64,000 nt of DNA from assembly GCA_963837925.1 (NCBI GenBank), contig CAWIPK010000007.1, positions 81,124 through 145,123 on the forward strand, in the 5' to 3' direction. The notes beneath the pieces were generated by a model, which was not told the origin of the DNA, made no database searches, and saw only the letters and a program-made list of their open reading frames with translations. This stretch comes from an uncultured Chloroflexia bacterium. Lineage in GTDB: Bacteria; Chloroflexota; Anaerolineae; CG2-30-64-16. A program made the position numbers and the translations under genes. Positions 1 to 64,000 of this stretch are shown one piece after another (positions within the stretch are counted from its first letter, which is position 1; the number at the start of each line of letters is the position of its first letter).

Positions 1-449
1 GCGCGGTCCAGCTATTCGTCGAAGTGGACCAGGAGGCCCATTTCTTCACCTTCCATCAAGATCCGCTCTACACGTGTGCCCTGCAGCAGATGGCGCTGTT
101 CGACATCATTGTCAACAATGCCGACCGCAAGGGCGGGCACTGCCTGGGAGCAGGCGGCGGACGAGTATGGGCCATCGATCACGGTGTCTGCTTCAACGCG
201 GAACCAAAACTGCGCACGGTCATCTGGGATTTCGCCGGACAGCCGATCCCGGTAGAACTGGCCTCTGACCTGGCGCGCTTCCAGTCCGACCTGTCCCGGC
301 CGGATTGTCCGACCATGCGCCAACTGTCGGGCTTGCTAGCGAGCAGGGAAATCTCGGCCATGCGCCTGCGCCTGTCGGCTCTGGTGGCGTCTGGCCACTT
401 TCCCGAGCCGCCCGAAGACCGCCGTCCGTTCCCATGGCCGCTGGTATAG
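1..449 (+). CDS. C-terminal part of a PI3/PI4-kinase-like (SCO1664-type) protein; the 5' end lies outside the window
   Basis: The frame is open from the window edge, with no stop between nt 3 and the first listed codon at 24. Kinase-like motifs NNADRKGGHCL and WAIDHGVCF are present. Stop at 447-449. Confidence 0.5.
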   Translation, partial: AVQLFVEVDQEAHFFTFHQDPLYTCALQQMALFDIIVNNADRKGGHCLGAGGGRVWAIDHGVCFNAEPKLRTVIWDFAGQPIPVELASDLARFQSDLSRPDCPTMRQLSGLLASREISAMRLRLSALVASGHFPEPPEDRRPFPWPLV

Positions 450-474
450 AGACGGCTCCCGCCCCGGGTGCCTG

Positions 475-939
475 GTGAACGGCGACACTCAGATCGCCCC
501 GACCAAGCTCGCGATCACGCACGATCTGGCGATCCCTTTGACGGAGCTGACCTACCGTTTCAGTCGCAGCAGTGGGCCGGGCGGCCAGCATGTGAACCGC
601 AGCGAGACCCGCGTCGAACTCCTGTTTGACCTGGCCCATTCCCCCAGCCTGTCCGATACGCAGCGCGACCGTCTTCTGACGCGCCTGGGGCACTACGTCG
701 ACTCCGAGGGCACCCTGCACCTCTTCTCTTCGCTGACGCGCAGCCAGTTGGCCAATCGTGAGGATGTGACGGCACGCTTCCAAGCCCTGCTGAGGGCCGG
801 GCTGCACGAACGCAAGCATCGCCTGCCCACGCAGCCGACGGCCGGCGGACGCGAGCGGCGCCTACGCGCCAAGCGCCGCCGCTCGGCGATCAAGCAGACT
901 CGCCGCACGGCCCCCGGCGACGACTGGGAAGGCGGCTGA
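475..939 (+). CDS. arfB: Alternative ribosome-rescue factor ArfB (ICT1-type peptidyl-tRNA hydrolase)
   Basis: GGQ motif within SSGPGGQHVNRSETRVEL, followed by a basic C-terminal tail (RRLRAKRRRSAIKQTRR). The size of about 150 aa fits the family. Confidence 0.8.
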   Translation: MNGDTQIAPTKLAITHDLAIPLTELTYRFSRSSGPGGQHVNRSETRVELLFDLAHSPSLSDTQRDRLLTRLGHYVDSEGTLHLFSSLTRSQLANREDVTARFQALLRAGLHERKHRLPTQPTAGGRERRLRAKRRRSAIKQTRRTAPGDDWEGG

Positions 940-960
940 GACGCGACGGGCGAGGATCTT

Positions 961-1818
961 TCAGAGGTCCAGCACCATTTCGATCTGGCGCAGGCTGACG
1001 AGGAAGCGCAGGGCCGCCAGGATGCGGTTCAGTTGATCATCGGCCGGAACATTGGTGATCGATAGGCTGCTCCCGAGGTGGACGGCAGCGAGGGCCTGGA
1101 GCAGGAGCCGCCCCGGCAGCAGCAAGCCCGCCTCGGGGTTGATCCCCACGTCCACCAGAGCGACGGCGTCCTCGCGGCCACCGACGATGCAGTAACCCGC
1201 CGGCCGGGCCTGGTAGTCCAGCCGGTAGCCCCGTAACGGCCCGGCGATCTTGCGCAAGCTGCTCAGTTCCCGCTGCCAGCAGGGGGGCTGGCTGTGCCAG
1301 GCCCCGAAGTTATCGAGCAACTGCTGAGAGGGAACCTGGACGAGCCGCTCGAAGGGGATCGGCAGCGGATCGGCGTCGCCCGGCCGTTGCCAGCACAACA
1401 GCTCACGCACCTCGCGAAAGCCCAACGAGTGATACAACTGCCAGGCCGCCCGGTTTTGCGCGATCACCTCGAGGGTGATCTGCCTGGCTCCGGCGGCGCG
1501 TGCCTGGTCGATCAGCCACTCGACCATGGAACGGGCAACGCCCCGTCTCCGCCAGGACGGCACGACACCTACCCCGCTGATCCAGGCCCGCCGGTCCCGC
1601 AATGAAAGCAGCGCCATGCCGACCGTTTCCCAGCGTGTGCGCGCCACCACCGAGCGCAATAGCACGATATCGTAACAGCGGTCCATCAACTCCAGTTGGT
1701 CCTGCGTCACGCGGGTGGGCACGAAGTAATCGCTGTAGGCAGCATTCATGACCGCCACGCGCTGCGCCGCCGACACGCGGCTGGCCGGCATTAACTGGAC
1801 GCCCGCTACCTCCGACAT
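961..1818 (-). CDS. GNAT-family N-acetyltransferase
   Basis: Acetyl-CoA binding block VGVVPSWRRRGVARSMVEWLIDQA plus ITLEVIAQNRAAWQLYHSLGF. I prefer the ATG at 1818 (MSEVAG...) because GAGAGGAG lies 5 nt upstream. The ORF track starts earlier, at 1875. Confidence 0.75.
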   Translation of the reverse strand: MSEVAGVQLMPASRVSAAQRVAVMNAAYSDYFVPTRVTQDQLELMDRCYDIVLLRSVVARTRWETVGMALLSLRDRRAWISGVGVVPSWRRRGVARSMVEWLIDQARAAGARQITLEVIAQNRAAWQLYHSLGFREVRELLCWQRPGDADPLPIPFERLVQVPSQQLLDNFGAWHSQPPCWQRELSSLRKIAGPLRGYRLDYQARPAGYCIVGGREDAVALVDVGINPEAGLLLPGRLLLQALAAVHLGSSLSITNVPADDQLNRILAALRFLVSLRQIEMVLDL

Positions 1819-2065
1819 CGGCACTCCTCTCGTCAGACCAGATTTCAGCATAGCACAGCGGGTGCGCGCAGTCAATCCGATCGCAGCTTCGCAGCTTCCC
1901 CAGCTTCCCCGCTTCCTCGAGCGCTATCCCCCGTTCAGGCGGAGGCAAACCGGTCCTGGCGGCCGATCGGCAAGCTCGGCCGGCCGCCCGTGCCGCAGGC
2001 ATCGAAAGCCGTTTGGAGGTGAGCTCAGGGAGGTGAGAAGCGCAGCCGAGGGAGTGGCCCTGCGT

Positions 2066-2074
2066 GTGTTATAA
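2066..2074 (+). promoter_or_regulatory. Extended -10 promoter element TGtTATAAT
   Basis: An exact TGnTATAAT in an intergenic stretch upstream of the HExxH protein gene. Such an AT-rich hexamer is rare in this GC-rich DNA. Confidence 0.4.
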
Positions 2075-2156
2075 TCCGCCCGTGGTCACGTCTGTGTCGC
2101 CGCAAGTTGAACATGTCCCCGCGAACCGCAGAAGCCAGGCGGGCGCAGGGGCGAAG

Positions 2157-3410
2157 GTGAGCGCGCGCCTGTTCCTGGTCGTCTTCCTGGTGCTGCTCGC
2201 CACGGGCCTGCCCAGCGATGGCTACCTCGGCGCGGCCAGGACGGAGCTCGCTATCAACCAGGCGGTCGGCGACCAGGGCTTCCGCCTGGGGGCCTGGGAG
2301 GTCCAGGCGCTCGAGCAGAAGGCCCACGACTTCTTCACTCGTCCGGGCGACGAGCTTTCCGTCATCCGGCGGCATGACCTGGTGGTCACCTACTTCCGCA
2401 CCATCGATTGGGCCAACCACCTATCCGACCAGATCCAAGCCGTTCATGCCGATCCAGGGCAGACCGACCCGGACGCGGCCGCCGCCCCACTGCAGGTTGA
2501 ACTGGATGCCGTGCGGGCCGAGCAGGCGGCGCGCCGGCCGGCCGTCGAACGGATCCTGCAGGAACAGGTGGCCACGGTGCTGGACGAGGTGGGACTGGGC
2601 ATCGGGGGAGCGGTCTGGCCACCGGTGGTGTTCCAGTTCACCGCAGGACCCGACCAGTTGATCATCTCGCCCCGCGATCGCATCCGCATCCAGCAGACGA
2701 TCCTTATGGTGCCCGACCAGCCGGTCAGCAACATGGAGCGCGTCGAGGCCGAAGCCGAACAACAGCCCAATGTCAGCGCGCTGGTGGAAGGCATCGGGGG
2801 ACTGGGCGCTTACCCGACCATGGTCATCCCCGTGTCCGATCTGTCCTGGGTAGCCGACACGATCGCGCATGAGTGGACACATACCTACCTTGAATTTCGG
2901 CCCTTGGGCCTGCACTACAGTGACAACGGCGATACGCGCACGCTCAACGAGACTGTCGCCTCGATTGTCGGCAGCGAGATCGGCCGGGCGGTGATCCAGC
3001 GCTACTATCCCGAGCTCGTCCCGCCCGCGCCCCCGCAGCCGGCCCCGCCGGCAAGGCCCGGCCAGGCCGAGGCCGCAGCGCGTCCGGCTTTCGACTACGG
3101 GCAGACCATGCGCGAGACACGCCTGCACGTCGACGACTTGCTGGCCAAGGGCCGGGTGAACGAAGCGGAAACCTACATGGAGCAGCAGCGCAGGCTCCTG
3201 TGGGAGCACGGCTATCAGATCCGTAAACTCAACCAGGCATACTTTGCTTTTCACGGTTCCTACGCGGTCGGACCGGGCGCGACGGACCCCATCGGGGACA
3301 AGCTGCGGACCCTGCGGCAGCGGAGCCCCGACCTGCTGGCCTTCGTGCGCACCGTCGCCCATATTACCTCGGTTCAGGAACTGGACGCGGCGCTGGCGCA
3401 GGGTGGATGA
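2157..3410 (+). CDS. Membrane-anchored putative zinc metallopeptidase (HExxH motif); otherwise hypothetical
   Basis: N-terminal hydrophobic helix LFLVVFLVLLATGL and HEWTH within TIAHEWTHTY. The start is uncertain. The ORF track opens at 2064, but that lies upstream of the predicted -10 at 2069-2074, so I chose the in-frame GTG at 2157. Confidence 0.55.
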   Translation: MSARLFLVVFLVLLATGLPSDGYLGAARTELAINQAVGDQGFRLGAWEVQALEQKAHDFFTRPGDELSVIRRHDLVVTYFRTIDWANHLSDQIQAVHADPGQTDPDAAAAPLQVELDAVRAEQAARRPAVERILQEQVATVLDEVGLGIGGAVWPPVVFQFTAGPDQLIISPRDRIRIQQTILMVPDQPVSNMERVEAEAEQQPNVSALVEGIGGLGAYPTMVIPVSDLSWVADTIAHEWTHTYLEFRPLGLHYSDNGDTRTLNETVASIVGSEIGRAVIQRYYPELVPPAPPQPAPPARPGQAEAAARPAFDYGQTMRETRLHVDDLLAKGRVNEAETYMEQQRRLLWEHGYQIRKLNQAYFAFHGSYAVGPGATDPIGDKLRTLRQRSPDLLAFVRTVAHITSVQELDAALAQGG

Positions 3411-3553
3411 CGCGGGTCGGGGCGCGTGGGCCGGCGACCTCGCTGCACCGGGCCCCGGCCGTCCGGCACGATGCCGGACCTACGACCGAGGGGTGATTTA
3501 GGGCACGTTTGTAACGTACCGGCTCCGCCATGACACGCGAGAGAACAACGGCC

Positions 3554-4711
3554 CTAACGCCGGCGGGACTCGTCGCTCACCAGCCCGGCACTGAATGCCC
3601 TCGCGGTGGCGGCGGCACGCGAATCTACGTCCAACTTTTCGAAGATCGACTTGAGGTAGCGCTTGACGGTGTTGGTCGAGATGACCATCGCGTTGGCAAT
3701 GCCCTTGTTGGTCAGCCCCTGCGCCAACAAGGCCAGCACCTCGCGCTCCCGGCGTGTCAGCTCCGGCAGGGCGTTCTCCTCGGGCGTCCCAGCCGCGACT
3801 TCGGCCAGGGCGGCCAGGAAACCGGAGCGCTCGAAGCCCTGTTTTTCAAGAAACGCCGCCACGCCGTAATCCCCGTACGCCTGTTCGACGTTCTCGCGAG
3901 TACCCCGGCCGCTGACCACGATCGCCGGTATCCCCGCCGCCTGGGCCTTTTCCAGCACGCGGCAGCCGTCCCGGTTCGCGACCGGCTCCAGCGAATTGGC
4001 CAGCGACAGATCGACCACGGCCACGGTATAGCGCCCACGCCGCAGACAGCCAAAGGCCTCCGCATAACTGCTGCACTCGCGCACCCGGTAGCCCGCCTCG
4101 ACGAGCAGCTCGCGCAGGATGCCCCGCCAACCGGCATCGTCTTCAACCACGAGGGCGCCGGGGCTGGCCTTCGTCGCGCCCGGGCCGCCGGTGGAAGCCC
4201 CGCCGCGGCCGGCCCCGGTCGGAGAAGGCGCCGCGGCACCAACCTGCACCCCGAGGCCTGGATCCGAGCGCGGCCCGGGTGGGATGGGCGTTTCGGTCCC
4301 GGGCGGCGCGGGGAGGGAAGCCAGGGCCAGGGCCTGACGCAGCACGTCCCGAAACTGAGCCCTCCGGAAGGTCTCCTTCCGCAGACAGGTGAAGGCGCCG
4401 TGCTCCCTGAGCGCGCTGACTGCCAATTCGACAGTGGCAAAACCGGTCAGCAGCACCGGCACGCAGGTGGGATCTGAGCGGCGCAGGGCGTCGAGGACCC
4501 GCAGGCCCTCCTGGTTGTGGTAGTCGGCAGCGTCAAGCGACAGGTCGACGACGGCCAGGCGGTGCGCGCCGGCGCGCAGCGCGGCCAGCGCCGCTTGAAG
4601 GTCCGCGGCGACGTCCACCTCAAGCCCGACGTCGGCCAGGATCTCGCCCAAAAGCGCCTGCCAGGCGGACTCGTCCTCAACCACCAGCGCGCGCGCCGGA
4701 GACTCGTTCAC
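3554..4711 (-). CDS. Response regulator with two receiver domains and a C-terminal LuxR-type HTH
   Basis: REC1 is ALVVEDES...LAVVDLSL...VLLTG and REC2 is ALVVEDDA...VAVVDLSL...IVVSG. The HTH is LTRREREVLALLAQGLTNKGIANAMVISTNTVKRYLKSIFEKL. The GTG start at 4711-4709 overlaps the kinase stop (GTGA), which suggests translational coupling. Confidence 0.85.
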   Translation of the reverse strand: MNESPARALVVEDESAWQALLGEILADVGLEVDVAADLQAALAALRAGAHRLAVVDLSLDAADYHNQEGLRVLDALRRSDPTCVPVLLTGFATVELAVSALREHGAFTCLRKETFRRAQFRDVLRQALALASLPAPPGTETPIPPGPRSDPGLGVQVGAAAPSPTGAGRGGASTGGPGATKASPGALVVEDDAGWRGILRELLVEAGYRVRECSSYAEAFGCLRRGRYTVAVVDLSLANSLEPVANRDGCRVLEKAQAAGIPAIVVSGRGTRENVEQAYGDYGVAAFLEKQGFERSGFLAALAEVAAGTPEENALPELTRREREVLALLAQGLTNKGIANAMVISTNTVKRYLKSIFEKLDVDSRAAATARAFSAGLVSDESRRR

Positions 4712-6696
4712 GGGCGGGGCTCCGCGCAGGGCAGGCTCAGCCGGAACGTGGTGCCGGTCTTGCCGTCGCTCTCGACCTGGATCGAGCCCCCCAGGCGCGC
4801 CATCAGCGTCTTGACCCACCACAGGCCGAAGCCCAGCTTGCCACGCTTTGCCGCCTTGCGGACCGAGAAGTTGAACTCGAAGATGCGCTCCTGCAGTTCG
4901 GCCGGGATGCCGGGGCCGTTGTCGCCGACCGATAACAGTACCCGCCCGCCCTCGGCAGTCGCCCGGATGAGCACCGTGCCCTGGCCGTCCATGGCCTCGG
5001 CCGCGTTCTGCAGAAGGTTGATAATCACCAGGACCAGGCTCTGCTGTCCGGCGGCCACCGGCGGCACACTCTCCAGCCCATCGCTCTCGACCCGTATGCC
5101 GGCCGGCAAGGAAGCCGAGACCAGGGCGCTGGCGACACAAGCCGCCAGGCTGACCGGCACGAGCTGAATAGGATGCAAGAGCGAGAGGCTGTCGCGCACG
5201 GCAGACATCGCCTCTGCGGCGCTGCGCTCGATCTCGGCCAGGTTGGAGGCGAGATAGGGGTTGGCAGTCAGGACGGCCCCGTACTTGTCCTGGATGCCCT
5301 CGACTCGCACGGGGATCGTCCCGACCTTGTTGTTGAGGTGGTGCAGCAGATTGGCGGCAATGTCGCCCAGGGCGGCGAAAGTCTCCGCCACCGCACGCTG
5401 CTCCTGAGCCTGGCCCAACGCTTCCTGCCGGCGGGCGTTGTGCAGCGCCAGGCCGGCATAATGGGCCAGGATGCTGAGCACTTTCTTGTCCCAGTCCGAC
5501 TGACCAAAGCTGTCGTCGCGCGCCTGGCCACTGTACACGGCGAAAGCGCCCAGCGACTCGCCATCCTCACCGCTGACCACAGGCACCACCAGCGCACCGA
5601 CCCAGCCTTCGGCCAAAGCCAGGTCGAGGCGGGCAAAGCGCGGGTCGGCGCGCACATCGCTGGCCATCACGGCTTCACGGTCGAGAACGGCCTGCCCGGC
5701 CAGGCTGCGGCGCAGGGGCAGCGGGTCGCCCGGACGGTGGCGCCGGGCCGAGGCGCGCAAGGCCAGTTGTTCGCCCTGCACCGTCCATAGTGCGCTCGAG
5801 CGGGCGTTGAGCAGCTCGCAAGCCAGTTCGGTCAGGCGATCCAGCACGCGCTGGTACGGCCGGATCATCAGCAGGCTGGCGATTTCCTGGAGCGCATCCA
5901 ACAGCCGCGCCTGCTGGATGGCGATGCTGGCCTGCGTTGCCAGAGACTGCAGCAGATGGCTGTCCTGCTCGCTGAAGGCTCCTGCCACCGGGCTCTCCAG
6001 GTTCAGGACCCCTTCGAGGTGCCCGTTGGCGCCGAGCAGGGGCACCGTAAGCTCCGAACGCATGGTCAGGTCGCGGTCGAGAGGATAGTAGACGCGCACC
6101 CAGGGGTCGGCCTGGAGATCGGGGATGCACAGCGGTTGGCCATGGCGCGCCACCCAGCCCGTGACGCTGGTGCTATCGACCGGCAGCGGCTCGGTGGCGG
6201 GTTGGCCGAAATGTTCACCGGCGATGGCACGCGTTACCAGGAAGCGCCCGCTCTCGTCGAGGAGGCGGAAAATGCCGTAGCGCCCGTTGGTGACGTCCAG
6301 CGCCATCTGCAGGATCGCTTCGAGCGTTTCTTCGAGCCGCAGCCGGGAAGAAATGAGCAGCCCGGCCTTACGCAGGCGGGTCAGCTCGTCGTCCTTGCGC
6401 GCCAGGTCGCGCTGTACTCCGGCCAACTGGCGGGCGTGATAGACGGTCGTCGCGGCCTGGTTGACGAAGTTTCCCAGCATGAGCAGCTCGAGCTGGCTGA
6501 AGGAGCGGGCCTCGCGCAGGTAGACGTACAGTACCCCGACACAGTCCCCGGCCACGACCAGGGGAAAAGCGGCCATGCTCTTGGCGCCGGCCGCGACCTT
6601 GGCGGGGTGAATGCCCGGATCGACTTCCTCGTACGATAGCATCGGCCGGCGCGGCATGAATGGCGCGCATGCCGAGGCCATCCGGCCTCGGCTCAT
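4708..6696 (-). CDS. Multi-GAF sensor histidine kinase (main body; the N-terminus appears frameshifted, see 6657-7015)
   Basis: Repeated GAF-like segments, an H-box region ANLLHHLNNKVGTI, and ATPase motifs LLQNAAEAM (N box), DNGPGI (G1) and GFGLWW (G2). Confidence 0.85.
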   Translation of the reverse strand: MSRGRMASACAPFMPRRPMLSYEEVDPGIHPAKVAAGAKSMAAFPLVVAGDCVGVLYVYLREARSFSQLELLMLGNFVNQAATTVYHARQLAGVQRDLARKDDELTRLRKAGLLISSRLRLEETLEAILQMALDVTNGRYGIFRLLDESGRFLVTRAIAGEHFGQPATEPLPVDSTSVTGWVARHGQPLCIPDLQADPWVRVYYPLDRDLTMRSELTVPLLGANGHLEGVLNLESPVAGAFSEQDSHLLQSLATQASIAIQQARLLDALQEIASLLMIRPYQRVLDRLTELACELLNARSSALWTVQGEQLALRASARRHRPGDPLPLRRSLAGQAVLDREAVMASDVRADPRFARLDLALAEGWVGALVVPVVSGEDGESLGAFAVYSGQARDDSFGQSDWDKKVLSILAHYAGLALHNARRQEALGQAQEQRAVAETFAALGDIAANLLHHLNNKVGTIPVRVEGIQDKYGAVLTANPYLASNLAEIERSAAEAMSAVRDSLSLLHPIQLVPVSLAACVASALVSASLPAGIRVESDGLESVPPVAAGQQSLVLVIINLLQNAAEAMDGQGTVLIRATAEGGRVLLSVGDNGPGIPAELQERIFEFNFSVRKAAKRGKLGFGLWWVKTLMARLGGSIQVESDGKTGTTFRLSLPCAEPRP

Positions 6697-7015
6697 CGCC
6701 GACCGGATGCGGCGCGGGGTCCTCGGCGCCGGTCGCCTCGTCCGTCAACTCCCCGGCGGAGACGCGGGAAGAAGCTTCAAAGACGCCGCGTGCTTCATCG
6801 TAGGTGTAGATCACCGCCGACGAGCCGGCGACCATCTGGACGGCGCTATCCACGATCATGCCCAGCGTGGCCTGCGTACCGGCCCGGTCGCCGGCACCGG
6901 CCTGGTTGACCGCGGCACCGATATGATTCAGCTTCGCCAGCGCGTCCAGAAGCTCGGCCACGGCGTCGTCGGGCCGGGCAGCAGCGGAAACGGATATCGC
7001 GTGCTCCATGCTCAT
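6657..7015 (-). CDS. N-terminal GAF fragment of the same kinase, in a different frame
   Basis: MSMEHAISV...IYTYDEARGVFEASSRV...GDEPRPDGLGMRAIHAA reads like the first half of a GAF domain. Its second half (RPMLSYEEVDPGIHPAKVAAGAKSMAAFPLVV) continues in the 4708-6696 frame. Beyond about 6650 the upstream frame degenerates into an Arg/Gly/Pro-rich out-of-frame tail. Confidence 0.5.
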
Positions 7016-7070
7016 AGTATAGCAGATCGCCCCTAAAGAGCGATGTCCTCTATCCCAACCCCCGTTTGTC

Positions 7071-7105
7071 AGAGGCCGGGCTCCCGCAAGGGAAGCCCGG
7101 CCTCT
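7071..7105 (-). terminator. Hairpin downstream of glnA (12-bp perfect stem AGAGGCCGGGCT / AGCCCGGCCTCT); no clear U tract
   Basis: A perfect inverted repeat about 70 nt after the glnA stop. The lack of a U-run lowers confidence that it is an intrinsic terminator. Confidence 0.4.
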
Positions 7106-7176
7106 CCGATGTCTCAGGTCATGCCCGGAAGCCCGCTCCCCGAACGCAGGGGCGCAAGGCTGGCACAGATCCTGGC

Positions 7177-8703
7177 TTACACGTCGTAGTACATCACGTA
7201 TTCATAGGGGTGCGTGCGCAGGCGGATCGGGTCGACGTCGTTCTTCATCTTCCAATCGATCCAGGTCTGGATCAGATCCTCGGTGAAGACACCGCCGCGC
7301 AGCAAGAACTCATGATCCTCGGCCAGGTGGTTCAGCACCGCTTCCAGCGAGCCCGGCACCTGCGGCACGTCGGGATGCTTTCCCTCGTAGAGGTCCATGT
7401 CCATCGGCTTGCCCGGCTCGATGCAGTTGAGGATGCCGTCGATGCCTGCCATCAGCATGGACGAGAAGGCCAGGTAAGGATTGGTGCTCGGGTCCGGGCA
7501 GCGGTACTCGACACGCTTGGCGTTCGGGCTATCCGAGTAGGCCGGGATGCGGATACAGGCCGAGCGGTTGCGGTTGCTGTAGGCCATCATCACGGGTGCT
7601 TCATAACCGGGAACCAGGCGCTTGTAGCTGTTGGTGGTCGGCGCGCAGATCGCCAGTAGGGCAGGTGTGTGCTTGAGAAGCCCGCCGATATACCAGCGGG
7701 CGACGTCGCTCAGGCCGGCGTAAGTGCCCTCCTCGAAAAACAGGTTCGTGCCGTTCTTCCAGAGGCTCTGGTGGCAGTGCATGCCATTGCCGTTGTCGCC
7801 GAACATCGGCTTCGGCATGAAGGTGACCGTCTTGCCGTAGGCGACGGCCACGTTCTTGAGGATGTACTTGTACCACTGAAGCTGGTCGGCAGCCTTGACC
7901 ATCTCGGCATATTTGAGGTCGATTTCCTGCTGGCCGGCCGAGGCAACCTCGCCGTGGTGCACCTCGACGTCCATTCCCACGGCCATCATGCGCAGGATCG
8001 CTTCTGAGCGCCAGTCCTGCATGGCATCCACCGGCGGCACGCGGAAATAACCCATCTTGTGCTCCGGCCGGTAGCCAAGGTTCGGACCCAGGCGCGCATC
8101 TCCTGCCCGCCCCTGTTCCCACTGGCCCATGTCGCTCTCGACGCGGAAGTGGGCACCGTTGGTCGTGTAGTCGAAGCTGACCCCGTCCAGCACGAAGAAC
8201 TCGGCCTCGGGACCCCAATTGCTGCAGTCGGCGATCCCGGTCTCATGCAGATAGCGGTCGGCCTTGGTGGCCACCCAGCGCGCGTCCTTGTTGTACGGCT
8301 CATGTTTGGACGGATCGAAGATATTGCAAGTCAGGCTGAGGGTCGGAACCTGCATCACCGGATCGACGACGGCGGTGGACAGGTCAGGCATCAAGATCAT
8401 GTCCGATTCGGCGATGCCCTGGAACGCCCGGATGCTGGAACCGTCAAAGCCCAGCCCGTCCTTGAAGACGTCTTGGGTCAATTGGTGGACCGGCGTGCTG
8501 AAATGATGCCAGCGTCCGAACAGGTCGGTGAACTTGAAGTCGACGATCATCAAACCGCGGCGCCGGATGTAGCCCTGCAGTTCGTCATAATCGGCCGGCC
8601 GTTCGATGTTTGGGGTGATGATGAAGGGGTCCTTGCCTTCCGTCGCCTGCCGGCCATATGCCAGTCCCGCAATCTCGTCGATCGTCCGCATCTTGTTTGC
8701 CAT
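7177..8703 (-). CDS. glnA: Glutamine synthetase, type I
   Basis: Full-length match to the GSI pattern, including FDGSSI, MPKPMFGDNGNGMHCHQSLW, NSYKRLVPGYEAP and SNRNRSACIRIP. Confidence 0.95.
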   Translation of the reverse strand: MANKMRTIDEIAGLAYGRQATEGKDPFIITPNIERPADYDELQGYIRRRGLMIVDFKFTDLFGRWHHFSTPVHQLTQDVFKDGLGFDGSSIRAFQGIAESDMILMPDLSTAVVDPVMQVPTLSLTCNIFDPSKHEPYNKDARWVATKADRYLHETGIADCSNWGPEAEFFVLDGVSFDYTTNGAHFRVESDMGQWEQGRAGDARLGPNLGYRPEHKMGYFRVPPVDAMQDWRSEAILRMMAVGMDVEVHHGEVASAGQQEIDLKYAEMVKAADQLQWYKYILKNVAVAYGKTVTFMPKPMFGDNGNGMHCHQSLWKNGTNLFFEEGTYAGLSDVARWYIGGLLKHTPALLAICAPTTNSYKRLVPGYEAPVMMAYSNRNRSACIRIPAYSDSPNAKRVEYRCPDPSTNPYLAFSSMLMAGIDGILNCIEPGKPMDMDLYEGKHPDVPQVPGSLEAVLNHLAEDHEFLLRGGVFTEDLIQTWIDWKMKNDVDPIRLRTHPYEYVMYYDV

Positions 8704-8853
8704 ATCTCTGCGCGCTCCTCAGTTTCGCGATGGTTTAGCCTGCTGCCAGCCAAAAGGTAACCCCGGGGTGCAACCCCCAGGGCCCGAGACCCAGTGATTT
8801 TACCACCGCTGCGGAACGGCAGCTACTACCCATTTGGGTACTATGCTGAGGGG

Positions 8854-10056
8854 TCAGGGGTCCTCGGGCCTGCGCCGGTCCACCCAGGGCTTTTCCGGTG
8901 GCTCGAGCAGCGAGGCGCGCTGTATCGCGTCCTCGCCGAAGCGAGCACGGATGCGGTCCAGCGCTTCGTCGAGCTGGGCGCGGCGCCGGTCCTCCTGCTC
9001 GAAGAGGCGCAGTTGGCGGGCGGGCTGGCACAGCCGGGCCGTGCCCACTCCGATCAGGCGCAGCGGCCTGCGCCTGTCCCAGGCCGCTGCGAACAGGGCC
9101 AGCGCCTGGGCGTAGACGGCCGGCCCCGTGTCCACCGGCTCGGGCAAAGACGCCTGCCGTGTCAGGGTCGTAAAGTCGCCATAGCGAAGCTTTATGTCGA
9201 CCGTGCGCGCCTGGACCTGGTGGCGCCGCAAGCTGTGGGCAACCTCCTCGCTCAGTCGCAGCAGCTCGCGTCGCAGAACGGCGATATCGTGGACGTCCCG
9301 GGCGAAGGTCTCCTCGCGGCTGATCGACTTCCGTTCGCGCTCCTCTTCCACCGGGCTGTCGTCCAGCCCATGCGCCGCCCGCCAGAGCCCCTCGCCATGG
9401 CTGCCGAAGCGTCCGCGCAATTCGGCGAGCGGCCAGGCCGCCAACTGGCCGATCGTGAGGATACCCAGGCGGTTGAGCTCGGTCGCCGTGACCCGCCCCA
9501 CTCCCCAGAGGCGCCGGATAGGCAGCGGGGCCAAAAAGGCCGCTTCCTGGCCCGGCGGGATCACCGTGACCCCGTGCGGCTTGCCGAAGTCGCTGGCGAT
9601 CTTGGCCATCAGCTTGTTGCCGGCCACGCCCAGCGAGGCCGACAGCCGCAGCTCGGCGTCGATCCGCCGCTGCAGTGCTTGCGCGAGCGCGGCCGGGTCA
9701 CCGAACAAGGCCTGCGTCCCGGTCAGGTCCAGGAAGGCTTCGTCGATCGAGATCTGTTCCATGGCAGGCGCGTACGGCCGGAGGAGCGCCATGACGGCGC
9801 GCGACAACTCGGCATAGCGTTCGTGATGGCCGGGGACGAGGATCGCCTGAGGGCAGAGGCGCAGCGCGACGGCGGTCGGCATGGCGGACTGAACGCCGAA
9901 CGGGCGGCACTCGTAGGAGGCCGAAGCGACCACCCCACGTGCCTCCGGGCGCCCGCCGACGATGACGGGCTTGCCGACCAGGGCCGGGTTGTCCAGGCGC
10001 TCGACGGCCACAAAAAAGGCATCCAGATCGAGGTGAAGGATCGTGCGCTGTGCCAT
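8854..10056 (-). CDS. dinB: DNA polymerase IV (Y-family)
   Basis: N-terminus MAQRTILHLDLDAFFVAVE, then SIDEAFLDLTG and the family fold throughout. The ATG at 10056 is preferred to the GTG at 10083 listed in the ORF track. Confidence 0.9.
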   Translation of the reverse strand: MAQRTILHLDLDAFFVAVERLDNPALVGKPVIVGGRPEARGVVASASYECRPFGVQSAMPTAVALRLCPQAILVPGHHERYAELSRAVMALLRPYAPAMEQISIDEAFLDLTGTQALFGDPAALAQALQRRIDAELRLSASLGVAGNKLMAKIASDFGKPHGVTVIPPGQEAAFLAPLPIRRLWGVGRVTATELNRLGILTIGQLAAWPLAELRGRFGSHGEGLWRAAHGLDDSPVEEERERKSISREETFARDVHDIAVLRRELLRLSEEVAHSLRRHQVQARTVDIKLRYGDFTTLTRQASLPEPVDTGPAVYAQALALFAAAWDRRRPLRLIGVGTARLCQPARQLRLFEQEDRRRAQLDEALDRIRARFGEDAIQRASLLEPPEKPWVDRRRPEDP

Positions 10057-10076
10057 ACGAGCAGTATAATCCCCAT

Positions 10077-10105
10077 TTGACACTTTCTCAACCCCGTGCT
10101 ATACA
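10077..10105 (+). promoter_or_regulatory. Sigma70-type promoter for the his leader/operon (TTGACA, 17-nt spacer, TATACA)
   Basis: -35 TTGACA at 10077-10082, a 17-nt spacer, and -10 TATACA at 10100-10105. It sits in the dinB/hisZ divergent intergenic region. Confidence 0.5.
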
Positions 10106-10115
10106 TACTCACGTT

Positions 10116-10175
10116 ATGTTTCGATTATTGCTCGGCAAGCATCACCATCGCAGCGCGGGCAGGCGCACGGGATAA
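10116..10175 (+). CDS. Candidate his leader peptide MFRLLLGKHHHRSAGRRTG (19 codons, three consecutive His codons)
   Basis: ATG at 10116, CAT CAC CAT at 10140-10148, TAA at 10173-10175. It lies between the predicted promoter and the terminator directly upstream of hisZ. There is no SD, and the predicted TSS is only a few nt upstream. Confidence 0.5.
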   Translation: MFRLLLGKHHHRSAGRRTG

Positions 10176-10214
10176 GCGGTTCAACCGTTGGCGTCCCAAT
10201 TGTGCTTACCCGGC

Positions 10215-10247
10215 AGGACTAGTTGGCTCAACTAGTCCTTTTTTGTT
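10215..10247 (+). terminator. Rho-independent terminator / attenuator immediately upstream of hisZ
   Basis: AGGACTAGTTG-gct-CAACTAGTCCT perfect stem followed by TTTTTTGTT. It is strand-specific for plus, and there is no upstream plus-strand gene for it to terminate. Confidence 0.8.
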
Positions 10248-10271
10248 AATCATGAGCTGGAACGGAGCCTT

Positions 10272-11594
10272 ATGCCTGTGACATCGCCTGATGGAGGGTC
10301 GAGCGGATCGCCAAACGCCGCGCCGGCGCCATCGTTCTCGGCTGACCGGCCGTTGCCCGAAGGGGTACGGGACCTGCTCTTCGCCGACGCAGCGGCGGTG
10401 CGCGGCATGGCCGCGGCGCTGCGCGCGCTCTGGAGCGGGTGGAGCTATCGCGAGCTGATCCTGCCCACCTTCGAATACGCGGCCACGCTGGCCACCGACG
10501 TCGGCGCGCAGATCGACGCCGAGCTCTATCGTTTCTTCGACCGGCAGGGGCGCACGCTCGCGCTGCGCCCCGACATGACCCTGCCGACGGCGCGGGTGGT
10601 GGGGACACGTCTCTACGACCAGCCGATGCCCCTACGCCTGTGCTACGTCGGCAGCGTCTTCCGTCACGAACGCCCGCGCGCCGGGCGCCAGCACGAGTTC
10701 ATCCAGGCCGGAATCGAGCTGATCGGCGCGTCCGGCCGGCCCGCCGACGCCGAGGCGATCGCCCTGGCGGTGGCCTCGCTGCGCGCCCTCGGCTTGCCGG
10801 AGTTCCGCGTCACGATCGGCCACGTGGGCTTCTTCCGCGGGCTGTCGGCGGCGCTCGCCCTGCCCGACGGACTGGCTGGCCGGCTCAGGCTGGCGGTCGA
10901 CCGGCGCTCGGAGGCAGAGCTGGCCGACCTGTTGGGGCAGGCAGGGACGGTGGCCGCTACGGCGCGCCGGGCCCTCCTGCAACTGCCACGCCTGACCGGC
11001 TCCGGCGAGGTGCTCAGACAGGCCGAGGAACTGTGCCTGAACGGCGCCATGGCCGGTGCCGTCGCCGACCTGCAAGCGCTGTGCGATCTGCTCGAGGCCC
11101 ATGGCGTGGCGGATGCGGTCAACTACGACCTGGCCGAGGTGCGAGACCTGGACTACTACACCGGGATCACGTTCGAGGGGTTTGCCCCGGGCCTGGGGGT
11201 GAGCCTTATCTCGGGCGGGCGCTACGACAATCTGATCGGCCACTTCGGACCTGCCCAACCGGCGGTCGGTTGGGCCCTCACCCTCGATCAGGTGCTGGTG
11301 GCGCGCGAGCTGCAGGGAGTGGGCCTGCCCGAACCCGTCCCGGACGTCTTGTTGTCGGTCGGCGGACACCCGGACGCCCTGGCCTGGGCCAACCGGGCCC
11401 GCGCACGCGGGCTGCGGGTCGAGGTTGACCTGGCCGGGCTGGAACCGGACGAGCTCTGGCGGTCGGCGCAGACGCGCGGCATCCGGCGGGCGGCCTGGCC
11501 CGCCGGCCCGGCCGGGCTGCGGCTGCGCGAGGCTGGCGGCGAGCGGCAAGTGGCGAACGACGCCTGGGAGGAGTTTGCGACATGGCTCCGCTGA
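10272..11594 (+). CDS. hisZ: ATP phosphoribosyltransferase regulatory subunit (HisRS paralogue)
   Basis: HisS-like core (LPEGVRDLL, LALRPDMTLPTARV, RLCYVGSVFRHERP, EFIQAGIELIG) without an anticodon-binding domain. It overlaps the short-form hisG. Confidence 0.9.
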   Translation: MPVTSPDGGSSGSPNAAPAPSFSADRPLPEGVRDLLFADAAAVRGMAAALRALWSGWSYRELILPTFEYAATLATDVGAQIDAELYRFFDRQGRTLALRPDMTLPTARVVGTRLYDQPMPLRLCYVGSVFRHERPRAGRQHEFIQAGIELIGASGRPADAEAIALAVASLRALGLPEFRVTIGHVGFFRGLSAALALPDGLAGRLRLAVDRRSEAELADLLGQAGTVAATARRALLQLPRLTGSGEVLRQAEELCLNGAMAGAVADLQALCDLLEAHGVADAVNYDLAEVRDLDYYTGITFEGFAPGLGVSLISGGRYDNLIGHFGPAQPAVGWALTLDQVLVARELQGVGLPEPVPDVLLSVGGHPDALAWANRARARGLRVEVDLAGLEPDELWRSAQTRGIRRAAWPAGPAGLRLREAGGERQVANDAWEEFATWLR

Positions 11595-12214
11595 CGATCG
11601 CCCTCCCCAAGGGGAGGCTGACGGAGGCCGCGTTGGCCTGCCTGACGCGTGCCGGCTACGCGCTGCCGGTGGATGGCAACGGCGGGCGCAGGCTGGTGCT
11701 CGATTCGCCGGATGGGCGCCTGCGCCTCGTGATGGCCAAGCCCGGCGACGTGCCGGTCTTCGTCGAGTATGGGGCCGCTGACCTGGGGATCGCCGGCCTT
11801 GACGTCGTGCGCGAGGCCGAGCGCGATCTGTACGAGCCGGCGCGCCTGCCGTTCGGCCACTGCCGGCTGGTGCTGGCGGGACGCCAGGGGCGCGACGAGC
11901 GCCCTCTGCGCCTGGAGCGCAGCCCGAAGGTGGCCACCAAGTTCCCGCGGCTGACGGAAGCTTTCTTCCGGCGGCGTGGCCTGGCGCCGGAGATCATCGT
12001 CATGTCCGGCTCGGTGGAACTGGCGCCGCAGATCGGCCTGGCCGACCTGATCGTGGATCTCGTGCAGACGGGCACGACACTGCGCGAGAACGGCCTGACC
12101 GAACTGCACGTGGTGCTCGAGAGCCAGGCCGTGTTGGTCGCCAACCGCGCCAGCTACCGGCTGCGTGCGGCGGAGGTGCGCGAATTCATCGACGCTGTCG
12201 TGGCGGCGGGCTGA
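11582..12214 (+). CDS. hisG: ATP phosphoribosyltransferase, short form
   Basis: LTIALPKGRL, AKPGDVPVFVEYGAADLGIAG and DLVQTGTTLRENGL. At 210 aa it is the short form that requires HisZ. Confidence 0.93.
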   Translation: MAPLTIALPKGRLTEAALACLTRAGYALPVDGNGGRRLVLDSPDGRLRLVMAKPGDVPVFVEYGAADLGIAGLDVVREAERDLYEPARLPFGHCRLVLAGRQGRDERPLRLERSPKVATKFPRLTEAFFRRRGLAPEIIVMSGSVELAPQIGLADLIVDLVQTGTTLRENGLTELHVVLESQAVLVANRASYRLRAAEVREFIDAVVAAG

Positions 12215-12258
12215 CGGCCATCGGAATGGCTGACGGCCATCGGAATGGCTGACGGCCA
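12211..12258. repeat. 19-bp tandem repeat, about 2.5 copies (CTGACGGCCATCGGAATGG)
   Basis: Two exact copies at 12211-12229 and 12230-12248 plus a 10-nt partial copy. The first copy contains the hisG stop codon. Confidence 0.9.
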
Positions 12259-12282
12259 GCAGTTTGGCCAGGGAGAGTGGGA

Positions 12283-13644
12283 ATGGCGGTGATCAATAGC
12301 TATGCGCCGGCTGAGGCCAGGGCGGGCATCCTGCGCCGCCGGCGCTGGGAAGACCAGGAAATGCCGGTCGAGGTGCTCGACGGCGTCGAGCGCATCTTCG
12401 GCCAACGCATCAGCCCGGCCGAAGCCGTGCAGCGCATCCTACAGGATATCCGGGCGCGCGGCGATGCCGCGCTCTATGAGTGGTCGGCCCGGGTGGAGGG
12501 CAGGCGCGCGGCCGGGCCAGGGGGCGAGAGCGCGCCGCGGCTGGAGATCCCGGCCGGCGAATGGCAGGCGGCGTACGCCGGGCTGCCGGTCGAGCAGAGA
12601 GAGGCCCTGGACCTGGCTGCGGCGCGGGTCGAGGCGTTTCACCGCAAGCAGCCGATGGATTCCTGGGTCGACGCCGGGCCGGAAGGCACCCTCGGCCAAC
12701 TGATCCGGCCCATCGCGCGGGTCGGGGTCTACGTGCCCGGTGGCACGGCACCGCTGCCCTCCTCGCTGTTGATGTCCGCCATCCCGGCCCGGGTGGCCGG
12801 CGTCGACGAGATCGTCGTCTGCACGCCGCCGGGACGCGAGGGCGCCGTACCCGCCCTGATCCTCGCCGCGGCGCACCGGGCGGGCGTCCAGCGGCTGTTC
12901 GCGCTGGGCGGGGCGCAGGCCATCGGGGCGCTGGCCTACGGCACGGAGACCGTGCCGGCAGTGGACAAGATCGTCGGCGCCGGCGGCCTGTTCGTGACGC
13001 TGGCCAAGCGCCAGGTCGTCGGCAGCGTGGGCATCGACGGTTTCTACGGGCCGACGGAGACCCTGCTGATCGCCGATGGGGAGGCCGACCCGGCCTGGGC
13101 CGCGGCCGACTTGCTGGCGCAGGCGGAGCACGACGTCCTGGCGTCACCCATCCTGCTGACACCCTCGCCGGTGCTGGCTGAGGCGGTGGCCCGCGAGGTG
13201 AGCGCACAGTTGGAGGGCCTGAGCCGGGCCGACATCGCCGCGGCCGCGCTGGCCAGGCGGGGCGGCATTGTGGTCACCGGCGACCTGGCCGAGGCGGTGG
13301 AGCTGGCCAACGACTACGCACCCGAGCACCTCTGCCTGCTCGTGACCGACCCCTGGTCGCTGGTCGGGCAGATCCGCAACGCGGGCGGGATCTTCGTCGG
13401 CGAATACTCCTTCGAGGTGCTGGGAGACTACGTCGCCGGCCCGAGCCACGTGATGCCAACCGAGGGCAGCGCGCGTTACGCCAGCCCGTTGAGCGTGGCC
13501 GACTTCGTCAAGCGCATCAGCCTGGTGGCCCTGGGCGCGGGCGCGGGAGCCCGCCTGGCCGGCCCGGCGGCCGTGCTGGCCCGCGGCGAAGGCCTGACGG
13601 CGCACGCGGCCGCCGCCACCGCCCGGGCGGAGGGCAAGCGATGA
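12283..13644 (+). CDS. hisD: Histidinol dehydrogenase
   Basis: Family-wide similarity ([41 protein letters not shown]). ATG at 12283 is preceded by GGGAGAG. Confidence 0.95.
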
Positions 13645-14750
13645 GCCAGGCGGATTTCGCCAGCTCCTTGCTGCCGCACATCGCGGCGTTGGAGGCCTAC
13701 ACGCCCATCCTGCCGTTCGAGGTGCTCAGCCGCCAGCTGGGCCGCGCCCCGGAGCAGATCATCAAGCTCGACGCGAACGAGAATCCGTACGGGCCGGCTC
13801 CGGCGGTGCGCGAGGCGCTGGCCGGGTACCCCTTCCTGCACATCTATCCCGATCCGGAGCAGCAGGCCCTGCGCGCTGCGCTGGCAGAGTATACCGGGCA
13901 GCCGGCCGCCAACATCCTGGCCGGACAGGGCGCGGACGAGCTCATCGACCTGCTCAGCCGGATTTTCCTTGGCCGCGGCGACGCGATCATCGACTGCCCG
14001 CCCACCTTTGGCATGTACAGCTTCGACGCCGGGCTGGCCGGGGCGCGGGTGATCCGTGTGCCGCGCGCTGCAGATTTCGGCGTCGACCTGGAGGGCATCG
14101 TCGACGCAGCCCGGCGCGCCCCGCACGCCAAGCTGCTCTTCCTGACCTCGCCGAACAATCCGGATGGCAACCTGCTGTCGCCAGGCACCCTGGCCAAGCT
14201 GTTGGAACTGCCGCTGATCGTCATCCTGGACGAGGCCTACGTCGAGTTCGCCGGGCCCGACTGCTCGCTGGCCGGTTGGGTGCGCCGCCACACCAACCTG
14301 ATCGTGCTGCGCACCTTCAGCAAGTGGGCGGGCCTCGCCGGCTTGCGCCTGGGCTACGGCATATTTCCGGATTGGCTGATGCCCGCGCTCTGGCGGGCCA
14401 AGCAGCCCTACAACGTCAACGTAGCGGCCACCGTGGCCGGGCTGGTTTCGCTCGCCCAGCGCCAGGAGATAGAGCCGGCGGTGGAGGCCCTGCGGCGAGA
14501 GCGCGTCCGGCTGCAGCGCGAGTTGGCGGCCATTCCCTACCTGGAGCCGTATCCCAGCCGGGCGAACTTCGTGCTCTGCCGGGTGATCGGCCGGGACGCC
14601 GGGCAGTTGAAGGCCGCGCTGGCACGTGAGGGCATCCTGGTGCGCTATTTCGCCAAGCCGGGGCTGGAGAATTGCATCCGCGTCAGCGCCGGGCGACCGG
14701 AGCATACCGATGCCCTGCTGGGAGCGCTGAGGAGGCTGGAGGGCGAGTGA
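13641..14750 (+). CDS. hisC: Histidinol-phosphate aminotransferase
   Basis: Class II aminotransferase pattern ([42 protein letters not shown]). ATGA overlap with hisD. Confidence 0.93.
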
Positions 14751-14765
14751 ATCACGCCTTCATCA

Positions 14766-15887
14766 TCAGCCCTGGGTCCGCTCCCAGAGGGACGCCAGTT
14801 GGTCTGGATGGTCGAGGACGGCATCGGCGCCCAGCGAGAAGAACTGGGAACGCAGATCGTCTTTGCCGGCCGCGGTCGTCAGGCCGATCGCCAACCAGGG
14901 ACGAGCGTTCGGGGCGACGCGGGCGCGCTGCACCGCATGCATATCGTCCAGGGTATCGCCGACGTAGGCCGCCGGCAAGCGACCCGACGGATCCAGGGCA
15001 TCGGCAGCGAGCTGCAAGAGGTAGGGATGGGGCTTGAGCAAGGAAGGGCCACCGGGCGCCTGGGCGGCCAGGGCGTCGCTCATCGTCGCGATAGGGGATG
15101 CAGCGGGGCCGGCAAAGAAGCGAGCCAACGCGAGGCGGACGAGCGTCGGCTCGACCTCGAAGGCGGCGCGGCCGGTGGCGATGCCGAGGCGGGCGAAGCC
15201 GGCCAGGCTCTCCAGCGTGGCGGTCGCGATCAGCAGCGTCTCGCGTTCGATGAAGCCGGGTCCCGCGTAGAAGCGAGGTGGGTAGCCGTAGGCCCGCTCG
15301 AAGATCGCCGCGCCGGCGTACAGCTCCTCGAACACGCGCTGTACCAGGTCGGTCTTGTCAGCGCTGCCCGTGTGCCAGACCAGGTGGGCGTTGTGTCCGC
15401 CCGTAAACCCGCGCAACGCGGCCAGGCCGCCGCCCGCCTTGCGGATGGCCACGGTCAGCCGGTCGAAGTCCGGCCGGGGAGGGGTCAGTCCGGCCAACGG
15501 CGCCGCGGCGAGGCGCAGCGCGGCCAACAACGCTTCCTGGTCGGGCCAGGCTCCGGCCGGGTAGGGCAGACTGCCGCTGCCTGGCAGCGGGCCGTTGCCT
15601 CGCAGCGGAGCACCGGTCAGCGGCGCCGCCAGAGGCAGGCCGGCCAACAACAGCTCCAGGTAGCCGGCGCACAGGTCCCAGTCGTCGTTGAAGCCGCCCA
15701 TCAGCTTGAACTGGTCGTAGTCGTCGCCTGACAGCGCCGGCGCGTCCAGTCCGAGCAGGCGCAGGTACTGCCGGGCGGCGGCCGGCGCGGCTTCCCGGAA
15801 CGACCGGCCGACGTCGACCAGCGTGCCGTCAACGTCGAAGATCACGAGGGCGGGCCGAGGCAGCTTATTCTGATCGGGTTTGAGCAT
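14766..15887 (-). CDS. HAD-superfamily hydrolase with a large cap insertion (candidate histidinol-phosphatase, see findings)
   Basis: HAD motifs are present: I FDVDGTL, II GIATGR, III LLKPHP, IV YVGDTLDDM. The gene is embedded in the his cluster on the opposite strand. Confidence 0.75.
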   Translation of the reverse strand: MLKPDQNKLPRPALVIFDVDGTLVDVGRSFREAAPAAARQYLRLLGLDAPALSGDDYDQFKLMGGFNDDWDLCAGYLELLLAGLPLAAPLTGAPLRGNGPLPGSGSLPYPAGAWPDQEALLAALRLAAAPLAGLTPPRPDFDRLTVAIRKAGGGLAALRGFTGGHNAHLVWHTGSADKTDLVQRVFEELYAGAAIFERAYGYPPRFYAGPGFIERETLLIATATLESLAGFARLGIATGRAAFEVEPTLVRLALARFFAGPAASPIATMSDALAAQAPGGPSLLKPHPYLLQLAADALDPSGRLPAAYVGDTLDDMHAVQRARVAPNARPWLAIGLTTAAGKDDLRSQFFSLGADAVLDHPDQLASLWERTQG

Positions 15888-15955
15888 AGGCCAATATTGT
15901 CGCGAGGATGACGAGCTTTGTCAAAGGATGAGGGGCACTCTCAACAGGAGGCACG

Positions 15956-16543
15956 ATGCGCCAAGCAACTATTGAGCGAACCACGAACGAGACCCAGATC
16001 CACCTGACCCTGGCCGTGGACGGGCGCGGCCTGGCGCGGGTGAACACGGGGCTGGGTTTCCTGGATCACATGCTGACCCTGTTCGCCCACCACGGCCTGT
16101 TCGACCTGACCGTGGACGCCAAAGGCGACCTGCAGGTCGACGCGCACCACGTCGTCGAGGACGTCGCCGTCTGCCTGGGACAGGCGCTGAACCAGGCCCT
16201 GGACGACAAAGCCGGTATCGTGCGCATGGCCGACTGTTCGGTGCCGATGGACGAGGCGCTGGGCTTTGTGGCAGTCGATCTGAGCGGGCGGCCATACTCG
16301 GTGATCGACGTCGCCTGGCACGGACCGGTGCTGGGCGGCATGGAAGTGGATATGGTGCAGCACTTTTTGGAGACACTGGCGGCGAACGGCCGCTTCAACC
16401 TGCACGCCAGGGTGCCCTATGGGCGCAACGACCATCACCAGGCAGAGGCGTTGTTCAAGGCCCTGGCGCGGGCCCTGGATGCGGCCACACGCCTGGACCC
16501 GCGCCGCCAGGGCATCCCATCGACCAAGGGCAAACTGGCATGA
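15956..16543 (+). CDS. hisB: Imidazoleglycerol-phosphate dehydratase (monofunctional)
   Basis: [22 protein letters not shown] and [14 protein letters not shown]. At 195 aa it has no fused phosphatase domain. AGGAGG RBS. Confidence 0.95.
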
Positions 16544-17199
16544 GCCAACCCGCCTGGATCGCGGTGCTGGACTACGGCGTGGGCAACCTGCGTAATGTGT
16601 ACAAGGCCCTGGAAGCTGCCGGCGCACCGGGGCGCGTGGTCACGGAGCCGGATGGCCTGGTGGGTGCGGCGGGTGTCGTGCTACCGGGGGTCGGCGCCTT
16701 CGGCGATGCTGCGGCCAACTTCCGGCGCGCCGGCTTCGAGGCGCCGCTGCGCCGCGCGGTCGAAGCACGGGTCCCCCTGCTGGGCATCTGCGTCGGAATG
16801 CAGCTGCTGTTCGACGAGAGCGAGGAGATGGGCCACCACGCCGGCCTGGGGCTCATCCCCGGGTGCGTGCGGCGCTTTCCGGGCGACATGCAAGCGGCCG
16901 ACGGGCGGCCGCTCAAGGTGCCTGCCATCGGCTGGAACCAGCTGGCCCGGGTCGGGGCGGACGATCCGCTGCTGGCCGGCGTGCCCGACCTGGCCTACGC
17001 TTACTTCGTGCATTCGTACTACTGCGCCCCGCAAACGGCCGCCTGCGTACTGACCCTGACCGGCTACGGGATCGACTACGCGTCGATCGTGCGGCGGGGC
17101 AGGGTCTGGGGCATTCAGTGCCACCCGGAGAAGAGCCAGGACGTCGGGCTGCGCATCCTGCGGAACTTCGCCGGTATCGTGCGAGGGGATGAGGGATGA
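16540..17199 (+). CDS. hisH: Imidazole glycerol phosphate synthase, glutaminase subunit
   Basis: [24 protein letters not shown] and QCHPEKS. ATGA overlap with hisB. Confidence 0.95.
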
Positions 17200-17987
17200 T
17201 CGTCCTTCCGGCGATCGACTTGCGCGCGGGGCAGGTCGTGCGCCTGCGCCGCGGCGATCCGGCCGCCCAGACGGTGTTCGGCGACGACCCGGCCGAGGTC
17301 GCACGCGCCTGGGCCGCCCAGGGTGCCGAGTGGCTGCACGTGGTCAACCTCGACGGCGCGTTGGGGGCGGCAGAGGGCGCGGCGCTCAACCTGCGCCGGC
17401 TGAGGGAGATCCGGACTGCCAGCACGCTGCTGATCCAGTTCGGAGGCGGCATCCGCAGCGACGACGACCTCGCGCGGGCTTTCGATTCCGGCGTGACGCG
17501 CGTCGTCCTCGGCACGGCGGCGGTTCAGCGACCGCAGCTCCTCGAGACGGCCGTGCACCGCTTCGGGGCCGAGCGCATCGTGGCCGGCATCGACGCCCGG
17601 CACGGCCGCGTGGCCGTCGCCGGCTGGCAGGTGACGTCGGCGCTGAGCGCGCTGGAGCTGGCGCAGGGCATGGCGGCGCGGGGAGTGGTGAGGGCGGTCT
17701 ACACCGATATCACACGTGACGGCATGCTTTCGGGCGTGGACGCGGCCGCGACGGCGGCTTTGGCACGCGAGAGCGGGCTCAAGCTGATCGCGAGTGGTGG
17801 TGTCGCCGGTCTCGAGGACGTGCGCGCCCTGGCCGAGCATGAGGGCGACGGCGTCGAGGGCGTCATCATCGGCCAGGCGCTGTACAGTGGAACGATCGAT
17901 CTGGCGGCGGCCATCCGCCTGGGCCGGTTGTCGACGCCCGGCGCGCGGCGGACGCACGACGTGTTCGGAGAAACAGATGCTGGCTAA
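17196..17987 (+). CDS. hisA: ProFAR isomerase
   Basis: [33 protein letters not shown] and SGGV. ATGA overlap with hisH. Confidence 0.93.
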
Positions 17988-18792
17988 ACGGATCATCCCT
18001 TGCCTGGACGTAAAGGACGGGCGAGTGGTCAAAGGGGTCAAGTTCGTCGAGCTGCGCGATGCCGGGGACCCGGTCGCCCAGGCCCAGGTGTACGATCGCG
18101 AGGGCGCGGATGAGCTGGTTTTCCTGGATATCACCGCCAGCTACGAGCGGCGAGACATCGTCATCGAAATGGTGCGGCGCGTGGCCGATTCAGTCTTCAT
18201 CCCGTTCACGGTCGGCGGCGGTATCCGCACGGTCGAGGATATGCGGGCTCTGTTGCTGGCAGGGGCCGACAAGGTCTCGATCAACACGCCGGCCGTGCGC
18301 ACCCCTGAGCTGATCACCGCCGGGGCCACCCGCTTCGGCAGCCAGTGCATCGTCGTCGCCATTGACGGCAGACGGCAGGGAGGTGGTGCCCGCAGCGATC
18401 CCGCCGCCCACGGCGATCGAGATCGCTGGGAAGTGTTCGTCGACGGCGGGCGCGTGGCGGTCGGGCTGGATGTGGTCGAGTGGGCGCGTGAGGTCGAGCG
18501 TCGTGGAGCGGGTGAGATCCTGCTGACGAGCATGGATACCGATGGGACGCGCGCCGGGTATGATATCCCCATGCTGCGCGCCGTCGCGCAGGCCGTGAAC
18601 ATCCCGGTGATCGCATCGGGGGGTGCCGGCGCCGCGCAAGATTTCGAGGCCGCCCTGACGGCCGGCCGCGCGGATGCGGCGCTGGCCGCGTCGCTCTTCC
18701 ATTATCGAGAGCTGACGGTGGGAGACGTGAAACGTTACCTGGCCGAACGCGGCGTGCCGGTGCGCCTGACGGGCAGCAGCGCCGCTGGTTGA
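17977..18792 (+). CDS. hisF: Imidazole glycerol phosphate synthase, cyclase subunit
   Basis: [41 protein letters not shown] and ASGGAG. ATG at 17977 with GGAGAA RBS. The ORF-track start at 17794 lies inside hisA. Confidence 0.95.
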
Positions 18793-18812
18793 CGCAGTTG
18801 GGAGGATGTGTC

Positions 18813-19211
18813 ATGTCCGAGGTGGCGAGTTGGGACGACCTGCACTGGGACGAGCGCGGCCTGATACCGGCGGTCGTGCAGGACGACGAGACCGAGCAAG
18901 TGCTGATGGTGGCCTGGATGGATCGGAAGGCCCTGAAACTGACGCTAGCGACCGACGAGACCCATTTCTGGAGCCGCAGTCGCGGCGCGCCATGGCACAA
19001 GGGAGCCACGTCGGGCAATACCCAGCGTGTGACCGCCATCAAGGTGGACTGCGACGGGGACACGTTGCTCGTCCGTGCGCACCCCGCCGGGCCAGCCTGC
19101 CATACGGGAGCGACAAGCTGTTTCTACCGATCGCTGGCAGAGCCGGCTGAACCGGTCCAGGGTTCGCCTGCCGGCGCCGGGCCGGCCGGCCAAGGAGGGC
19201 GCGGTGACTGA
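18813..19211 (+). CDS. hisI: Phosphoribosyl-AMP cyclohydrolase (stand-alone)
   Basis: [26 protein letters not shown] and [18 protein letters not shown] at 18813 follows GGAGGA. Confidence 0.9.
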
Positions 19212-19497
19212 TGGGAAAGTGGACGTGTTGGCCCAGCTCGGGCGAACGATTGAGGAACGCAAGCTCAACGCCCCGGCCGGCTCGTATACCGCCGGGCTGT
19301 TCGCGGCCGGACTACCGCGTATCGCCCAGAAAGTGGGCGAAGAGGCCGTCGAGGTCGTCGTGGCGAGCCTCAGCCAGGATGACTCCCACCTGCTGGCCGA
19401 GATGGCCGACCTGGTGTACCATGCCTTGGTGCTCCTGGCGGCGCGAAACCTCACTTGGGACCAGGTCGAAGCCGAGCTGGCACGCCGCTTCAAGTAG
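19204..19497 (+). CDS. hisE: Phosphoribosyl-ATP pyrophosphatase (stand-alone)
   Basis: [41 protein letters not shown] at 19204 lies 7 nt after AAGGAGGG and overlaps the hisI stop by 8 nt. Confidence 0.85.
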
Positions 19498-19573
19498 CGG
19501 CCCTCGACGAGTGGCGATGCGGCGCAGCGGTGCGGCACGCGGCGATGCGACACGTTGGCGCGCTGCGCGCATG

Positions 19574-19604
19574 GAAACGCCCCGGCTGGCAGTCGGGGCG
19601 TTTC
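19574..19604. terminator. Hairpin between convergent hisE and a receiver gene (GAAACGCCCCG / CGGGGCGTTTC)
   Basis: An 11-bp perfect stem with a 9-nt loop. It is flanked by A/T runs that form part of the stem, so it could serve both strands. Confidence 0.5.
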
Positions 19605-19639
19605 AGTTGCAGCAGGAGCGGTTCCTCAGATTGCCTGCG

Positions 19640-20023
19640 CTAACTTCGGGGTTGTCCCAGGACCGATTGCACCGTGGAACGGAGCTCGGCGAGGCTGAAG
19701 GGTTTCGTGATGTAGCCGTCCGCCCGTGGTGGCCTGCGGCCGGTCCGGTCGTTCGGGACGCGCGCGGTCACCAAGATCACGGGCAATTGCCTGAGCCGGG
19801 CATCGGCTTGCATGGCTTCCGTCACCTGCCAGCCATCCCAGCCGGGCAGCATCAGGTCCATGAGCACAAGATCGAGACGCGAACGACGCATTACGTCGAG
19901 GGCCTGCGGGCCATCGGTGACGCCCAAGACGTCACAGCCGAGACGACGCAGCGCCAATTGCACCAGCTCGATCATTTCAGGTTGATCTTCGATGTAGAGT
20001 ATCGTGTAGGGCTTGTCAGTCAT
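19640..20023 (-). CDS. Single-domain (CheY-like) response regulator
   Basis: Canonical receiver residues: ILYIEDQ, acceptor in LVLMDLMLPG, VILVTA and YITKPF. Confidence 0.85.
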   Translation of the reverse strand: MTDKPYTILYIEDQPEMIELVQLALRRLGCDVLGVTDGPQALDVMRRSRLDLVLMDLMLPGWDGWQVTEAMQADARLRQLPVILVTARVPNDRTGRRPPRADGYITKPFSLAELRSTVQSVLGQPRS

Positions 20024-20098
20024 ATCTGGCTTTCATGACGTTGAAAGCGAGCGTAAGTTACGCAATAATAAGCTCACATTCGCCCAGCGGCGGCAAAT

Positions 20099-20127
20099 AT
20101 GAAATGCCGGTGAGCATAAGCTATAAT
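20099..20127 (+). promoter_or_regulatory. Possible promoter upstream of trmI (ATGAAA, 17-nt spacer, TATAAT)
   Basis: An exact TATAAT at 20122-20127 in an intergenic region, with a weak -35. Confidence 0.3.
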
Positions 20128-20172
20128 CGGGACAGATTCGGCCCGATCGAACCCCACCGATGAGGTAACTGG

Positions 20173-21207
20173 ATGTCTATTGCCCGCGCCGGAGACTTGG
20201 TGCTCTTGATCAGCCCGGAACACAAGCGTTATCTAGTCAAGCTGCAAGCGGGCGGAAGTTGGTTCTCCCACCGGGGAAGCATCGACCACGACGCACTTAT
20301 CGGCCGGCCTTTGGGCCGCACCGTCAGCACCCAGCATGGCTACGCTTACTTGGCGCTGGAACCCTCGACCAACGACCTGATCCAGGACATGCCGCGCACC
20401 ACGCAGATCATCTACGGTAAGGACGCGGCCCAGATTGTCTTGCGCCTGAACCTGTACCCCGGCCGGCGCATCGTCGAGGCCGGCACCGGCAGCGGAGGCC
20501 TGACTCTGCTGCTTGCCCGCACAGTGATGCCGACAGGCCACGTGTACAGCTACGAAACGCGCCCCGAAAGCTACGCCATGGCGCAGGCAAACCTGGTCGA
20601 GCTGGGAGTCGAACCGTACGTCACGCTCTATAACGAAGACATCAGCGGCGGCTTCCACGAGACCGATCTGGACGCCTGCTTCCTGGACGTGCGCGAGCCC
20701 TGGTCGTACCTCGATCAGGCGTGGGCGACACTCAAGGGCAGCGGCTTCTTCGGCGCGCTGCTGCCCACCGCTAACCAGGTCAGCGAGCTGCTCAGCGGCC
20801 TGGAAGCGCGGCCCTTCGGCGACATTGCCGTCGAGGAGGTTCTCATCCGGCCCTGGAAGCCGGTCCCGGCCCGCCTGCGCCCGGCGGATCGCATGCTGGC
20901 GCACAGCGCCTTCCTGATCTTCGCACGCAAGATCGCGCGCGACGACCCATCGTTGAAGCTGAGTTGGATGCCGGAAAAGAAGCGGCGCGCCTACCTGGCC
21001 AAGCAGGTCATGGCGCAGCGCGAGGCTGCTCGCGCCGGCGAACCGCCCGCAGGTCCGGAGTCTCAGGCGATGGACGTGGCCGACGAGAGCCACGAGGGCC
21101 ACGAGTGCCACGAAAGCCACCCGGACCGCGAAGGCGACGAGGGCAGCGCGCCCGACCAGTCGGGCCGCTCTGACGGCGCCGGCGAACTCGACGCGTTTCC
21201 GGACTGA
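20173..21207 (+). CDS. trmI: tRNA (adenine-N1)-methyltransferase (TrmI/Gcd14 family) with a His/Glu/Cys-rich C-terminal tail
   Basis: GDLVLL....KRYLVKL, TQIIYGKDAA and the SAM motif IVEAGTGSGGLTLLLAR. About 80 extra C-terminal residues include ESHEGHECHESH. Confidence 0.85.
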   Translation: MSIARAGDLVLLISPEHKRYLVKLQAGGSWFSHRGSIDHDALIGRPLGRTVSTQHGYAYLALEPSTNDLIQDMPRTTQIIYGKDAAQIVLRLNLYPGRRIVEAGTGSGGLTLLLARTVMPTGHVYSYETRPESYAMAQANLVELGVEPYVTLYNEDISGGFHETDLDACFLDVREPWSYLDQAWATLKGSGFFGALLPTANQVSELLSGLEARPFGDIAVEEVLIRPWKPVPARLRPADRMLAHSAFLIFARKIARDDPSLKLSWMPEKKRRAYLAKQVMAQREAARAGEPPAGPESQAMDVADESHEGHECHESHPDREGDEGSAPDQSGRSDGAGELDAFPD

Positions 21208-22230
21208 CTAGCGCCGGCGGACGATGGTCAAGGCTGCGCCCAGCAGCCCCGCGCCGCCCAGCGCTCCCAGCCCTCCCCAGAGAAGCGCCTGCAGGGCGCC
21301 CACGGCTCCCGCTGCTGGGGGCGCGGCCGCCCGGGCACGCCCAGCCGCCTCGAGGGTCGCCGTCGGCCGCAGCGGCAACGTGGCGGTGGCAGTCGGTTCA
21401 GGCGTGAATGTCTGCGTAGGCGTGGGCGTATCTGTCGGCGTGGCCGTGACCGTCGGCGTCGGGGTCGGCAGGGCCGTGCTGGTGGCGGTGGCCGTCGGCG
21501 ACGCGCTCGGCCGGGATGTCGGCGAAGGTTGCACGACCGCGACGACGACGGCCGGAACGGCTGTTGGGATGGCTGTCGGAGCCGCCGTCGGCGGCGGAGG
21601 CGGCGCGTCGGGATCGACGTAAAGCCCCAGGGCATCGGCGAAGAACCAGTTAGGCGGCGCCGAGTAATTGTGGTCCACGTCGAGAAAAACGGTGACCGTC
21701 GAACTGCGAGCCACAGCGCTGACGTCGATGTTCTCGGGCGCAGGCGGCGGGTAGTTCATGATTCTGCCCTCGCCACGCCAAAACTGCGACCAGACGACGT
21801 TGGCCGAGTTGGGGTCCGTGCCGCCGGTCGGGTCAATTCCCAGCCGCCGGCCAAACGAGGCATAACCGCTGCCCACTGCCCAGCCGATCGAAGCCTTGTA
21901 GGCTACACCTGGCTGCAGGCCACCCACCTGCGTGTAGATGCCGGCGTGAAACGTCCCGCCATCTGACCACATGCGCAGGCTCGGCGCACCCCAGGTCGTG
22001 TCGCTCGCCTGGCTGAAGTCCAGGTCGCCGGAAAGCACGTAGGCCTGGAAATCCTGAGGAAGTTGGCGAGGTGGAGAGCCCGACCAGCCGTTGAAGTTGC
22101 AGTTTGGGATCAGGTTGCCGGGGTCACACCCGTGCTGCGCGATCACCGAATCGGCGACCATCAGGACACCAAACATCGCGAGCAGAGCGAGCGCGGCCAG
22201 ACGGCGCGTGCGTATGTGAGGGGCTGGCAT
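21208..22230 (-). CDS. Secreted/anchored hypothetical protein (signal peptide, globular domain, Pro/Thr-rich linker, C-terminal TM helix + RRR)
   Basis: N-terminal RRLAALALLAMFGVLMV, a PT-rich segment of about 90 aa, and a C-terminal GGLGALGGAGLLGAALTIVRRR. I could not recognise a family. Confidence 0.6.
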   Translation of the reverse strand: MPAPHIRTRRLAALALLAMFGVLMVADSVIAQHGCDPGNLIPNCNFNGWSGSPPRQLPQDFQAYVLSGDLDFSQASDTTWGAPSLRMWSDGGTFHAGIYTQVGGLQPGVAYKASIGWAVGSGYASFGRRLGIDPTGGTDPNSANVVWSQFWRGEGRIMNYPPPAPENIDVSAVARSSTVTVFLDVDHNYSAPPNWFFADALGLYVDPDAPPPPPTAAPTAIPTAVPAVVVAVVQPSPTSRPSASPTATATSTALPTPTPTVTATPTDTPTPTQTFTPEPTATATLPLRPTATLEAAGRARAAAPPAAGAVGALQALLWGGLGALGGAGLLGAALTIVRRR

Positions 22231-22269
22231 GGCGGTAGTATATCCGAAGGAGCCACGAGTGTCAAAAGG

Positions 22270-22309
22270 AGCTCGGCCAATTGGAAGCCGGCTTCCAGTT
22301 GGCCGAGCT
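22270..22309. repeat. 40-bp near-perfect palindrome (AGCTCGGCCAATTGGAAGCC|GGCTTCCAGTTGGCCGAGCT)
   Basis: 20+20 nt inverted repeat with a single G:T position. It lies in the divergent intergenic region between 22230 (minus gene) and 22415 (plus gene). Confidence 0.85.
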
Positions 22310-22351
22310 GCGGGACCTGCCCGTCACCCTTCGTGCATTTCACGGTCAGTG

Positions 22352-22360
22352 TGCTATCAT
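22352..22360 (+). promoter_or_regulatory. Extended -10 element TGcTATCAT upstream of the ABC substrate-binding protein gene
   Basis: TGnTATCAT lies about 55 nt upstream of the ATG at 22415. Confidence 0.4.
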
Positions 22361-22414
22361 GATGCATATTCGCGATTAGCTTCTAATTTAGGGGTCAGAA
22401 AGCTGAAAGGTTGC

Positions 22415-24121
22415 ATGAAAGATCGTGCCGTTTTCCCAGGGCTGATTGCCGTCCTGTTGGTTCTCGCCGGCTGCGTGCGGGCCCCATCTGCCACCTCCGC
22501 CCCACCGGCCGCCGTCCCCACGGGGCCGGCGGCAGCGGCAGCTAACCCGACCAGTGACGGGGAGGCCACCGGCGCCACCGCGGGTGCCGCCGAGGGGACC
22601 GGCCCGCTGGCAGGCGGCGTGCTGCACTACGGCCTGACGCTGGTCCCGTCTGGCATCGATCCGCAGATCAACGCCAGCTCGGAGCTGGGCATCCCGTTGA
22701 GCAGCGTCTACGACACACTCGTGGCGCAAGACAAAGCCGGCCAGTTCCATCCGGACCTGGCGACCAGTTGGGCCATCAGCCCGGACGGTCTGACCTATAC
22801 CTTCGAGCTGCGCCAGGACGTAAAATTCCAGGACGGCACGCCCTTCAATGCCGATGCAGTGGTGCGCAACTTGCAGCGCGTCGCCGATCCGGCCACCCAG
22901 TCGCAGAAGGCTGTCTTCCTGCTCGGACCATTCGATCATTCCGAAGCGGAGGGCGCCTACACGGTCAAGCTGGTCCTCAAGCAACCCTATGCGCCACTCC
23001 TCGACGGCTTGAGCCAGGTATACCTGGGGATGGCCTCGCCGGCGGCGCTGAACAAGTGGGGCGACCAGTACCAGTTCCACCAGGTCGGCACCGGTCCCTT
23101 CCGCATGACCTCGTACCAACAGGGCCAACTGCTGGTGCTCGAGCGCAACCCGGACTACAACTGGGCGCCGGACATCCGCGACCACCAGGGCCCGGCCTAC
23201 CTCGACCGGATCGAGTTTCGCTTCTACGCCGACCCCGCCACTCGCTTGCCGGCGCTGCTGTCCGGGCAGGCGGATGTGATGGGCGAGCTGCCGGCGCAGG
23301 ACGCCGCCCAGGTCGGTGCCAACCCGGCCTATCGGCTGACACCCGTCGCCATTCCCGGACAGCCGGTGCAGTTCTTTCTGAACACCCGTCTCGCCCCCAG
23401 CGACGAGTTGCGGGTGCGCCAGGCTCTGCTCTACGGCACGGACCGGGCAGCGCTGGTCAAGGCCGTCTTCGGCCCCACATCGCCGGTAGCCAGCGGCCCA
23501 TTAGCCGCCGTCACGCGCGGGGCCGACCCCGCCCTGGCGCAGCTCTATCCCTACGATCCTCAGAAAGCGGCGGCCCTGCTCGCCGCAGCCGGCTGGACGG
23601 GCAAGGACCAGGACGGGATCCTCACCCGACAGGGACAGCGCCTGGCCCTGCGGGGCGTGCTGGAGTCCTGGGGCGAACTGACAAAGATCGGCACCATCTT
23701 GCAGGCCCAATGGAGGCAATTGGGGATTGACGTGCAATGGGAGACCATGAGCTACCCGGCCGCGCTGGAGGCAGGACGCAAGGGCAGCGACAACCTGGTC
23801 CCTTCGGTCTTCTCCGGCACCGATCCCGACTTGCTGCGCACCTACTTCGACAGCAGCCAGTTGAACGGCTTCAACTGGGCCCAGGTCAGCGACCCGCAGG
23901 TGGACGCCTGGCTGGAGGAGGCCGCGCGCGCCACCGATTGGGCGCAGCGCGCGCCCTGGTATGCTAAGGTTCAGCAGCGGATCATGGAGCAGGCCTGGAT
24001 CCTGCCGATCCGGGACCAGGTCAATCTTAACGCCGCCTCGCTGCGCGTTCAAGGCCTGACCTTCGACGTCCAGGGTTGGTGGCCCGTCTTGTATGACGTC
24101 TCCGTTGTCAGCACCCGGTAG
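22415..24121 (+). CDS. ABC transporter substrate-binding lipoprotein, family 5 (peptide/nickel type)
   Basis: Lipobox LVLAGC after MKDRAVFPGLIAVL. Family-5 SBP pattern throughout (DPQ.., LV..D, ERNPDYW-like ERNPDYNW). Confidence 0.9.
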   Translation: MKDRAVFPGLIAVLLVLAGCVRAPSATSAPPAAVPTGPAAAAANPTSDGEATGATAGAAEGTGPLAGGVLHYGLTLVPSGIDPQINASSELGIPLSSVYDTLVAQDKAGQFHPDLATSWAISPDGLTYTFELRQDVKFQDGTPFNADAVVRNLQRVADPATQSQKAVFLLGPFDHSEAEGAYTVKLVLKQPYAPLLDGLSQVYLGMASPAALNKWGDQYQFHQVGTGPFRMTSYQQGQLLVLERNPDYNWAPDIRDHQGPAYLDRIEFRFYADPATRLPALLSGQADVMGELPAQDAAQVGANPAYRLTPVAIPGQPVQFFLNTRLAPSDELRVRQALLYGTDRAALVKAVFGPTSPVASGPLAAVTRGADPALAQLYPYDPQKAAALLAAAGWTGKDQDGILTRQGQRLALRGVLESWGELTKIGTILQAQWRQLGIDVQWETMSYPAALEAGRKGSDNLVPSVFSGTDPDLLRTYFDSSQLNGFNWAQVSDPQVDAWLEEAARATDWAQRAPWYAKVQQRIMEQAWILPIRDQVNLNAASLRVQGLTFDVQGWWPVLYDVSVVSTR

Positions 24122-24127
24122 GTGAGC

Positions 24128-25051
24128 ATGCTCTCCTACCTGCGCAGACGCCTGCTCGTGGCGGCTCTGACACTGCTGGGGATTGCCAGCGTGGTCTTCC
24201 TGCTGGTCAGGCTGCTGCCCGGCGACCCGGCCGAAACTATGCTCGCCCGTTCCGGCGCCTCGCCACAGGCGGTGGCCGCTCTCCGCAGCGAACTGGGTCT
24301 GGACAAGCCGCTGCCGGTGCAGTATGCGGACTGGCTGGGCCAGCTTCTGCACGGCAACCTCGGGCGCTCTCTCTACTACAACCGGCCTGTGACAGGGTTG
24401 ATAGGCGAGCAGTTTGCCTACACGCTACATCTCGCGCTGGCGGCGCTCGCCTGGGCCTGGCTGGCCGGTCCGGCGTTGGGCATTCTGGCCGCGCACTCGG
24501 CCGGGGGCTGGCCAGACAGGCTGGCAATGCTGGCGGCCGTCTTGGGCGCCACCGTGCCTGTCTTCTGGTCGGGCTTGCTGTTGATCTGGCTCTTCAGCGT
24601 CCGGTTGGGCTGGCTGCCGGCCACGGGCGCCGGAAGCTGGCAAGCGCTGCTCATGCCTTCGCTCGTCCTCGGGTTCGCGACCGCCGGGCCGCTGGCGCGC
24701 GTGGCCCGGGTCACGCTGCTGGACGTTCTGGCGCAGCCCTACGTGGTGGCTGCACGCGCCAAGGGACTCAGCGCTCGCGAGGTGCTGCTGCGCCATGCCC
24801 TGCGTAACGCGCTGGTCCCGTTGATCACCGTCTCCGGTCTGCAACTGAGTTTCCTGTTGGGCGGCACCTTTATCACCGAGACCGTATTCAGCCGGCCCGG
24901 CATCGGCAAGCTGCTGGTCGACGCGATCCTGAATCGCGACCTACCGGTCGTCCAGGGGGTCGCCTTGCTGGCGGCAGGCTTTTACGTGATCCTGAACCTG
25001 CTGGTAGACCTGGCGGCCGGATGGTTGAGCCCGCAAGCCGGGTGGCAATGA
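24128..25051 (+). CDS. ABC transporter permease (DppB/OppB-like)
   Basis: MLSYLRRRLLVA..LPGDPAE N-terminus, and the EAA-type loop ARAKGLSAREVLLRHALRNALVP. Confidence 0.9.
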   Translation: MLSYLRRRLLVAALTLLGIASVVFLLVRLLPGDPAETMLARSGASPQAVAALRSELGLDKPLPVQYADWLGQLLHGNLGRSLYYNRPVTGLIGEQFAYTLHLALAALAWAWLAGPALGILAAHSAGGWPDRLAMLAAVLGATVPVFWSGLLLIWLFSVRLGWLPATGAGSWQALLMPSLVLGFATAGPLARVARVTLLDVLAQPYVVAARAKGLSAREVLLRHALRNALVPLITVSGLQLSFLLGGTFITETVFSRPGIGKLLVDAILNRDLPVVQGVALLAAGFYVILNLLVDLAAGWLSPQAGWQ

Positions 25052-25964
25052 CGACACTTCACAGATCGCCCAGCGTCCTGTCGGCGGGCCCGGCGATGCC
25101 CGGTGTCCCTGGCCCGCCCCTGTCGCCGCTCCAACTGGTGGCGCAGCGCCTAGCACGACAGGCCGGCGCCTGGGCCGGCGCAGCGCTACTCGGCGCAGCC
25201 CTACTCGCCGCAGTGGCCGGTCCCTGGCTGGCCGCCTACCCGCCCGGCGAGCTCAACCTGGCCGCCCAGCTTCAAGCGCCCGGACGCTTGCACCCGGCAG
25301 GCACCGACTTCTACGGCCGCGATGTCACCAGCCGGTTGTTGTACGGCGCGCGCGCGCCACCTTGTCCACGGCAGGGCTGGCGGTGGCGGTGGGTCTCGTC
25401 GCCGGAACCGTCCTCGGGCTGCTGGCCGGATACAGCCGGGCCTGGCTGGGGCAAGCCTTCGTGGGCCTGATCGACCTGCTGCTGGCTTTCCCGGCGCTTC
25501 TGCTGGCACTCCTGGTCGTGGCGCTGCTCGGACCGGGCCTGCCCACCCTGGGCATCGCCGTTGGGATCGCCGGCATCCCCATTTACGCTCGCCTGGTGCG
25601 CAGCGTCGTCCTGACCGTGCGCTCGACCCCCTATGTGGAGGCGGCGCAGGCGTTGGGGGCGAGCACGGCTCGCATCTTGTTCCGCCACCTGCTACCGGCC
25701 GTGCTGGCTCCTGTTCTCGCCTGGACAACGCTCGACGCCGGCTGGGCCATCTTGAACGTGGCGGGCCTGGGCTTCCTCGGGCTGGGGGCGCCGCCCCCAC
25801 AGGCCGAGTGGGGACTGATGCTGTTCGAGGGCCGGGAGTTCCTGGGCGCCGCTCCCTGGGCCAGCAGCGCGCCCGGACTGGCGATCACGCTGACCGTGCT
25901 CGGCTCGACTCTTCTCGGCGATGCGCTCAGCGACGCGCTGCGGCCGCATGGCGGACAGAGGTAA
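25048..25964 (+). pseudogene. ABC transporter permease (DppC/OppC-like) interrupted by a frameshift in a (GC)6 tract
   Basis: The N-terminal part, ...HPAGTDFYGRDVTSRLLYGARA, is in frame 1 (ORF 25021-25470). The rest, LSTAGLAVAVGLVAGT...AAQALGASTARILFRHLLP..., is in frame 3 (ORF 25362-25964). Removing one GC from the tract at 25346-25357 restores YGARATLSTAG. ATGA overlap with the upstream permease. Confidence 0.8.
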
Positions 25965-26015
25965 CTTGACCGGCAGCGGAATATCGGGAAAATAGTGATA
26001 GGGAGAAGTGCATAA

Positions 26016-26570
26016 ATGGATTCCAGGCAGAACCGCTCGACCCTGATCACAGTCATCGTGGCCGTCGTCGCCCTCCTGCTCGGCTTTGGGGCCGGGACCA
26101 TGGCCGGCGGAGTTGCAGGCTACCTGATCGGCCAACGCGCCGCCCGACAGGTGCCGGCGGCGCTCTTCCAGCGCCTGACGCCGGGTCCCTTCGCACCCGT
26201 CCCACAGGTGACGCCAAGGGCCTTTCAGCCCGCGCCGCCCACCCCGGCGGCGCCGGAGGCTGCGCCGGGTCGGAGCGGCGGCGAGGTAATCGTCCAGGAG
26301 GTGGTGGCCGGCAGTCCAGCCGAGGCGGCCGGGTTGCGGGCGGGCGACGTCATCACCGCTATGGACAACGTACGCCTGGACGCAAATCACACCCTGGGCG
26401 ACCTGGTAGCCGCTCGCCGGCCCGGGGAACGGGTCACGCTGACGGTGCTGCGCGGGGGCCAGAGCCTTACGATCGCCGTGACCCTCGGCGAGCGCGCGGA
26501 CAACGGTAGGGGGGCCTACCTGGGCGTCCGCTACGTGGACGCGGCAGCCAGCCCACAGTCCACACCTTGA
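26016..26570 (+). CDS. Membrane-anchored PDZ-domain protein
   Basis: TM helix LITVIVAVVALLLGFGAG and PDZ block VIVQEVVAGSPAEAAGLRAGDVITAMDNVRL...GERVTLTVLRGG. Confidence 0.7.
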   Translation: MDSRQNRSTLITVIVAVVALLLGFGAGTMAGGVAGYLIGQRAARQVPAALFQRLTPGPFAPVPQVTPRAFQPAPPTPAAPEAAPGRSGGEVIVQEVVAGSPAEAAGLRAGDVITAMDNVRLDANHTLGDLVAARRPGERVTLTVLRGGQSLTIAVTLGERADNGRGAYLGVRYVDAAASPQSTP

Positions 26571-26614
26571 CGAGCGTGGATACCTGATTACCGACCGGCA
26601 GGTCCGTTTGTGGC

Positions 26615-26620
26615 TATAAT
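26615..26620 (+). promoter_or_regulatory. Possible -10 hexamer TATAAT upstream of sdhC
   Basis: An exact TATAAT about 36 nt upstream of the sdhC ATG. There is no convincing -35. Confidence 0.3.
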
Positions 26621-26655
26621 CGCAGACGCTGCCGATTTAAGGAAGGAGGAACGTC

Positions 26656-27057
26656 ATGGTCTCCGAAGGTTTGCGTAGCGTCGTCGAGGTCGCGCGTTAC
26701 CGCGGCCGGTTCGGGCAGTTGCAGTGGGCGCTGCATCGCTTGTCTGGCCTGGGAGTGGTTCTTTTCCTCTCGTTGCACGTACTGGACACGGCTAGTGTCT
26801 ACTTCGCGCCCTCAGCCTACATTTTCTTCGTCAACCTGTACAAGAACCCGTTTTTTGGGCTACTGGAAATTGGCCTGGCTGCAGCCGTGATCTATCACGC
26901 GATGAATGGGTTGCGGGTGACGATAATGGACTTTTGGCCGCAGCTATGGGTGAAGCAACCCCAGGCCCGCTTCCTGGTCTGGCTGGCTTTCGCGGTTCTC
27001 TGGATACCCACCGCGGTCGTGATGTTCCGGAACATCGTGTTACACGTCATCGGATAG
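26656..27057 (+). CDS. sdhC: Succinate dehydrogenase cytochrome b subunit
   Basis: Three-helix membrane protein (HRLSGLGVVLFLSLHVLD) directly preceding sdhD and sdhB. Strong AAGGAAGGAGGA RBS. Confidence 0.8.
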   Translation: MVSEGLRSVVEVARYRGRFGQLQWALHRLSGLGVVLFLSLHVLDTASVYFAPSAYIFFVNLYKNPFFGLLEIGLAAAVIYHAMNGLRVTIMDFWPQLWVKQPQARFLVWLAFAVLWIPTAVVMFRNIVLHVIG

Positions 27058-27073
27058 AGAGCAAGGAGGACAA

Positions 27074-27457
27074 ATGGCCACCACCGAACGTGCCCTGGGC
27101 TCGATGCCGCGCAACACCTGGGCAACCGCGAGCTGGGTGTTCATGCGTGTCTCTGCCCTGGCCCTGATCATTCTTACGTTGGGGCACTTCGCCATCCAAC
27201 ACGTCTTCAACGACGTCCACAACCTTAACCTGGCCTTCGTGTCCGCCCGCTGGTCGAACCTGGGCTGGCGCGTCTACGATGCCCTACTGCTCGGCCTGGG
27301 CTTGTCTCACGGTTTCAACGGCCTGCGCATCGTGCTCGACGACTACGTCACGAGCCCGTCCTGGAACCGCCTCGTGCGCTGGCTCATTTTGATTGTCGCC
27401 ACCGCACTCATCGTCATTGGCATGATCGCCGTCATCGGCGGCGTCAGGGGGGCGTGA
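27074..27457 (+). CDS. sdhD: Succinate dehydrogenase membrane anchor subunit
   Basis: Small three-helix protein between sdhC and sdhB. GTGA overlap with sdhB. Confidence 0.7.
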   Translation: MATTERALGSMPRNTWATASWVFMRVSALALIILTLGHFAIQHVFNDVHNLNLAFVSARWSNLGWRVYDALLLGLGLSHGFNGLRIVLDDYVTSPSWNRLVRWLILIVATALIVIGMIAVIGGVRGA

Positions 27458-28170
27458 CCGTGGATCTGACACTGCGCATCAGGCGCTTCAATCCGGAACT
27501 CGACAAGAAGCCGCACTGGGAAGAGTACACCATCGACGTTGACCCCGACGAAAAGCTGCTCGACGCGCTGCTGTACGTCAAGGACCACCTTGACGGCACC
27601 TTGACCCTGCGCAAGTCGTGCGGCCAGGGCATCTGTGGGTCAGATGCAATGCGCATCAACGGGCGAAACGGGCTGGCCTGCAAACTGCTGATCAAGCAAG
27701 TCAACACGCCGGTCATCACGGTCGAGCCCATGTACGGGCTACCGCTGATCAAAGATCTCGTGGTAGACATGGAGCCGTTCTGGAAGTGGTACCGCGCGAT
27801 CATGCCCTGGCTGGTCAACGACGAGCCGGCGCCCGAGAAGGAGCGGCTGCAGAGCGAAGAACAGTTGGCCCGTTACGACGACAGCACCAAGTGCATTCTG
27901 TGCGCAGCCTGCACCACCTCCTGCCCGCCCTTCTGGGCCAACGGCGAACACTACGTGGGGCCGGCTTCGATCGTGCAGTCCCACCGATTCATCTTCGACA
28001 GCCGCGATCGGGCGACCGCGGAGCGGCTGAATATCATGAGCCAGGCCTTCGGCGTGTGGAAATGCCGCACCGTGTACAACTGCACGGAGGCCTGCCCGCG
28101 TGGCATCCGCGTGACGGAACATATCGGGGAAATCAAACGCGCGCTCGGCCTGGGAATGCCGAAGGGGTAG
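27454..28170 (+). CDS. sdhB: Succinate dehydrogenase iron-sulfur subunit
   Basis: Cys clusters CGQGICGSDAMRING, CILCAACTTSCP and CRTVYNCTEACP. Confidence 0.95.
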   Translation: MTVDLTLRIRRFNPELDKKPHWEEYTIDVDPDEKLLDALLYVKDHLDGTLTLRKSCGQGICGSDAMRINGRNGLACKLLIKQVNTPVITVEPMYGLPLIKDLVVDMEPFWKWYRAIMPWLVNDEPAPEKERLQSEEQLARYDDSTKCILCAACTTSCPPFWANGEHYVGPASIVQSHRFIFDSRDRATAERLNIMSQAFGVWKCRTVYNCTEACPRGIRVTEHIGEIKRALGLGMPKG

Positions 28171-28214
28171 AGGGCAGCGGCAGTATGGCCGCAGCATGGC
28201 GAACTGCGAGCGTG

Positions 28215-28244
28215 AAGAGAGGCGGGTGATGACCCGCCTCTCTT
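28215..28244. terminator. Hairpin terminator between convergent sdhB and sdhA
   Basis: AAGAGAGGCGGG-tgatga-CCCGCCTCTCTT followed by TTCG on the plus strand. It lies between the stops at 28170 and 28263. Confidence 0.7.
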
Positions 28245-28262
28245 TTCGCAAGCCGATCGAGC

Positions 28263-30059
<1,797 letters not shown>

Positions 30060-30151
30060 ACTGCCGTCACTCCTTCTGCCAAAGCAACCAGCGTCTAGCG
30101 ACCAGATAGTCAGCGACCGTAGACCCGGGGATATTCTCCTTTTGGTTGTCT

Positions 30152-30160
30152 AATATAGCA
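30152..30160 (-). promoter_or_regulatory. Extended -10 element TGcTATATT upstream of sdhA
   Basis: The reverse complement of 30152-30160 reads TGCTATATT, about 93 nt upstream of the sdhA start. Confidence 0.35.
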
Positions 30161-30198
30161 CAACTGGGCACAAGCCAAAAGTAACCCCTCTTCGCAAA

Positions 30199-30696
30199 CT
30201 ATGCAGCGACCTTGACCTGGACCTGACCGTCGCGGATGCGGACCGGGAACTCCGCCAACGGTGCCTGCGGCAGTCCGCCGAGCGCGCGGCCGTCGGCAGC
30301 GAAGGAGGCGTCGTGACAGGGGCAGACGAAGAGTTGCTGGGTGGCGTCCCAGTGAACGCGGCAGCCCTCATGGGGACAAATGTTGGACAGCGCCCGCAGG
30401 CGGTATCCGTCGACGGCCATGACGTAGATCACGCCACGCCGAACGTTCTGGCCGTCGCCGGTCCCAGCCGGTTGCAAGTACGGGAAGGCAGCCGGCCGGC
30501 CATCGGTCAGGCGCGCGGCGGGGCCGAGATCCAGCCAAGCGGCGGCGTCCGGCCCTTCGCCGGACGCGGCCATGGCCGGCCGGGCGCGGGGCGCGAGCAG
30601 CTCGCCCGCCAGCGAAACGGCGGACAGGCGCGCGAGCAGCGTGAGAAAACTGCGGCGCGTGAGCGTGGAGGCGGCATCTCCGGCAGAGAATGCCAC
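30199..30696 (-). CDS. Tat-exported Rieske [2Fe-2S] protein
   Basis: Twin-arginine signal TRRSFLTLL and Rieske boxes CPHEGC and CPCHDASF. Confidence 0.85.
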   Translation of the reverse strand: MAFSAGDAASTLTRRSFLTLLARLSAVSLAGELLAPRARPAMAASGEGPDAAAWLDLGPAARLTDGRPAAFPYLQPAGTGDGQNVRRGVIYVMAVDGYRLRALSNICPHEGCRVHWDATQQLFVCPCHDASFAADGRALGGLPQAPLAEFPVRIRDGQVQVKVAA

Positions 30697-30882
30697 GGGA
30701 GTTGGGCGCGAGGAAGTCGTTTCTGGCCTCCTTCGGGATGATCAGAATGCTTGATGGATGCTTGTAACCGTGACGGGCAAGGCCCACGATTCCCCCTTTG
30801 CGAGAGGAAGCGTGCTAGAAGTTACGGAAGCGGGCGCATTATAGCGAAGGAGAGGTCGCGCGTCAAACGGCGTGCGGCCTGT

Positions 30883-32808
30883 TCAACGGTCCGTCTGGCC
30901 CTCGGCGACTGGCGTCAGCACCAGGCTGCTCCAGGCGGGCAGCACGAAATCGTGCCAGTTCGTGCTCACTCGCACGTGCTCAGTGGAAACGGCATCTTGC
31001 CAATCGCCGTTGCTCGGGAAGCCGAGCCCGACCGGCTGCGGCACGCAGTCGAAATTGAGCGCCACGACGACCACGTCCCCCTCTTCGCTCCAGCGCTTGT
31101 AGCGGAGGACCTTGAAGCGGGCGAAATCGTCCAGGTAGAATTCGATGTGGTCGGAACGCAGGGCAGGATGAGCCCGGCGCAGGGCCAGCAGGCGCCGATA
31201 GAACTCGAGCTGGGCGCGTCCGGCCGGATGCTCGAGCTTCGACCAGTCGAGCGGCCAGAAATCGATGGTGCGCGGGCTGTCGGCGCCGAATTCCTGGCCG
31301 GCAAACAGCATCGGGATGCCCGGCGCGGTCATGAGGAGGGCCAGGCCCAGGCGTGCCTTCTGCATCCCCAGCTCCCAGCGATCAGCCTGAGGCGCCTGGC
31401 CGGCGGCGTCTGGCATGCGCACGTGCTCGGCATAATGCTGCAGCTCGTGCTCCGGGCGCCGCTCGTCGTGGCAGACGACGTAGTTCACCAACTGGTCGGC
31501 GTGGGCAAAGCCCTGGGCGTGGAAGTTTCCCCAGGCGCGCCAGACTTCCTGTCGTTCCCACTGCCAGGTCTGGAACAGGCAGCCTTCCAACACGTGGTGG
31601 AAGGCCCCGTTCCAGACGGCATCTATCGTCGTCTCCTGGATGAGGCGCGCCGCCGTCTTGGCCTGGTTCGTGCCGTGGATCGGCCAATACTCGCCGATCA
31701 GGTAGCAATCGGGGGCCGCGGCGCGTGCGGCCCGGGCGATGGGCGCGATGCCGTAGAACGGGTCGAAGTTATCTCGCAAGGGCTGCCATGGATCGTACTC
31801 CACCCCTCCCAGCCAGTCGAAACGGAAGCCGTCCATGTGATACTCGCGGAGCCAGAAGCGCACGATATCCTGCATGTACGCCAGGGTGTAGGGCGAATGA
31901 TGGTCCCAGTCTACGCCGCCCCAACTGTTGGCATGCCCGTTTTGATGATGATGGAAAAATGGGTTGAGATGCGGCAATTCGCGTCCGTCGGGCGTGAACA
32001 GCGGCGGGTACATACGGTAGTAGGGCTGATCGCCCCAGGCGTGGTTCAGGACCAGATCCAGAATGACCGCAATACCCCGCCGGTGGGCGGCATCGACCAG
32101 CGCGCGCAACTCATGGGGGCGGCCGTAGACCGACTTAGGGGCCATGTAGAAGACGGGATTATAGCCCCACGAGCTATCGCCCGGGAACTCCCCGACCGGC
32201 ATCAGCTCGATCGCGTTGACGCCGAGCGATTGCAGGTGATCGAGCCTGGCGGTCACCCCGGCGAAGCGTCCCAGCCGATCGTTTCCCAGGCCCGGACCAC
32301 CTCGTCGCCCACTGAAGTCGCGCACGCACAGCTCGTAGATGATGAGGTCTTTGCGGGGCGGGCGCTGCCAGGAGCGATCATGCCACTGGAAGGGAGGATC
32401 GTCCGCCAGAACGGCCTTCGGCCCGTAATCGTCCCAGTCGATCTCCACAGCATACGGATCGGCGACGTACACCTGCTTCCCGGATCGATCAATAGTGACC
32501 AGGAACTCGTAGCGCGTGCGGCCGTGGAGCGGAAGGGTGACCTGAAAATGGCCACAGCCGTCGCCCTGCATCGGCGTGGCCTTCGGGTCCCAGCGGTTGA
32601 AATCGCCGACCAGGTGCACGGCAGGCTTGAAGGGGGCGGTCAAGAAGAACGTGGTGGTACCGGGCCGGCAATAGTCACGGTAGGCGCCACCGCGAGGCAG
32701 ATCGGACGTGGAGCGATCGGCGCCGGCAAGCCGGCTGATCCCGGCATTCTGCGGCGAACGGTCACGCGCCGCAGCAGACGACCGCTCGGTTGCCGGCGGT
32801 TGGGTCAT
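30883..32808 (-). CDS. GH13 alpha-amylase-family enzyme with an N-terminal CBM48/E-set domain
   Basis: VGDFNRWD (CBM48), GVNAIELMPV, WGYNP, AVILDLVLNH, DGFRFD, LIGEYW and VVCHDE (GH13 regions I-IV). The start is uncertain, either 32808 or 32892. Confidence 0.85.
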   Translation of the reverse strand: MTQPPATERSSAAARDRSPQNAGISRLAGADRSTSDLPRGGAYRDYCRPGTTTFFLTAPFKPAVHLVGDFNRWDPKATPMQGDGCGHFQVTLPLHGRTRYEFLVTIDRSGKQVYVADPYAVEIDWDDYGPKAVLADDPPFQWHDRSWQRPPRKDLIIYELCVRDFSGRRGGPGLGNDRLGRFAGVTARLDHLQSLGVNAIELMPVGEFPGDSSWGYNPVFYMAPKSVYGRPHELRALVDAAHRRGIAVILDLVLNHAWGDQPYYRMYPPLFTPDGRELPHLNPFFHHHQNGHANSWGGVDWDHHSPYTLAYMQDIVRFWLREYHMDGFRFDWLGGVEYDPWQPLRDNFDPFYGIAPIARAARAAAPDCYLIGEYWPIHGTNQAKTAARLIQETTIDAVWNGAFHHVLEGCLFQTWQWERQEVWRAWGNFHAQGFAHADQLVNYVVCHDERRPEHELQHYAEHVRMPDAAGQAPQADRWELGMQKARLGLALLMTAPGIPMLFAGQEFGADSPRTIDFWPLDWSKLEHPAGRAQLEFYRRLLALRRAHPALRSDHIEFYLDDFARFKVLRYKRWSEEGDVVVVALNFDCVPQPVGLGFPSNGDWQDAVSTEHVRVSTNWHDFVLPAWSSLVLTPVAEGQTDR

Positions 32809-32955
32809 TCGCAATCTGGCAGGACTCCCTTCGACGGTGAAGTCTTGGTCAGGGGGTCCGGCCGCCTGGCCGGACCCGACGCATGATAGCACATGAACCG
32901 ACGCCTGCCCAAAAAACGATATATAGTATTTGTCTCACGAGCGATTGGGGGGCAG

Positions 32956-32983
32956 AAAAAGCGGAGGCCGCCAGAGCCTCCGC
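32956..32983 (-). terminator. Rho-independent terminator downstream of icd
   Basis: On the minus strand, GCGGAGGC-tctggcg-GCCTCCGC followed by TTTTTC, 24 nt after the icd stop. Confidence 0.75.
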
Positions 32984-33006
32984 TCCCTCATGGGCTGCGC
33001 GCGTCC

Positions 33007-34263
<1,257 letters not shown>

Positions 34264-34335
34264 GCTTGCTTCCTCCATTAACTAAGACCCCACCGCCCCT
34301 GACTCTTCGTGTGGCGCTTCCGGTTGGGGTAGGGA

Positions 34336-37053
34336 TCACTCGCCGCGCTTGAGCATGTTGCGCAGTACCAACTGCAAGATGCCTCCGTTGCGATAGTAGT
34401 TCACTTCGACCGGCGTATCGATACGCAGGATGACCTCGAAGGACTGCGCATGCCCCTGTTTGCCGGTCGCGCGCACCGTCAGGTGCTGGCCGGCCTTCAG
34501 GTCCTCGCCGATGCCGGCGATGTCGTAGCTTTCGAAGCCGGTCAGCCCCAGCGTCTCCTGATTCTGGCCGGGCAAGAACTGCAGGGGTAGCACGCCCATG
34601 CCAACCAGGTTGCTGCGATGGATGCGCTCGTAACTCTCGGCGATCACCGCCTTCACGCCCTGCAGCATCGGACCCTTGGCTGCCCAGTCACGGCTAGAAC
34701 CGCTGCCATACTCTTTCCCGGCAATCACGAGCAGGGGCGTGCCGTCTGCCACGTACTTCATGGCCGCATCGTAGACCGGCATGCGCTCGCCGGTCGGCTG
34801 GTAGACCGTCTCCGGACCCTCGACGCCGGGCAGCAGGCGATTCTTGATGCGCGGGTTAGCGAAGGTGCCCCGCATCATCACCTCATGGTTGCCGCGGCGC
34901 GCGCCATACTGATTGAAGTCCGCCCGCTCCACGCCATGTTCAACCAAATACCGACCGGCCGGGCTGGAAGGCCGGATGGAGCCGGCCGGAGAGATGTGGT
35001 CGGTGGTGACGCTATCGCCGAGGAGCAGGAGCACGCGTGCGCCCTGTATGTCGCTTACCGGGGCCGGCTCGGGCGACAGGTCGACAAAGAAGGGCGGCTC
35101 CTGAATGTAGGTGCTTTGCGGGTCCCAGGCATACAATTCACCGGCGGGCACAGGGATCTTGTTCCAGATCTCATTGCCCTCAAAGACGTGCCCGTACTGC
35201 TGCTCAAACATCTCCGGCCTCACGTAGCCGGCGATCGCCTGGCGGACCTCCTCCTGGGCCGGCCAAAGATCCCGCAGGTAGACCGGCTCGCCGTTCGGAT
35301 CGTGGGTCAGCGGATCGTTGGCCAGGTCAATGTCGACCGTGCCGGCCAGGGCGAGCGCGACGACCAGGGGCGGGCTGGCCAGGAAGTTAGCCTGGACCTG
35401 GGCGTGGATACGTCCTTCGAAGTTCCGGTTGCCCGACAACACGGCAGCCGCCACCAGGTTGCCCTCGTCGACAGCCTGTCCGATATGCTCCGGCAGCGGA
35501 CCGCTGTTGCCGATACAGGTCGTGCAGCCGTAGCCGACGGTGTGAAAACGCAGGGCTTCGAGGTACGGCGTGAGGCCGGCCGCGTCCAGGTAGCGCGTGA
35601 CCACGGTCGACCCCGGCGCCAGGCTGGTCTTCACCCACGGTTTGACCTCCAAGCCGCGCTCGACTGCCTTCTTGGCCAGCAGACCTGCGGCCAGCATCAC
35701 GCTCGGATTGCTGGTATTCGTGCACGAGGTGATGGCCGCGATGACCACATCGCCATGTTTGAGCGTGAAGCACTCACCATCATGCTCAACCTCCACCGTG
35801 CGGCTGGCCTCGGCCGGCTGAAGGCCGAAGCCTGCCTTGCCGACCGCGGCGGTGAGCATCGGGCGGAACTGCTTCTTCAGCTCGGTCAAGGGCACCCGGT
35901 CTTGGGGCCGCTTGGGACCGGCCACGCTGGGCACGATTGTCGTCATGTCCAGTTCCAGGGTGGCGCTGAAAACCGGGTCTGGCGTGTCGTCGGTACGGAA
36001 GAGGCCCTGCTCCTTGGTATAGCGCTCGACCAGGTCGACCAACTCCTCGGAACGACCGGTGCCGGCCAGGTAGCGCAGCGTCTCCTGATCGACCGGGAAA
36101 AAGCTCACGGTCGCCCCGTTCTCGGGCGACATATTGCCGATTGTCGCCCGGTCGGCCAGGCTCAACTTGCTCAGGCCAGGGCCGAAGAACTCCACGAACT
36201 GGCTGACGACGCCCCGGGCGCGCAGCATCTGCGTCACGGTGAGGACCAGGTCGGTGGCGGTGGCGCCCTCGGGAAGCTGGCCGGTCAAACGGAAGCCGAT
36301 CACCTGCGGGGTGACCATGTAGATCGGTTGACCCAGCATCACCGCTTCGGCCTCGATGCCGCCCACTCCCCAGCCCAGGACCCCCAGGCCATTGATCATC
36401 GTCGTATGGCTGTCGGTGCCGATGAGGGTATCCGGGTAGGCGACGGACGAGCCGTCCTCGCTCTGGCGCTGGACGACTTTGGCGAGGTACTCCAGGTTGA
36501 CCTGGTGGACGATGCCGGTGGCGGGCGGGACCACGCGGAAGTTGTCGAACGCTTTCTGGCCCCATTTGAGGAATTGATAGCGTTCGCGGTTGCGCTCGAA
36601 CTCACGCTCGGCGTTATAGAGCAGGGCGAATTGCGAGCCAAACTGGTCGACCTGCACCGAATGGTCGATGACCAGGTCGACGGGGATCAACGGGTTGACC
36701 CGCTGCGGGTCGCCACCCAGGCGGGCGATGGCCGCCCGCATGGCGGCGAGATCGACCACACAGGGTACGCCGGTGAAGTCCTGCAAGATGACCCGCGCCG
36801 GCTTGTACGGCAATTCAATCATGGCGGTGTTCTGCGGGTCCCAGTTGGCCAGGCGTACCACGTCGTCCTGGGTCACCTCGAAGTCGTCCACCTGGCGCAG
36901 TACTGACTCGAGCAGCACCTTGATCGTGAACGGCAAGCGGGAGACCTGCCCGACGCCGGCTTCCTCCAGCTTATTGAGCCGATACAGATAGACTGGTTCC
37001 TCCAGGCCGGGCACACGGGTGCGAGCGCCGAAGGAGTCTCGAAGAGGTTTCAT
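34336..37053 (-). CDS. acnA: Aconitate hydratase A
   Basis: Full-length aconitase/IRP pattern ([40 protein letters not shown]). ATG at 37053 follows GGAGAA. Confidence 0.97.
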
Positions 37054-37116
37054 GGCTTTTCTCCAGGCAGGTAGATGGGCAACGGCAAGGTCCGGGCACG
37101 AAGCACGCATGTCCTT

Positions 37117-37189
37117 ACGGTCATGCGGACATGACGGTCATGCGGACATGACGGTCATGCGGACATGACGGTCATGCGGACATGACGGA
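37117..37189. repeat. 17-bp tandem repeat, four exact copies plus a partial one (ACGGTCATGCGGACATG)
   Basis: Exact copies at 37117-37133, 37134-37150, 37151-37167 and 37168-37184, followed by ACGGA. It lies 64-136 nt upstream of the acnA start. Confidence 0.95.
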
Positions 37190-37205
37190 TGATCGTGAGC
37201 GGCGA

Positions 37206-37223
37206 TTACGGTTACGGTTACGA
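37206..37223. repeat. Hexamer tandem repeat (TTACGG TTACGG TTACGA)
   Basis: Read directly from the sequence. Confidence 0.85.
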
Positions 37224-37294
37224 CTATGGCTAAGGATTATAGCGCAAGTGGCGGAACCTGGCAGGTATCGGCTTTACACTTCCCGTGGTCTGCG

Positions 37295-37324
37295 GCCAGG
37301 CACGGCCAGGCCGAGCCAGGCCGG
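37295..37324. repeat. 10-bp tandem repeat x3 (GCCAGGCACG GCCAGGCCGA GCCAGGCCGG)
   Basis: Read directly from the sequence. The GCCAGGC core recurs with a period of 10 nt. Confidence 0.8.
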
Positions 37325-37428
37325 ATCGGCGCGGCCACCCTCGGTAAGCCAAGCCCCTGACAACCCCGGCTTTCGGATATAGGGTGCGATCGCGACGGTG
37401 TAACGAGATTCAACCAGCGAGGAGCACA

Positions 37429-39084
37429 ATGTCATCCCCTCAACCCCCATCCGGTCTGTTCCCCGGCGCAGTTGATCGCGGTGATGGCCAGGTGAGCTTC
37501 GCGCTCTATGCCCCGGGCAAGCAGCGGGTCAGCGTGGTGGGCGACTTTAACAATTGGGACCCGGAGGCCGATCAGATGTCCGTCACAGCCGCGGGGCTGT
37601 GGTGGATCGAGAAAGATTTCGAGCCAGGCCGCTACACCTACCAGTTTGCGGTCGACGATGGGCGCCTGATCTGCGATCCGTACGCGACCGCCCTGGCCGA
37701 AGACTCGGCTTTCGACCCGCCGCGCGCGATCGTGGAAGTCGGACGGCGGTCGTACACCTGGCAACACGAGGATTGGAGCAGCCCGGCGTTCGAGGATTTG
37801 ATCATCTACGAGCTGCACGTGGGCGACTTCACTCCGGAGGGCACGTTTGAGGGCGCGAAAAGCCGGCTGGACTATCTCCGCGACCTGGGCATCAACGCGC
37901 TCGAGCTCATGCCGATCTTCGAGTTCAGGGGTGAATTGGCCTGGGGCTACGACCCGACGTACTTCTTCACCGTGGAGAAAAGCTACGGCACGGCCGACGA
38001 GTTCCGCGACCTGATCGACGAAGCCCACGCCCGCGGGATCGCAGTGATCCTCGACCTGGTGCTGGCTCACACCGCGCACCGCCACCCCTTCAACCAGCTT
38101 TATCGCTACGAGGACAGCCCCTGGTACGGTTCGGGTTGCGGCGAGCCCAACCAGTTTGGCTTCCCGACCCTGGATCACTCCAAGGGGCCCACGCGTGACT
38201 TCGCACGCGACGTCCAGGCGTACTGGCTGCGCGAGTTTCACGTCGACGGTTTTCGCTACGATTATTGCGCCGGCATCGGCTGCCGGGGCGATCTGGGCGT
38301 GACCTACCTGGTGCGGTCGACGCGCGAAGTTTTGCCGCGCGCCTACCTGATCGGCGAATACAGCCCGGAGAACTCGCATGATGTCAATCAGTGTGGGCTG
38401 GACGGCGCCTGGCACGTCTCGTCAGGCTACGCCCTGAAGGCGTTGCTGGTAGAAGGAGAGTGCGGCAGCTACGACTGGGACGACTTTGGCCACTGCCTGG
38501 AAGTGTTGGACCCGCAAAAACAAGGCTATGCGCGGGCGGCGGAGGCCGTCAACTACCTCGAAAGCCATGATGAACAGCGAGTGATGCGCGACCTGCTGGA
38601 TTCGGGTTTCAACGAGCAGCGGGCGCGCGCCAAATCGGCCCTGGGAGCCGCGCTGCTCTTCACGATGCCCGGCGAACCGATGCTCTACCACGGCCAGGAA
38701 TGGGGCGAAGCCACCCCACGCTCGACCAACGAGCGGAACACGCTGCATTGGGAGCAGGCAGGCCAGGACGGCGGCGAATGGCTGCTGAACCGCTACCGGC
38801 AGTTGGCCTGGCTGCATCGCCGGCACGGCGCGCTGCGCAGCGCCGGCTTCTCGCTGGATGCTACTAACGCAGAACAAAAAACGCTGGTCTATCACCGCTG
38901 GGGCGAGACCGGCGATACGCTGGTAGTGGCGGCCAACTTCTCTCCCGCTCCTCAGACGCTGCGCGTGCCCTTCCCAAGCCCTGGCCGTTGGTCGGAAGTG
39001 CTCGAGGGGGAAACGCTGGACGTCCAGGATGAGCTCGTGGTGGAAATGGCTCCGTCCAGCGCCCGCATCTACGTCATGAGCTAA
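37429..39084 (+). CDS. GH13 alpha-amylase-family enzyme with an N-terminal CBM48/E-set domain (paralogue of 30883-32808)
   Basis: VGDFNNWD, GINALELMPI, WGYDP, AVILDLVLAH, DGFRYD, LIGEYS and LESHDE. ATG at 37429 follows GAGGAG. Confidence 0.85.
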   Translation: MSSPQPPSGLFPGAVDRGDGQVSFALYAPGKQRVSVVGDFNNWDPEADQMSVTAAGLWWIEKDFEPGRYTYQFAVDDGRLICDPYATALAEDSAFDPPRAIVEVGRRSYTWQHEDWSSPAFEDLIIYELHVGDFTPEGTFEGAKSRLDYLRDLGINALELMPIFEFRGELAWGYDPTYFFTVEKSYGTADEFRDLIDEAHARGIAVILDLVLAHTAHRHPFNQLYRYEDSPWYGSGCGEPNQFGFPTLDHSKGPTRDFARDVQAYWLREFHVDGFRYDYCAGIGCRGDLGVTYLVRSTREVLPRAYLIGEYSPENSHDVNQCGLDGAWHVSSGYALKALLVEGECGSYDWDDFGHCLEVLDPQKQGYARAAEAVNYLESHDEQRVMRDLLDSGFNEQRARAKSALGAALLFTMPGEPMLYHGQEWGEATPRSTNERNTLHWEQAGQDGGEWLLNRYRQLAWLHRRHGALRSAGFSLDATNAEQKTLVYHRWGETGDTLVVAANFSPAPQTLRVPFPSPGRWSEVLEGETLDVQDELVVEMAPSSARIYVMS

Positions 39085-39106
39085 GATTCACGACCGGCCA
39101 CCCGCC

Positions 39107-39967
39107 TCAGACGAACAGTACCGAAGCCAAACGGTTTCGATACGTGCGCACGAGCGGATCGTCGCCCAGGACGTCAAACAGATGGAGCATCGCCTCACGC
39201 GCCGCACCCTTGTTGAATGACCGATTGCGTCGCACGACCTCCAGGTACTGCTCCAGCGACTCCTCATAGCAGCGCTGCACGGCGAGCAAACTGGCCAACT
39301 TATAGCGCGCCTCGAGGTCTTCGGGCGCGGCGGCGAGGCGCGCCCGCAACGCCGGCTCGTCGGCGCTGCCCGCTTCGGCGCGCAGCTTCATCTCTTGACG
39401 CAAGCGCGTCGCCTCATTGCCTTCGGGCGTCCCGAGCGGCACGTGCGTGAGCGCGTCGAGCACGCCCTGCTCCTGCCCTTGCTCGGCAAGGGCGCGCGCC
39501 AGTCCCAGCCACGCGCCGGGATGCTCGGCCTGCTCGGCGAGCACGGATCGGAACGTCTCTTCGGCCTCTTTGGGTTTGCCCGCTTCGAGAAGCGTGCGCC
39601 CCTCGCTGACCTTCTGGTCGCCCTCGCCGGGCAAGAGCCTTTCAATGAATTGGCGCACGACCGGCTGCGGCTGCGCGCCGACGAACTCGTCGGCGGCCTG
39701 GCCGTCCTTGAAAGCCTTCACCATGGGGATGCCCTGCACCCCATACGTGGCAGCCAGACTCGGGTTCTCGTCGACGTTGATCTTGGCCAGGACGAATCGT
39801 CCGCTATTCTCATGAGCCAGCCCTTCCAAGACCGGGCTGAGAACGCGACACGGCCCGCACCAGGGGGCCCAGAAATCCACCACGACGGGCGTTTGTCGCG
39901 AGCGCTCGATCACCTCGGTCTGGAAATCCTCTTCGTTAACTTCAATGACAAAGCTGGTTGTTTCCAT
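39107..39967 (-). CDS. Thioredoxin-domain plus TPR protein (YbbN/CnoX-like co-chaperone)
   Basis: N-terminal thioredoxin fold with WCGPC, followed by about 170 aa of helical TPR-like repeats. Confidence 0.85.
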   Translation of the reverse strand: METTSFVIEVNEEDFQTEVIERSRQTPVVVDFWAPWCGPCRVLSPVLEGLAHENSGRFVLAKINVDENPSLAATYGVQGIPMVKAFKDGQAADEFVGAQPQPVVRQFIERLLPGEGDQKVSEGRTLLEAGKPKEAEETFRSVLAEQAEHPGAWLGLARALAEQGQEQGVLDALTHVPLGTPEGNEATRLRQEMKLRAEAGSADEPALRARLAAAPEDLEARYKLASLLAVQRCYEESLEQYLEVVRRNRSFNKGAAREAMLHLFDVLGDDPLVRTYRNRLASVLFV

Positions 39968-40010
39968 GCTAGATTAGATTCGCCGGCTCGCAAAGCGTTA
40001 CTCGCGCGCA

Positions 40011-40045
40011 GCAGCGAGTTGCACCTGCTCGGAGCAACTCGCTGC
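40011..40045. terminator. Hairpin (12-bp perfect stem GCAGCGAGTTGC / GCAACTCGCTGC) downstream of the oxidoreductase gene; no U tract
   Basis: A perfect inverted repeat about 120 nt after the stop at 40165. Confidence 0.35.
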
Positions 40046-40164
40046 TCGTGTCCGGCGCGCCAGCACCGGCCCAAAATGCCCGTCCGCTGCTCGCCGATCG
40101 GACACAGATCCGCTCGCTTCGCCACGCGCACCACACTTGGGCCGCCGGTACGCCGCTATGACCC

Positions 40165-41532
40165 TCAGTGGGGCATGGGAGTCGCCACGGAGACGCCCGC
40201 CTGGTCCTTGCCCCTGCCATTGCCGGACGGCGCCCGGCGAAACTCCGGTTCGCTAAGCACTCGCTCGAGCAACTCCCAATCACGCGCTACCAACGGGAAC
40301 TGCTTGACGAACCAACCCACCGCTTCCCAGGCGATCGTCCGCCAGGTGCCGAAGAAGGGGGCTGTGAGGCGGAGCGCATGCAGCGTTTCGCACAAGCGAT
40401 CGATCTCCTGATCGGACATGCGCATCAGGCCCAATATCAGCTTCCGCTCCGCCTCCAGGCTGCTCAGGATCGGGTCCTGGAAAAGCTGCTGATAGCGCTG
40501 GAACTGAACCCGCGACACATCCCCGGAATCCAAGGCTTCGGCGGCGAGCAGTGCCGCCTGCCTGCCCAGGTAGAGCGAGGGGATGATTCCAAGGTGGCCA
40601 CCCGGGGTGGTCGCATCGCCGAGGCCAAGGAAGCCGTCTTGGGCGATGGTCACCGGCGCGTCGCGCATCACCAGCTTGTGCGTCGAGCCGCCGATGACCT
40701 GCGAGCCCACGAAGAGGTCCTTCACCCGTGGATCGCTCTGCATGTACTCATCCAGGAAGTACCAGAGCGAGCGATCGGTGTGGTAGCGTGCGCCGTCGGC
40801 GAAGATGGTGAAATAAACCGACGCGCGGCCGGGCGCCGGCAAGACGACCGTGCCAAACGCTTGCTGCGCCGAAGTGTAGCGCCTGCCGAGAGTGACCAGT
40901 TGGCCGAGATGCTCCGCCGTCACGGCGGGCGCGAACAGATCCTGGCTGACCACAAACGCGTAGCGCTTGGCCGGAGGGACGCGTGCGTACAGGCCTGCCT
41001 CCTCACAGAGTTGGCGTGCGGTGCCTTCGGCAGACAGCACGACCTCAGCCTGAATGGCGCCGCCGCCCGTGCGAACGCCGGTTACTCTGCCGCCGTCCTG
41101 CACCAAGCCGATGGCGGCTGTCCCGAACCGCAGCTCCGCTCCGGCCGCCTCGGCCTGTGCGGCGAGCAGACGCAGTAAGCCGGGTTTGTCGACGACTGCA
41201 AGCGGGAAATCATCACTGGACGAGTAGGGCGCGCTGAACTCCTGGCCGCTCGGCCCCACCAGGCGCTGAACGGTCGGATAGCCGGCGATCAGCGACGAGG
41301 GAAGTGAGAGATCCAGTCCGGCGAAGCGGATCCCGCTTGCGGAGCGTTGCGCCGAAACAAAGCCCGGCACGGGCGCGATCATCGCCCCGCAGGGGTAAGA
41401 TAGATCCCCAGCCGCATTCAGCCGGTCAAGCACGAGCGTCCGGAAACCCAACCGGGCGGCAGTCCGCGCTGCACCCAGGCCGGCCGGGCCCGCTCCGACG
41501 ATGAGAACCTCGCATTTTTGGCTGCTCATCAT
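40165..41532 (-). CDS. FAD-dependent oxidoreductase (geranylgeranyl-reductase/FixC-like superfamily), paralogue 1
   Basis: Dinucleotide fold VLIVGAGPAGLGAARTAARLGF..VLD and a GD motif DGFLGLGDA. It aligns over its full length with 46507-47916. Confidence 0.8.
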   Translation of the reverse strand: MMSSQKCEVLIVGAGPAGLGAARTAARLGFRTLVLDRLNAAGDLSYPCGAMIAPVPGFVSAQRSASGIRFAGLDLSLPSSLIAGYPTVQRLVGPSGQEFSAPYSSSDDFPLAVVDKPGLLRLLAAQAEAAGAELRFGTAAIGLVQDGGRVTGVRTGGGAIQAEVVLSAEGTARQLCEEAGLYARVPPAKRYAFVVSQDLFAPAVTAEHLGQLVTLGRRYTSAQQAFGTVVLPAPGRASVYFTIFADGARYHTDRSLWYFLDEYMQSDPRVKDLFVGSQVIGGSTHKLVMRDAPVTIAQDGFLGLGDATTPGGHLGIIPSLYLGRQAALLAAEALDSGDVSRVQFQRYQQLFQDPILSSLEAERKLILGLMRMSDQEIDRLCETLHALRLTAPFFGTWRTIAWEAVGWFVKQFPLVARDWELLERVLSEPEFRRAPSGNGRGKDQAGVSVATPMPH

Positions 41533-41565
41533 AGATCCTTCCTCTGCCCTGCGCAGATTTCCGAT

Positions 41566-41757
41566 CTAGCGGTCCAGGACGCCCCTGATGCCACCGAACA
41601 CCAGAACCATCAGGAACAGCCCGCCCATCGCCGCGTAAGCGAGCAATCCCGCATACAAGCCCTGTTGCCCGGCGATTGCGTTACCGAGCAGCAGGGGCCA
41701 AACGGAGGTCACTGCTACCAATACCACGATACTCAGCCTCTGCATCAGCCGTCGCAT
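41566..41757 (-). CDS. Small two-helix membrane protein (63 aa), hypothetical
   Basis: Two hydrophobic helices (LSIVVLVAVTSVWPLLLG and LFLMVLVFGGI). GAGGTG RBS. It ends 33 nt upstream of the oxidoreductase start. Confidence 0.5.
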   Translation of the reverse strand: MRRLMQRLSIVVLVAVTSVWPLLLGNAIAGQQGLYAGLLAYAAMGGLFLMVLVFGGIRGVLDR

Positions 41758-42019
41758 AATCGCACCTCATCTCAATACCACTCAGTACTGCACTTGATAA
41801 ATCGCAGAGTCTCCCTCTTGCTCATATGCCCCGATATAGCGTATCGTGGTTTTCTGATCGTCGTACAGCGCCGTACAGCTTGGTGCGGCGCGCTCTCCGA
41901 CCTTTTCGGACAAGACGCTATCGGTACTATTGTGCTCCTGGCGCAGTTCCTCGAGCACCCGGCTCGCGTTTGCGTCGGGTGAGACCGAGACGGCAACAAC
42001 GACGGTCCAAGGTGGTCCT

Positions 42020-42394
42020 TCAGCCCAAAGCAGATGTCCATTCGCCGTTGTAGACGGCCCGCACCTTCGTTACCAGGTCATCGAGCGTATCGTGTTCGGA
42101 CACGCATGCAGCCGCGCCCGCAGCCAGGTAAGCCAGGGTTCCGGCTTCCTCATCGGCAACGTCGATGGCCAGCACTCGGGTCCAGCCGCGCGAGACCGCG
42201 CTGATGATCTCGCACGCTTGGGCCTCGGACAGTTCGGCGCTCACAAGCACGACATCGCTGCGGTCGAGTTGCGCCAACGCCTCGTCAGCATCCGAAGCGA
42301 AACCCACAATACTCATGTCCGGCTCGTCGCGGAGCACGAGCCGCATGATGTCGCGCATGTTTGGATTACGGTCGACAACCAACAAACGTATCAC
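42020..42394 (-). CDS. Stand-alone pseudo-receiver (receiver fold lacking the phospho-acceptor Asp), paralogue 1
   Basis: NarL-type receiver pattern IRLLVVDRNP...EPDMSIVG...EAL...DVVLVSAELS...AACVSEHD. Ser replaces the acceptor Asp and Glu replaces the conserved Lys. GTG at 42394 is chosen because both paralogues then start GTG-AT(A/C)-CGT-TTG (MIRL). Confidence 0.7.
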   Translation of the reverse strand: MIRLLVVDRNPNMRDIMRLVLRDEPDMSIVGFASDADEALAQLDRSDVVLVSAELSEAQACEIISAVSRGWTRVLAIDVADEEAGTLAYLAAGAAACVSEHDTLDDLVTKVRAVYNGEWTSALG

Positions 42395-42441
42395 GGCCAA
42401 CCTCGGCAAACCTTATCGGGGACGACTAGCAGTGCGTGCGA

Positions 42442-42492
42442 ATTGTAAGGCCGGTTAGCAACCGCGCGGAAGCGTAGAATACCGGGATTTTT
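42442..42492 (-). promoter_or_regulatory. Promoter region of pseudo-receiver 1: -10 TACAAT plus conserved upstream element
   Basis: On the minus strand, AAAAATCCCGGTATTCTACG-cTTCCGC-18 nt-TACAAT. The same architecture is found at 48496-48545. Confidence 0.5.
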
Positions 42493-42815
42493 GCAGGAGT
42501 ATGATTCCTGGGGTATCTACGCGCGTACAGTATGAAACACCTAGATTGGTGCCGATAAGAATGGTAGAAACTACGCAAGAGATTTGGCGAAACAGGCGGG
42601 TACAAACTACGGAGTGCCAGCCGAGCGCCAGATATGGGTTCGGCGAGTCGGAGCGTCTGTCGCCTGACTGAGCATGGGGAGGAGAGCGCGCGGCGCCCGC
42701 TTCTGGCCGGCGACAGTCCTGCTCATGCCGTTAGGAACCTGGACTACAGCGCGCCCGGTGGCATTCATCTACCTCTATGGCGCGCGAGTACCAGAACGAC
42801 GCGGGGAGAAAGCAA

Positions 42816-43475
42816 ATGTCAAGCACACAACCCGACGGTTACCTCGCCACTGCCCCGGGCGCCAGTGGCAACGGAGTGCTGGTCCTCCACGCCTGGTGGG
42901 GGCTGAACGACACGATGAGGGCTTTCTGCAGGCGACTGGCGGAATCCGGCTTCGTGGCCTTCGCCCCAGACCTCTACCATGGCAAGGTGGCAGACAGCAT
43001 TGCCGATGCGGAAACGCTGGGCAGAGCTCTCGACGCCAACCACGTCCCGGCCAAGGCGGAGATCGCGGAGGCCACAGGCTTTCTGGGCGAACGGATTGGG
43101 GCGGCGGGCGGCAAGCTCGCAGTAGTTGGCTTCTCTCTGGGCGCCTATTATGCACTGGACCTCGCCGCCGCCGATCCCGAACACATCCGTTCCGTCGTCA
43201 TCTATTACGGGACCGGCGGCGGCGATTTCAGCCCCTCGAGAGCCTCCTACCTCGGTCACTTTGCGGAGAACGATGAGTTTGAGCCGCAGTCCGCCGTCGA
43301 CGACTTGGAGCAGCAACTAAGGCGTGCCGGCCGGCCAGTGACTTTCTATCGTTACAGCGGCGTTGGGCACTGGTTCTGCGAACCCGACCGCAGAGAGGCA
43401 TACAACCAGGCGGCAGCGAGCCTGGCGTGGGATCGGACCCTGGCCTTCCTGACGAGTACCTCGAAGGCAGCTTAG
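42816..43475 (+). CDS. Dienelactone hydrolase-family alpha/beta hydrolase
   Basis: GVLVLHAWWGLN, the nucleophile-elbow region VVGFSLGAYYA and C-terminal GVGHWF. ATG at 42816 follows GGGGAGAAAG. Confidence 0.85.
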   Translation: MSSTQPDGYLATAPGASGNGVLVLHAWWGLNDTMRAFCRRLAESGFVAFAPDLYHGKVADSIADAETLGRALDANHVPAKAEIAEATGFLGERIGAAGGKLAVVGFSLGAYYALDLAAADPEHIRSVVIYYGTGGGDFSPSRASYLGHFAENDEFEPQSAVDDLEQQLRRAGRPVTFYRYSGVGHWFCEPDRREAYNQAAASLAWDRTLAFLTSTSKAA

Positions 43476-43565
43476 TCGACACGCGGTGTCGAAGGATGCG
43501 CGGTCACCGGCAACGACGTGGTGGGCAAACTCGTGTCTGAAGCTCAAGCGATCAAGCGATTGACC

Positions 43566-43594
43566 TTGACACAGGCATTGACATGGCATATCCT
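43566..43594 (+). promoter_or_regulatory. Sigma70-type promoter (TTGACA, 17-nt spacer, TATCCT) upstream of slyD
   Basis: -35 at 43566-43571 and -10 at 43589-43594. Confidence 0.45.
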
Positions 43595-43634
43595 CAGGTT
43601 CGTGGACTGAAGGTTTCAGTCAGATAACGCTAAG

Positions 43635-43678
43635 AACGCCGCCCGATCTTATCGTGGTCTGGGTGGCGTTCTCTTGTT
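43635..43678 (+). terminator. Terminator-like hairpin in the slyD leader (AACGCCGCCC / GGGTGGCGTT then CTCTTGTT)
   Basis: A 10-bp stem with one G:U pair and a 16-nt loop, followed by a weak U-rich tract. It lies between the predicted promoter and the slyD ATG. Confidence 0.4.
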
Positions 43679-43698
43679 GGGAAGGATGTGTTTAGCGA

Positions 43699-44250
43699 AT
43701 GCCAAACGAAGAAATGACAGTCAGCGACGGGATGGTCGTCAGCATGGATTACAGCCTACGGCTCGACGAGGACGAGGAAATGGTGGACAGTTCAGCCGGG
43801 CGCGAGCCTCTCGAGTTCGTGCAAGGTGGCGGCCAGGTCATCCCTGGTCTCGAGCAGCAGATATACGGGATGGGCGTCGGGGATGAGAAGAGTGTGGTGG
43901 TCCCGCCGGCCGACGGCTACGGGGAAGCCGACAGCGAAGCCTATCAACTCATGCCGCTCGAGGCTTTTCCGGCCGACATGACCGTGGAGCCGGGGATGGG
44001 TCTCGAGCTGCGTGACGAGTTGGGACAGGCAGTGCAGGCCTACGTTGCCGACGTGCGGCCTGACGGAATCGTGCTCGACTTCAATCACCCGCTGGCAGGC
44101 AAGACGCTGCACTTTGACGTCAAGATAACCGCGCTGCGCCAGGCGACTGAGGCAGAGTTGGCGCACGGCCACGTCCACGAGGGCCACGAGCATGACGACG
44201 AGGGCGAAGATTTCGACGAAGTCGATGAGAGCGAGGGCGGCGCCCACTGA
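43699..44250 (+). CDS. slyD: FKBP-type peptidyl-prolyl isomerase, SlyD-like, with a His/acidic C-terminal tail
   Basis: FKBP core with an insert-in-flap layout (VVSMDYSLRL...FVQGGGQVIPGLE...DFNHPLAGKTLHFDVKI), and a tail HGHVHEGHEHDDEGEDFDE. Confidence 0.88.
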   Translation: MPNEEMTVSDGMVVSMDYSLRLDEDEEMVDSSAGREPLEFVQGGGQVIPGLEQQIYGMGVGDEKSVVVPPADGYGEADSEAYQLMPLEAFPADMTVEPGMGLELRDELGQAVQAYVADVRPDGIVLDFNHPLAGKTLHFDVKITALRQATEAELAHGHVHEGHEHDDEGEDFDEVDESEGGAH

Positions 44251-44290
44251 CGCCGGCGCCCCGCGCGGCGCACTGAGCGCGCACTGCCGA

Positions 44291-44941
44291 TCAGCGACGA
44301 TGTTTGTCAAGCAAAGCCAGGTGCTGCAGAGCGATAACGGTCTTCGCATCGCGAATTTCACCGTGGTTTATCATCTCCAGCGCCCGGCCGAAGGGGATGG
44401 TTACCAGTTCGGTATCCTCCCCTTCCGCCGCGACTCCTCCACCCTTGCCACTGTGCTCAGCGGCGCTGATCTCGGCCCAAAAGACCAAAATGCTTTCTGA
44501 GCTGCCGCCTGGACTGGGGTAGACGGTCGCGATAAAGTGCGGCTCGCTCTTCAGCTCGTAGCCGGCTTCCTCGAGCAGCTCCTTGCGAGCGACCTGGCCG
44601 GCATCCAACCCCGTGTCCTGCACGCCCGCCACAATCTCGAGCAGCCAGGCTTGCCGTGCGCCCGCGCCGTTCTGGTCCGCCGGATCGAGAGACGCGAACA
44701 CTGGGTAGCGGAACTGCCGGACGAGGGAGACCGCATCCTGACCCCGGTCATACAGCAGAACGCCGACTGAATTGCCGCGCTCGAAACTGAGCCGGGTGAC
44801 CGGATCGCTCAGCGTCCCATCGAAGCGCCGGAACTGGAGGCGCGCACGAACAACTCGGAACAACGTTTTGTAGTGGTAGTCTTCACTAAGCTCCAGCACC
44901 TGCACGAGGGGTGGTGGGGCTGCATCGAAGGCTGCAGACAT
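44291..44941 (-). CDS. NUDIX hydrolase (nucleoside-diphosphate-sugar pyrophosphatase type)
   Basis: Nudix box AGVQDTGLDAGQVARKELLEEAGY. ATG at 44941 follows AAGGAGG. Confidence 0.85.
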   Translation of the reverse strand: MSAAFDAAPPPLVQVLELSEDYHYKTLFRVVRARLQFRRFDGTLSDPVTRLSFERGNSVGVLLYDRGQDAVSLVRQFRYPVFASLDPADQNGAGARQAWLLEIVAGVQDTGLDAGQVARKELLEEAGYELKSEPHFIATVYPSPGGSSESILVFWAEISAAEHSGKGGGVAAEGEDTELVTIPFGRALEMINHGEIRDAKTVIALQHLALLDKHRR

Positions 44942-45105
44942 GACGACCTCCTTAGCGGCGCGTGGTCGACGTTTATCACCTATACCACAAGGCGCCCGGT
45001 CGCGCAACAGGTTTTCTGGCAGCGCGCAGATTTGCCGCGCACCGGCAATTGGGGCAAAATGGGCCTGTTTGCGTCTGCGTCCTAACGAGAGCTAGAAAGG
45101 AAGTC

Positions 45106-46503
45106 ATGATGCCCAGGGATTACAGCCGCTTGGTGGCCGAGCTTGCACAGAGCTACCGGCAGCATTCGCCTAAGTCAGCGGAGCTGAATGAGCGCGCGCA
45201 GCAAGTATTGGTCGATGGGGGAAGCCACGCGCTGCGCTTGATCGAACCGTTTCCACCACGCATCGTGCGTGCATCAGGAGGCTATGTCTGGGATGAGGAC
45301 GGGCACGCCATCCTCGACTTCTGGCAGGGTCACTTCGCCAACATCCTGGGGCACAACCCGCCCGAGATTGGTACGGCGCTGGCGGAGGCTTTTGCCGGCG
45401 GTTCGGGCTTGCAGACGGGCTTCACAGACAGGCTGCAGATCGAGACGGCCGAGATCCTCTGCCGGCAGACCGGAGCCGAGCGGGCCCGCTTCACGACCAG
45501 CGGCAGCCTGGCGACGATGTACGCTATCTTGCTGGCGCGTGCCTTTACCGGACGCGACCTGGTGATGAAGGCCGGCGGGGGTTGGCATGGCGCGCAACCG
45601 TGGGGCCTGAAAGGGGTGAGTTATCAGCCGGGCCGCGGCTTCGATCACCTGGACAGCCAAGGGTTGCCGCCTGCCGTCGCCGACGACCTGCTCCTGACTG
45701 GCTACAACGACGCCCAGATGCTCACGGATCAGTTCCATCAATTCGGCGATCGCATCGCCTGTTTCATCGTCGAGCCGTTCATCGGTGCCGGCGGCAGCAT
45801 CCCGGCCAAACGTGAGTACCTGCAGGCCGCGCGCCGGTTGACCAGCCAGTACGGAGCCGTGCTGATCCTCGACGAGGTCATCGCCGGCTTCCGTTTCCGA
45901 GCCGGCAACATGGGGGCGCTGTATGGCATCACGCCCGACCTGGCAACCTTTGGCAAGATCATGGGTGGTGGCATGCCGGTTACTGCAGTCGCCGGTCGAG
46001 CCGATATCTTGAACCTGACGGGACGGCCGGGAGGCAGCAAGGTAAAGTTCTCGGGCGGCACCTATTCAGCCCACCCCGCTTCGCTGCTGGCAGCCAAGAC
46101 GATGATGACCTACCTGGCAGAGCACGAGCGAGAGGTCTACACCCGACTGGGAGAACTAGGGGAGAAAGCGCGCCTGGCGAGCGAGGGGGCTTTTGCCGCC
46201 GAGGGCATCTGTGCGCGCTCGACAGGTCCGTCCCCTGAGCTCCCGCTGGGGAGTTCCATGGTTCACCTGCATTTCCCTTACAAGCCGGACCAGCCGCTCG
46301 AGACCCCGGACGATGTCTTCGATCCGGCCTTGTGCGATCCGATGCTGAGCGAACACGTGTTGCGGCTGGCGCTCCTGCTAGAAGACATTCACACCGTCCA
46401 CGGCCTAGGCGCGCTCAGTTGCGCCCACACCGAGGCTGACCTGGCCCGCCTGGCCGAGGCCTGCCGGCGCGTGGCACGCCGCATCAAGCCATACCTGGCC
46501 TGA
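45106..46503 (+). CDS. Class-III (GSA-aminomutase-like) PLP-dependent aminotransferase
   Basis: RFTTSGSLATMYAILLAR, ILDEVIAGFR and TFGKIMGGGMP (the PLP lysine). Confidence 0.88.
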   Translation: MMPRDYSRLVAELAQSYRQHSPKSAELNERAQQVLVDGGSHALRLIEPFPPRIVRASGGYVWDEDGHAILDFWQGHFANILGHNPPEIGTALAEAFAGGSGLQTGFTDRLQIETAEILCRQTGAERARFTTSGSLATMYAILLARAFTGRDLVMKAGGGWHGAQPWGLKGVSYQPGRGFDHLDSQGLPPAVADDLLLTGYNDAQMLTDQFHQFGDRIACFIVEPFIGAGGSIPAKREYLQAARRLTSQYGAVLILDEVIAGFRFRAGNMGALYGITPDLATFGKIMGGGMPVTAVAGRADILNLTGRPGGSKVKFSGGTYSAHPASLLAAKTMMTYLAEHEREVYTRLGELGEKARLASEGAFAAEGICARSTGPSPELPLGSSMVHLHFPYKPDQPLETPDDVFDPALCDPMLSEHVLRLALLLEDIHTVHGLGALSCAHTEADLARLAEACRRVARRIKPYLA

Positions 46504-46506
46504 GCG

Positions 46507-47916
46507 TCAACTTAGCACTCGAACTCGAAGCGGCACAGCAGGTAGACCATCCGCATGAGCAGCCGTCCCCAATTGGCCGGCAGCCAGAGGGGCGGTCGAT
46601 ATGGATAGTAGCTCATGGCCGTTCTCGATTTCCCTGCCCTCCGGCAACACGCGGGCGAGCAGGTCCCAGTCACGCGAGATGAGCGGGAATTGCTTGAGAA
46701 GCGATCCCAGCATCTCCCAGGCGATCATGCGCCAGTTACTGTAGTGGGGCGTCGTCAAGTGCAGGGTGTTGAGAGTCTGGCAAAGACGGTCGATGTCCTC
46801 ATCACCAATGCCGGTCAGGTTCGTCACCAGCCTGTTCTCGGCCCCCAAGCCGTGCGCGATCAGGCGATGTGAAACGGGAGTGTAAGCCGCCAGGCAGCCG
46901 GCGCAAGTATCCCCCAAGTCCAGCGCTTCGGCGGCGATCAGGGCCGCCTCGCGGCCGCCGTAAATAGCGGGCAGGAGGCCGAGCTGACCGCTGGCGGTGA
47001 TCGCGTCGCCCAGACCCATAAAACCATCGCCCACGACCCGCTGCGGCGCGTCGCGGATCACGATGCGATGTCCGGCCCGACTGACGATGCGGGAGCCAAC
47101 GAAGAGGTCTTTAACGCGTGGGTCGTTCCACACGTATTCATCGAGATAGGCCCAGCAGGACTGCACCGTGATGTCCTTGGGGTCGTCGGCAAAAACGGTG
47201 AAATATGCCCAGGCCCGGCCTGGAGAGGGCATGACGACCGTGCCGAACGCTTCACGCGCCGAGCTGTAGCGCTGCCCGAGGGTGATGATCTGCCCGAGCT
47301 GAGCGGCCCCGACCGCCGGGGCCTGCACTTCCTGGCTGACCACGTACGCGTAGCGGCGGGCGACCGAGAACTGTCCGAAAAGGCCTGCCTCTGCGCAGAG
47401 ACGACGGGCAGTGCCCTCGGCCGAGAGGACGACGCTCGCCCGGACGTCACCCCGGCTGGTTCGTACCCCGCAGACGCGATCACCTTCAAAAATGAGACCA
47501 AGCGCGGCCGTGGCATAACTCAGTTCAGCGCCTGCGTGAGCAGCTTGTTCGGCCAGACGCCGCAGCAACCCGCCAGGGTCGATGACGGCCACCGGCAATG
47601 AATCCCGTGCGAAAGCCAGGTCAAGATCCTGGCCGCCCGGGCTCTTGCACAGCCGCTGCCTGGGAAAACCGGCGATCAGCACATGGGACAGGTCCAGGTC
47701 GATCTCGGGGCAGTAGAGGCCATCGCCCTGCTGCTCGATAGATATCAGGCCGGGTATGGGAGCAATCACTCCGCTGCACGGGTGCGCCAGGGCGCCGCGA
47801 CCCGGCAGCCGCTCGAGAACGAGGGTGCTGAATCCCAGCCGAGCCGCCGTCCGGGCAGCACTGAGACCGGCCGGCCCCGCGCCGACCACCACTACTTCAT
47901 AATTGCCAGCCAACAT
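46507..47916 (-). CDS. FAD-dependent oxidoreductase, paralogue 2
   Basis: VVVVGAGPAGLSAARTAARLGF..VLE and DGFMGLGDA. It is collinear with 40165-41532. Confidence 0.8.
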   Translation of the reverse strand: MLAGNYEVVVVGAGPAGLSAARTAARLGFSTLVLERLPGRGALAHPCSGVIAPIPGLISIEQQGDGLYCPEIDLDLSHVLIAGFPRQRLCKSPGGQDLDLAFARDSLPVAVIDPGGLLRRLAEQAAHAGAELSYATAALGLIFEGDRVCGVRTSRGDVRASVVLSAEGTARRLCAEAGLFGQFSVARRYAYVVSQEVQAPAVGAAQLGQIITLGQRYSSAREAFGTVVMPSPGRAWAYFTVFADDPKDITVQSCWAYLDEYVWNDPRVKDLFVGSRIVSRAGHRIVIRDAPQRVVGDGFMGLGDAITASGQLGLLPAIYGGREAALIAAEALDLGDTCAGCLAAYTPVSHRLIAHGLGAENRLVTNLTGIGDEDIDRLCQTLNTLHLTTPHYSNWRMIAWEMLGSLLKQFPLISRDWDLLARVLPEGREIENGHELLSISTAPLAAGQLGTAAHADGLPAVPLRVRVLS

Positions 47917-48012
47917 AACAGCCAGTCATCTCCAGACACACACGCTTATGGGCCGGCCGCCCGCGCTCCGCCTGGGCGGGACACCTGGGCGACCCCCGGT
48001 GGCGGTCGCGAG

Positions 48013-48453
48013 CTAGCCGATAGGCGATCTCACCGGAGGCGCGTCGAAAAGCAAGGGCCCTTCCGAGTGGCCGAAATCAAAATTGGCACGCGGCTTTCCC
48101 TCCTGCAAAGTCCGCATCTTGCTCAGGAGTTCGTCGAGCGAATCTTCTTCCAGCGCGTAATCGGTGACGCCCGCAGCCGCATACTGCAGAAATGCCTCCT
48201 GGGTATGCGCCCAGTCCATCAGGACAACCTGGGGACCATCAGCGTGCGCTGACGCCGCGCGTGCCAGTTGAAGCACGCCCTCGCACGGCAAGTCGGCCGT
48301 GACGAGGATCAAATCGCACTCGCCGAGATGAGGCAAAGCCTCGGCCACGGAAACGGCTGAACCAACAACTAGGATGTCCGGCTCCCCACTCAGGATGGCC
48401 GTCATCAAGTTGCCCAGGGACTGATCTTTATCCACGATGTACAAACGGATCAC
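48013..48453 (-). CDS. Stand-alone pseudo-receiver, paralogue 2
   Basis: IRLYIVDKDQ...EPDILVVG...EAL...DLILVTADLP...TDYALEED. Thr replaces the acceptor Asp and Glu replaces the conserved Lys. Confidence 0.7.
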   Translation of the reverse strand: MIRLYIVDKDQSLGNLMTAILSGEPDILVVGSAVSVAEALPHLGECDLILVTADLPCEGVLQLARAASAHADGPQVVLMDWAHTQEAFLQYAAAGVTDYALEEDSLDELLSKMRTLQEGKPRANFDFGHSEGPLLFDAPPVRSPIG

Positions 48454-48495
48454 GGAACCTTACGCTCCATTCACACTTATGCCACATCTATTCCT

Positions 48496-48545
48496 ATTGT
48501 ATGAGACAAAGCGAGGATTGTGAACCGTAGAAGCCGGGGATTTTC
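48496..48545 (-). promoter_or_regulatory. Promoter region of pseudo-receiver 2: TTCACA, 17-nt spacer, TACAAT plus conserved upstream element
   Basis: On the minus strand, GAAAATCCCCGGCTTCTACG-gTTCACA-17 nt-TACAAT. This parallels 42442-42492. Confidence 0.5.
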
Positions 48546-48578
48546 TGGCGGAAATAACGCGGAGAAACTACTGACGGG

Positions 48579-49229
48579 TCAGGTATTCTCCTCCAATAGG
48601 CCGTGTTCCATGGCGTAGTGCACCAACTCGACGCGACTATTGAGTGACAGCTTGCCCATTATGTTGGAACGGTGGCTCTCGACCGTCCGAACGCTAAGGC
48701 AGAGAGATTCGGCAATCTGGCGATTGGTGTTGCCCTGGGCGATCAGACGCAGGACCTCGATCTCACGACGGGTGAGAGCCTTGAGCGAGCCGGCGGTCTG
48801 CGATTCGGCCCCGGCTACGTCCTGAAGCAGCGCACGGGTCATGGCCGGGTGCACGTAAAGATCGCCGTCGGCCACCGAGTGAATGGCGTTGATAAGCTCT
48901 GACTCGACGGCCCGCTTGATGATATAGCCTGCGGCGCCTACCCGGACCGCTTCCTGCAGCAGGCTGTAGTCCTCATGCACGGTCAGAATGAGTACGGCAA
49001 TCTCCGCGTGGCTCTCCTTCAGTTGCTGGGTGACCTCGATACCCGTCAGGCCCGGCATGTTTACGTCCAGCAGCAGCACATCCGGGCGCAAGGTCACCGC
49101 CTGGCGCAACGCCTCGTCGCCGTCCGCAGCCTCCCCGATCACTTCCATGTCGGGTTCGGCATTCAGCAATGAACGCAACCCTGCCCGCAAGACACCGTGA
49201 TCGTCGGCAATGAGAATCCTAATGGGCAT
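48579..49229 (-). CDS. NarL/FixJ-family response regulator (canonical receiver + LuxR HTH)
   Basis: ILIADDHG, DVLLLDVNMPG, LILTVHED, GYIIKRA, and the HTH LTRREIEVLRLIAQGNTNRQIAESLCLSVRTVESHRSNIMGKL. ATG at 49229 follows GGAGG. Confidence 0.9.
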   Translation of the reverse strand: MPIRILIADDHGVLRAGLRSLLNAEPDMEVIGEAADGDEALRQAVTLRPDVLLLDVNMPGLTGIEVTQQLKESHAEIAVLILTVHEDYSLLQEAVRVGAAGYIIKRAVESELINAIHSVADGDLYVHPAMTRALLQDVAGAESQTAGSLKALTRREIEVLRLIAQGNTNRQIAESLCLSVRTVESHRSNIMGKLSLNSRVELVHYAMEHGLLEENT

Positions 49230-49385
49230 CTGGTACCTCCACGGACACCGTCGGGCCTTCATCCAATCGCGAGAACTTCAACCGGCGCCTCTCCGGTGAG
49301 CCAATCTCAAACCCAGTGCAGACAAAGGCCAACCTGCTGCGGATCGTACGAATTATACCACGCATTTAAGGAAAAGCGTTCTTGC

Positions 49386-49414
49386 TTGACAGGTGTCCCC
49401 TTCCCCCCTACAAT
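49386..49414 (+). promoter_or_regulatory. Sigma70-type promoter of lhr (TTGACA, 17-nt spacer, TACAAT)
   Basis: -35 at 49386-49391 and -10 at 49409-49414, with the ATG at 49431. Confidence 0.55.
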
Positions 49415-49430
49415 TTCCTCGAGGAACCCT

Positions 49431-52400
49431 ATGTTCAATCCACTCGACAGTTTTTCGCTGCCTGTACGCACCTGGTTTGAGGAGACGTTCCAGGCGCCGA
49501 CTCCGCCGCAGGCCGAGGGTTGGCCGCCGATCCAGCGTGGCGACCACAGCCTCATCCTGGCCCCGACCGGTTCGGGGAAGACGATCGCCGCCTTTCTGTG
49601 GGGGATCGACCAGATCTACCGCGAGCTGGCGTCCGCCGAGGGTGAGGCAGAAGGTCTGGCAGATCGGCAGGTGGCACGTGAGAAAAGCCGGCCGAGCAGC
49701 GCCGCGGCCAACCGCCCCGGCATCCGAGTGCTCTACGTCTCACCGCTCAAGGCGCTCAATAACGACATCGAGCGCAACCTGCGCGCGCCGTTGGCAGGCA
49801 TCCGGGCGGTCGCGCAGCGCTTGGGCCGGCCTCTACCGCCGCTGCACGTGGCTGTGCGCACGGGCGATACGCCCGGACATGTGCGCCAGCAAATGCTCAA
49901 GCAGCCGCCGCATATCCTGATCACCACTCCCGAATCGCTCTACCTGATGTTGACCAGCCCGCGCGCCCGCGAGATGTTCCGCACCGTTCACACCGTGATC
50001 GTGGACGAAATCCACACCCTGTGCGGGAACAAGCGGGGGGTCCACCTTTCGCTGACTCTCGAGCGTCTCGAACACGAGACTGGCCGGCGCGTGCAGCGGA
50101 TCGGCCTGTCCGCCACGCAAAAGCCCCTGGAAGAAGTCGCACGCTTCTTGGGCGGGCAGGAGTGGGCAGATGACCGGCGTGCGTTGCAGCCGCGTCCCGT
50201 ATCCATCGTCAACACCGGATACCAGAAGGCGCTGGATCTCCAGGTCGTCACGGTGGTCAAGGACTTCCGGGAGATGCCCGGCGACACCATTTGGCCCTCC
50301 GTCGTGGCGCGAGTGCTGAGCGACATCCGCCGGCGGCGCAGCACCCTGGTCTTTGCCAATAACCGGCGCCTGGCCGAAAGGACGGCAGACCGCCTGAACG
50401 CGCAGATCGCGGCGGAGGAGAGCGAAGAGATCCCACCCGGCAGCACCGAGGCGCTGGCTCCCGGCGGGATCGTGCGCGACCGGGGCATGTTTGCCCTGGG
50501 AGCCAAGGGGCCGATCCGGGCGCACCACGGCAGCATGTCGAAAGAAGCGCGCCGGGCGATGGAAGAGGACCTCAAGGCCGGGCGCCTGCCGGCATTGGTC
50601 GGCACGAGTTCGCTCGAGTTAGGGATCGACATCGGCGCGGTCGATCAAGTGGTTCAACTGGGATCACCCAACAGTATTGCTCAGGGTCTGCAGCGCGTCG
50701 GCCGGTCGGGCCACCTGGTGGGCCAGACCAGCGTCGGACGCATCTACGCCACCACCCGCGAGGACCTGGTCGAGGCCGCCGCCGTGGCCCGCGGCATGCT
50801 CGAAGGCGACGTCGAGCCGACCTACACCCCGCAGAACCCTTTGGACGTGCTCGCCCAACAGATCGTGGCGATGGTATCGGTGGAGGAATGGCCGGCGGCG
50901 GCGCTCTTCGACCTGCTGCGCCAAGCCTACGCGTACCATGATCTGTCTCCAGATGCCTACCGGGCAGTGCTCGAGATGCTCAGTGGCAAATACCATCGCG
51001 CCAATGGGCGGGAGGGCGAAGGGGGGGCCGACCTCCTGCCCGGCGCGCTGCGGCCGCGCCTGGCCTGGGACCGGGTCAACGATCGGCTGGCAGCGCTGCC
51101 CGGCTCGCGCTTGCTGGCCATCAGCAACGGCGGCACGATCCCGGATACCGGCCCCTACCGGGTCTATCTGGGCGACGGAAAGACGCGTATCGGCGAGCTG
51201 GACGAGGAATTCGTCTTCGAGACGCGCGTGGGCGACGTGTTCTTGTTAGGCAGCAACACCTGGCGCGTGCTCGACATCCAGGACGACCGGGTGATCGTCG
51301 GCGATGCGAGCGGAGCGGTGCCGCGCATGCCCTTCTGGAACGGAGACTATCCGGGACGTCCCTACGAGTTGGGCCAGCGGATCGGCCGCTTCCGTGGGGA
51401 AGTGTCGGCACGCGTCGGACGAACCGATGCCAAGCTCGACGAGCTGATGCGCTGGCTGCAGCACGACTACGCGCTGGACGAAAACTCAGCCACCAACCTT
51501 CTCGAGCATGTCCGCCGCCAGCTCGATGCGCTGGGCGTTATGTCATCCGATAGCACCATCGTCGCCGAGCTTTTCCACGATGCCCTGGGCGAGCCGCGGC
51601 TGGTGGTACACTCGCCCTTCGGCGGGCGCGTGAACGGCGCCTGGGCGATCGTACTGCGCAGCGCCCTTCAGGAGCGAACGGGCGTCGAGGTTGAGATGCA
51701 GGCCGCCGACGACGGCATGATCTTCCGCTTTCCGAGCCTGGAAGGCCTGCCGCCCGTTGACATCCTCCAGTCGATGACGCCCGCCGAGGCGCGCGAGCGC
51801 CTGCTGCGTGACCTGCCAAACTCGGCGGCGTTCGGAGCACAGTTCCGCATGAACGCCGGACGCGCACTGATGCTGCCGCGCGCACACGGCCATCGCCGCA
51901 CACCCTTCTGGCTGCAGCGCCTGAAGGCAAAAGACCTGCTTGCCGTCGTGCGCAAGTTCAAGGACTTCCCGATTATTGCCGAGACCTATCGTGATTGCCT
52001 GAGGGATGTGTTCGATCTGCCCCACCTCGAGACCGTGCTGGAAGCCATCCAGCAGGGCAGTATCCGGATCAGCGTGATCGAGACCGCCGTGCCATCGCCG
52101 GTCGCCGCCGATCTTTTGTTCGGCTTCATGGAGCAGTACTTGTACGAGTGGGACGCGCCCAAAGCCGAGCGTCAACTGCAAACTCTCTCCGTCCGCCGAG
52201 ACCTGCTGGAGGACCTGTTGGGCAGCGGGGTCGAGCTCAACGAACTGCTGCGGTCGGAGGCGGTGAGCGAAGTAGTAGCCCAGGCCCGTCACACGGCGGA
52301 GGGCTACCAGGCCCGCAGCGTCGAGGAGTTGGCCGTGTTCATGGATGAACTCGGCGACCTGACCGAGAGCGAGATCGCGGCGATCTGCGTCCGGCCTCCA

Positions 52401-54272
52401 GCAGGCGGGACGGCCCAGGCAGATGGGAGCCGGAACGCCCAGGCCGCGGGCTGGCTGCGCCAACTGGCGGATAGGGGACGGTTGCTCAAGCTGGCGGTGG
52501 TCAGTGCGGGCGGGCTTGAGGAACGCTGGCTGGCGACTGAACTAGCCGGCGACTACCTACCCGCAGGGATGGAAATGAGCGCGACGGCTGCCTCCGCGGC
52601 GGATGCCCCGCCCTGCCCAAACCCGGAAGCCATCGTGCGCCGCTATCTGCGCACCAGCGGCCCGGTCACCACGCAAGCGATCGTGGCGCGCTACGCCTTC
52701 CCCAGGGACTGGCTCGACGAGGTGCTTGGCCGGTTGGTAAACGATCGAGCCGTCCTCATGGGCCACTTCACCCCCGGTGGCCCAGCGGGCGCCTGCCCAC
52801 CGCCCTGCGAAGAATACTGCGACCCGGGCCTGCTCGAAAAGATCCACCGTCGCAGCCTGGGCCTGCTGCGCAAGGAGGTCCAGCCCGTTTCTCTGGGCCG
52901 CTACGCTGATTTCCTGGCGCGCTGGCAGCACCTGGGCGAGAACGAAGGGCTGCGCGGCCGCGATGGCCTGCGCACCGTGATGCGGCAACTACAAGGCGTG
53001 GCGGTGCCCGGAACGACTTGGGAAGAGGACGTCCTTCCCGCACGGCTGGTCGACTATGATCCGGCGGCGCTGGACGATCTGTGCCAGAAGGGCGAGCTCG
53101 TGTGGGCCGGCCTGGGTCGCGACCCCCGCCGGGCGCGCTTCCGCTTCCTGCCGCGCGGCGAGGGCGGACTCTTCCTGGGCGAACCGGACGAGGACGGGCT
53201 CAGCGAGAGCGCCCGGCTGGTCTACGCGCAGCTCAAGAGCGAAGGGGCCTCATTCAGCGCCGACCTGGCAGCCGGCACGGGCCTCCGGCCGGCCGCGTTG
53301 GAAGCGGCGCTGGTCGAACTGGTCATGTGCGGGCTGGCAACCAACGATACATTGGGGGTGATGCACTACCTGGCCGAGTCGGGGCGACGACCGGGCGCCG
53401 CGGCCACTGGGACCTTGGCGCCGGATGGCAGCGCGGAGGCAGCGCGACCTGTGCTCAGCTCCCTGGAAGCGGAGTTGGCAGTTCGCCTGCCCCGTTCACG
53501 CCCGCCGTCCCCGGGCCGTCATCGCGGCGCGGCCTGGCGCGGCGCCAAGCGACGCGTCGCCCAGCAGTTGCGCGCCAGCAGCCCTGCCCCCGATCTCGCC
53601 GCAGGCCGCTGGTCATTGATCCATCGGACGGGGGTGTTGGGTCGCCCGCTGCCGGCCGAGGAAAGAGCTGACAGGCTGGCGCGCGTCCTGCTCGAACGCC
53701 ACGGCGTGCTGACACGTGATGCGGTCGAACGCGAGGAACTCGGGGCGGACTGGCCCCTGCTCTACGCACACCTGCAACGGATGGAGATGCGGGGTGACGT
53801 GCGGCGCGGCTACTTCGTGGCCGGGCTGCCTGGTGCCCAGTTCGCCCTGCCCGAGGCGGTGGAAAAGCTCCGCGCCGCCGGAGAGGCAGGCAGCGAGGAC
53901 GCGGGGCCGGTCGTGCTGAACGCGACAGATCCGGCGAACCTGTACGGCTCGCTTGGACCCGCCGCAGCGCAGGGCCAGGCCGGCCCCCACTTCCCCCGCC
54001 TGCCATCCACCCACGTGGTCCTGTCGAACGGCAAGCCGGTTCTGATCGCCGAGGACGGCGGCCAGCGGCTGACGGCCGCGGAGGAAGACGGACCTGAGCT
54101 GCTGAAGCAGGCCGTGGGCGCCTACCTCGATCGGCCGCACGCGCCACGCCACCTGATCGTCAGCCAATGGAATGGCGCGCCCGTGCTCGGCGGTCCGGGA
54201 GAGGCGCTGCTGCAAGAGCTCGGCTTCTATCGCTCGCCGGCCGGCATGGAGTGGTGGGCGCCTCATCTGTAA
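49431..54272 (+). CDS. lhr: Lhr-type large ATP-dependent (DEAH-box) helicase
   Basis: Walker A APTGSGKT, DEIH box, SATQ, HHGSMS and VQLGSP..QRVGRSGH, plus a long Lhr-like C-terminal region. About 1613 aa from the ATG at 49431. Confidence 0.92.
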   Translation: MFNPLDSFSLPVRTWFEETFQAPTPPQAEGWPPIQRGDHSLILAPTGSGKTIAAFLWGIDQIYRELASAEGEAEGLADRQVAREKSRPSSAAANRPGIRVLYVSPLKALNNDIERNLRAPLAGIRAVAQRLGRPLPPLHVAVRTGDTPGHVRQQMLKQPPHILITTPESLYLMLTSPRAREMFRTVHTVIVDEIHTLCGNKRGVHLSLTLERLEHETGRRVQRIGLSATQKPLEEVARFLGGQEWADDRRALQPRPVSIVNTGYQKALDLQVVTVVKDFREMPGDTIWPSVVARVLSDIRRRRSTLVFANNRRLAERTADRLNAQIAAEESEEIPPGSTEALAPGGIVRDRGMFALGAKGPIRAHHGSMSKEARRAMEEDLKAGRLPALVGTSSLELGIDIGAVDQVVQLGSPNSIAQGLQRVGRSGHLVGQTSVGRIYATTREDLVEAAAVARGMLEGDVEPTYTPQNPLDVLAQQIVAMVSVEEWPAAALFDLLRQAYAYHDLSPDAYRAVLEMLSGKYHRANGREGEGGADLLPGALRPRLAWDRVNDRLAALPGSRLLAISNGGTIPDTGPYRVYLGDGKTRIGELDEEFVFETRVGDVFLLGSNTWRVLDIQDDRVIVGDASGAVPRMPFWNGDYPGRPYELGQRIGRFRGEVSARVGRTDAKLDELMRWLQHDYALDENSATNLLEHVRRQLDALGVMSSDSTIVAELFHDALGEPRLVVHSPFGGRVNGAWAIVLRSALQERTGVEVEMQAADDGMIFRFPSLEGLPPVDILQSMTPAEARERLLRDLPNSAAFGAQFRMNAGRALMLPRAHGHRRTPFWLQRLKAKDLLAVVRKFKDFPIIAETYRDCLRDVFDLPHLETVLEAIQQGSIRISVIETAVPSPVAADLLFGFMEQYLYEWDAPKAERQLQTLSVRRDLLEDLLGSGVELNELLRSEAVSEVVAQARHTAEGYQARSVEELAVFMDELGDLTESEIAAICVRPPAGGTAQADGSRNAQAAGWLRQLADRGRLLKLAVVSAGGLEERWLATELAGDYLPAGMEMSATAASAADAPPCPNPEAIVRRYLRTSGPVTTQAIVARYAFPRDWLDEVLGRLVNDRAVLMGHFTPGGPAGACPPPCEEYCDPGLLEKIHRRSLGLLRKEVQPVSLGRYADFLARWQHLGENEGLRGRDGLRTVMRQLQGVAVPGTTWEEDVLPARLVDYDPAALDDLCQKGELVWAGLGRDPRRARFRFLPRGEGGLFLGEPDEDGLSESARLVYAQLKSEGASFSADLAAGTGLRPAALEAALVELVMCGLATNDTLGVMHYLAESGRRPGAAATGTLAPDGSAEAARPVLSSLEAELAVRLPRSRPPSPGRHRGAAWRGAKRRVAQQLRASSPAPDLAAGRWSLIHRTGVLGRPLPAEERADRLARVLLERHGVLTRDAVEREELGADWPLLYAHLQRMEMRGDVRRGYFVAGLPGAQFALPEAVEKLRAAGEAGSEDAGPVVLNATDPANLYGSLGPAAAQGQAGPHFPRLPSTHVVLSNGKPVLIAEDGGQRLTAAEEDGPELLKQAVGAYLDRPHAPRHLIVSQWNGAPVLGGPGEALLQELGFYRSPAGMEWWAPHL

Positions 54273-54345
54273 TTGAGCAATTCGTCCAGGATCCGTTCTT
54301 TCAGGATCGGCCGGCGGCGGGATATAATGCGGGCGGAGGAGAAGA

Positions 54346-56145
54346 ATGGCTGTCATCAAGCGCCTCGCCGGCTACCTTGGGCCTTATTGGAAGACTCTCA
54401 TCGTCACCTGCGTGCTGCTGGTGCTGAACATCGCCTTAAGCCTGCTGCCGCCGCTCTTCCAACGCCAGATCATCGATCAGGTGATCGGTCGCCAGGCCCT
54501 GAGCAGCCTGCTGGCCCTGGTCGGTGGGTTGATCGCCGTCTATGGCCTCACCGCGCTGACCGAGTTCGGCGACCAGTACCTGCGTCACACCCTGGGCGAG
54601 CGCTTCATCTGCGACCTGCGGGTGCGCCTCTACAGTCACCTTCAGCGGCTCTCGCTGTCATACTTCGGGCGCACATCGACAGGCGAGCTGATGTCGCGTG
54701 TTACCAACGACGTCAATGCCCTCGAACAATTCGTGACGCATGGTGTGGTGCTGACTGCGATCGACGGCCTGCGCCTGCTGGGCTCGGCGGCGGTGCTGCT
54801 CGTGCTCGATTGGCGCCTGGCACTGGTGACCTTCCTGCCGATACCGATCGTGGCCTACGGGCTGCGCCGCTATAACCGGCGCGCGCGACCCATCTATCGT
54901 CAGGTGCGGCGGCGACTGGCCGACATCAACGCCAAGTTGCAGGACAACCTGGCCGGGATCCGGGTGGTGCAGGCCTTCGGGCAGGAAGGATCGGAGCTCG
55001 GGCGCTTCAGCAACGTGAGCGAGAATTACTTCCAGGAGCGCGTGGGTGTGATCCGCGCCTGGTCAACCTTCTTCCCGGCGCTGGGCTTCGTCTCGACGGC
55101 CGGTGGCTCCCTGCTGCTCGGCGCCGGCGCCTACATGGTGGTCAAAGGCCAGGTGTCTCTGGGCACCCTGGTGGCCTTTCTCTCTTATTCGACCTTTCTC
55201 TACGATCCCTTGCGCCGCCTGACCGAGATCGACAATATCCTCCAGGAGGCGATCGCGGCCGGAGAGCGCATCTTCGAAATGATCGACGAAGTACCTGAAA
55301 TCAAGGATGCGCCGGACGCGGTCGCGCTGGAGCGGGTCCAGGGCGATGTCGTCTTTGAGGACGTGCACTTTCGCTACGAGAGTGATGGATGGCCGGCGGG
55401 CGTCGACGCAGCGGTGGCCGCGGCGCGCAGCGAGGAAGTGCTGCACGACATCGAGTTCCACATGCAACCGGGTGAGGTGGTCGCCCTGGTGGGGCCCAGC
55501 GGGGCCGGCAAGACCAGCATCGCCAGCCTGCTCTGCCGCTTTTACGACCCGACCCACGGCCGCATCCTGGTCGACGGTTACGATCTGCGCACGCTGCAGT
55601 TGACCTCGCTGCGCCGGCACGTGGCCGTCGTGCTGCAGGACACCTTTCTGTTCAATGCCAGCGTGCGCGAGAACCTGCTCTACGGCAAGCCGGACGCCAG
55701 CGAGGCCGAACTGGTGGCGGCGGCCAGGGCGGCCTACGCGCACGATTTTATCAGCCAGATGCCGCGAGGCTACGACACAGAGATTGGAGAGCGGGGCGTG
55801 AAGTTGAGCGGGGGCCAGCGGCAGCGACTGGCTCTGGCGCGCGCCATTTTGGCAGACCCGCGCATCCTGATCCTCGACGAGGCAACGTCCTCCGTGGACG
55901 CCGAGGCAGAGTACCTGATCCAACAGGCGCTCGAACGGGTGATGATCGGCCGCACGTCGCTTGTCATCGCCCACCGGCTCAGCACCGTCCGCAACGCCGA
56001 CAAGATCATCGCTGTCGACGAGGGTCGCATTCGTGAGATCGGCAACCACGAAGAGCTATTGAATCGCGGCGGCCTCTACAGCCAGCTCTACCAGCGGCAG
56101 CTGGAGTTGGCCGCCACGGGATTGGACCAGGCGACCCTGAACTGA
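54346..56145 (+). CDS. ABC exporter, fused permease/ATPase (MsbA/multidrug type)
   Basis: Six-helix TMD followed by an NBD with GPSGAGKTS, LSGGQRQRLALARA and ILILDEATSSVD. Confidence 0.92.
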   Translation: MAVIKRLAGYLGPYWKTLIVTCVLLVLNIALSLLPPLFQRQIIDQVIGRQALSSLLALVGGLIAVYGLTALTEFGDQYLRHTLGERFICDLRVRLYSHLQRLSLSYFGRTSTGELMSRVTNDVNALEQFVTHGVVLTAIDGLRLLGSAAVLLVLDWRLALVTFLPIPIVAYGLRRYNRRARPIYRQVRRRLADINAKLQDNLAGIRVVQAFGQEGSELGRFSNVSENYFQERVGVIRAWSTFFPALGFVSTAGGSLLLGAGAYMVVKGQVSLGTLVAFLSYSTFLYDPLRRLTEIDNILQEAIAAGERIFEMIDEVPEIKDAPDAVALERVQGDVVFEDVHFRYESDGWPAGVDAAVAAARSEEVLHDIEFHMQPGEVVALVGPSGAGKTSIASLLCRFYDPTHGRILVDGYDLRTLQLTSLRRHVAVVLQDTFLFNASVRENLLYGKPDASEAELVAAARAAYAHDFISQMPRGYDTEIGERGVKLSGGQRQRLALARAILADPRILILDEATSSVDAEAEYLIQQALERVMIGRTSLVIAHRLSTVRNADKIIAVDEGRIREIGNHEELLNRGGLYSQLYQRQLELAATGLDQATLN

Positions 56146-56175
56146 GAAGCGGACATCCGGTCAAGCCTGGAGGAC

Positions 56176-56856
56176 CTACGGTTCAAGCGACGAATTTCGG
56201 CTCTCAAAGCCTGCAACGCGAACCACCAGGCGGCCATCGGGGCAGTTTTGGACCTGGATATCGCTAAGCTGTCTGGCTATGGCGGTTGCTGTTTCCAGCT
56301 CATCCGCTGCATGGGTTGAGGCAACTGCAACCGAGCGCATGCCCGCAGCCTGGGCGGCTGCAATACCGGCAGGTGAATCCTCGACGACGACACATTGACC
56401 CGCCGGAATGCCAAGAATGTTGGCCGCCACAAGATATGGCTCTGGATCCGGCTTGCCGTTGACGACGTCTTCTGCCGTCACCATGATCCTGGGGACAGGT
56501 AGCCCAAGACGTATCAGTCGGGCTGTGGCTACGTCTCGGGTGCCTGACGTGACAATTGCCCAGCGATCGGTGGGTAAAGGCTCTAGCAAGGGCAATGCTC
56601 CGTCGATTGCGACCACTCCTTGCGTGTCTGCGGCTTCGAGGGCGGCAAAAGACCGGGCCTCTTCATCGACAGGCGAGTGAGGAGCGACAAGCCTCATCGT
56701 TTCGGCGGTTCTCCTGCCATGGGCGACGCGCATGATCTCAGCAAGGTCAAGGTTATGCTGCTCTGCCCACTGCCGCCAATGGCGCACGATGCTGTCCGTC
56801 GAATCAATGAGTACACCGTCAAGATCAAAAAGGATGGCTGTACATTCAATCTGCAT
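56176..56856 (-). CDS. HAD-IA family phosphatase (beta-phosphoglucomutase-like)
   Basis: ILFDLDGVLIDS, VTSG, GKPDPEPY and VVEDSPAGIAAA. Confidence 0.85.
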   Translation of the reverse strand: MQIECTAILFDLDGVLIDSTDSIVRHWRQWAEQHNLDLAEIMRVAHGRRTAETMRLVAPHSPVDEEARSFAALEAADTQGVVAIDGALPLLEPLPTDRWAIVTSGTRDVATARLIRLGLPVPRIMVTAEDVVNGKPDPEPYLVAANILGIPAGQCVVVEDSPAGIAAAQAAGMRSVAVASTHAADELETATAIARQLSDIQVQNCPDGRLVVRVAGFESRNSSLEP

Positions 56857-56980
56857 CAGATGTCTGCTCCCGGTTAGTCCGGCTGCTATTCTTTGCCAAA
56901 GGCAGTTTCCCGGCTAGCGTACTGACCGTGCGGAAACCGCAGCTATTATACGCTCCGAATAGCATGGCTGAAAGAATGAC

Positions 56981-57015
56981 AAAAAGGCTGAAGGGCCCGA
57001 ATTTGCCCTTCAGCC
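56981..57015 (-). terminator. Rho-independent terminator of the Rad52-like gene
   Basis: On the minus strand, GGCTGAAGGGC-aaattcgg-GCCCTTCAGCC followed by TTTTTG, about 40 nt after the stop at 57056. Confidence 0.85.
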
Positions 57016-57055
57016 TTAGGTTCTCCGTCTCCCTGCTTCCCGCTGGCCGCTCGCC

Positions 57056-58378
57056 CTAACCTCTGGCTACCTGGCGCACTTCTTGGCCGTTGCAGTAGCC
57101 AGTCGAGGCAGCGTCGCCGCCGTCGATCTTGTGGAGCAGGAGGGCCTTGCCCTCGCGCGTGACGAGCAGTTGCAGGGGCACATTGTGGATCGGGCACAGC
57201 ACGGGTCCCTCGCCCTCGTCAATTTCGGCTGACGTCGCCAGGGCGCCGCTTGCCGGCGCGAGCTGGGCACCATCCTCGGCTGCCGCGACCGCCAGGTGCG
57301 CGGCTTTGCCGGCCGCTGCTCCCTCGGCCGCTCGCCTGCGGGACGGACTTCGGGGAGCTTCGCGGCGTGTCTCGCCCGTCGTCGAGACGCTCGCCTGCTT
57401 TGGGCCGCTCGCCTCGCCCGCGGGCTGCCCATCGCGGGGGGCGGGGGATGCCGGTTCGGGGCCCGACCGTTCGTCGGGCTGCGGCGCCGCTCGTTCGGCG
57501 GCCGCCGGCCGGCTGTCCCGCGCGCCGGCGTCTGGCTGTGCTTCCGCGGGCGGCCGTCCGGCGCCCTCAGACGCCTGCCGCGACTGAACCGCCTCGCCGG
57601 CGCGCCCCGCCGAATGCGCCGCGCCGTCCTCGTCGCGGTGACTGCCCGGCGCGGCCGCGCTGGGCGCCTGGCCCGCCGCCGGACCTGGGGTCGCTCCTGA
57701 ATGGCTGGGCGACCGTCGCAGGTCGCCCGACCCACCGGCTAGGGCCGGCCGTGCGCCGCCCGCGGCCGGCGGCCGGCTGTGGCCGTTCGTACCCGCGCGG
57801 GCAAACAGGGCCTGACCGTTAGCCTCCGGCCGGACCGGGGGGGCCGCACCGGCGGTCCGGCCCTCGACCGCTGCGGTCACGCCAAGGCGGCGCAGCAAGT
57901 TTTCCAGCTTCTTGAGCTCCACCTCAGGGATGCCTCGATCGGCGTCAAAGTCCACCCAGGGCTTAGGCAGGTCGTACAGGTAGCGTCCCAGCCCGAAGGC
58001 CGCACACGCTCGCTTGAAAGCCTGCGCCTTGGCGCTCGTCAGAGCATTGTCGTCAGTCAGCTCGCACTCCCCGACATCGCTGCGTGTGCGCTCGGCAATC
58101 GTCAGGCGGCACTTGACGAAGACCTTCCCCGAAATGACGCGCTTCTCACCGCCCCGCCCCAGCGCCTCCTGGGGGTCCGAGAACCAGATCGCGTAATCAT
58201 CCTGCCACTCGGGGCAAACCTGATCCAGGCGCTCCTGGTACGGTTGCGTATCGACGTAGGGCACGGCCAGGCAGCGCTTGCGCTCCCGACTGATCGTCTG
58301 CGGTTTCCAGGCAACAACCTCGACCGAAAATGGGACCCTCAACCCATCCAGAACTTGTTCCCAGTTCGTGGTGTCCAT
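57056..58378 (-). CDS. Rad52/Rad22-family single-strand annealing protein (DdrA-like) with a long low-complexity tail and a small Cys/His C-terminal module
   Basis: The N-terminal ~190 aa contain VAWKPQT..CLAVPYVD..YQERLDQVCP and SAKAQAFKRACAAFGLGRYLYDLPKPWVDFD, the signature I associate with Rad52/DdrA. About 190 aa of Pro/Ala/Gly/Arg-rich sequence follow, then CPIH..HK..CNG. ATG at 58378 follows AAGGAG. Confidence 0.65.
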   Translation of the reverse strand: MDTTNWEQVLDGLRVPFSVEVVAWKPQTISRERKRCLAVPYVDTQPYQERLDQVCPEWQDDYAIWFSDPQEALGRGGEKRVISGKVFVKCRLTIAERTRSDVGECELTDDNALTSAKAQAFKRACAAFGLGRYLYDLPKPWVDFDADRGIPEVELKKLENLLRRLGVTAAVEGRTAGAAPPVRPEANGQALFARAGTNGHSRPPAAGGARPALAGGSGDLRRSPSHSGATPGPAAGQAPSAAAPGSHRDEDGAAHSAGRAGEAVQSRQASEGAGRPPAEAQPDAGARDSRPAAAERAAPQPDERSGPEPASPAPRDGQPAGEASGPKQASVSTTGETRREAPRSPSRRRAAEGAAAGKAAHLAVAAAEDGAQLAPASGALATSAEIDEGEGPVLCPIHNVPLQLLVTREGKALLLHKIDGGDAASTGYCNGQEVRQVARG

Positions 58379-58416
58379 GTGTCTTAATCTCCTTTCGCGG
58401 CTCGGTCCCGGGCTGG

Positions 58417-58430
58417 CGAACATACGTTCT
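58417..58430. promoter_or_regulatory. Candidate LexA (SOS/Cheo-type) box CGAACATACGTTCT
   Basis: It matches 13 of 14 positions of CGAACRNRYGTTYC (GAAC-N4-GTTC palindrome). It directly abuts the -10 element of the Rad52-like gene. Confidence 0.55.
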
Positions 58431-58439
58431 ATTATAGCA
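58431..58439 (-). promoter_or_regulatory. Extended -10 element TGcTATAAT of the Rad52-like gene
   Basis: The reverse complement of 58431-58439 reads TGCTATAAT, about 55 nt upstream of the ATG. Confidence 0.5.
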
Positions 58440-58571
58440 CACCTGTCAAGCCAGCACAAACTATCAAAGAGGCAATTCAAGGCCTGGGCACCGTTCCCTG
58501 CTGCCCGCATCCTGTGCGCTTTTTGCTGTCACGACTACTGAAGCCGAGCCGTGAATGGGGATACTAGGAGC

Positions 58572-59579
58572 ATGGCCGACAAAATAGCAGGCATCCATCA
58601 CGTGACGGCGATCGCCGGCGACCCGCAGCGCAACGTCGACTTCTACACGGGAGTGATCGGGCTGCGCCTGGTGAAAGTAACCGTCAACTTCGACGACCCG
58701 GGTACCTACCACCTCTACTATGGAGACGGCGAGGGACGTCCGGGCACGGTCTTGACCTTCTTTCCCTGGCCGGAGGGCGCGCAGGGCCGCAATGGCCCGG
58801 GACAGGCGACGATCGTCTCGTTTGCCGTGCCCCTGGCCGGGCTGCAGTTCTGGGCCGAGAGGCTGGAAGACTTCGATATCAGTTACGAAGGACCGATCGC
58901 CCGCTTTGGTGACCGTGTCCTCACTTTTGTTGACCATGACGGGCTGCAGATCGAGTTGGTCGGCCGGCGCAGATTGGTCGGCGACGGCGAGCGTTTTGGC
59001 GCCGTGCCGCCTCAATACGCGGTGCAGGGCATCTGTGGGATTACGCTGCTGCAAGAGGAATTGGCGCCGACCGACCGGATGCTGACCGGGCCGCTGGGCT
59101 TTCGTGCGGCCGATCAGGTGGGCAACCGCTACCGCTACACGAGCAGCCACGACGACCCGGGAAGCTTCGTCGACATATTGGTGGTGCCGGGCATGCTGCC
59201 GGGCCGGGTCGCGGTGGGCACCGTGCATCACGTGGCCTGGCGCACTCCGACCGATGGCACCCAGCAGGGTTGGCGTGAAGAGTTGCTGCGACGGCAAGAG
59301 CGCGTCACCCCGGTGCAGGACCGCCAATACTTCCGCTCGATCTATTTCCGTGAACCAGGCGGGGTGCTGTTCGAGATCGCCACCGACGGGCCCGGCTTCA
59401 CCGTGGATGAGGCGGCCGATAAGCTCGGCTCCGGCCTTAGGCTGCCGGCCTGGCTGGAACCGCGGCGCGCAGCCATCCAGGGCGCCCTACCCGCCCTGCG
59501 CCTGCCCACCCCGACGGCCGCGCTCGTTAGCACCCCCGACTTAGTGCAGATAAGCGCAGGGGCGGCAGGCACGCCATAG
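58572..59579 (+). CDS. Ring-cleaving dioxygenase / glyoxalase (VOC) family protein, two-domain type
   Basis: GIHHVTAIAGDPQRNVDFYTGVIGLRLVK..NFDDPGTYHLYYGD and a second module VHHVAWR. AGGAG RBS before the ATG at 58572. Confidence 0.8.
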   Translation: MADKIAGIHHVTAIAGDPQRNVDFYTGVIGLRLVKVTVNFDDPGTYHLYYGDGEGRPGTVLTFFPWPEGAQGRNGPGQATIVSFAVPLAGLQFWAERLEDFDISYEGPIARFGDRVLTFVDHDGLQIELVGRRRLVGDGERFGAVPPQYAVQGICGITLLQEELAPTDRMLTGPLGFRAADQVGNRYRYTSSHDDPGSFVDILVVPGMLPGRVAVGTVHHVAWRTPTDGTQQGWREELLRRQERVTPVQDRQYFRSIYFREPGGVLFEIATDGPGFTVDEAADKLGSGLRLPAWLEPRRAAIQGALPALRLPTPTAALVSTPDLVQISAGAAGTP

Positions 59580-59665
59580 GCCCCCTCCGCGCGGACTGAC
59601 CAGCGAGCGGCCAAAGTAACAATCACTACTGCCTTTCCGTCTTCATTATGGCATCTTAACCTGGT

Positions 59666-63070
<3,405 letters not shown>

Positions 63071-63195
63071 TGGCAGCGAAAGTCCATTCTCCGCCTGCGT
63101 CAGCATCAGCACCATCAGAAACAGGCTAAGTCCGACGTCGAGACCGTCGCACTTCTCTTCGCCATCACAGCCTTGTTGTCCACACCCGAGCAGGC

Positions 63196-64000
63196 CTAGA
63201 CCGAAGCGGGTCTGCCAAGCAGGCTCAGGGCGGACGCCATCACTTCGCCCACGGGCACGTCGGCCACGAAGCTCGCCCGGTGCTCGCAATTGTCGTCGAT
63301 ACAGTTGCGGCCGCAGATGGGACAGTTGAGGCGCCAGGAGACGTGTGGACGGTGGCGAGAACGCGTGATCGGCTCGGCATTGATCAGGTTACCGCACCAG
63401 TAGATGCCGACGGTAGCCGCTCCGACGGCCTCGGCCAGGTGCAGAGGGCCCGAGTCGTTGGCCACGAGCAGCAAACAGCGATCGAGCAATCCCGCCAGCC
63501 CCCCCAGGGACAGGGCACCGCAGACGTCCTCGGCAGTCCGCTGCATGGCCATGCGCACGTCCCGCACCAGGTCGCGTTCCGGCTGCGTACCGCTGATCAC
63601 GACGCGCGCTCCCGCTCCAGCCAGCGCATCGCCGACAGCCGCGAACTTTTCGGGCGGCCACCGCCGGCGACCGTCACCGGCGCCGGGATGCAGCACGACC
63701 AGTGGGGCAACATCGGATGCCGGCTGCAACGGGACGGCCCGGCAGGATTCCTCCAGGTCGGTTGGGAGGACCGTGAGGTGCGGCTGCAGGTCAACCGGCT
63801 GCGCGCCGGTCAAAGAGACAACCTCCAGACAACGCAAGATCTCGGGCTGGAAGTAGATGTAAGGCACCCAGTGATCGAGCGGTTGCGCGTCGGGTGTCCT
63901 CAGGCCCAGGCTGATGCGCGCTCCAAGCTTCAAGGTGAACGGATTGGAGTAGCGCCCGCCTCCGTGCAATTGGATTGCCAGGTCGAAGCGCTCGCGCTGC
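63196..64000 (-). CDS. Glycosyltransferase family 9 (heptosyltransferase-like); the 5' end lies outside the window
   Basis: FDLAIQLHGGG, LHPGAG...RRWPPEKFA and ANDSGPLHLAEAVG. The frame stays open to the window edge. Confidence 0.8.
   Translation of the reverse strand, partial: QRERFDLAIQLHGGGRYSNPFTLKLGARISLGLRTPDAQPLDHWVPYIYFQPEILRCLEVVSLTGAQPVDLQPHLTVLPTDLEESCRAVPLQPASDVAPLVVLHPGAGDGRRRWPPEKFAAVGDALAGAGARVVISGTQPERDLVRDVRMAMQRTAEDVCGALSLGGLAGLLDRCLLLVANDSGPLHLAEAVGAATVGIYWCGNLINAEPITRSRHRPHVSWRLNCPICGRNCIDDNCEHRASFVADVPVGEVMASALSLLGRPASV

Follow-up and report, generated by a model that had tools for sequence, protein, structure and literature searches.

A candidate histidine leader-peptide attenuator in front of hisZ in Chloroflexota

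The leader of the enterobacterial his operon carries seven His codons, which lie inside its first hairpin, and the first gene of that operon is hisG. In the E. coli trp leader, region 1 contains the regulatory codons and region 2 is masked by the terminating ribosome; there, the antiterminator (about -12 kcal/mol) is less stable than the terminator (about -20 kcal/mol) and prevails only by forming first. For His leader peptides located before hisZ, predictions exist in the Bacillus cereus group, Peptostreptococcaceae and Erysipelotrichales (Naville & Gautheret 2010, PMC2965389; Ashniev et al. 2022, PMC9413887). In mycobacteria, leaderless short ORFs encoding polycysteine are reported as Cys-responsive attenuators (bioRxiv 10.1101/834739). 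The kind of switch is known, and a full-text literature search returned no description of it for Chloroflexota, a phylum whose members are mostly uncultured and in which almost no gene regulation has been characterised.

We analysed the DNA upstream of hisZ in a 64-kb stretch from an uncultured Chloroflexia bacterium (the whole stretch is hereafter called the window). An original prediction, made from the sequence letters, had proposed a His leader-peptide attenuator at this place and regarded an HHH leader outside proteobacteria as an unusual variant. The latter view has to be tempered: his leaders in Firmicutes and leaderless ORFs in mycobacteria have already been reported, and the element is therefore less unusual than first thought. 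The proposal itself is supported because the same arrangement recurs in 18 of 18 relatives together with coding signatures in the leader ORF. Judging from this comparative sequence evidence, positions 10077-10250 are very probably the control region of the his operon, acting as a ribosome-mediated His leader-peptide transcription attenuator (probability about 0.82-0.85).

The his operon and its upstream region

The first gene of the operon, hisZ, has its closest named homologs (87-73% identical) in Anaerolineae/Chloroflexi MAGs, where they are annotated as ATP phosphoribosyltransferase regulatory subunit. It is followed by genes assigned by Pfam to hisG (HisG), hisD (histidinol dehydrogenase) and hisC (aminotransferase), and then, beyond a HAD hydrolase gene on the minus strand, by hisB-hisH-hisA-hisF (Table 1). 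The upstream neighbour is dinB, which is divergent and lies on the minus strand. Therefore no plus-strand gene needs the terminator found between dinB and hisZ, as had been argued originally, and this terminator is placed 3' of the only promoter-like site for hisZ. The distance from its U-tract to the hisZ ATG is 27 nt, and not 25 nt as first given. None of the RNA sequencing runs searched contains the sequence; two runs of DNA or unknown type hold 5% of its words.

The proposed promoter, TTGACA and TATACA separated by 17 nt at 10077-10105, agrees with the sequence, and a TG in front of the hexamer makes the -10 box an extended one. The sixth position of the hexamer is A, so that the usually invariant T is absent, which counts against the promoter reading. 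At the equivalent site, relatives carry TGcTATACT, TGcTACACT or TGaTAGACT, and TTGACA followed 17-18 nt on by TGnTAnAnT is kept 5' of the leader ORF in every relative with upstream DNA. A consensus scanner did not list the plus-strand his promoter because position 6 of the -10 box is not T; its only match was the dinB promoter on the minus strand (10091..10063).

The leader ORF begins 10 nt past the -10 box, and neither a Shine-Dalgarno (SD) sequence nor a purine-rich stretch precedes it. From this spacing, the leader mRNA likely has a 5' UTR of 3-5 nt. The divergent dinB gene is, by sequence, leaderless too, with its ATG 6 nt past its own -10 box; this makes leaderless initiation plausible for the organism, and leaderless or near-leaderless translation of the leader ORF is plausible as well. 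The 19-codon ORF at 10116-10175 with CAT-CAC-CAT at 10140-10148 was verified in the sequence.

Downstream of the His codons, two hairpins are predicted. The base of the first one, H1, stands 4 nt past the last His codon in the window, and the stop codon (10173-10175) is contained within it. The second is an intrinsic terminator with 11 perfect pairs (10215-10225 / 10229-10239) followed by T6, just as described in the original prediction. H1 together with the terminator constitutes both the MFE and the centroid fold, and H1 alone accounts for -31.6 kcal/mol. The folding energy of the leader is -56 kcal/mol (z = -3.25), a stability matched by one of 200 shuffles. The GC content of the leader is 0.52, against 0.70-0.77 in the flanks. 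Terminator-like hairpins with a perfect stem are scarce in the 64-kb window, with three in total, the one in the his leader included.

Table 1. Positions of the his leader elements and of the his genes in the window
Feature	Positions	Strand	Details
-35 hexamer	10077..10082	+	TTGACA, read off the sequence
Extended -10 box	10097..10105	+	TGcTATACA; TG 10097-10098, hexamer TATACA 10100-10105, spacer 17 nt
Leader ORF	10116..10175	+	19 codons, ATG 10116, TAA 10173-10175; peptide MFRLLLGKHHHRSAGRRTG*
Putative regulatory His codons	10140..10148	+	CAU-CAC-CAU; 2-5 consecutive His codons in relatives
Conserved RNA family, extent	10140..10249	+	match of covariance model R1, 75.4 bits, E 1e-19
Hairpin H1	10153..10214	+	outer stem 10153-10167 / 10201-10214
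Inner stems of H1	10169-10173 / 10193-10197; 10175-10180 / 10184-10189	+	predicted fold
Conserved segment	10189..10196	+	UGGCGUCC, family consensus CGRCGUCY; only conserved antiterminator candidate
Intrinsic terminator	10215..10244	+	stem AGGACUAGUUG / CAACUAGUCCU, loop GCU, then U6
GUUAA	10245..10249	+	immediately 3' of the U-tract; kept in 13/14 close leaders
hisZ	10272..11594	+	ATG 10272, GGAG 10264-10267; Pfam tRNA-synt_His
hisB-hisH-hisA-hisF	15956-18792	+	after the minus-strand HAD hydrolase gene 3' of hisZGDC

A leader family in Chloroflexota

To compare the leader across relatives, upstream DNA was taken from a scan of one genome per species and from contigs encoding individual HisZ homologs. 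All 18 independent Chloroflexota hisZ upstream regions obtained (hisZ 42-87% identical) share the same order of parts, namely a promoter, a short ORF with two to five tandem His codons, hairpin H1 with the stop codon inside, and a terminator directly adjoining H1. The mini-ORF, the His codons and the terminator are thus conserved in front of hisZ in 18/18 loci, as the attenuator reading had implied. Two types of leader were distinguished. Type A comprises 14 leaders (the window, L081, L210, L084, L085, L086, L088, L001-L005, L211 and L212; L082, L083 and L192 are near-identical copies of L081), which share the core GGCAGGCGCACGGCAUAGCCGRCGUC...GCGCUUGCC. Type B comprises five (L006, L008, L011, L009 and the truncated L007), in which the hairpin sequence differs (GGGGUGAG...) and the layout is the same. 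In the same scan, a His-run leader was absent from all Firmicutes hisZ loci fetched. A search of metagenomes with the pattern GCAGGCGC-N45-75-AGTCCTTTT proved too loose, since among its 120 matches only L192 was a real leader.

ORFs of 16-36 codons with a His run were found in 18/18 relatives. They encode peptides of 16-21 residues (36 in L009) with two to five His in a row. The N-termini of these peptides are unrelated between relatives, and the C-terminus of type A peptides (G-R-R-T/S/P-A/G/V) overlaps the conserved RNA. Between the His run and the stop codon lie 18, 21, 24 or 27 nt, lengths that differ by multiples of three; in the alignment, indels within the leader ORFs keep the frame, and variation within the His runs is confined to the third codon position. 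Taken over all leaders, His codons are CAU in 48 cases and CAC in 12 (80% CAU), whereas the his genes of the window use CAC 35 times and CAT six times (15% CAT). The regulatory codons would therefore be the rare, wobble-read ones. Every start codon has either an SD sequence or a -10 box 6-10 nt upstream. Frame-keeping indels, third-position changes and the CAU bias together indicate that the leader ORF is under coding constraint, and we infer that it is actually translated.

The way in which the ORF starts varies with lineage. Among 17 complete leaders, 11 are led by an SD sequence with a UTR of 24-29 nt, and six (the window, L081, L002, L211, L006 and L011) have no SD and start 6-10 nt past the -10 box, the shortest distance noted being that of the L002 ATG (6 nt). 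The ORF of L009, likewise without SD, starts 8 nt past the -10 box. L211, one of the leaders with an SD-less start, is a distant type A relative.

Several spacings are nearly fixed across the family. The His run ends 7 nt or less before the base of H1 in every relative (1-7 nt, mode 7). The stop codon lies inside H1, about 17 nt in for type A (exactly 17 nt in 11 of 14 leaders). H1 and the terminator follow each other with a gap of 0 nt in the window and in 14 of 18 leaders; the others have one of 1-4 nt.

At the RNA level, the positions that form H1 and the terminator are 92.8% paired across the 14 leaders, compared with 31-53% in slid controls. The terminator stem is conserved in sequence as well, and it shows covariation at alignment column 86/100 (GC in 8 leaders, AU in 6); covariation is sparse across the 18 leaders, most of which are near relatives of one another. 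We built a covariance model, R1, from the 14 type A leaders, window included. In the window, R1 gave one full-length match (Table 1), and its other match (E 0.012) was to the terminator stem, a palindrome, as read on the minus strand. All five type B leaders, which had not been used in building R1, were also detected at full length (26-39 bits, E 1.8e-8 to 1.2e-4). No further match below E 0.01 appeared in 412 kb, Firmicutes hisZ loci and unrelated contigs included. No family of Rfam 15 matches the window leader, even at E up to 10; in particular, His_leader (RF00514) gave no match at the gathering score in the window and 20 loci, and none at E up to 10 in the leader.

The locus thus has a tandem-codon leader ORF in front of the matching biosynthetic operon (the 19-codon ORF 5' of hisZGDC), and an intrinsic terminator, conserved with covariation, between this ORF and the first structural gene.

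A proposed switch and its alternatives

In the mechanism that we propose, a sigma-70-type promoter would drive synthesis of a leader RNA of about 135 nt, encoding a 19-residue peptide with three tandem His codons and ending in the terminator. By default, the RNA would form H1 and then the terminator, and transcription would halt before hisZ. The ribosome on the mini-ORF would sense the supply of charged tRNA-His. When charged tRNA-His is plentiful, the ribosome would traverse the 5' arm of H1 as far as the stop codon within the hairpin; whether it stays there and covers this arm, or leaves and lets H1 re-form, the terminator would form in both cases. When charged tRNA-His is scarce, the ribosome would stall on the slowly decoded CAU/CAC codons with its front at the base of H1. 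The basal pairs of H1 would then be lost, and the nascent RNA would shift to alternative folds in which the left terminator arm is already paired upstream, with CGRCGUCY or with the 3' arm that H1 has released. The terminator hairpin would come too late, and RNA polymerase would proceed into hisZ. The predicted response is read-through when charged tRNA-His is scarce. The specific wiring, from the stall through destabilisation of H1 and sequestration of the terminator arm to read-through, is put forward tentatively, at odds below even.

The search for an antiterminator bears directly on this wiring. The original prediction had found no convincing one by eye, and our results agree with it: the only conserved candidate, CGRCGUCY, has a pairing energy no better than chance. 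This segment has two alternative partners, GGCG of the H1 5' arm (10162-10165), a pairing that is 97.3% conserved, or GGAC..GUUG of the left terminator arm. The latter pairing is possible in all 14 close leaders (93-95% paired, with one to three double changes), and its duplex energy is -6.0 kcal/mol, compared with -5.3 kcal/mol for shuffled inner segments. Folded alone, the candidate antiterminator reaches -6.5 to -14.5 kcal/mol and the terminator -10 to -19 kcal/mol. As for the split pairing CAAC...GTCC originally suggested, its GUCC half does belong to the conserved CGRCGUCY, yet with an energy at the level of chance, and its CAAC half is not conserved. CAAC sits in a lineage-specific 12-nt insertion and reads UCAC or UAAC in the nearest relatives, and it was rejected as an antiterminator.

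Refolding under constraints that mimic the states of the ribosome had been suggested as a way to find alternative structures. The terminator is present in every full-length MFE fold, whichever part is masked as ribosome, and any antiterminator must therefore act kinetically, as the trp antiterminator does. Nascent RNA ending at the terminator loop was then folded for 18 loci, with masks extending beyond the last His codon. With masks of 3, 6, 9 and 12 nt, 92%, 85%, 53% and 11% of the H1 pairs were kept, and upstream pairing of the left terminator arm was seen in 0/18, 1/18, 4/18 and 17/18 loci, respectively. The fold therefore tips where a ribosome stalled on the last His codon would have its leading edge. 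The His codons are outside the hairpin, and with the ribosome stalled on the first one H1 stays intact, which speaks against the proposal. The alternative folds contain a local hairpin, GGCG/CGUC, stacked on a small stem at the stop codon, and also pairings of the left terminator arm with upstream pyrimidine-rich segments. Among these upstream pairings of the terminator arm, only that of CGRCGUCY with GGAC..GUUG keeps its register.

Masking of the antiterminator by a terminating ribosome fails in the window, where a ribosome on the stop codon cannot reach the conserved segment because of the 12-nt insertion. Two further pairings of the left terminator arm were rejected. The one with the 3' arm of H1 has a variable register and a core of only 4 bp, and it cannot separate the two states because it would form as well with a ribosome on the stop codon. 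The other, with the His-codon region, shows up in truncated folds lacking a ribosome and is weaker than with shuffled upstream sequence in 16 of 18 loci. In the ribosome-free state, pairing of this arm with the 5' part of the ORF amounts to 2.8 kcal/mol, against 4.8 kcal/mol for shuffled sequence, a weakness that is consistent with termination by default.

A different way of coupling the ribosome to the terminator would be geometric. Here the leader would still be sensed by a ribosome, without a classical alternative hairpin, and H1 would be set flush with both the entrance of the stalled ribosome and the terminator. In a steric version, the stalled ribosome and the folded H1 would leave no room for the base of the terminator in the polymerase exit channel. 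In a pseudoknot version, the five basal pairs of H1, once unzipped, would serve as a linker while the middle stem of H1 persists and the H1 loop pairs with the left terminator arm; a full H1 with a 0-nt gap would forbid it. Together, these two versions are the main rival to the wiring above but quite unlikely, even if the spacings described above speak for them, as they are invariant and unneeded by the textbook model (His run to H1 at most 7 nt, H1 to terminator 0 nt in 14/18, stop codon 17 nt into H1 in 11/14 type A leaders). About 7 nt is also the length of mRNA that the ribosome holds 3' of its A site. No nested antiterminator rises above chance, and the complement of the H1 GGCG is present twice, in CGUC and in the 3' arm. 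A rough energy of the pseudoknot, -7 to -16 kcal/mol, falls within the range of the nested folds that spare the terminator arm (-10 to -21 kcal/mol), but this estimate is crude and mostly less favourable than the nested MFE. The geometric coupling is an inference only, and the spacing may merely reflect the need to destabilise H1. The broader claim, that Chloroflexota leaders use attenuation set by geometry without a conventional antiterminator, whether steric or by pseudoknot, with an ORF that is leaderless or near-leaderless in some lineages including that of the window, is one that we regard as unlikely.

H1 might itself be the sensor, either as a riboswitch or by binding a His-responsive protein such as a HisZ/HisRS-like one, with a secondary or incidental ORF. 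The internal sequence shared by type A leaders shows much stronger conservation than a simple hairpin would require, the terminator stem is conserved too, and a convincing antiterminator was not found. This reading is nevertheless improbable, as it leaves unexplained the in-frame start, the frame-keeping indels, the third-position variation, the CAU bias and the stop codon in the hairpin loop; moreover, type B leaders retain the ORF and the layout with another H1 sequence, and Rfam contains no match. T-box elements, which read uncharged tRNA, are known on his genes in Firmicutes and Actinobacteria (PMC9413887), and one of the CAU/CAC triplets could be seen as a specifier for tRNA-His, all the more as a bulge specific to the window, CGUUGGC, includes UGGN. 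The T-box model RF00230, however, gave no match at E up to 10 in the window or L002 and none at the gathering score in 20 hisZ loci, and the Rfam scan of a subset of Firmicutes detected no T-box upstream of hisZ there either. The UGGC bulge belongs to the lineage-specific insertion and is missing from 12 of 14 close leaders, and the leader, which spans about 110 nt between His run and U-tract, is without a Stem I-like element, so that the T-box reading is already effectively refuted. It could finally be supposed that a chance ORF lies beside an ordinary terminator or insulator between divergent genes, since a three-codon His run in a single sequence is weak evidence. The conservation in 18/18 relatives, the coding signatures, the specific covariance model and the position of the terminator 3' of the sole promoter-like site leave this idea with almost no weight.

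Relation to described leader-peptide systems

With the leader described here, Chloroflexota gain a conserved cis-regulatory RNA family for which an alignment and a covariance model are available; it would represent another independent recruitment of leader-peptide attenuation to his operons. One family combines two modes of starting the ORF, SD-led or SD-less near the -10 box, depending on the lineage. Should the invariant spacings prove to be the mechanism, the family would serve well as a model for communication between ribosome and terminator without a classical antiterminator. For annotation, the mini-ORF and leader could be marked in Anaerolineae MAGs, where the element predicts a histidine-responsive operon. 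It is unusual that the start is SD-less in certain lineages, that the spacings are fixed and that no antiterminator is evident, and these features may or may not reflect a different mechanism.

Among characterised systems, the enterobacterial hisL leader (RF00514) is similar in its logic and parts, which are a promoter, a short ORF carrying tandem His codons, alternative folds (predicted ones here), a terminator before the first his gene and termination by default. There is no similarity in sequence or by covariance model. Chloroflexota leaders have two to five His codons instead of seven, and these are located 1-7 nt 5' of the first hairpin and not inside it. Their stop codon is inside the hairpin, which abuts the terminator without a spacer, and no clear antiterminator is present. 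The Chloroflexota operon starts with hisZ, whereas that of hisL starts with hisG, and some Chloroflexota leaders are without SD. With E. coli trp, the likeness concerns the predicted alternative pairing and a similar ratio between the energies of the terminator and of the candidate antiterminator; the stalled ribosome would, in contrast, reach just the base of H1.

The leaders predicted in front of hisZ in Firmicutes come closer in layout, with an operon led by hisZ and an ORF with three to five His codons located just 5' of an 'attenuator hairpin', which is followed by a terminator; the evidence is computational in both cases. Their sequence is unrelated to that of the Chloroflexota leaders, and the Firmicutes hisZ loci scanned gave no match to R1. 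Peptostreptococcaceae leaders also have a segment complementary to the His codons (CUAUGAUGG), whereas the Chloroflexota leaders have none. Finally, the mycobacterial polycysteine ORFs differ in amino acid, phylum and sequence, and an SD is absent here in only 6 of 17 complete leaders. They share with the Chloroflexota leaders tandem codons for the end product, a leaderless 5' end, here a predicted one, and an occurrence in high-GC bacteria outside the Proteobacteria.

Variation within and downstream of the his leader

Hairpin H1, which precedes the terminator in the his leader, carries a lineage-specific 12-nt insertion in the window, in L081 and in its near-identical copy L192 (see table). 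In the window this insertion creates an additional hairpin within H1, in which 10175-10180 pairs with 10184-10189, and raises the stability of H1 to about -32 kcal/mol. It also shifts the conserved CGUC segment, part of the antiterminator candidate inside H1, away from the stop codon of the mini-ORF. Across the leaders of the window and 17 other loci, CAU accounts for 80% of the regulatory His codons, and CAC accounts for 85% of the His codons in the his genes of the window; the rare, wobble-decoded His codon is thus favoured in the leaders.

The GUUAA motif following the U-tract is kept in 13 of the 14 type A leaders, those sharing a common hairpin core. In three relatives, the interval between the terminator and hisZ reaches 170-310 nt and contains long GC-rich palindromes, which look like inserted repeat elements. 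A type B leader, with the same layout and a different hairpin sequence, was found at positions 2854-2990 of L008, a contig labelled Acidobacteriota, together with a Chloroflexota-like hisZ (48% identity to that of the window). This association points to mis-binning or horizontal transfer.

Organization of the his genes and HisZ protein

In the window, hisZGDC is separated from hisBHAF by an opposite-strand gene encoding a HAD-family hydrolase, which may be the missing histidinol-phosphate phosphatase. In L084, hisG was called as two ORFs of 136 and 94 aa (2763-3396) within a long contig, probably reflecting a frameshift or an assembly error. The HisZ protein of the window comprises 440 aa, with the Pfam tRNA-synt_His domain limited to residues 31-341; the C-terminal extension is also found in relatives, where protein lengths range from 424 to 476 aa.

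Divergent dinB gene and other terminators

The dinB gene has its own promoter and looks leaderless, because its ATG begins 6 nt past the -10 box. The his and dinB promoters lie back to back within a stretch of at most 40 nt, a layout also present in L081. The his-leader terminator aside, the 64 kb window has only two perfect-stem terminator-like hairpins with a T-run. Intrinsic terminators of the canonical type are rare in this genome.

Coordinates of the features described (window unless a locus is named)
Feature	Position	Strand	Remark
12-nt insertion	10176-10187; L081 1405-1416		also in L192
GUUAA	10245-10249		immediately 3' of U-tract; homologous positions in relatives
GC-rich palindromes	L088/L089 1310-1500; L001 965-1237; L005 2680-3000		terminator-hisZ interval
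HisZ C-terminal extension	11295-11594		residues 342-440 (~100 residues); no Pfam match
HAD-family hydrolase gene	14766-15887	minus	opposite to his genes
dinB	ATG 10056-10054, ORF to 8854	minus	divergent from his operon
dinB promoter	10091..10063	minus	TTGAGA-17-TATACT
Terminator-like hairpins	56986-57015; 32961-32983	minus (both)	perfect stem, T-run

Follow-up and report, generated by a model that had tools for sequence, protein, structure and literature searches.

We identified two paralogous modules in the window, a 64,000-nucleotide stretch of DNA from an uncultured Chloroflexia bacterium, in which a gene for a small pseudo-receiver (R) is paired with one for an FAD-dependent flavoprotein (Ox). 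We tentatively read them as a flavoprotein regulon under two-component control, in which the co-transcribed pseudo-receiver acts by protein contact, most likely on its own Ox and otherwise on the regulator. The features concerned are:

40165-41532, minus strand: Ox1, a paralogue of Ox2, 455 aa (ORF, homology, orthologues)
41566-41757, minus strand: TM63, 63 aa with two hydrophobic helices, between R1 and Ox1 (ORF, relatives)
42020-42394, minus strand: R1, stand-alone pseudo-receiver, 124 aa, GTG start (ORF, Response_reg, orthologues)
42442-42488, minus strand: core promoter of R1-TM63-Ox1, ATCCC-N5-TCTACGCTTCC-N18-CTTACAAT (composite pattern)
42564-42610, minus strand: distal operator-like sites of R1, GTAGTTTCTAC at 42564-42574 and GTAGTTTGTAC at 42600-42610
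45106-46503, plus strand: class-III aminotransferase, glutamate-1-semialdehyde aminomutase-like, convergent with Ox2 (profile matches)
46507-47916, minus strand: Ox2, FAD-dependent flavoprotein with the GGR/FixC fold, 469 aa (ORF, TIGR02032, 3oz2 match)
48013-48453, minus strand: R2, stand-alone pseudo-receiver, 146 aa (ORF, Pfam, AlphaFold2, Foldseek, residue mapping)
48496-48541, minus strand: core promoter of R2-Ox2, ATCCC-N5-TCTACGGTTCA (-35)-N17-CATACAAT (-10) (promoter scan match from 48524 to 48496)
48561-48571, minus strand: distal operator-like near-palindrome of R2-Ox2, GTAGTTTCTCC (search with GTAGTTTCTAC; kept in orthologous loci)
48579-49229, minus strand: canonical NarL-type response regulator with GerE helix-turn-helix

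The four R and Ox ORFs reported in the earlier note were all confirmed in position and strand, and the two modules are paralogous as it had proposed. Ox1 and Ox2 align over their full length with 53 % identity and 71 % positives (E 6e-155), close to its estimate of about half, and the sequence blocks that it quoted are found in this alignment; R1 and R2 share 34 % identity (E 1e-20). Counting related genomes, the modules fall into three types, R1-TM63-Ox1, R2-Ox2 and an R-Ox module with a 101-aa R (R101). The TM63 gene had been overlooked, as had the promoter and operator common to the regions upstream of both R genes. TM63 lies 33 nt upstream of Ox1, matched no family in a Pfam search, and is 71-76 % identical and kept in position in the related loci L002 and L081-83. 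The annotations of dienelactone hydrolase, SlyD-type FKBP, NUDIX hydrolase and class-III aminotransferase were each borne out, as was the 3-nt gap between the aminotransferase, which ends at 46503, and Ox2, whose stop codon ends at 46507. The earlier view of the intervening genes as an accessory block enclosed by the modules is not upheld, since they represent inherited synteny and the hydrolase is missing in the closest relatives. The aminotransferase has the same arrangement next to the Ox2-type modules of L001, L002, L008 and L081-83 and is a conserved neighbour of all modules of this type, a functional link being unproven.

Adjacency of receiver and flavoprotein is conserved in other genomes. 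Where related genomes encode an Ox at least 47 % identical, R lies directly upstream of it, and the R-then-Ox order recurs across the three types of module, which are paralogous, and across six or more separate lineages (the window, L081-83, L002, L001, L008, L003 and L085/86). R1 has orthologues in L081-83 and L002 and Ox1 in L002 and L082 (84-87 % identity). Ox1 and Ox2 group as sister clades, and a separate type of R accompanies either one; the R types also differ in structure, R101 being without helix alpha5 and R2 carrying an additional disordered tail. Translational coupling is seen at some of the R-Ox junctions: in L008 the stop codon of R overlaps the start codon of Ox (TAATG), and L003 has TAA-GGAGGCAAG-GTG at this place. 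Purifying selection is indicated by dN/dS values of 0.12-0.33 for R1 (0.13-0.19), R2 (0.17-0.24), R101, TM63 (0.25-0.33) and Ox (Ox1, 0.12). The modules might reflect inherited adjacency without functional coupling, R being a tolerated regulator fragment and the modules a segmental duplication. The R-Ox loci are indeed all confined to a few uncultured genomes that are related to each other, and neither gene has been lost where mobile elements now separate R from Ox, or R from TM63, in L001 and L002. This explanation nevertheless carries little probability, as R has kept dN/dS values of 0.13-0.24 over a long divergence with synonymous sites close to saturation, is maintained in three module types at only 33-43 % mutual identity, has conserved replacement residues in its pocket and is in some loci translationally coupled to Ox.

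The small proteins are genuine aspartate-less receivers, as the earlier note had it. R1 barely exceeds the gathering score of Pfam Response_reg (PF00072; 31.8 against 30.2 bits) and R2 falls below it (20.0 bits), while AlphaFold2 confidently models R2 as a (beta-alpha)5 fold (pLDDT ~90 for residues 1-120, with a disordered tail at 122-146) whose top PDB matches in Foldseek are the receivers of Spo0A, DesR and NarL. Active-site residues were mapped by alignment with five neighbouring canonical regulators and what we take to be the reference sequences of E. coli CheY and NarL. Only the equivalent of CheY D12 is retained among the five residues in R1 and R2; in the R proteins D13 is replaced by K or R, the acceptor D57 by T or S, T87 by D (a change unnoticed before) and K109 by E, giving D8 / K9 / T52 / D80 / E102 in R2 and D / R / S / D / E in R1. 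Beta3 spans residues 48-52 of the R2 model, with Thr52 at its end and Asp54 in the loop two residues on, so that Thr52 and not a true Asp occupies the structural acceptor position. We infer that R cannot be phosphorylated on Asp and acts only by protein-protein contact.

R falls inside a large Asp-less family of full-length NarL/LuxR-type regulators, composed of a receiver and a GerE helix-turn-helix, and descends from it by loss of the DNA-binding domain, no helix-turn-helix being present in R1, R2 or R101. The small R proteins are therefore no new kind of domain but versions of this regulator family without DNA binding. The acceptor in the full-length family is S in 65 of 137 representatives, N in 27 and D in only 14, with mostly Gly at the T position and a variable K position. 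Because both copies lack the same residues, a conserved phosphorylation-independent role as opposed to decay had been argued for. The copies are indeed not decaying, given the purifying selection on R, but their shared loss is not independent evidence because both inherited the Asp-less state from one family. No characterised member of R's own family was found in the literature.

R resembles the bacterial pseudo-receiver or aspartate-less receiver (ALR) domains reviewed by Bourret et al. 2025 (PMC12632262) and Maule et al. 2015 (PMC4395418) in being a receiver by HMM and fold that lacks catalytic residues, in having lost DD2, the more readily lost in pseudo-receivers (PMC12632262), rather than DD1, and in having a role without Asp phosphorylation. 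It differs from them in standing alone without an output domain, in sharing an operon with an enzyme, and in the replacement of four of the five catalytic residues with conservation of the set D / S-T / D-N / E. R matched only PF00072 and not any of the six minor Pfam families that the former review names for pseudo-receivers.

The acceptor position is Ser or Thr in all stand-alone R proteins examined, and the replacements at the former T (D/N) and K (E) positions are conserved in this subfamily, unlike in the full-length family. Such a pattern could fit a switch that senses a signal other than Asp phosphorylation and relays it to Ox or the regulator, through phosphorylation of the acceptor Ser/Thr by a Hanks-type kinase or through uptake of a metal ion or small ligand by the altered acidic pocket (D8, S/T52, D/N80, E102); ShkA, which binds c-di-GMP, is one of the known pseudo-receivers with a ligand. 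We regard it as improbable, since no conserved Ser/Thr kinase or phosphatase was found in the loci and the acceptor in the wider Asp-less family is often N or G, so that a hydroxyl is no family requirement.

Ox is a distinct offshoot of the geranylgeranyl-reductase (GGR)/FixC fold with a family of its own, lipid-reductase-like and uncharacterised. Ox2 scores 69.5 bits against TIGR02032 (cut-off 158.8), and Ox scores far under the cut-off of the FixC model; TaGGR (3oz2) matches Ox2 with E 5.6e-30 and is the best structural match, with a TM-score of 0.79 to the model. Like the GGRs (TaGGR 3oz2, SaGGR 3atq, MenJ and Bsr) and FixC (7koe_C), the Ox family has the FAD-binding fold, active-site Cys and GD motif, but none of 47 members has the substrate-positioning GGR motif YxWxFP, G-H-L-G stands in place of GGG, and the C-terminal region, where model confidence is low, is distinct. 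The C-terminal tail of Ox2, ending in VPLRVRVLS, is kept in its orthologues. Ox may reduce, or exchange electrons with, a lipophilic membrane substrate, for example a polyprenyl or quinone compound. The receiver fold is flavodoxin-like, and R could be imagined as an electron carrier or cofactor partner of Ox, given that a small electron-donor gene often adjoins those of GGR/FixC-type enzymes (e.g. Isobe 2014, as cited in PMC6309074, and 7koe FixABCX). It would then be comparable to the ferredoxin serving the Methanosarcina geranylgeranyl reductase or to FixX for FixC. This role is very improbable: sequence and fold searches place R among NarL-type receivers and not flavodoxins, it has neither an FMN phosphate-binding loop nor a conserved Cys cluster, and R101 has merely 101 aa. 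No ETF, FixX or ferredoxin genes were found near Ox, a further difference from the GGRs and FixC.

Each module forms an operon read from one conserved sigma-70-type promoter with a predicted upstream operator, made up of CGTAGTTT-type sites and AAAATCCC-N5-TCTACG adjoining the -35. The composite promoter pattern occurs once before each R gene and is otherwise absent from the fetched loci, and four of its five metagenome matches belong to R-Ox modules. Searched with at most one mismatch, GTAGTTTCTAC has three matches in the 64 kb, every one of them located upstream of R1 or R2 (chance expectation 0.13), and the GTAGTTTCTCC site begins 8 nt past the stop codon of the NarL-type regulator. No terminator-like site was found between R and Ox in the window. 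R would be co-produced with Ox and may be a dedicated regulatory or assembly partner of it, its own Ox being the likeliest target because a diverged R of its own has stayed with every Ox paralogue through old duplications and some junctions are coupled.

The putative operator would be read by a LuxR-type DNA-binding regulator, most likely the canonical NarL-type regulator upstream of the R2-type modules, a candidate link for which adjacency and conservation are the sole basis. This neighbour had rightly been called canonical (DD / D / T / K intact); it had served merely as an alignment reference, whereas we read it as the likely upstream controller. Its helix-turn-helix shows only single substitutions among the window, L081, L008 and L001; L006 retains the recognition helix. 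A kinase and the NarL-type regulator lie immediately upstream in L001, L006, L008 and L081-83, the kinase (PAS/GAF/HisKA_3) sitting between Lhr and the regulator gene in L001, L008 and L081-83. In these relatives the kinase would partner the regulator, so that the Ox paralogues may form one signal-controlled regulon. The regulator in the window stands alone with no adjacent kinase, that of L081-83 adjoins a kinase broken into three ORFs, and no such regulator was found within 7-8 kb of the R101 modules (L003, L085), all of which counts against our preferred reading.

Given its descent, a NarL-type receiver would by default partner other receivers or a kinase, an argument for placing R in the transcription circuit and not on the enzyme. 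As a truncated paralogue from a family of dimerising regulators, R could serve as a decoy or feedback modulator: it could form heterodimers with either the NarL-type regulator or one of the full-length Asp-less LuxR-type paralogues, or block the kinase docking site. A feedback loop would result, R being expressed from the very promoter that is under its influence. R is nested in a family whose other members bear the GerE helix-turn-helix, and it is the first gene of the regulated promoter just after the kinase-regulator pair. R1 and R2 retain helices alpha1 and alpha5, the dimer surface of the NarL family (PMC12632262), and the same review gives such a mechanism for pseudo-receivers within two-component operons. 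Ox has no R-specific surface signature: only two columns separate R-associated from R-less members, which gives no indication of a conserved docking patch and counts against Ox as the target. We rate this role as less probable than action on Ox. A single regulator would have no need of two or three diverged R paralogues, and yet purifying selection acts on every one of them; R101 lacks alpha5 and therefore the NarL-type dimer surface; R1 and R2 are kept although the adjacent kinase is lost or fragmented; the same operator is retained in R-less genomes; and no full-length Asp-less paralogue lies within any R-Ox locus, the sole full-length-family locus examined (L084) having neither Ox nor an R-Ox-type promoter.

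Four R-less relatives of Ox are 41-51 % identical to the window Ox proteins, and at three of these loci (L004/5, L006 and L007) a recognisable variant of the promoter directly precedes Ox. R is therefore dispensable for catalysis, and members of the flavoprotein family can do without the pseudo-receiver. These R-less relatives under promoter variants also count against action of R on its own Ox, the reading that we prefer.

A number of known systems share parts of this arrangement. BldM and WhiI of Streptomyces, SecR of Aminobacter (PMC13199381), CsgD and VpsT have NarL-type receiver-like domains that, like R, work without Asp phosphorylation, and WhiI acts by heterodimer with another regulator, so that WhiI-BldM is a model for the feedback role considered above. 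Such atypical NarL/FixJ regulators have the receiver and GerE architecture of R's full-length relatives, whereas R1, R2 and R101 lack the helix-turn-helix. CmrT of Clostridioides difficile (cmrRST) is, like R, a pseudo-receiver beside a normal kinase-regulator pair with which it is presumed to work, and its proposed role offers a second model; it is an OmpR-type DNA-binding regulator, whereas R is devoid of an output domain and shares its transcript with a flavoenzyme gene. In Bacillus subtilis the HisKA_3 kinase DesK and the NarL-type regulator DesR control the lipid desaturase des. The likeness, drawn partly from PMC4823666, lies in a kinase and NarL-type regulator beside a membrane-lipid-modifying redox enzyme, and DesR is among the top structural matches of R2. 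DesKR has no pseudo-receiver, however, the kinase of R-Ox relatives is of the PAS/GAF type and Ox belongs to another enzyme family. The earlier note had known of no characterised system pairing a pseudo-receiver with this flavoprotein family, and none is described in the literature searched. A few uncultured bacteria join known components in a pairing of R and Ox that is real, conserved and previously undescribed.

An ORF check confirmed the four open reading frames that the earlier note had placed in two modules. Pfam and NCBIfam also confirmed the canonical NarL-type regulator beside them, and we identified one gene that the note had missed, encoding a 63-aa membrane protein, TM63:

40165-41532, minus strand: Ox1, FAD flavoprotein of module 1 (ORF)
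41566-41757, minus strand: TM63, 63 aa with two hydrophobic helices
42020-42394, minus strand: R1, small aspartate-less receiver protein of module 1 (ORF, GTG start)
46507-47916, minus strand: Ox2, FAD flavoprotein of module 2 (ORF)
48013-48453, minus strand: R2, small aspartate-less receiver protein of module 2 (ORF)
48579-49229: canonical NarL-type regulator

Ox1 and Ox2 are paralogous as proposed, with 53 % identity end to end (E 6e-155), while R1 and R2 are related at 34 % identity (E 1e-20). Pfam and NCBIfam both agree with the earlier naming of the genes between the modules (dienelactone hydrolase, SlyD-type FKBP, NUDIX and class-III aminotransferase), the NUDIX product being ADP-ribose pyrophosphatase-like. 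TM63 lies within the 487 nt that separate R1 from Ox1 and matched no Pfam family, and its orthologues in the fetched relative loci L002 and L081-83 share 71-76 % identity and an unchanged position. A 58-aa ORF in the gap between R1 and TM63 (41782-41958, minus strand) is probably not a gene, being unconserved and without a Pfam family in a gap that measures only 125 nt in L081-83. An Rfam search of the whole window gave no matches. PADLOC defence models returned nothing for R1, R2 or TM63 and a sole 19-bit match to the generic FAD-binding N-terminus of Ox2, and this search thus links the modules to no defence system.

R1, R2 and the 101-aa type found in relatives (R101) are pseudo-receivers, that is, receivers by sequence and fold that lack the residues needed for phosphotransfer (PMC12632262). 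The Pfam Response_reg model (PF00072) scored 31.8 bits against R1, above its gathering threshold of 30.2 bits, and 20.0 and 18.2 bits against R2 and the 101-aa type, both below it. An AlphaFold2 model of R2, made with a 48-sequence alignment and reaching a pLDDT of ~90 over residues 1-120, has five strands alternating with five helices in a (beta-alpha)5 CheY-like fold, followed by a disordered stretch at residues 122-146. Foldseek placed Spo0A, DesR, CheB and NarL-family receivers as its best PDB matches, with target-normalised TM-scores of 0.75-0.85 for the top matches (Spo0A, DesR and NarL receivers). Residues were mapped against E. coli CheY and NarL and against five neighbouring canonical regulators. 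Only CheY D12 (DD1) of the catalytic quintet DD / D / T(S) / K is kept: the D13 (DD2) position holds K, R, N, Q or P, the D57 position Thr (R2 type) or Ser (R1 and 101-aa types), the T87 position D or N, and the K109 position E, a position missing from R101. Since beta3 of R2 comprises residues 48-52, with Asp54 in the loop after it, the structural acceptor is Thr52, and the absence of an acceptor Asp claimed earlier is borne out by structure-guided placement. That R is a switch driven by Ser/Thr phosphorylation or by a ligand is a minor alternative. No GerE/LuxR helix-turn-helix was matched in R1, R2 or R101, whose ORFs stop inside or just past the receiver fold; R101-type proteins (L003, L085 and L086; 101-102 aa) terminate at strand beta5, and R2-type proteins carry an additional disordered C-terminal tail without a counterpart in R1.

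Ox is a rare family, with 50 clusters at E ≤ 1e-10 among 5.8 billion proteins. The pairing seen in the window recurs in other genomes: gene neighbourhoods and tblastn over all fetched loci placed R directly upstream of Ox wherever Ox was at least 47 % identical to that of the window. Two modules are present in the window, in L002 and in each of L081 (GCA_017882045.1, NCBI), L082 (GCA_036726245.1, NCBI) and L083 (an ENA metagenome assembly). R2-type modules occur in L001 and L008, and a third module type, with an R of 101-102 aa, in L003, L085 and L086. Synteny in L081-83 runs Lhr, kinase, NarL regulator, R2, Ox2, aminotransferase, NUDIX, FKBP, R1, TM63, Ox1, thioredoxin. Relatives of Ox without R were found in L004/5, L006, L007 and L009 (Ox 41-51 % identical to that of the window), L009 being the one true relative among the matches listed in a genome scan that used a generic GxGxxG stretch as its pattern. 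Mobile elements have been inserted independently at the same junction in two loci, namely IS fragments (DDE_3, ISL3) between R and Ox at L001 6446-7903 and a phage-type integrase gene between R1 and TM63 at L002 6761-7747. In L003 (5223-6230 and 9470-13422) and L001 (12845-15045), Ox has as neighbours groups of two to five paralogues of the URO-D family (PF01208), clustered with a sugar-type ABC transporter; the scanned part of the window shows no cluster of this kind close to the modules.

Every component of the modules is under purifying selection, with dN/dS of 0.13-0.19 for R1, 0.17-0.24 for R2, 0.13 for R101, 0.25-0.33 for TM63 and 0.12-0.27 for Ox; that R is a vestigial gene is another minor alternative. 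The R stop overlaps the Ox start in L008 (TAATG), and the R-Ox junction of L003 reads TAA-GGAGGCAAG-GTG. R would work through protein contact. We tentatively favour the reading that it acts on its own Ox, while placing it somewhat short of an even chance, because every Ox paralogue retains a diverged R of its own, the R types are structurally unlike and some R-Ox junctions are translationally coupled.

The ancestry of R was traced with a profile of the R proteins, which retrieved further stand-alone proteins of the R1, R2 and 101-aa types and also full-length proteins of 218-250 aa in which the acceptor is not Asp and a GerE helix-turn-helix is present (e.g. P0112). Searched exhaustively with an HMM, 1.84 billion representatives yielded 1,326 matches at E ≤ 1e-30. 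Of the 137 best full-length members, 65 have Ser as the acceptor residue, 27 Asn, 14 Asp, 7 Gly and 6 Thr, and 111 have Gly at the T position; sampled members of this full-length Asp-less family are P0233-P0378, P0106, P0112, P0121 and P0122. All R types cluster with the full-length Asp-less proteins in a neighbour-joining tree, apart from the neighbouring canonical regulators, ruling out that R is a recent copy of the receiver of the adjacent NarL regulator. Profile, HMM search and tree together make R a branch of a large NarL/LuxR-type family that was already aspartate-less, a branch that has lost the DNA-binding domain. The catalytic losses common to R1 and R2 were therefore inherited from this family and are not convergent, and they no longer serve as the argument for a conserved role that the earlier note had made of them; the observation in that note is confirmed and its interpretation partly supported. 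What marks the stand-alone subfamily is the conservation of D or N in place of the T and of E in place of the K. No characterised member of the Asp-less family was found in the literature, its closest studied analogues being BldM/WhiI, SecR and CmrT, and one long contig examined around a full-length member (L084, P0112) held no Ox and no R-Ox promoter. This ancestry points towards the main rival to an action of R on Ox, in which R is a decoy or feedback factor on the regulator or kinase, a role we think somewhat less likely.

Each R gene, at every locus, is preceded by ATCCC-N5-T[CAT]TAC[GC][GC]TTC[AC]-N16-19-C[AT]TA[CG]AAT, which reads as a predicted -35/-10 pair, the -35 being directly adjoined by a conserved element. 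The conserved architecture comprises AAAATCCC-N5-TCTACG beside the -35, TACAAT as the -10 and CGTAGTTT-type sites upstream, and in the window it occupies two regions:

42442-42610, minus strand: promoter and putative operator region
48496-48571, minus strand: promoter and putative operator region

Counterparts are present in L001, L002, L003, L008, L081-83 and L085/86, with variants within L004-L007. The 64-kb window contains three copies of GTAGTTTCTAC at up to one mismatch, all of them upstream of R1 or R2, with 0.13 occurrences expected by chance. The 8-mer CGTAGTTT is confined to R-Ox upstream regions across all fetched loci, and the composite element was found nowhere else in them. A scan of the JGI metagenome collection with the composite pattern returned five stretches, four of which are R-Ox modules; the match in L090 is a chance one within an unrelated ORF. 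Variants of the promoter elements stand directly before Ox in R-less L004/5, L006 and L007 (none was seen before Ox in R-less L009), which argues that the promoter is a property of the Ox family and that three clades of Ox gained R between the promoter and Ox. Modules with a 101-aa R have a leader of 225-290 nt from the conserved -10 to the start codon (L003 7398-7685; L085 6778-7000), with patches of conservation, compared with ~45 nt in R1 and R2 modules, and this long leader could be regulatory.

The candidate controller is the adjacent NarL-type regulator. In L001, L008 and L081-83 the interval from Lhr to the R2-type module contains genes for a PAS/GAF/HisKA_3 kinase and for a NarL-type regulator, and in R-less L006 Ox is immediately preceded by those for a hybrid kinase (receiver/GAF/HisKA_3) and a NarL-type regulator. 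The helix-turn-helix of the regulator is near-identical in the window, L081, L008 and L001, with single substitutions only, and its recognition helix is also retained in L006. An adjacent kinase is absent from the window (49230-49430, compared with L081 5068-7326, L008 1435-3399 and L001 2110-4521), and the kinase is broken into three ORFs in each of the L081, L082 and L083 assemblies, which suggests decay of the kinase in these last three alongside strong conservation of the regulator. In the window a distal operator-like site starts 8 nt past the regulator stop codon. From this adjacency and conservation we infer that the NarL-type regulator may bind the R-Ox operator; the Ox paralogues would then form one regulon under a LuxR-type regulator. 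The R-Ox operator was sought in the promoter of the kinase and regulator and not found; the intergenic stretch separating Lhr from the regulator or kinase carries a different conserved promoter of its own. Elements of this divergent region are ATTGTAG(G/A)GGG, CCTGTCAAG and GTGGTATAATT (window 49300-49400, minus reading; L081 4959-5067; L008 1272-1434; L001 1191-1354).

Ox is a flavoprotein of geranylgeranyl reductase (GGR)-like type. A PDB profile search with Ox returned first the Thermoplasma digeranylgeranylglycerophospholipid reductase (TaGGR; 3oz2, E 5.6e-30) and second FixC (7koe_C, E 1.3e-20). The AlphaFold2 model of Ox (mean pLDDT 80, residues 388-469 of low confidence) likewise best matches 3oz2 (TM-score 0.79), then the Sulfolobus GGR (SaGGR) and FixC. 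Scores nevertheless fall below the NCBIfam cut-off of the GGR family TIGR02032 (60.7 bits for Ox1 and 69.5 for Ox2 vs 158.8) and of the FixC model NF007542 (46.7 bits vs 610). The neighbourhood loci surveyed contain no ETF, FixX or ferredoxin genes; that R is itself an electron carrier is a further minor alternative. GGRs have an active-site Cys behind the flavin, Cys47 in SaGGR and Cys45 in TaGGR (PMC6309074; also defined in PMC12004948). In a profile alignment Cys47 of Ox2 pairs with the cysteine of TaGGR VRCGE, and the residue is kept in 42 of 46 Ox family members. The substrate-positioning motif YxWxFP(x7-8)GxG and the GGG motif of GGRs (PMC6309074, PMC12004948) have fared differently: none of 47 members has YxWxFP, the consensus at its presumed equivalent being [FY]G[TM]VVxPxPGRA in a stretch that HMMER left unaligned to TaGGR, and G-H-L-G stands in place of GGG. 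Scores below cut-off, the retained Cys, the absent YxWxFP and the replaced GGG together set Ox apart as a separate family of the GGR/FixC fold. Its substrate may be a membrane isoprenoid or a quinone, and the co-encoded TM63 points to a possible action of Ox at the membrane. Ox1 and Ox2 are sisters in the Ox tree (87 % bootstrap), and the R101-linked clade joins R-less L004 (100 % bootstrap). Ox2-type proteins end, after a variable linker, in a tail ...(V/A)PLR(V/L)R(V/I)L(S/N) (window 46507-46620, C-terminus; P0004, P0005 and P0006) that is absent from Ox1. When Ox was searched for residues that mark its R-associated members, just 2 columns emerged, an uninformative result in itself; the want of an R-specific signature on Ox is a second point for R as a decoy or feedback factor.

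Taking the preferred action of R on its own Ox further, the stand-alone R proteins would serve a new clade of GGR-like flavoenzymes as dedicated subunits, either allosteric or for assembly. The former phosphorylation pocket would have become a conserved acidic site (D / S-T / D / E) for a metal ion or a basic Ox side chain, and the three R types (the complete fold, the fold with a tail and the fold lacking alpha5) would be matched to the three Ox paralogues. This joint reading is speculative, and we would not expect all of it to hold. Pseudo-receivers and GGR-like flavoproteins are each of an already known kind, and our literature search found no description of the R-Ox operon pairing, the subfamily without a helix-turn-helix or the shared operator. 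To our knowledge, nearly all the pseudo-receivers studied so far are either regulators that bind DNA or domains in fusion with the proteins they act on. A 2025 review calls the switching and targets of bacterial pseudo-receivers 'a mystery' (PMC12632262). The R-Ox system, although rare and present only in uncultured bacteria, is directly testable, for R is minimal (101-146 aa, without an output domain) and has a conserved, chemically inverted pocket, and there are obvious candidates for its partner, the co-translated flavoenzyme, and its controller, the adjacent NarL-type regulator with a defined putative operator. It also exposes two uncharacterised families, the large group of Asp-less NarL/LuxR regulators and a Cys-retaining, YxWxFP-less branch of the GGR fold. 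If R does act on its Ox, it would be the first receiver-derived protein to control a redox enzyme in trans.

What the first reader, a model, noticed from the sequence alone, without database searches (positions are those of the whole stretch)
57056..58378. Chromosomal Rad52/DdrA-like single-strand annealing protein with an unusual architecture
The N-terminal ~190 aa carry what I recognise as the Rad52/Rad22 (PF04098) annealing-domain signature. In particular, ...SAKAQAFKRACAAFGLGRYLYDLPKPWVDFD closely resembles, from memory, the equivalent segment of Deinococcus DdrA. Unlike phage SSAPs, this gene has no phage neighbours. It has its own promoter and a strong intrinsic terminator. The domain is fused to about 190 aa of Pro/Ala/Gly/Arg/Ser-rich, probably disordered sequence and a separate C-terminal module. 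Cellular (non-phage) bacterial Rad52-family proteins are rare and, outside Deinococcus, poorly studied. It also lies 2.8 kb from an Lhr helicase gene.
Basis: partly seen in the sequence, partly recalled or inferred. Interest (0 to 1): 0.7.

Follow-up and report, generated by a model that had tools for sequence, protein, structure and literature searches.

The report
SOS-boxed chromosomal Rad52/DdrA-like annealing protein
A Chloroflexota (Anaerolineales) chromosome carries a conserved Rad52/DdrA-type DNA-repair gene that sits behind a predicted DNA-damage (LexA) operator and ends in an unannotated four-ligand, zinc-knuckle-like module also found on other annealing proteins.

Summary
Window 57056-58378 (- strand) encodes a 440-aa protein. 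Residues 1-175 form a confident Rad52-fold domain: Pfam PF04098 scores 35 bits against a cut-off of 20, the top Foldseek hit is phage 80alpha Sak, and the domain is 40% identical to authentic Deinococcus DdrA. Residues 176-392 are an Ala/Gly/Pro/Arg/Ser-rich disordered linker. Residues 393-440 are a small all-beta module.

The gene is cellular, not prophage. From 27 to 64 kb the window holds only housekeeping genes. The gene order glyoxalase-Rad52-(ABC-Lhr) recurs in seven other Anaerolineales loci. The Rad52 domain (81-93% identity) is at least as conserved as its neighbours.

- The only GAAC-N4-GTTC palindrome (the B. subtilis-type LexA box) in the 64 kb lies directly after the extended -10 of this gene. 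It is at the same place in all eight orthologous loci, with a variable spacer. The gene is therefore probably SOS-inducible.
- The C-terminal module has exactly four invariant residues (C395, H398, H416, C429). It matches nothing in Pfam, NCBIfam, PHROGs or the PDB. It recurs on ERF- and Rad52-type annealing proteins and on many tiny proteins.

Verdict: a new variant of a known kind, of moderate interest.

The parts
57056..58378 (-). Coding sequence of the 440-aa Rad52/DdrA-like protein (stop codon 57056-57058)
   Evidence: ORF. Full-length homologues are 49-60% identical. Orthologous loci: L001-L003 and L020-L023.
57854..58378 (-). N-terminal Rad52-fold ssDNA-binding/annealing domain (residues 1-175), including the invariant K122-R123 in the AFKRA helix
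   Evidence: PF04098 at 35.3 bits. pLDDT is above 95 with a strand-strand-strand-helix core. Top Foldseek PDB hit is 80alpha Sak, probability 1.0. 28 viral SSAP-like hits. 40% identity to DdrA. 81-93% identity among orthologues. The invariant residues are listed.
57203..57853 (-). Disordered Ala/Gly/Pro/Arg/Ser-rich linker (residues 176-392)
   Evidence: pLDDT below 50. Composition. Only about 38% identity, with indels, among orthologues whose flanking domains are 85-93% identical.
57059..57202 (-). C-terminal CHHC module (residues 393-440). The candidate metal ligands are C395, H398, H416 and C429, followed by N430-G431
   Evidence: These four residues are the only invariant columns across 35 diverse copies. 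The AF2 model of the module alone has pLDDT 85.6 and is all-beta. 52 representatives at E<=1e-3 among 1.84 billion proteins. No Pfam, NCBIfam or PHROG family matched in the module-bearing proteins scanned. No significant PDB fold match.
58431..58459 (-). Promoter: -35 TTGTGC (58459-58454), 17-nt spacer, extended -10 TGcTATAAT (58439-58431)
   Evidence: Read. The TTG of the -35 is invariant in the four aligned loci, and the -10 is TATAAT in three of them and TAGAAT in L001. The consensus scan did not call it because the -35 matches only 3 of 6 positions.
58417..58430 (-). Palindrome AGAACGTATGTTCG, a GAAC-N4-GTTC (LexA/Cheo-type) operator candidate that starts at the base after the -10 hexamer
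   Evidence: It is the only exact GAAC-N4-GTTC in the 64 kb. Exactly one copy sits at -51 or -42 from the ATG in all eight orthologous loci, with invariant arms and a variable spacer. The consensus is cited in PMC4234289.
58389..58394 (-). Shine-Dalgarno AAGGAG, 10 nt before the ATG at 58378
   Evidence: invariant in the orthologues.
56974..57017 (-). Intrinsic terminator: 13-bp stem, 8-nt loop and a U-rich tail, 39 nt after the stop codon
   Evidence: RNA fold of -27.2 kcal/mol, z = -4.2, with 0 of 200 shuffles folding as well.

Best explanation
This is a domesticated cellular member of the bacterial/phage Rad52 (Sak/DdrA-like) single-strand annealing protein family, kept in the chromosome of an Anaerolineales (Chloroflexota) lineage as a DNA-damage-inducible repair factor.

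**Proposed mechanism**
1. In undamaged cells LexA sits on the GAAC-N4-GTTC palindrome, which begins right after the -10 hexamer, and blocks transcription. RecA-stimulated LexA cleavage after DNA damage releases it. This step is inferred from operator sequence, position and conservation.
2. The N-terminal domain assembles into Rad52-type oligomers and binds ssDNA in a basic groove that includes K122/R123. There it protects resected 3' tails, as DdrA does, and/or anneals complementary strands for RecA-independent break repair. The fold and the conserved residues are shown. The activity is inferred from the family.
3. The roughly 217-aa disordered linker acts as a flexible tether (inferred).
4. 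The C-terminal 40-aa CHHC module is a zinc-stabilised knob that targets the protein to a partner protein or a DNA structure. It occupies the position where related Rad52-like proteins carry other small adaptor tips (ExoX-like_C, CxxC zinc ribbon, SSB-like acidic IPF tails). The four invariant ligands, the compact fold and the recurrence on ERF and Rad52 annealing proteins are shown. Zinc binding and the target are inferred.
For: **Rad52 membership**
- PF04098 scores above its gathering threshold, and PHROG 1097 matches at E 5.5e-22.
- The AF2 model has pLDDT above 95 for residues 1-170.
- Top Foldseek PDB hits are phage 80alpha Sak entries 8pq8/8qe9, probability 1.0. In the viral library 28 hits reach E<=1e-3; the named ones include Rad52/22, SAK3 and ERF proteins.
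- BLASTP gives 40% identity to authentic DdrA, E about 1e-28.
- K122, R123, G131, R132, Y133, L134 and Y135 are invariant in 62 homologues. hhalign places K122/R123 on human RAD52 K152/R153 (the RAD52 sequence was checked against 1H2I/1KN0).

**Cellular and vertically inherited**
- The window from 27 to 64 kb holds SDH, ICDH, aconitase, thioredoxin, Lhr, an ABC exporter, a HAD phosphatase, a glyoxalase and TreS. There is no tRNA or integrase signal.
- The divergent glyoxalase neighbour occurs in all seven other orthologous loci, and ABC-Lhr downstream in five of them (L002, L020-L022, and ABC only in L023, where the contig ends).
- N-domain identity among orthologues is 81-93%. The neighbours score 66-77% (glyoxalase, full-length matches), 62-81% (Lhr) and 55-91% (ABC).
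- No relative was found in the IMG/VR pattern scan. Only one distant phage hit exists, at 37%, in Thermus phage MN1.

**SOS control**
- The palindrome is the unique GAAC-N4-GTTC in the window. The chance expectation is 0.52 per 64 kb, or about 5e-4 for a 60-nt promoter region.
- It lies 1-5 nt after the -10 in all eight orthologous loci, with spacers GTAT, AAAT, AGAT and ATAA. A 45%-identical Chloroflexia homologue (L006) has the same layout, TTGACA-17-TATAAA followed by AGAACAGGAGTTCA.
- No exact box lies within about 250-300 nt upstream of any of the 23 more distant homologues checked, several of them in mobile elements.
- GAACN4GTTC is the B. subtilis SOS box (PMC4234289).

**C-terminal module**
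- C, H, H and C are the only invariant columns in 35 diverse copies.
- The model has pLDDT 85.6.
- The module is fused to ERF proteins (P0089, P0091), other Rad52-like proteins (P0104, P0013) and an HTH_36 protein, and it occurs in tandem copies.
- Relatives carry alternative C-terminal tips.
- SSAP C-termini are known partner-binding regions (Redbeta CTD with lambda Exo and SSB, PMC6393309, listed).
Against: - No biochemical or expression data exist for any member of this clade.
- DdrA, the closest characterised relative, showed no annealing activity in vitro (PMC515370), so annealing is not guaranteed.
- I could not verify that this lineage's LexA recognises GAAC-N4-GTTC. No lexA, recA or uvrA promoter of these genomes was available. 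The supporting Dehalococcoides LexA paper (Fernandez de Henestrosa et al. 2002, J Bacteriol) is cited from my own knowledge and could not be retrieved.
- Five of the eight loci with the box (L003, L020-L023) are close relatives, so the independent observations are about four lineages plus L006.
- Sequence and profile searches against the PDB found no Rad52 or Sak chain, and the hhalign probability to human RAD52 is only 8.6%. The link to solved Rad52 structures therefore rests on the Pfam model and the predicted fold.
- The CHHC module has no significant structural match (best Foldseek E = 2), and metal binding is untested.
- Genomic contexts of stand-alone CHHC proteins are mixed and not clearly repair-related.
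Confidence: 0.6

Rival explanations
1. The gene is a leftover phage or mobile-element recombinase (a cryptic-prophage remnant) with no host function. Its apparent chromosomal setting would then be an old insertion that has lost its neighbours.
For: The family is mainly mobile. P0012 (63% identical in the N-domain) sits among small co-directional ORFs with an HNH endonuclease. P0053 lies in a T4SS/relaxase element. P0022 lies among small ORFs next to BREX genes. The best PHROG hit is a phage SSAP family. Thermus phage MN1 encodes a 37%-identical recombination protein beside an exonuclease.
Against: The locus is the same in eight loci from about four lineages. The N-domain is conserved at least as well as the housekeeping neighbours (81-93% against 55-91%). 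The reading frame is intact except in one error-prone assembly (L002). The gene has its own conserved promoter, operator, Shine-Dalgarno sequence and terminator. There is no exonuclease, integrase, tRNA or other phage gene within 30 kb.
Confidence: 0.08
2. The protein acts purely as a DdrA-type ssDNA 3'-end protection factor, with no annealing activity. It would cap resected ends against exonucleases until RecA-dependent repair resumes.
For: It is 40% identical to DdrA, including the GRYLYDLPK motif. DdrA binds 3' ssDNA ends, protects them from exonuclease I, and showed no annealing in vitro (PMC515370). Like ddrA, it is a stand-alone gene with no partner exonuclease and shows a damage-inducible signature.
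Against: DdrA is not its nearest relative. Dozens of non-Deinococcus homologues are as close or closer, at 35-63%. The fold matches the 80alpha Sak annealing protein best. The regions C-terminal to the Rad52 core are unrelated to DdrA. The negative annealing result for DdrA may reflect assay conditions, as its authors state.
Confidence: 0.22
3. The palindrome next to the -10 is not a LexA site. It would be the operator of another regulator, or a conserved promoter or 5'-UTR element, and the gene would not belong to the SOS response.
For: LexA binding was not tested. The whole promoter and 5'-UTR is highly conserved among the closest orthologues, so conservation there is not specific to the box. 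One exact match in 64 kb is itself not unusual (42 of 100 shuffles have at least one).
Against: The arms are invariant while the 4-nt spacer varies. The box keeps its position relative to the -10 in the diverged L001 and L006 promoters, whose flanks do not align. The sequence matches the B. subtilis-type box in 13 of 14 positions of CGAACRNRYGTTCG (that consensus is from my own knowledge; the GAACN4GTTC core is in PMC4234289). The function of the gene fits an SOS regulon.
Confidence: 0.2

Closest known systems
DdrA of Deinococcus (DR_0423), a cellular Rad52-family ssDNA 3'-end-protection protein
   Same: The Rad52-type N-domain is 40% identical over about 145 aa and shares the FG(L/I)GRYLYDLPK-W motif. 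Both are stand-alone chromosomal genes with no phage partners. Both have a (predicted) DNA-damage-inducible setting.
   Different: DdrA is about 200 aa, with a different helical C-terminal region and no long disordered linker or CHHC module. From my own knowledge it is confined to Deinococcus and controlled by the DdrO/PprI system. This gene carries a LexA-type box instead. DdrA is not the nearest relative.
Phage Rad52-like SSAPs of the Sak family (Staphylococcus phage 80alpha Sak, PDB 8pq8/8qe9; lactococcal Sak/Sak3)
   Same: It is the best structural match to the N-domain (Foldseek E 1.2e-3, probability 1.0, TM 0.63 on the target). SAK3 and Rad52/22 phage proteins appear among the viral fold hits. 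PHROG 1097 also matches.
   Different: Only 13-15% sequence identity. Those genes lie in phage recombination modules. This one is a vertically inherited host gene with an operator, a 217-aa linker and a CHHC tip.
Human/yeast RAD52 N-terminal domain (PDB 1KN0, 1H2I) and Mgm101
   Same: Same Pfam family. The AFKRA helix aligns with human GLKRALRSFG, so K122/R123 correspond to K152/R153. From my own knowledge these are the inner ssDNA-groove residues of RAD52.
   Different: Very remote in sequence (hhalign probability 8.6%; no phmmer or hmmsearch hit to PDB chains). The eukaryotic C-terminal RPA/RAD51-binding region is absent. Ring stoichiometry is unknown.
Redbeta/RecT C-terminal partner-binding domains (Redbeta CTD with lambda Exo and SSB; PMC6393309)
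   Same: The logic is the same: an annealing core followed by a separate C-terminal element that recruits partners. Relatives of this protein even end in SSB-like IPF tails or ExoX-like_C motifs.
   Different: There is no sequence or fold relationship. The CHHC module is a roughly 40-aa all-beta putative metal knuckle, and its partner is unknown.

Membership tests
Rad52/Rad22 superfamily (PF04098) single-strand annealing proteins | Match to the family profile above the curated threshold | tested here: met
   PF04098 at 35.3 bits against a gathering score of 20.3, residues 11-142 on model positions 7-142 of 153. 62 of the 65 homologues carry the precomputed PF04098 hit.
Rad52/Rad22 superfamily (PF04098) single-strand annealing proteins | Strand-strand-strand-helix core fold resembling solved Rad52-like SSAPs | tested here: met
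   AF2 gives pLDDT above 95, with strands 59-67, 85-94 and 97-106 followed by helix 112-126. Top Foldseek PDB hits are 80alpha Sak at probability 1.0. Rad52/SAK3/ERF proteins appear among the viral hits.
Rad52/Rad22 superfamily (PF04098) single-strand annealing proteins | Conserved basic pair on the DNA-groove helix (human K152/R153) | tested here: met
   K122 and R123 are invariant in 62 homologues and align with human K152/R153. That alignment is statistically weak (probability 8.6%, E 0.0039).
Rad52/Rad22 superfamily (PF04098) single-strand annealing proteins | Oligomeric ring assembly and ssDNA annealing activity | not testable with these tools
   No multimer prediction or biochemistry was available.
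DdrA (Deinococcus DNA damage response A) | Specific sequence similarity to authentic DdrA | tested here: met
   40% identity over 143-147 aa, E 1e-27 to 4e-29, against P0116 and P0124 (the latter named 'single-stranded DNA-binding protein DdrA' by NCBI).
DdrA (Deinococcus DNA damage response A) | DdrA architecture: about 200 aa with the DdrA-type C-terminal region. Orthology rather than mere family membership | tested here: not met
   The alignment ends at residue 153, and nothing beyond it aligns. No DdrA is listed among the 65 hits, 52 of which are non-orthologue homologues at 28-64% identity (that search scored only 8,000 word-sharing candidates). NCBIfam has no model that matches even authentic DdrA, so no equivalog test was possible.
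DdrA (Deinococcus DNA damage response A) | Radiation/desiccation response motif and DdrO/PprI control; 3'-end protection | not tested
   The RDRM was not searched for. A LexA-type palindrome occupies the operator position instead. The activity is not testable here.
Phage/prophage SSAP recombination module | Location in a phage or mobile element, usually next to an exonuclease and/or SSB | tested here: not met
   The neighbours are a HAD phosphatase, an ABC exporter, Lhr, a glyoxalase and TreS. Gene order is shared with seven other loci. No IMG/VR relative was found.
LexA (SOS) regulon of the GAAC-N4-GTTC type | Palindromic box overlapping the promoter and conserved in orthologues | tested here: met
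   AGAACGTATGTTCG lies at 58430-58417, directly after TATAAT, and is unique in the window. It is present in 8 of 8 orthologous loci and in L006.
LexA (SOS) regulon of the GAAC-N4-GTTC type | The organism's LexA binds this motif, and the gene is induced by DNA damage | not testable with these tools
   No lexA or recA promoter of these genomes was at hand. The Chloroflexi LexA literature could not be retrieved.
Zinc knuckle/ribbon mini-domains | Four invariant Cys/His ligands in a compact fold | tested here: met
   C395, H398, H416 and C429 are the only invariant columns in 35 diverse copies. The model has pLDDT 85.6 with four short strands.
Zinc knuckle/ribbon mini-domains | Membership of a described zinc-finger family | tested here: not met
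   No Pfam, NCBIfam or PHROG hit over the module in this protein or in about 45 other module-bearing proteins. The best PDB fold match has E = 2.

The most novel reading that the evidence does not exclude
An Anaerolineales lineage has captured a phage-type Rad52 annealing protein and placed it under LexA control, which would add a RecA-independent annealing or end-protection arm to the SOS response.

Its disordered tether ends in a previously undescribed CHHC zinc-knuckle domain. That domain would be a portable targeting module shared by unrelated annealing-protein families (Rad52-like, ERF), by replication/HTH proteins and by a large set of tiny orphan proteins. It would define a new interaction hub for bacterial and phage recombination.
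Probability: 0.35. Interest if true: 0.7.

Novelty: new variant of a known kind. Interest (0 to 1): 0.55.

Why it matters
Cellular bacterial Rad52-family proteins have been studied essentially only through Deinococcus DdrA, whose mechanism is still unclear.

- A second, independently domesticated lineage with a readable regulatory signal (a LexA-type operator) would show that Rad52-type annealing or end protection has been recruited into bacterial damage responses more than once. It would also provide a comparison for DdrA.
- The CHHC module is a small domain that no library scanned here recognises. It recurs on two annealing-protein families and on many orphan mini-proteins. Finding its ligand could reveal how annealing proteins are targeted, which matters for host range in recombineering tools.
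- The protein is a candidate annealing protein for genetic tools in Chloroflexota, a phylum with few of them.

Tried and rejected
**Alternative start codon**
- The longer 484-aa ORF starting at 58510 was rejected. That ATG lies upstream of the conserved promoter, and the orthologues align only from the promoter onward.

**Searches that found nothing useful**
- Direct sequence search and profile search against PDB chains found no Rad52 or Sak chain, only spurious hits.
- NCBIfam gave nothing for this protein and nothing for authentic DdrA, so it holds no usable DdrA model.
- A look-up of the window's own protein in the assembly index found no record.
- The pattern scan of IMG/VR for relatives found none. 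The module alignment was too variable for a viral scan.
- Rfam and tRNA scans of the window were empty.
- Literature searches for the Chloroflexi LexA motif failed.

**Lhr as a functional partner**
- Considered and set aside. The Lhr-ABC pair is syntenic only among the closer relatives and is separated by a 7-kb insertion in L002. It is absent within 10 kb in L001. No box lies upstream of Lhr.

**Contexts of stand-alone CHHC proteins**
- They were heterogeneous: a defence-like island, a umuDC-like/RNR neighbourhood and a large helicase. No conclusion was drawn.

**Long proteins among the module hits**
- The long multi-stretch proteins (P0066, P0074, P0077, P0096-98) were not inspected individually and were left out of the motif analysis. 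The FG-GAP, RT_RNaseH and TcdB domains found among the 47 scanned members may belong to them, and their module matches may be repeat artefacts.
Full report
**1. The gene**

The ORF listing shows one long - strand ORF ending at 57056. An upstream in-frame ATG at 58510 would give 484 aa.

The 58378 start is the real one. It is preceded by AAGGAG (58394-58389). The last 18 nt before and including the ATG are invariant in four orthologous loci. The upstream ATG lies beyond the promoter.

A 13-bp GC-rich hairpin with a U-tail lies 39 nt after the stop codon (57017-56984). It folds at -27.2 kcal/mol, z = -4.2 against shuffles. The downstream HAD gene has its own TATAAT, so the Rad52-like gene is monocistronic.

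**2. The N-terminal domain**

- Pfam PF04098 Rad52_Rad22 matches residues 11-142 at 35.3 bits (cut-off 20.3).
- PHROG 1097 ('Erf-like ssDNA annealing protein') matches at E 5.5e-22.
- An AlphaFold2 model built on 62 homologues gives pLDDT above 95 for residues 1-170. It has the strand-strand-strand-helix core and an extra helix at 152-175.
- The top four Foldseek PDB hits are the Sak annealing protein of staphylococcal phage 80alpha (8pq8, 8qe9; probability 1.0, TM 0.63 on the target).
- Against predicted viral structures, 28 hits reach E<=1e-3. The named ones include Rad52/22, SAK3 and ERF proteins.
- Sequence-only searches of the PDB found nothing, so the tie to solved structures rests on the profile and the fold.
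- In 62 homologues, K122, R123, G131, R132, Y133, L134, Y135 and W141 are invariant. A profile alignment puts AFKRACAAFG on human RAD52 GLKRALRSFG, so K122/R123 fall on K152/R153. That alignment has low probability.

**3. The DdrA claim**

The database returned authentic Deinococcus proteins, several of them named 'single-stranded DNA-binding protein DdrA' by NCBI.

The resemblance is therefore real. But the alignment stops at residue 153, and the C-terminal parts are unrelated. Many non-Deinococcus homologues are equally close or closer. The protein is DdrA-like, not a DdrA orthologue.

DdrA binds ssDNA 3' ends and shields them from exonuclease I. No annealing was detected in vitro (PMC515370).

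**4. Cellular or phage?**

All ORFs with a Pfam match from 27 to 64 kb are housekeeping genes, and one further ORF (30751-32886) had no match. They include succinate dehydrogenase subunits, isocitrate dehydrogenase, aconitase, a thioredoxin-TPR protein, oxidoreductases, an aminotransferase and a response regulator. Next come Lhr, an ABC exporter, a HAD sugar phosphatase, the Rad52-like gene, a two-domain glyoxalase/VOC protein, TreS-Mak and a GT9 glycosyltransferase. The window has no tRNA and no Rfam hit.

The nearest named genome is an Anaerolineales MAG.

Orthologues were found in seven other loci: L001-L003 and L020-L023.
- All seven have the divergent glyoxalase gene next door.
- L020-L022 also have ABC-Lhr directly downstream. 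L023 has ABC before its contig ends. L002 has ABC-Lhr with a 7-kb insertion. L001 does not have the pair within 10 kb.

Amino-acid identity to the window:

| Region | Identity |
|---|---|
| Rad52 domain | 93% (L003, L020, L021, L023), 93% (L022), 92% (L002), 81% (L001) |
| CHHC module | 62-91% |
| Linker | about 38%, with indels |
| Glyoxalase | 66-77% (full-length matches) |
| Lhr | 62-81% |
| ABC exporter | 55-91% |
| TreS | 56-87% by segment |

The domain is thus under at least as much constraint as its neighbours, and the linker evolves freely.

More distant homologues, in contrast, are mobile:
- P0012 (63% identical in the N-domain, no CHHC module) lies in a phage-like array of small ORFs with an HNH endonuclease.
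- P0053 lies in a T4SS/relaxase element.
- P0022 lies among small ORFs beside BREX genes.
- The only hit in 50,697 phage genomes is the recombination protein of Thermus phage MN1, at 37% identity, next to an exonuclease.

The simplest history is capture of a mobile-element annealing protein, followed by vertical inheritance in this Anaerolineales clade.

**5. Promoter and operator (new)**

On the gene strand the upstream region reads TTGTGC, then 17 nt, then TGcTATAAT, then AGAACGTATGTTCG. The consensus scanner missed it because the -35 matches only 3 of 6 positions. The TTG of the -35 is invariant in the four aligned loci. The -10 is TATAAT in three of them and TAGAAT in L001.

The 14-mer contains GAAC-N4-GTTC, the B. 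subtilis-type SOS box (PMC4234289).
- It is the only exact match in the 64-kb window, where 0.52 are expected by chance.
- The two one-mismatch matches of the 14-mer both lie inside coding regions.
- Every orthologous locus has exactly one exact box. It lies at -51 (window, L002, L003, L020-L023) or -42 (L001) from the ATG, and 1-5 nt after the -10.
- The arms are invariant and the spacer varies: GTAT, AAAT, AGAT, ATAA.
- A 45%-identical homologue in a Chloroflexia MAG (L006) has TTGACA-17-TATAAA followed by AGAACAGGAGTTCA. There the gene is followed by a canonical ssb.
- None of the 23 more distant homologues checked has an exact box within about 250-300 nt upstream.

I infer LexA repression by promoter occlusion. 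That Chloroflexi LexA uses this motif is from my own knowledge (Fernandez de Henestrosa et al. 2002, J Bacteriol 184:6073) and could not be verified here.

**6. The linker**

Residues 176-392 are Ala 27%, Gly 14%, Pro 12%, Arg 10% and Ser 9%. The model gives pLDDT below 50. Length varies widely among orthologues, which are 300-496 aa in total. A few short patches are kept, for example EANGQ and a basic RRE-PRS-RKK stretch.

**7. The C-terminal module (new)**

Residues 393-440 read ...LCPIHNVPLQLLVTREGKALLLHKIDGG..GYCNGQEV. An HMM of nine copies, searched against 1.84 billion representative proteins, found 52 proteins at E<=1e-3.

The general form is CPxHxVxM-x4-K(D/E)Gx2WYSH(K/R)x3Gx(W/Y/F)CxGK. 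In 35 diverse copies the only invariant columns are C, H, H and C, which are C395, H398, H416 and C429 here. Modelled alone, the module is confident (pLDDT 85.6) and all-beta. It has no significant PDB match (best E = 2).

No Pfam, NCBIfam or PHROG model covers it.

Where the module occurs:
- behind a low-complexity linker at the C-terminus of ERF-family annealing proteins (P0089, P0091);
- on other Rad52-like proteins (P0104, P0013);
- on an HTH_36 protein and on a phrog_19042 relative;
- at the N-terminus of some proteins;
- in tandem pairs (P0071, P0088);
- in many proteins of 60-170 aa, several of which seem by eye to begin with a short, similar N-terminal stretch; no structure was predicted for them.

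One of these small proteins (P0067) carries the Anaerolineales-type 'LLLH' variant. The lineage therefore uses the same module on at least two proteins.

Other members of the Rad52-like family carry different tips at the same position: ExoX-like_C (PF20600), a CxxC...CxxC ribbon, or SSB-like acidic ...D(D/E)IPF ends. Since C-termini of annealing proteins are known partner-binding elements (PMC6393309), the most economical reading is a metal-stabilised targeting module. Its ligand is unknown.

**8. Verdict**

The protein is a member of the Rad52 superfamily. It is DdrA-like but not a DdrA orthologue, and it is not part of a phage module.

The three new elements are the conserved LexA-type operator, the vertically inherited chromosomal locus in Anaerolineales, and the unannotated CHHC module shared with other annealing proteins. 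Bacterial PF04098 proteins longer than DdrA have been noted before in metagenomes, without characterisation (PMC10140301). I rate this a new variant of a known kind, with interest about 0.55.

Noticed in passing
Homologues P0025, P0038, P0048 (tails ...DFDEIPF / ...DDDIPF); P0029, P0034-37, P0039, P0040 (CPKCGG...C..C ribbon followed by ...VPF); P0014, P0019, P0022 (PF20600 ExoX-like_C): Relatives of this Rad52-like domain end in interchangeable small C-terminal tips. These include acidic IPF tails that look like the SSB C-terminal peptide. This suggests modular swapping of partner-recruiting ends within one annealing-protein family.
   Followed up: partly
L006:9780-11357: In a Chloroflexia MAG a 271-aa Rad52-like gene (9974-10789, with a C-terminus that by eye resembles the ExoX-like_C-type tails of P0014/P0019) is followed directly by a canonical ssb (10935-11357, ending EEIPF). 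It is preceded by TTGACA-17-TATAAA and then AGAACAGGAGTTCA. This looks like a second cellular, LexA-boxed Rad52-SSB pair in the phylum.
   Followed up: partly
window 58551-59579 (+) and its orthologues in L001-L003, L020-L023: A 342-aa glyoxalase/bleomycin-resistance/dioxygenase-superfamily gene is transcribed divergently from the Rad52-like gene in every orthologous locus, across a shared intergenic region of about 170 bp. It is unclear whether it shares the operator or relates to DNA-damaging compounds. NCBIfam gives no specific assignment.
   Followed up: partly
window 49197-56145 (+); L020-L022, L002: A 1,691-aa Lhr helicase gene is followed 73 nt later, on the same strand, by an ABC exporter gene. 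The pair converges on the Rad52-like gene and is kept in that arrangement in the closer relatives. In L020-L022 only the ABC gene separates Lhr from the Rad52-like gene.
   Followed up: partly
P0067 (153 aa, metagenomic): A small protein with a distinct N-terminal stretch, a low-complexity linker and a CHHC module that closely resembles this gene's module, sharing the 'LLLH' variant seen in the Anaerolineales orthologues. The same module therefore serves at least two proteins. Its genomic location could not be looked up.
   Followed up: no
L018:4250-8264: A stand-alone 87-aa CHHC protein (P0283) lies near a 204-aa Peptidase_S24 protein (LexA/UmuD-like), split IMS (Y-family polymerase) genes, an S1-P1 nuclease and a ribonucleotide reductase small subunit. 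This may be a damage-response neighbourhood. Two other contexts looked like defence or island regions.
   Followed up: partly
L024 and L025 (contig SPLK01000018.1, 13-20 kb and 66-73 kb): Two places on one 106-kb metagenomic contig give identical match statistics to the query (45% identity, residues 4-148, E 1e-32). This is as expected for a repeated mobile element.
   Followed up: no
L002 (contig_39191): The orthologous gene and most of its neighbours (TreS, ABC, Lhr, PFK) are broken into many short called genes, and the CHHC module lies in another frame downstream of the truncated P0007. This looks like frameshift errors in a long-read assembly rather than pseudogenes.
   Followed up: partly
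window 58506-58518 (+): A weak terminator-like hairpin (5-bp stem followed by CTTTTTGCTG) lies on the + strand within the shared intergenic region, just upstream of the glyoxalase start. It is probably a chance match.
   Followed up: no

Follow-up and report, generated by a model that had tools for sequence, protein, structure and literature searches.

In an Anaerolineales genome of the Chloroflexota, the predicted start site of a chromosomal gene for a Rad52/Sak-family protein is covered by a palindrome of the type that LexA binds in Gram-positive bacteria. The gene lies in a stretch of 64,000 nucleotides, here called the window. Given the way in which the palindrome persists in related promoters, it is very likely that it serves as a functional operator. 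The best reading, which we consider probable, is that of a LexA-type operator that blocks the initiation of transcription. LexA is proposed as the binder from motif identity alone, and repression would be its mode of action. With its binder predicted in this way, the Rad52-like gene is probably damage-inducible.

The palindromic 14-bp operator candidate occupies positions 58417..58430 and reads CGAACATACGTTCT on the plus strand and AGAACGTATGTTCG on the coding (minus) strand. Its GAAC-N4-GTTC core spans 58418-58429, and the 8-nt core is perfect. A preliminary description of this DNA had assigned the site to the Gram-positive (Cheo-box) class of LexA motifs on the strength of a match at 13 of 14 positions. 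Both the class and the count are borne out by comparison with the consensus CGAACRNRYGTTYC of B. subtilis and the Firmicutes, with which 13/14 positions are identical; the LexA box of Actinobacteria is TCGAAC-N4-GTTCGA (for both groups, PMC2248561, PMC3323433).

The box abuts the promoter of the Rad52-like gene. On the plus strand, positions 58431-58439 read ATTATAGCA; on the coding strand they read TGCTATAAT, which is followed by AGAACGTATGTTCG without a gap. This segment forms an extended -10 element, TGcTATAAT (58439->58431, minus strand), with its TATAAT hexamer at 58436->58431. A weak -35 element, TTGTGC (58459->58454, minus strand), is separated from the -10 by a 17-nt spacer. It agrees with TTGACA at 3/6 positions only, which explains why a sigma-70 consensus scan of the window reported no promoter. 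From promoter geometry alone, transcription is predicted to start at 58423..58425 (minus strand), about 7 nt past the -10. The predicted start would fall within the operator, which would span roughly -6 to +8. The order of extended -10 and box, and the overlap of the box with the predicted start, had both been claimed at the outset; the former agrees with the sequence and the latter is supported by the promoter geometry. A ribosome-binding site, AGGAGA (58388..58393, minus strand), lies 9 nt 5' of the ATG at 58378, and 23 nt of leader separate it from AGAACGTATGTTCG. Within this 5'UTR is a heptamer, CGGGAC(C) (58399-58405, minus strand), that recurs in 6/7 box-bearing promoters (window, L001, L082, L085, L087 and L091, introduced below), about 5 to 29 nt from the box.

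The gene downstream (57056..58378, minus strand) encodes 440 amino acids, and the start ATG of this reading frame is common to all orthologs (MDTTNWEQ...). It had been described as a member of the Rad52 family, an identification that profile and structure searches uphold. The Pfam family Rad52_Rad22 (PF04098) matches residues 11-142 with 35.3 bits against a gathering cut-off of 20.3 (E-value 1.4e-8), and PHROG 1097, an Erf-like annealing protein, matches at 5.5e-22. An AlphaFold model of residues 1-200 (pLDDT 88.9, pTM 0.79) retrieved phage 80alpha Sak (8qe9, 8pq8) as all of the best four PDB matches in Foldseek, with probability 1.00 and TM-scores of 0.33-0.61; model and matches together display the beta-beta-beta-alpha fold of Rad52-like proteins. 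Searches of PDB chains with the Rad52-like protein, by direct sequence and by profile, gave no match. We conclude that the product is a Rad52/Sak-family annealing protein, with its activity predicted from the modelled fold.

The Rad52 domain covers residues 1-165 (about 57884-58378). It is followed by a low-complexity linker of about 200 residues rich in A, P, G and R (57200-57800), whose length and sequence differ greatly among orthologs, so that the total protein ranges from 300 to 440 residues. A C-terminal mini-domain of about 48 residues (approximately 393-440; 57059-57202) carries the Cys/His motif CPIHNVPLQL..TREGK..LLHKI..YCNGQEV, which is conserved in the orthologs P0002 and P0003. 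The arrangement of its Cys and His residues hints at a small zinc-binding module. In chromosomal homologs at greater distance (P0032, P0012), this motif is replaced by a different tail, one that may be related to the ExoX-like_C domain faintly seen in P0026.

Counted within the window, the box is within chance expectation and not significant. The perfect GAAC-N4-GTTC core occurs once in 64 kb, compared to a mean of 0.52 in 100 shuffles, 42 of which hold at least one. There are three 14-mers with at most one mismatch where 1.19 are expected. Among 22 hits with at most one mismatch, five are intergenic, and the box is the sole perfect one of these. What exceeds chance is the position of the box and its conservation. 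In other words, the box is convincing because it is conserved across related promoters, despite a chance-level count in the window.

We compared seven Rad52-like promoters: that of the window, those of four orthologs (67-78% identity) and those of two homologs (50-52%) in other gene neighbourhoods. The orthologs are in the MAG JADGQF01 (L001; 78%, divergent VOC gene), a 189-kb ENA contig (L082; 78%, synteny as in the window), JGI and Logan contigs (L085/L086; 67%, divergent VOC gene) and a JGI contig (L087; 76%). The two homologs are on JGI contigs (L089/L090, 52%; L091, 50%). Six of the promoters are chromosomal, and the L087 contig is too short to classify. JADGQF01, an Anaerolineales MAG and the closest named relative, is the only GTDB relative found, at 78% identity; many members of the protein family carry the label Anaerolineae. 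A database search gave no exact match to the window protein. In L089 (6001-7395, and likewise in L090), an SSB gene lies 118 nt downstream of the boxed Rad52-like gene on the same strand, which suggests a Rad52-SSB operon under one operator.

Both GAAC/GTTC arms, eight positions in all, are invariant in 7/7 promoters. This was read from a box-anchored alignment, as a MAFFT alignment of five upstream regions misaligned the divergent ones. In every promoter a -10-like hexamer (TATAAT, TATATT, TACAAT or TATTAT) lies 1-8 nt upstream of the box core, and a -35 stands at 17-nt spacing, as TTGCAC, TTGCAT or TTGACA in the orthologs. All seven promoters are thus alike in having the box overlap the predicted core promoter or start. 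The 4-nt spacer of the box varies freely (GTAT, AGAT, AAAT, ATAA, AAAA, ACAA, AGGC), and the gap between -10 and box and the box flanks also vary. The symmetrised seven-site consensus is AGAACATATGTTCT, and with both orientations counted the motif is [A/C]GAAC-A-T-A-T-GTTC-[T/G]. Individual sites agree with CGAACRNRYGTTYC, a consensus derived from Gram-positives and not from Chloroflexota, at 11-13/14 positions. Additional, degenerate half-sites cover the -35 and spacer in L085 and L089, and a second box, which contains one mismatch, is present in L085.

In the four most distant promoters (L085, L087, L089, L091), flanks and leaders are unalignable. What these promoters retain is confined to both arms and the -35 and -10 elements; spacer, flanks and leader differ. 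We interpret the pattern across the seven promoters to indicate purifying selection on the box as a two-half-site palindrome, as expected of an operator. The operator of a dimeric repressor would leave just such a signature: arms that do not vary, 4 nt between them that do, and a constant placement relative to the -10 and start.

The box is confined to part of the protein family. A promoter-proximal box was found in 0 of about 127 further homologs, comprising 80 distant metagenome homologs of about 40% identity, 42 viral homologs from IMG/VR and five copies in phage or mobile-element contexts (L083, L088, L093, L094, L096). In the 80 metagenome homologs, hits with at most one mismatch occur at the same density upstream (0.49 per kb) as elsewhere (0.42 per kb). 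Family-wide conservation of the box, which we had also considered, is rejected on these grounds. Absence from the 40%-identical and viral homologs indicates that the box is specific to chromosomal clades, and absence from the phage and mobile copies that the element goes with cellular, not phage, regulation. Thus, judged from these comparisons, the box belongs to copies outside mobile elements (six chromosomal, with L087 unclassifiable) and not to the whole protein family.

Some of the box-less copies have features of their own. Directly 5' of the start codon of mobile-element homologs is a non-coding element, about 280 nt long and rich in both GC and hairpins (L093:4725-5000, L094:4705-5000, L096:5690-6000), with the conserved blocks CCCGCAAGGG..GCAC(T/G)TTAACAAC and CCCTGACGC.GCAGGG.AAAACAC. 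Its hosts include Bellilinea sp. and an Anaerolineae MAG, and the genes beside it encode ArdC, RadC, SWIM proteins and small ORFs. No Rfam family matched this element, which may act as a leading-region single-strand promoter or represent an undescribed RNA. Downstream of the viral homolog in L102, 471-505 nt past the match start, is a perfect 12-nt inverted repeat, GAACGCCGGTTC...GAACCGGCGTTC. It looks like a terminator hairpin and has no relation to the operator.

The surroundings of the Rad52-like gene in the window are ordinary chromosome. The gene order is lhr (49197-54272, plus strand), ABC exporter, HAD hydrolase, Rad52-like gene, VOC/glyoxalase-family gene (58572..59579, plus strand; Pfam PF00903) and a TreS/maltokinase-like gene. 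The VOC gene is divergent from the Rad52-like gene across a 193-nt intergenic region. About 30-50 nt ahead of the VOC start is a block, TTTGCTGTCACGACTACTGAAG (58521-58542), that is shared by L001 and L082 and in part by L085; it is probably the promoter or leader of the VOC gene itself. At a distance, dinB, for a Y-family polymerase (8854-10083, minus strand), is divergent from a hisS-like/hisZ-hisG-hisD-hisC cluster. Its upstream region (10084-10271) holds no GAAC-N4-GTTC-like site even with one mismatch allowed, and no comparable box lies upstream of lhr in the window, as the preliminary description had stated and a scan of the window confirmed. Box-less dinB and lhr genes are compatible with a small or differently composed regulon, but lend the LexA reading no support.

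The mechanism that we propose is the classic one. A dimeric repressor, most likely the LexA of the organism, would bind the two GAAC/GTTC half-sites, which adjoin the extended -10 and extend across the predicted start. Sitting over the start site, the bound repressor would keep RNA polymerase from initiating. Upon DNA damage, RecA would stimulate LexA to cleave itself and so clear the promoter, and the chromosomal Rad52/Sak-type annealing protein would be made for the repair of broken or gapped DNA. Two observations favour a damage regulon: the Rad52/Sak fold of the product and the pairing with SSB in L089. The LexA of Dehalococcoides ethenogenes (Chloroflexi) reportedly binds a box of the Gram-positive type (J Bacteriol, 2002), and within the same phylum the step from motif to LexA would be a natural one. 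The preliminary description likewise credited at least one Chloroflexi species with a LexA box of this type.

Searches for the regulator itself covered several sources. A phmmer search with the LexA proteins of E. coli and B. subtilis and the RecA of E. coli found neither lexA nor recA in the window or the fetched loci. A tblastn search of PLSDB with B. subtilis LexA and with a hand-made consensus gave no Chloroflexota among the best 60 matches listed per search, and a protein homology search with the LexA consensus returned only Firmicutes and Coriobacteriia, with no Chloroflexota. A representative-library search with P0121 yielded 150 representatives; the 25 named after clustering were from Acidimicrobiia, Xenobia, Actinomycetota, Firmicutes and Megasphaera, with no Chloroflexota among them. 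The Xenobia LexA as query retrieved Xenobia, Armatimonadetes and Firmicutes, again with no Chloroflexota. Overall, the LexA searches reached Firmicutes, Coriobacteriia, Actinomycetota, Gemmatimonadota, Eremiobacterota and Armatimonadota. Upstream of the lexA gene of an 8.4-Mb soil contig (L092:2900-3000), GAACTAATGTGC lies between TTGACG (-35) and TATATT (-10). This site differs from the Cheo core by a single mismatch. The contig probably belongs to the Gemmatimonadota, judging from the cluster of one neighbouring gene, and says nothing about Anaerolineae. Among sequencing runs, the organism was found in only two, both of low-coverage soil DNA. A wetland metatranscriptome contains one contig, about 92% alike, that covers 178 nt inside the Rad52-like gene. 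In the open-access literature that we searched, no Anaerolineae SOS system or LexA regulon was found.

The conserved box could in principle have no regulatory function, as a chance palindrome or as a short RNA hairpin that a conserved 5'UTR leader carries along passively. Chance alone could supply one perfect core in 64 kb. The stretch between box and ATG is the same in L001 as in the window and almost the same in L082; with the whole leader so nearly identical, conservation in the three closest relatives says little. Counter to this, the four divergent promoters keep only the -35, the -10 and the arms, the 4-bp stem with its 4-nt loop has no significant folding energy, and the roughly 127 mobile-element, viral or distant metagenome homologs do without the box. 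We regard an absence of function as very improbable, and as largely refuted by the phylogenetic footprint. A separate explanation of the palindrome and leader by RNA structure was rejected: fold z-scores ranged from +0.98 to -2.2 with no common structure, and the leader matched nothing in Rfam. Alternatively, the operator might mainly, or also, control the divergent VOC/glyoxalase gene, with the Rad52-like gene as a bystander or co-regulated partner. The two genes share their intergenic region, and the arrangement is kept in L001, L082 and L085. Yet the box lies 141 nt from the VOC start while it abuts the -10 of the Rad52-like gene, L089 and L091, where no VOC gene is close by, have the box at the same place with respect to the Rad52 gene, and the TTTGCTGTCACGACTACTGAAG block is the better candidate for a VOC promoter or leader. 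Control of the VOC gene seems to us improbable as the main role of the box, less so than an absence of function; co-regulation of the VOC gene is possible, and this explanation is compatible with, not exclusive of, a LexA-type operator.

The main rival concedes a real, conserved operator and assigns it to a global repressor other than LexA. The binder could be another dimeric helix-turn-helix protein of the Anaerolineae, whose site is GAAC-N4-GTTC by coincidence. Consistent with this are the lack of lexA and recA in the window and fetched loci and the box-less dinB, a frequent SOS gene. A precedent also exists in Deinococcus, where the RDRM sites of ddrA are assigned to DdrO and LexA is explicitly excluded (PMC1978522). 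Those sites, 17-bp TT.TG....AC..AA palindromes, are unlike the box here. The arms, the spacing and the A/T-rich centre are exactly those of the LexA box of Firmicutes and Actinobacteria, and we know of no other described regulator with a GAAC-N4-GTTC site. We therefore consider a different repressor unlikely, while ranking it above the other alternatives. No regulator gene is conserved beside the Rad52-like gene, and L089 and L091 are in different neighbourhoods; together these points suggest a global regulator acting in trans.

What would a LexA-type operator at this gene mean? SOS regulons have been experimentally defined in few phyla. If the operator is that of LexA, the seven-site motif AGAACATATGTTCT could seed the reconstruction of the SOS regulon of a large, mostly uncultured class, and a cellular Rad52-family annealing protein would join the SOS functions. 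Bacterial proteins of this family are otherwise known mainly from phages and from Deinococcus ddrA. On the same condition, the split between copies with the box (six on chromosomes, one unclassifiable) and phage or mobile copies that lack it would cleanly illustrate how a host captures a phage recombination gene and rewires it into a stress regulon of its own. More tentatively, and with somewhat more doubt than confidence, we suggest that an Anaerolineae lineage domesticated a phage-type Rad52/Sak protein as a standing, LexA-controlled SOS component, a RecA-independent or RecA-assisting annealing branch in which the Cys/His C-terminal module is found in some copies and a partner SSB with others. 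If so, this would constitute a single-strand annealing branch of double-strand-break repair. The finding leaves the understanding of SOS regulation unchanged, as operator type, position and repression logic are textbook. What is new, if the operator is that of LexA, is a regulon member in a class for which the searched literature holds no SOS system.

Looking across known systems, the box most closely resembles the Cheo box. The two share the GAAC-N4-GTTC core, the palindromic layout of two half-sites, the A/T-rich centre and the overlap with the core promoter or predicted start of a DNA-repair gene. They differ in the outer flank, which here is mostly A/T (AGAAC...GTTCT) and not C/G, and in the host, an Anaerolineales bacterium in which LexA binding is predicted from the motif. 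The Dehalococcoides ethenogenes LexA system is of the same phylum and reportedly of the same motif type; it belongs to the class Dehalococcoidia, whereas the gene here is from Anaerolineae.

The protein invites two further comparisons. Its N-terminal domain has phage Sak (80alpha; PDB 8pq8, 8qe9) as best structural match and belongs to the same Pfam and PHROG families. The phage and mobile-element copies sit within early or leading-region operons with no GAAC-N4-GTTC box, in contrast to the window gene, which is stand-alone and chromosomal and has its own operator. The second comparison is with Deinococcus radiodurans DdrA (DR0423), a cellular single-strand annealing or end-protection protein of the Rad52 family, whose gene belongs to the radiation/desiccation response regulon (PMC1978522; PMC515370). 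The ddrA promoter carries 17-bp RDRM sites, a palindromic damage-regulon operator assigned to DdrO and not to LexA (PMC1978522). Both are chromosomal, non-phage Rad52-family genes with a palindromic operator, which in the case of DdrA serves a damage regulon. The protein here differs in its long low-complexity linker and C-terminal Cys/His motif, and its operator is GAAC-N4-GTTC instead of RDRM; inspection by eye of the 193-nt intergenic region revealed no 17-bp RDRM palindrome (TTATGT...ACGTAA type). The annealing branch that we tentatively propose would be analogous to Deinococcus DdrA, but wired to LexA instead of DdrO.
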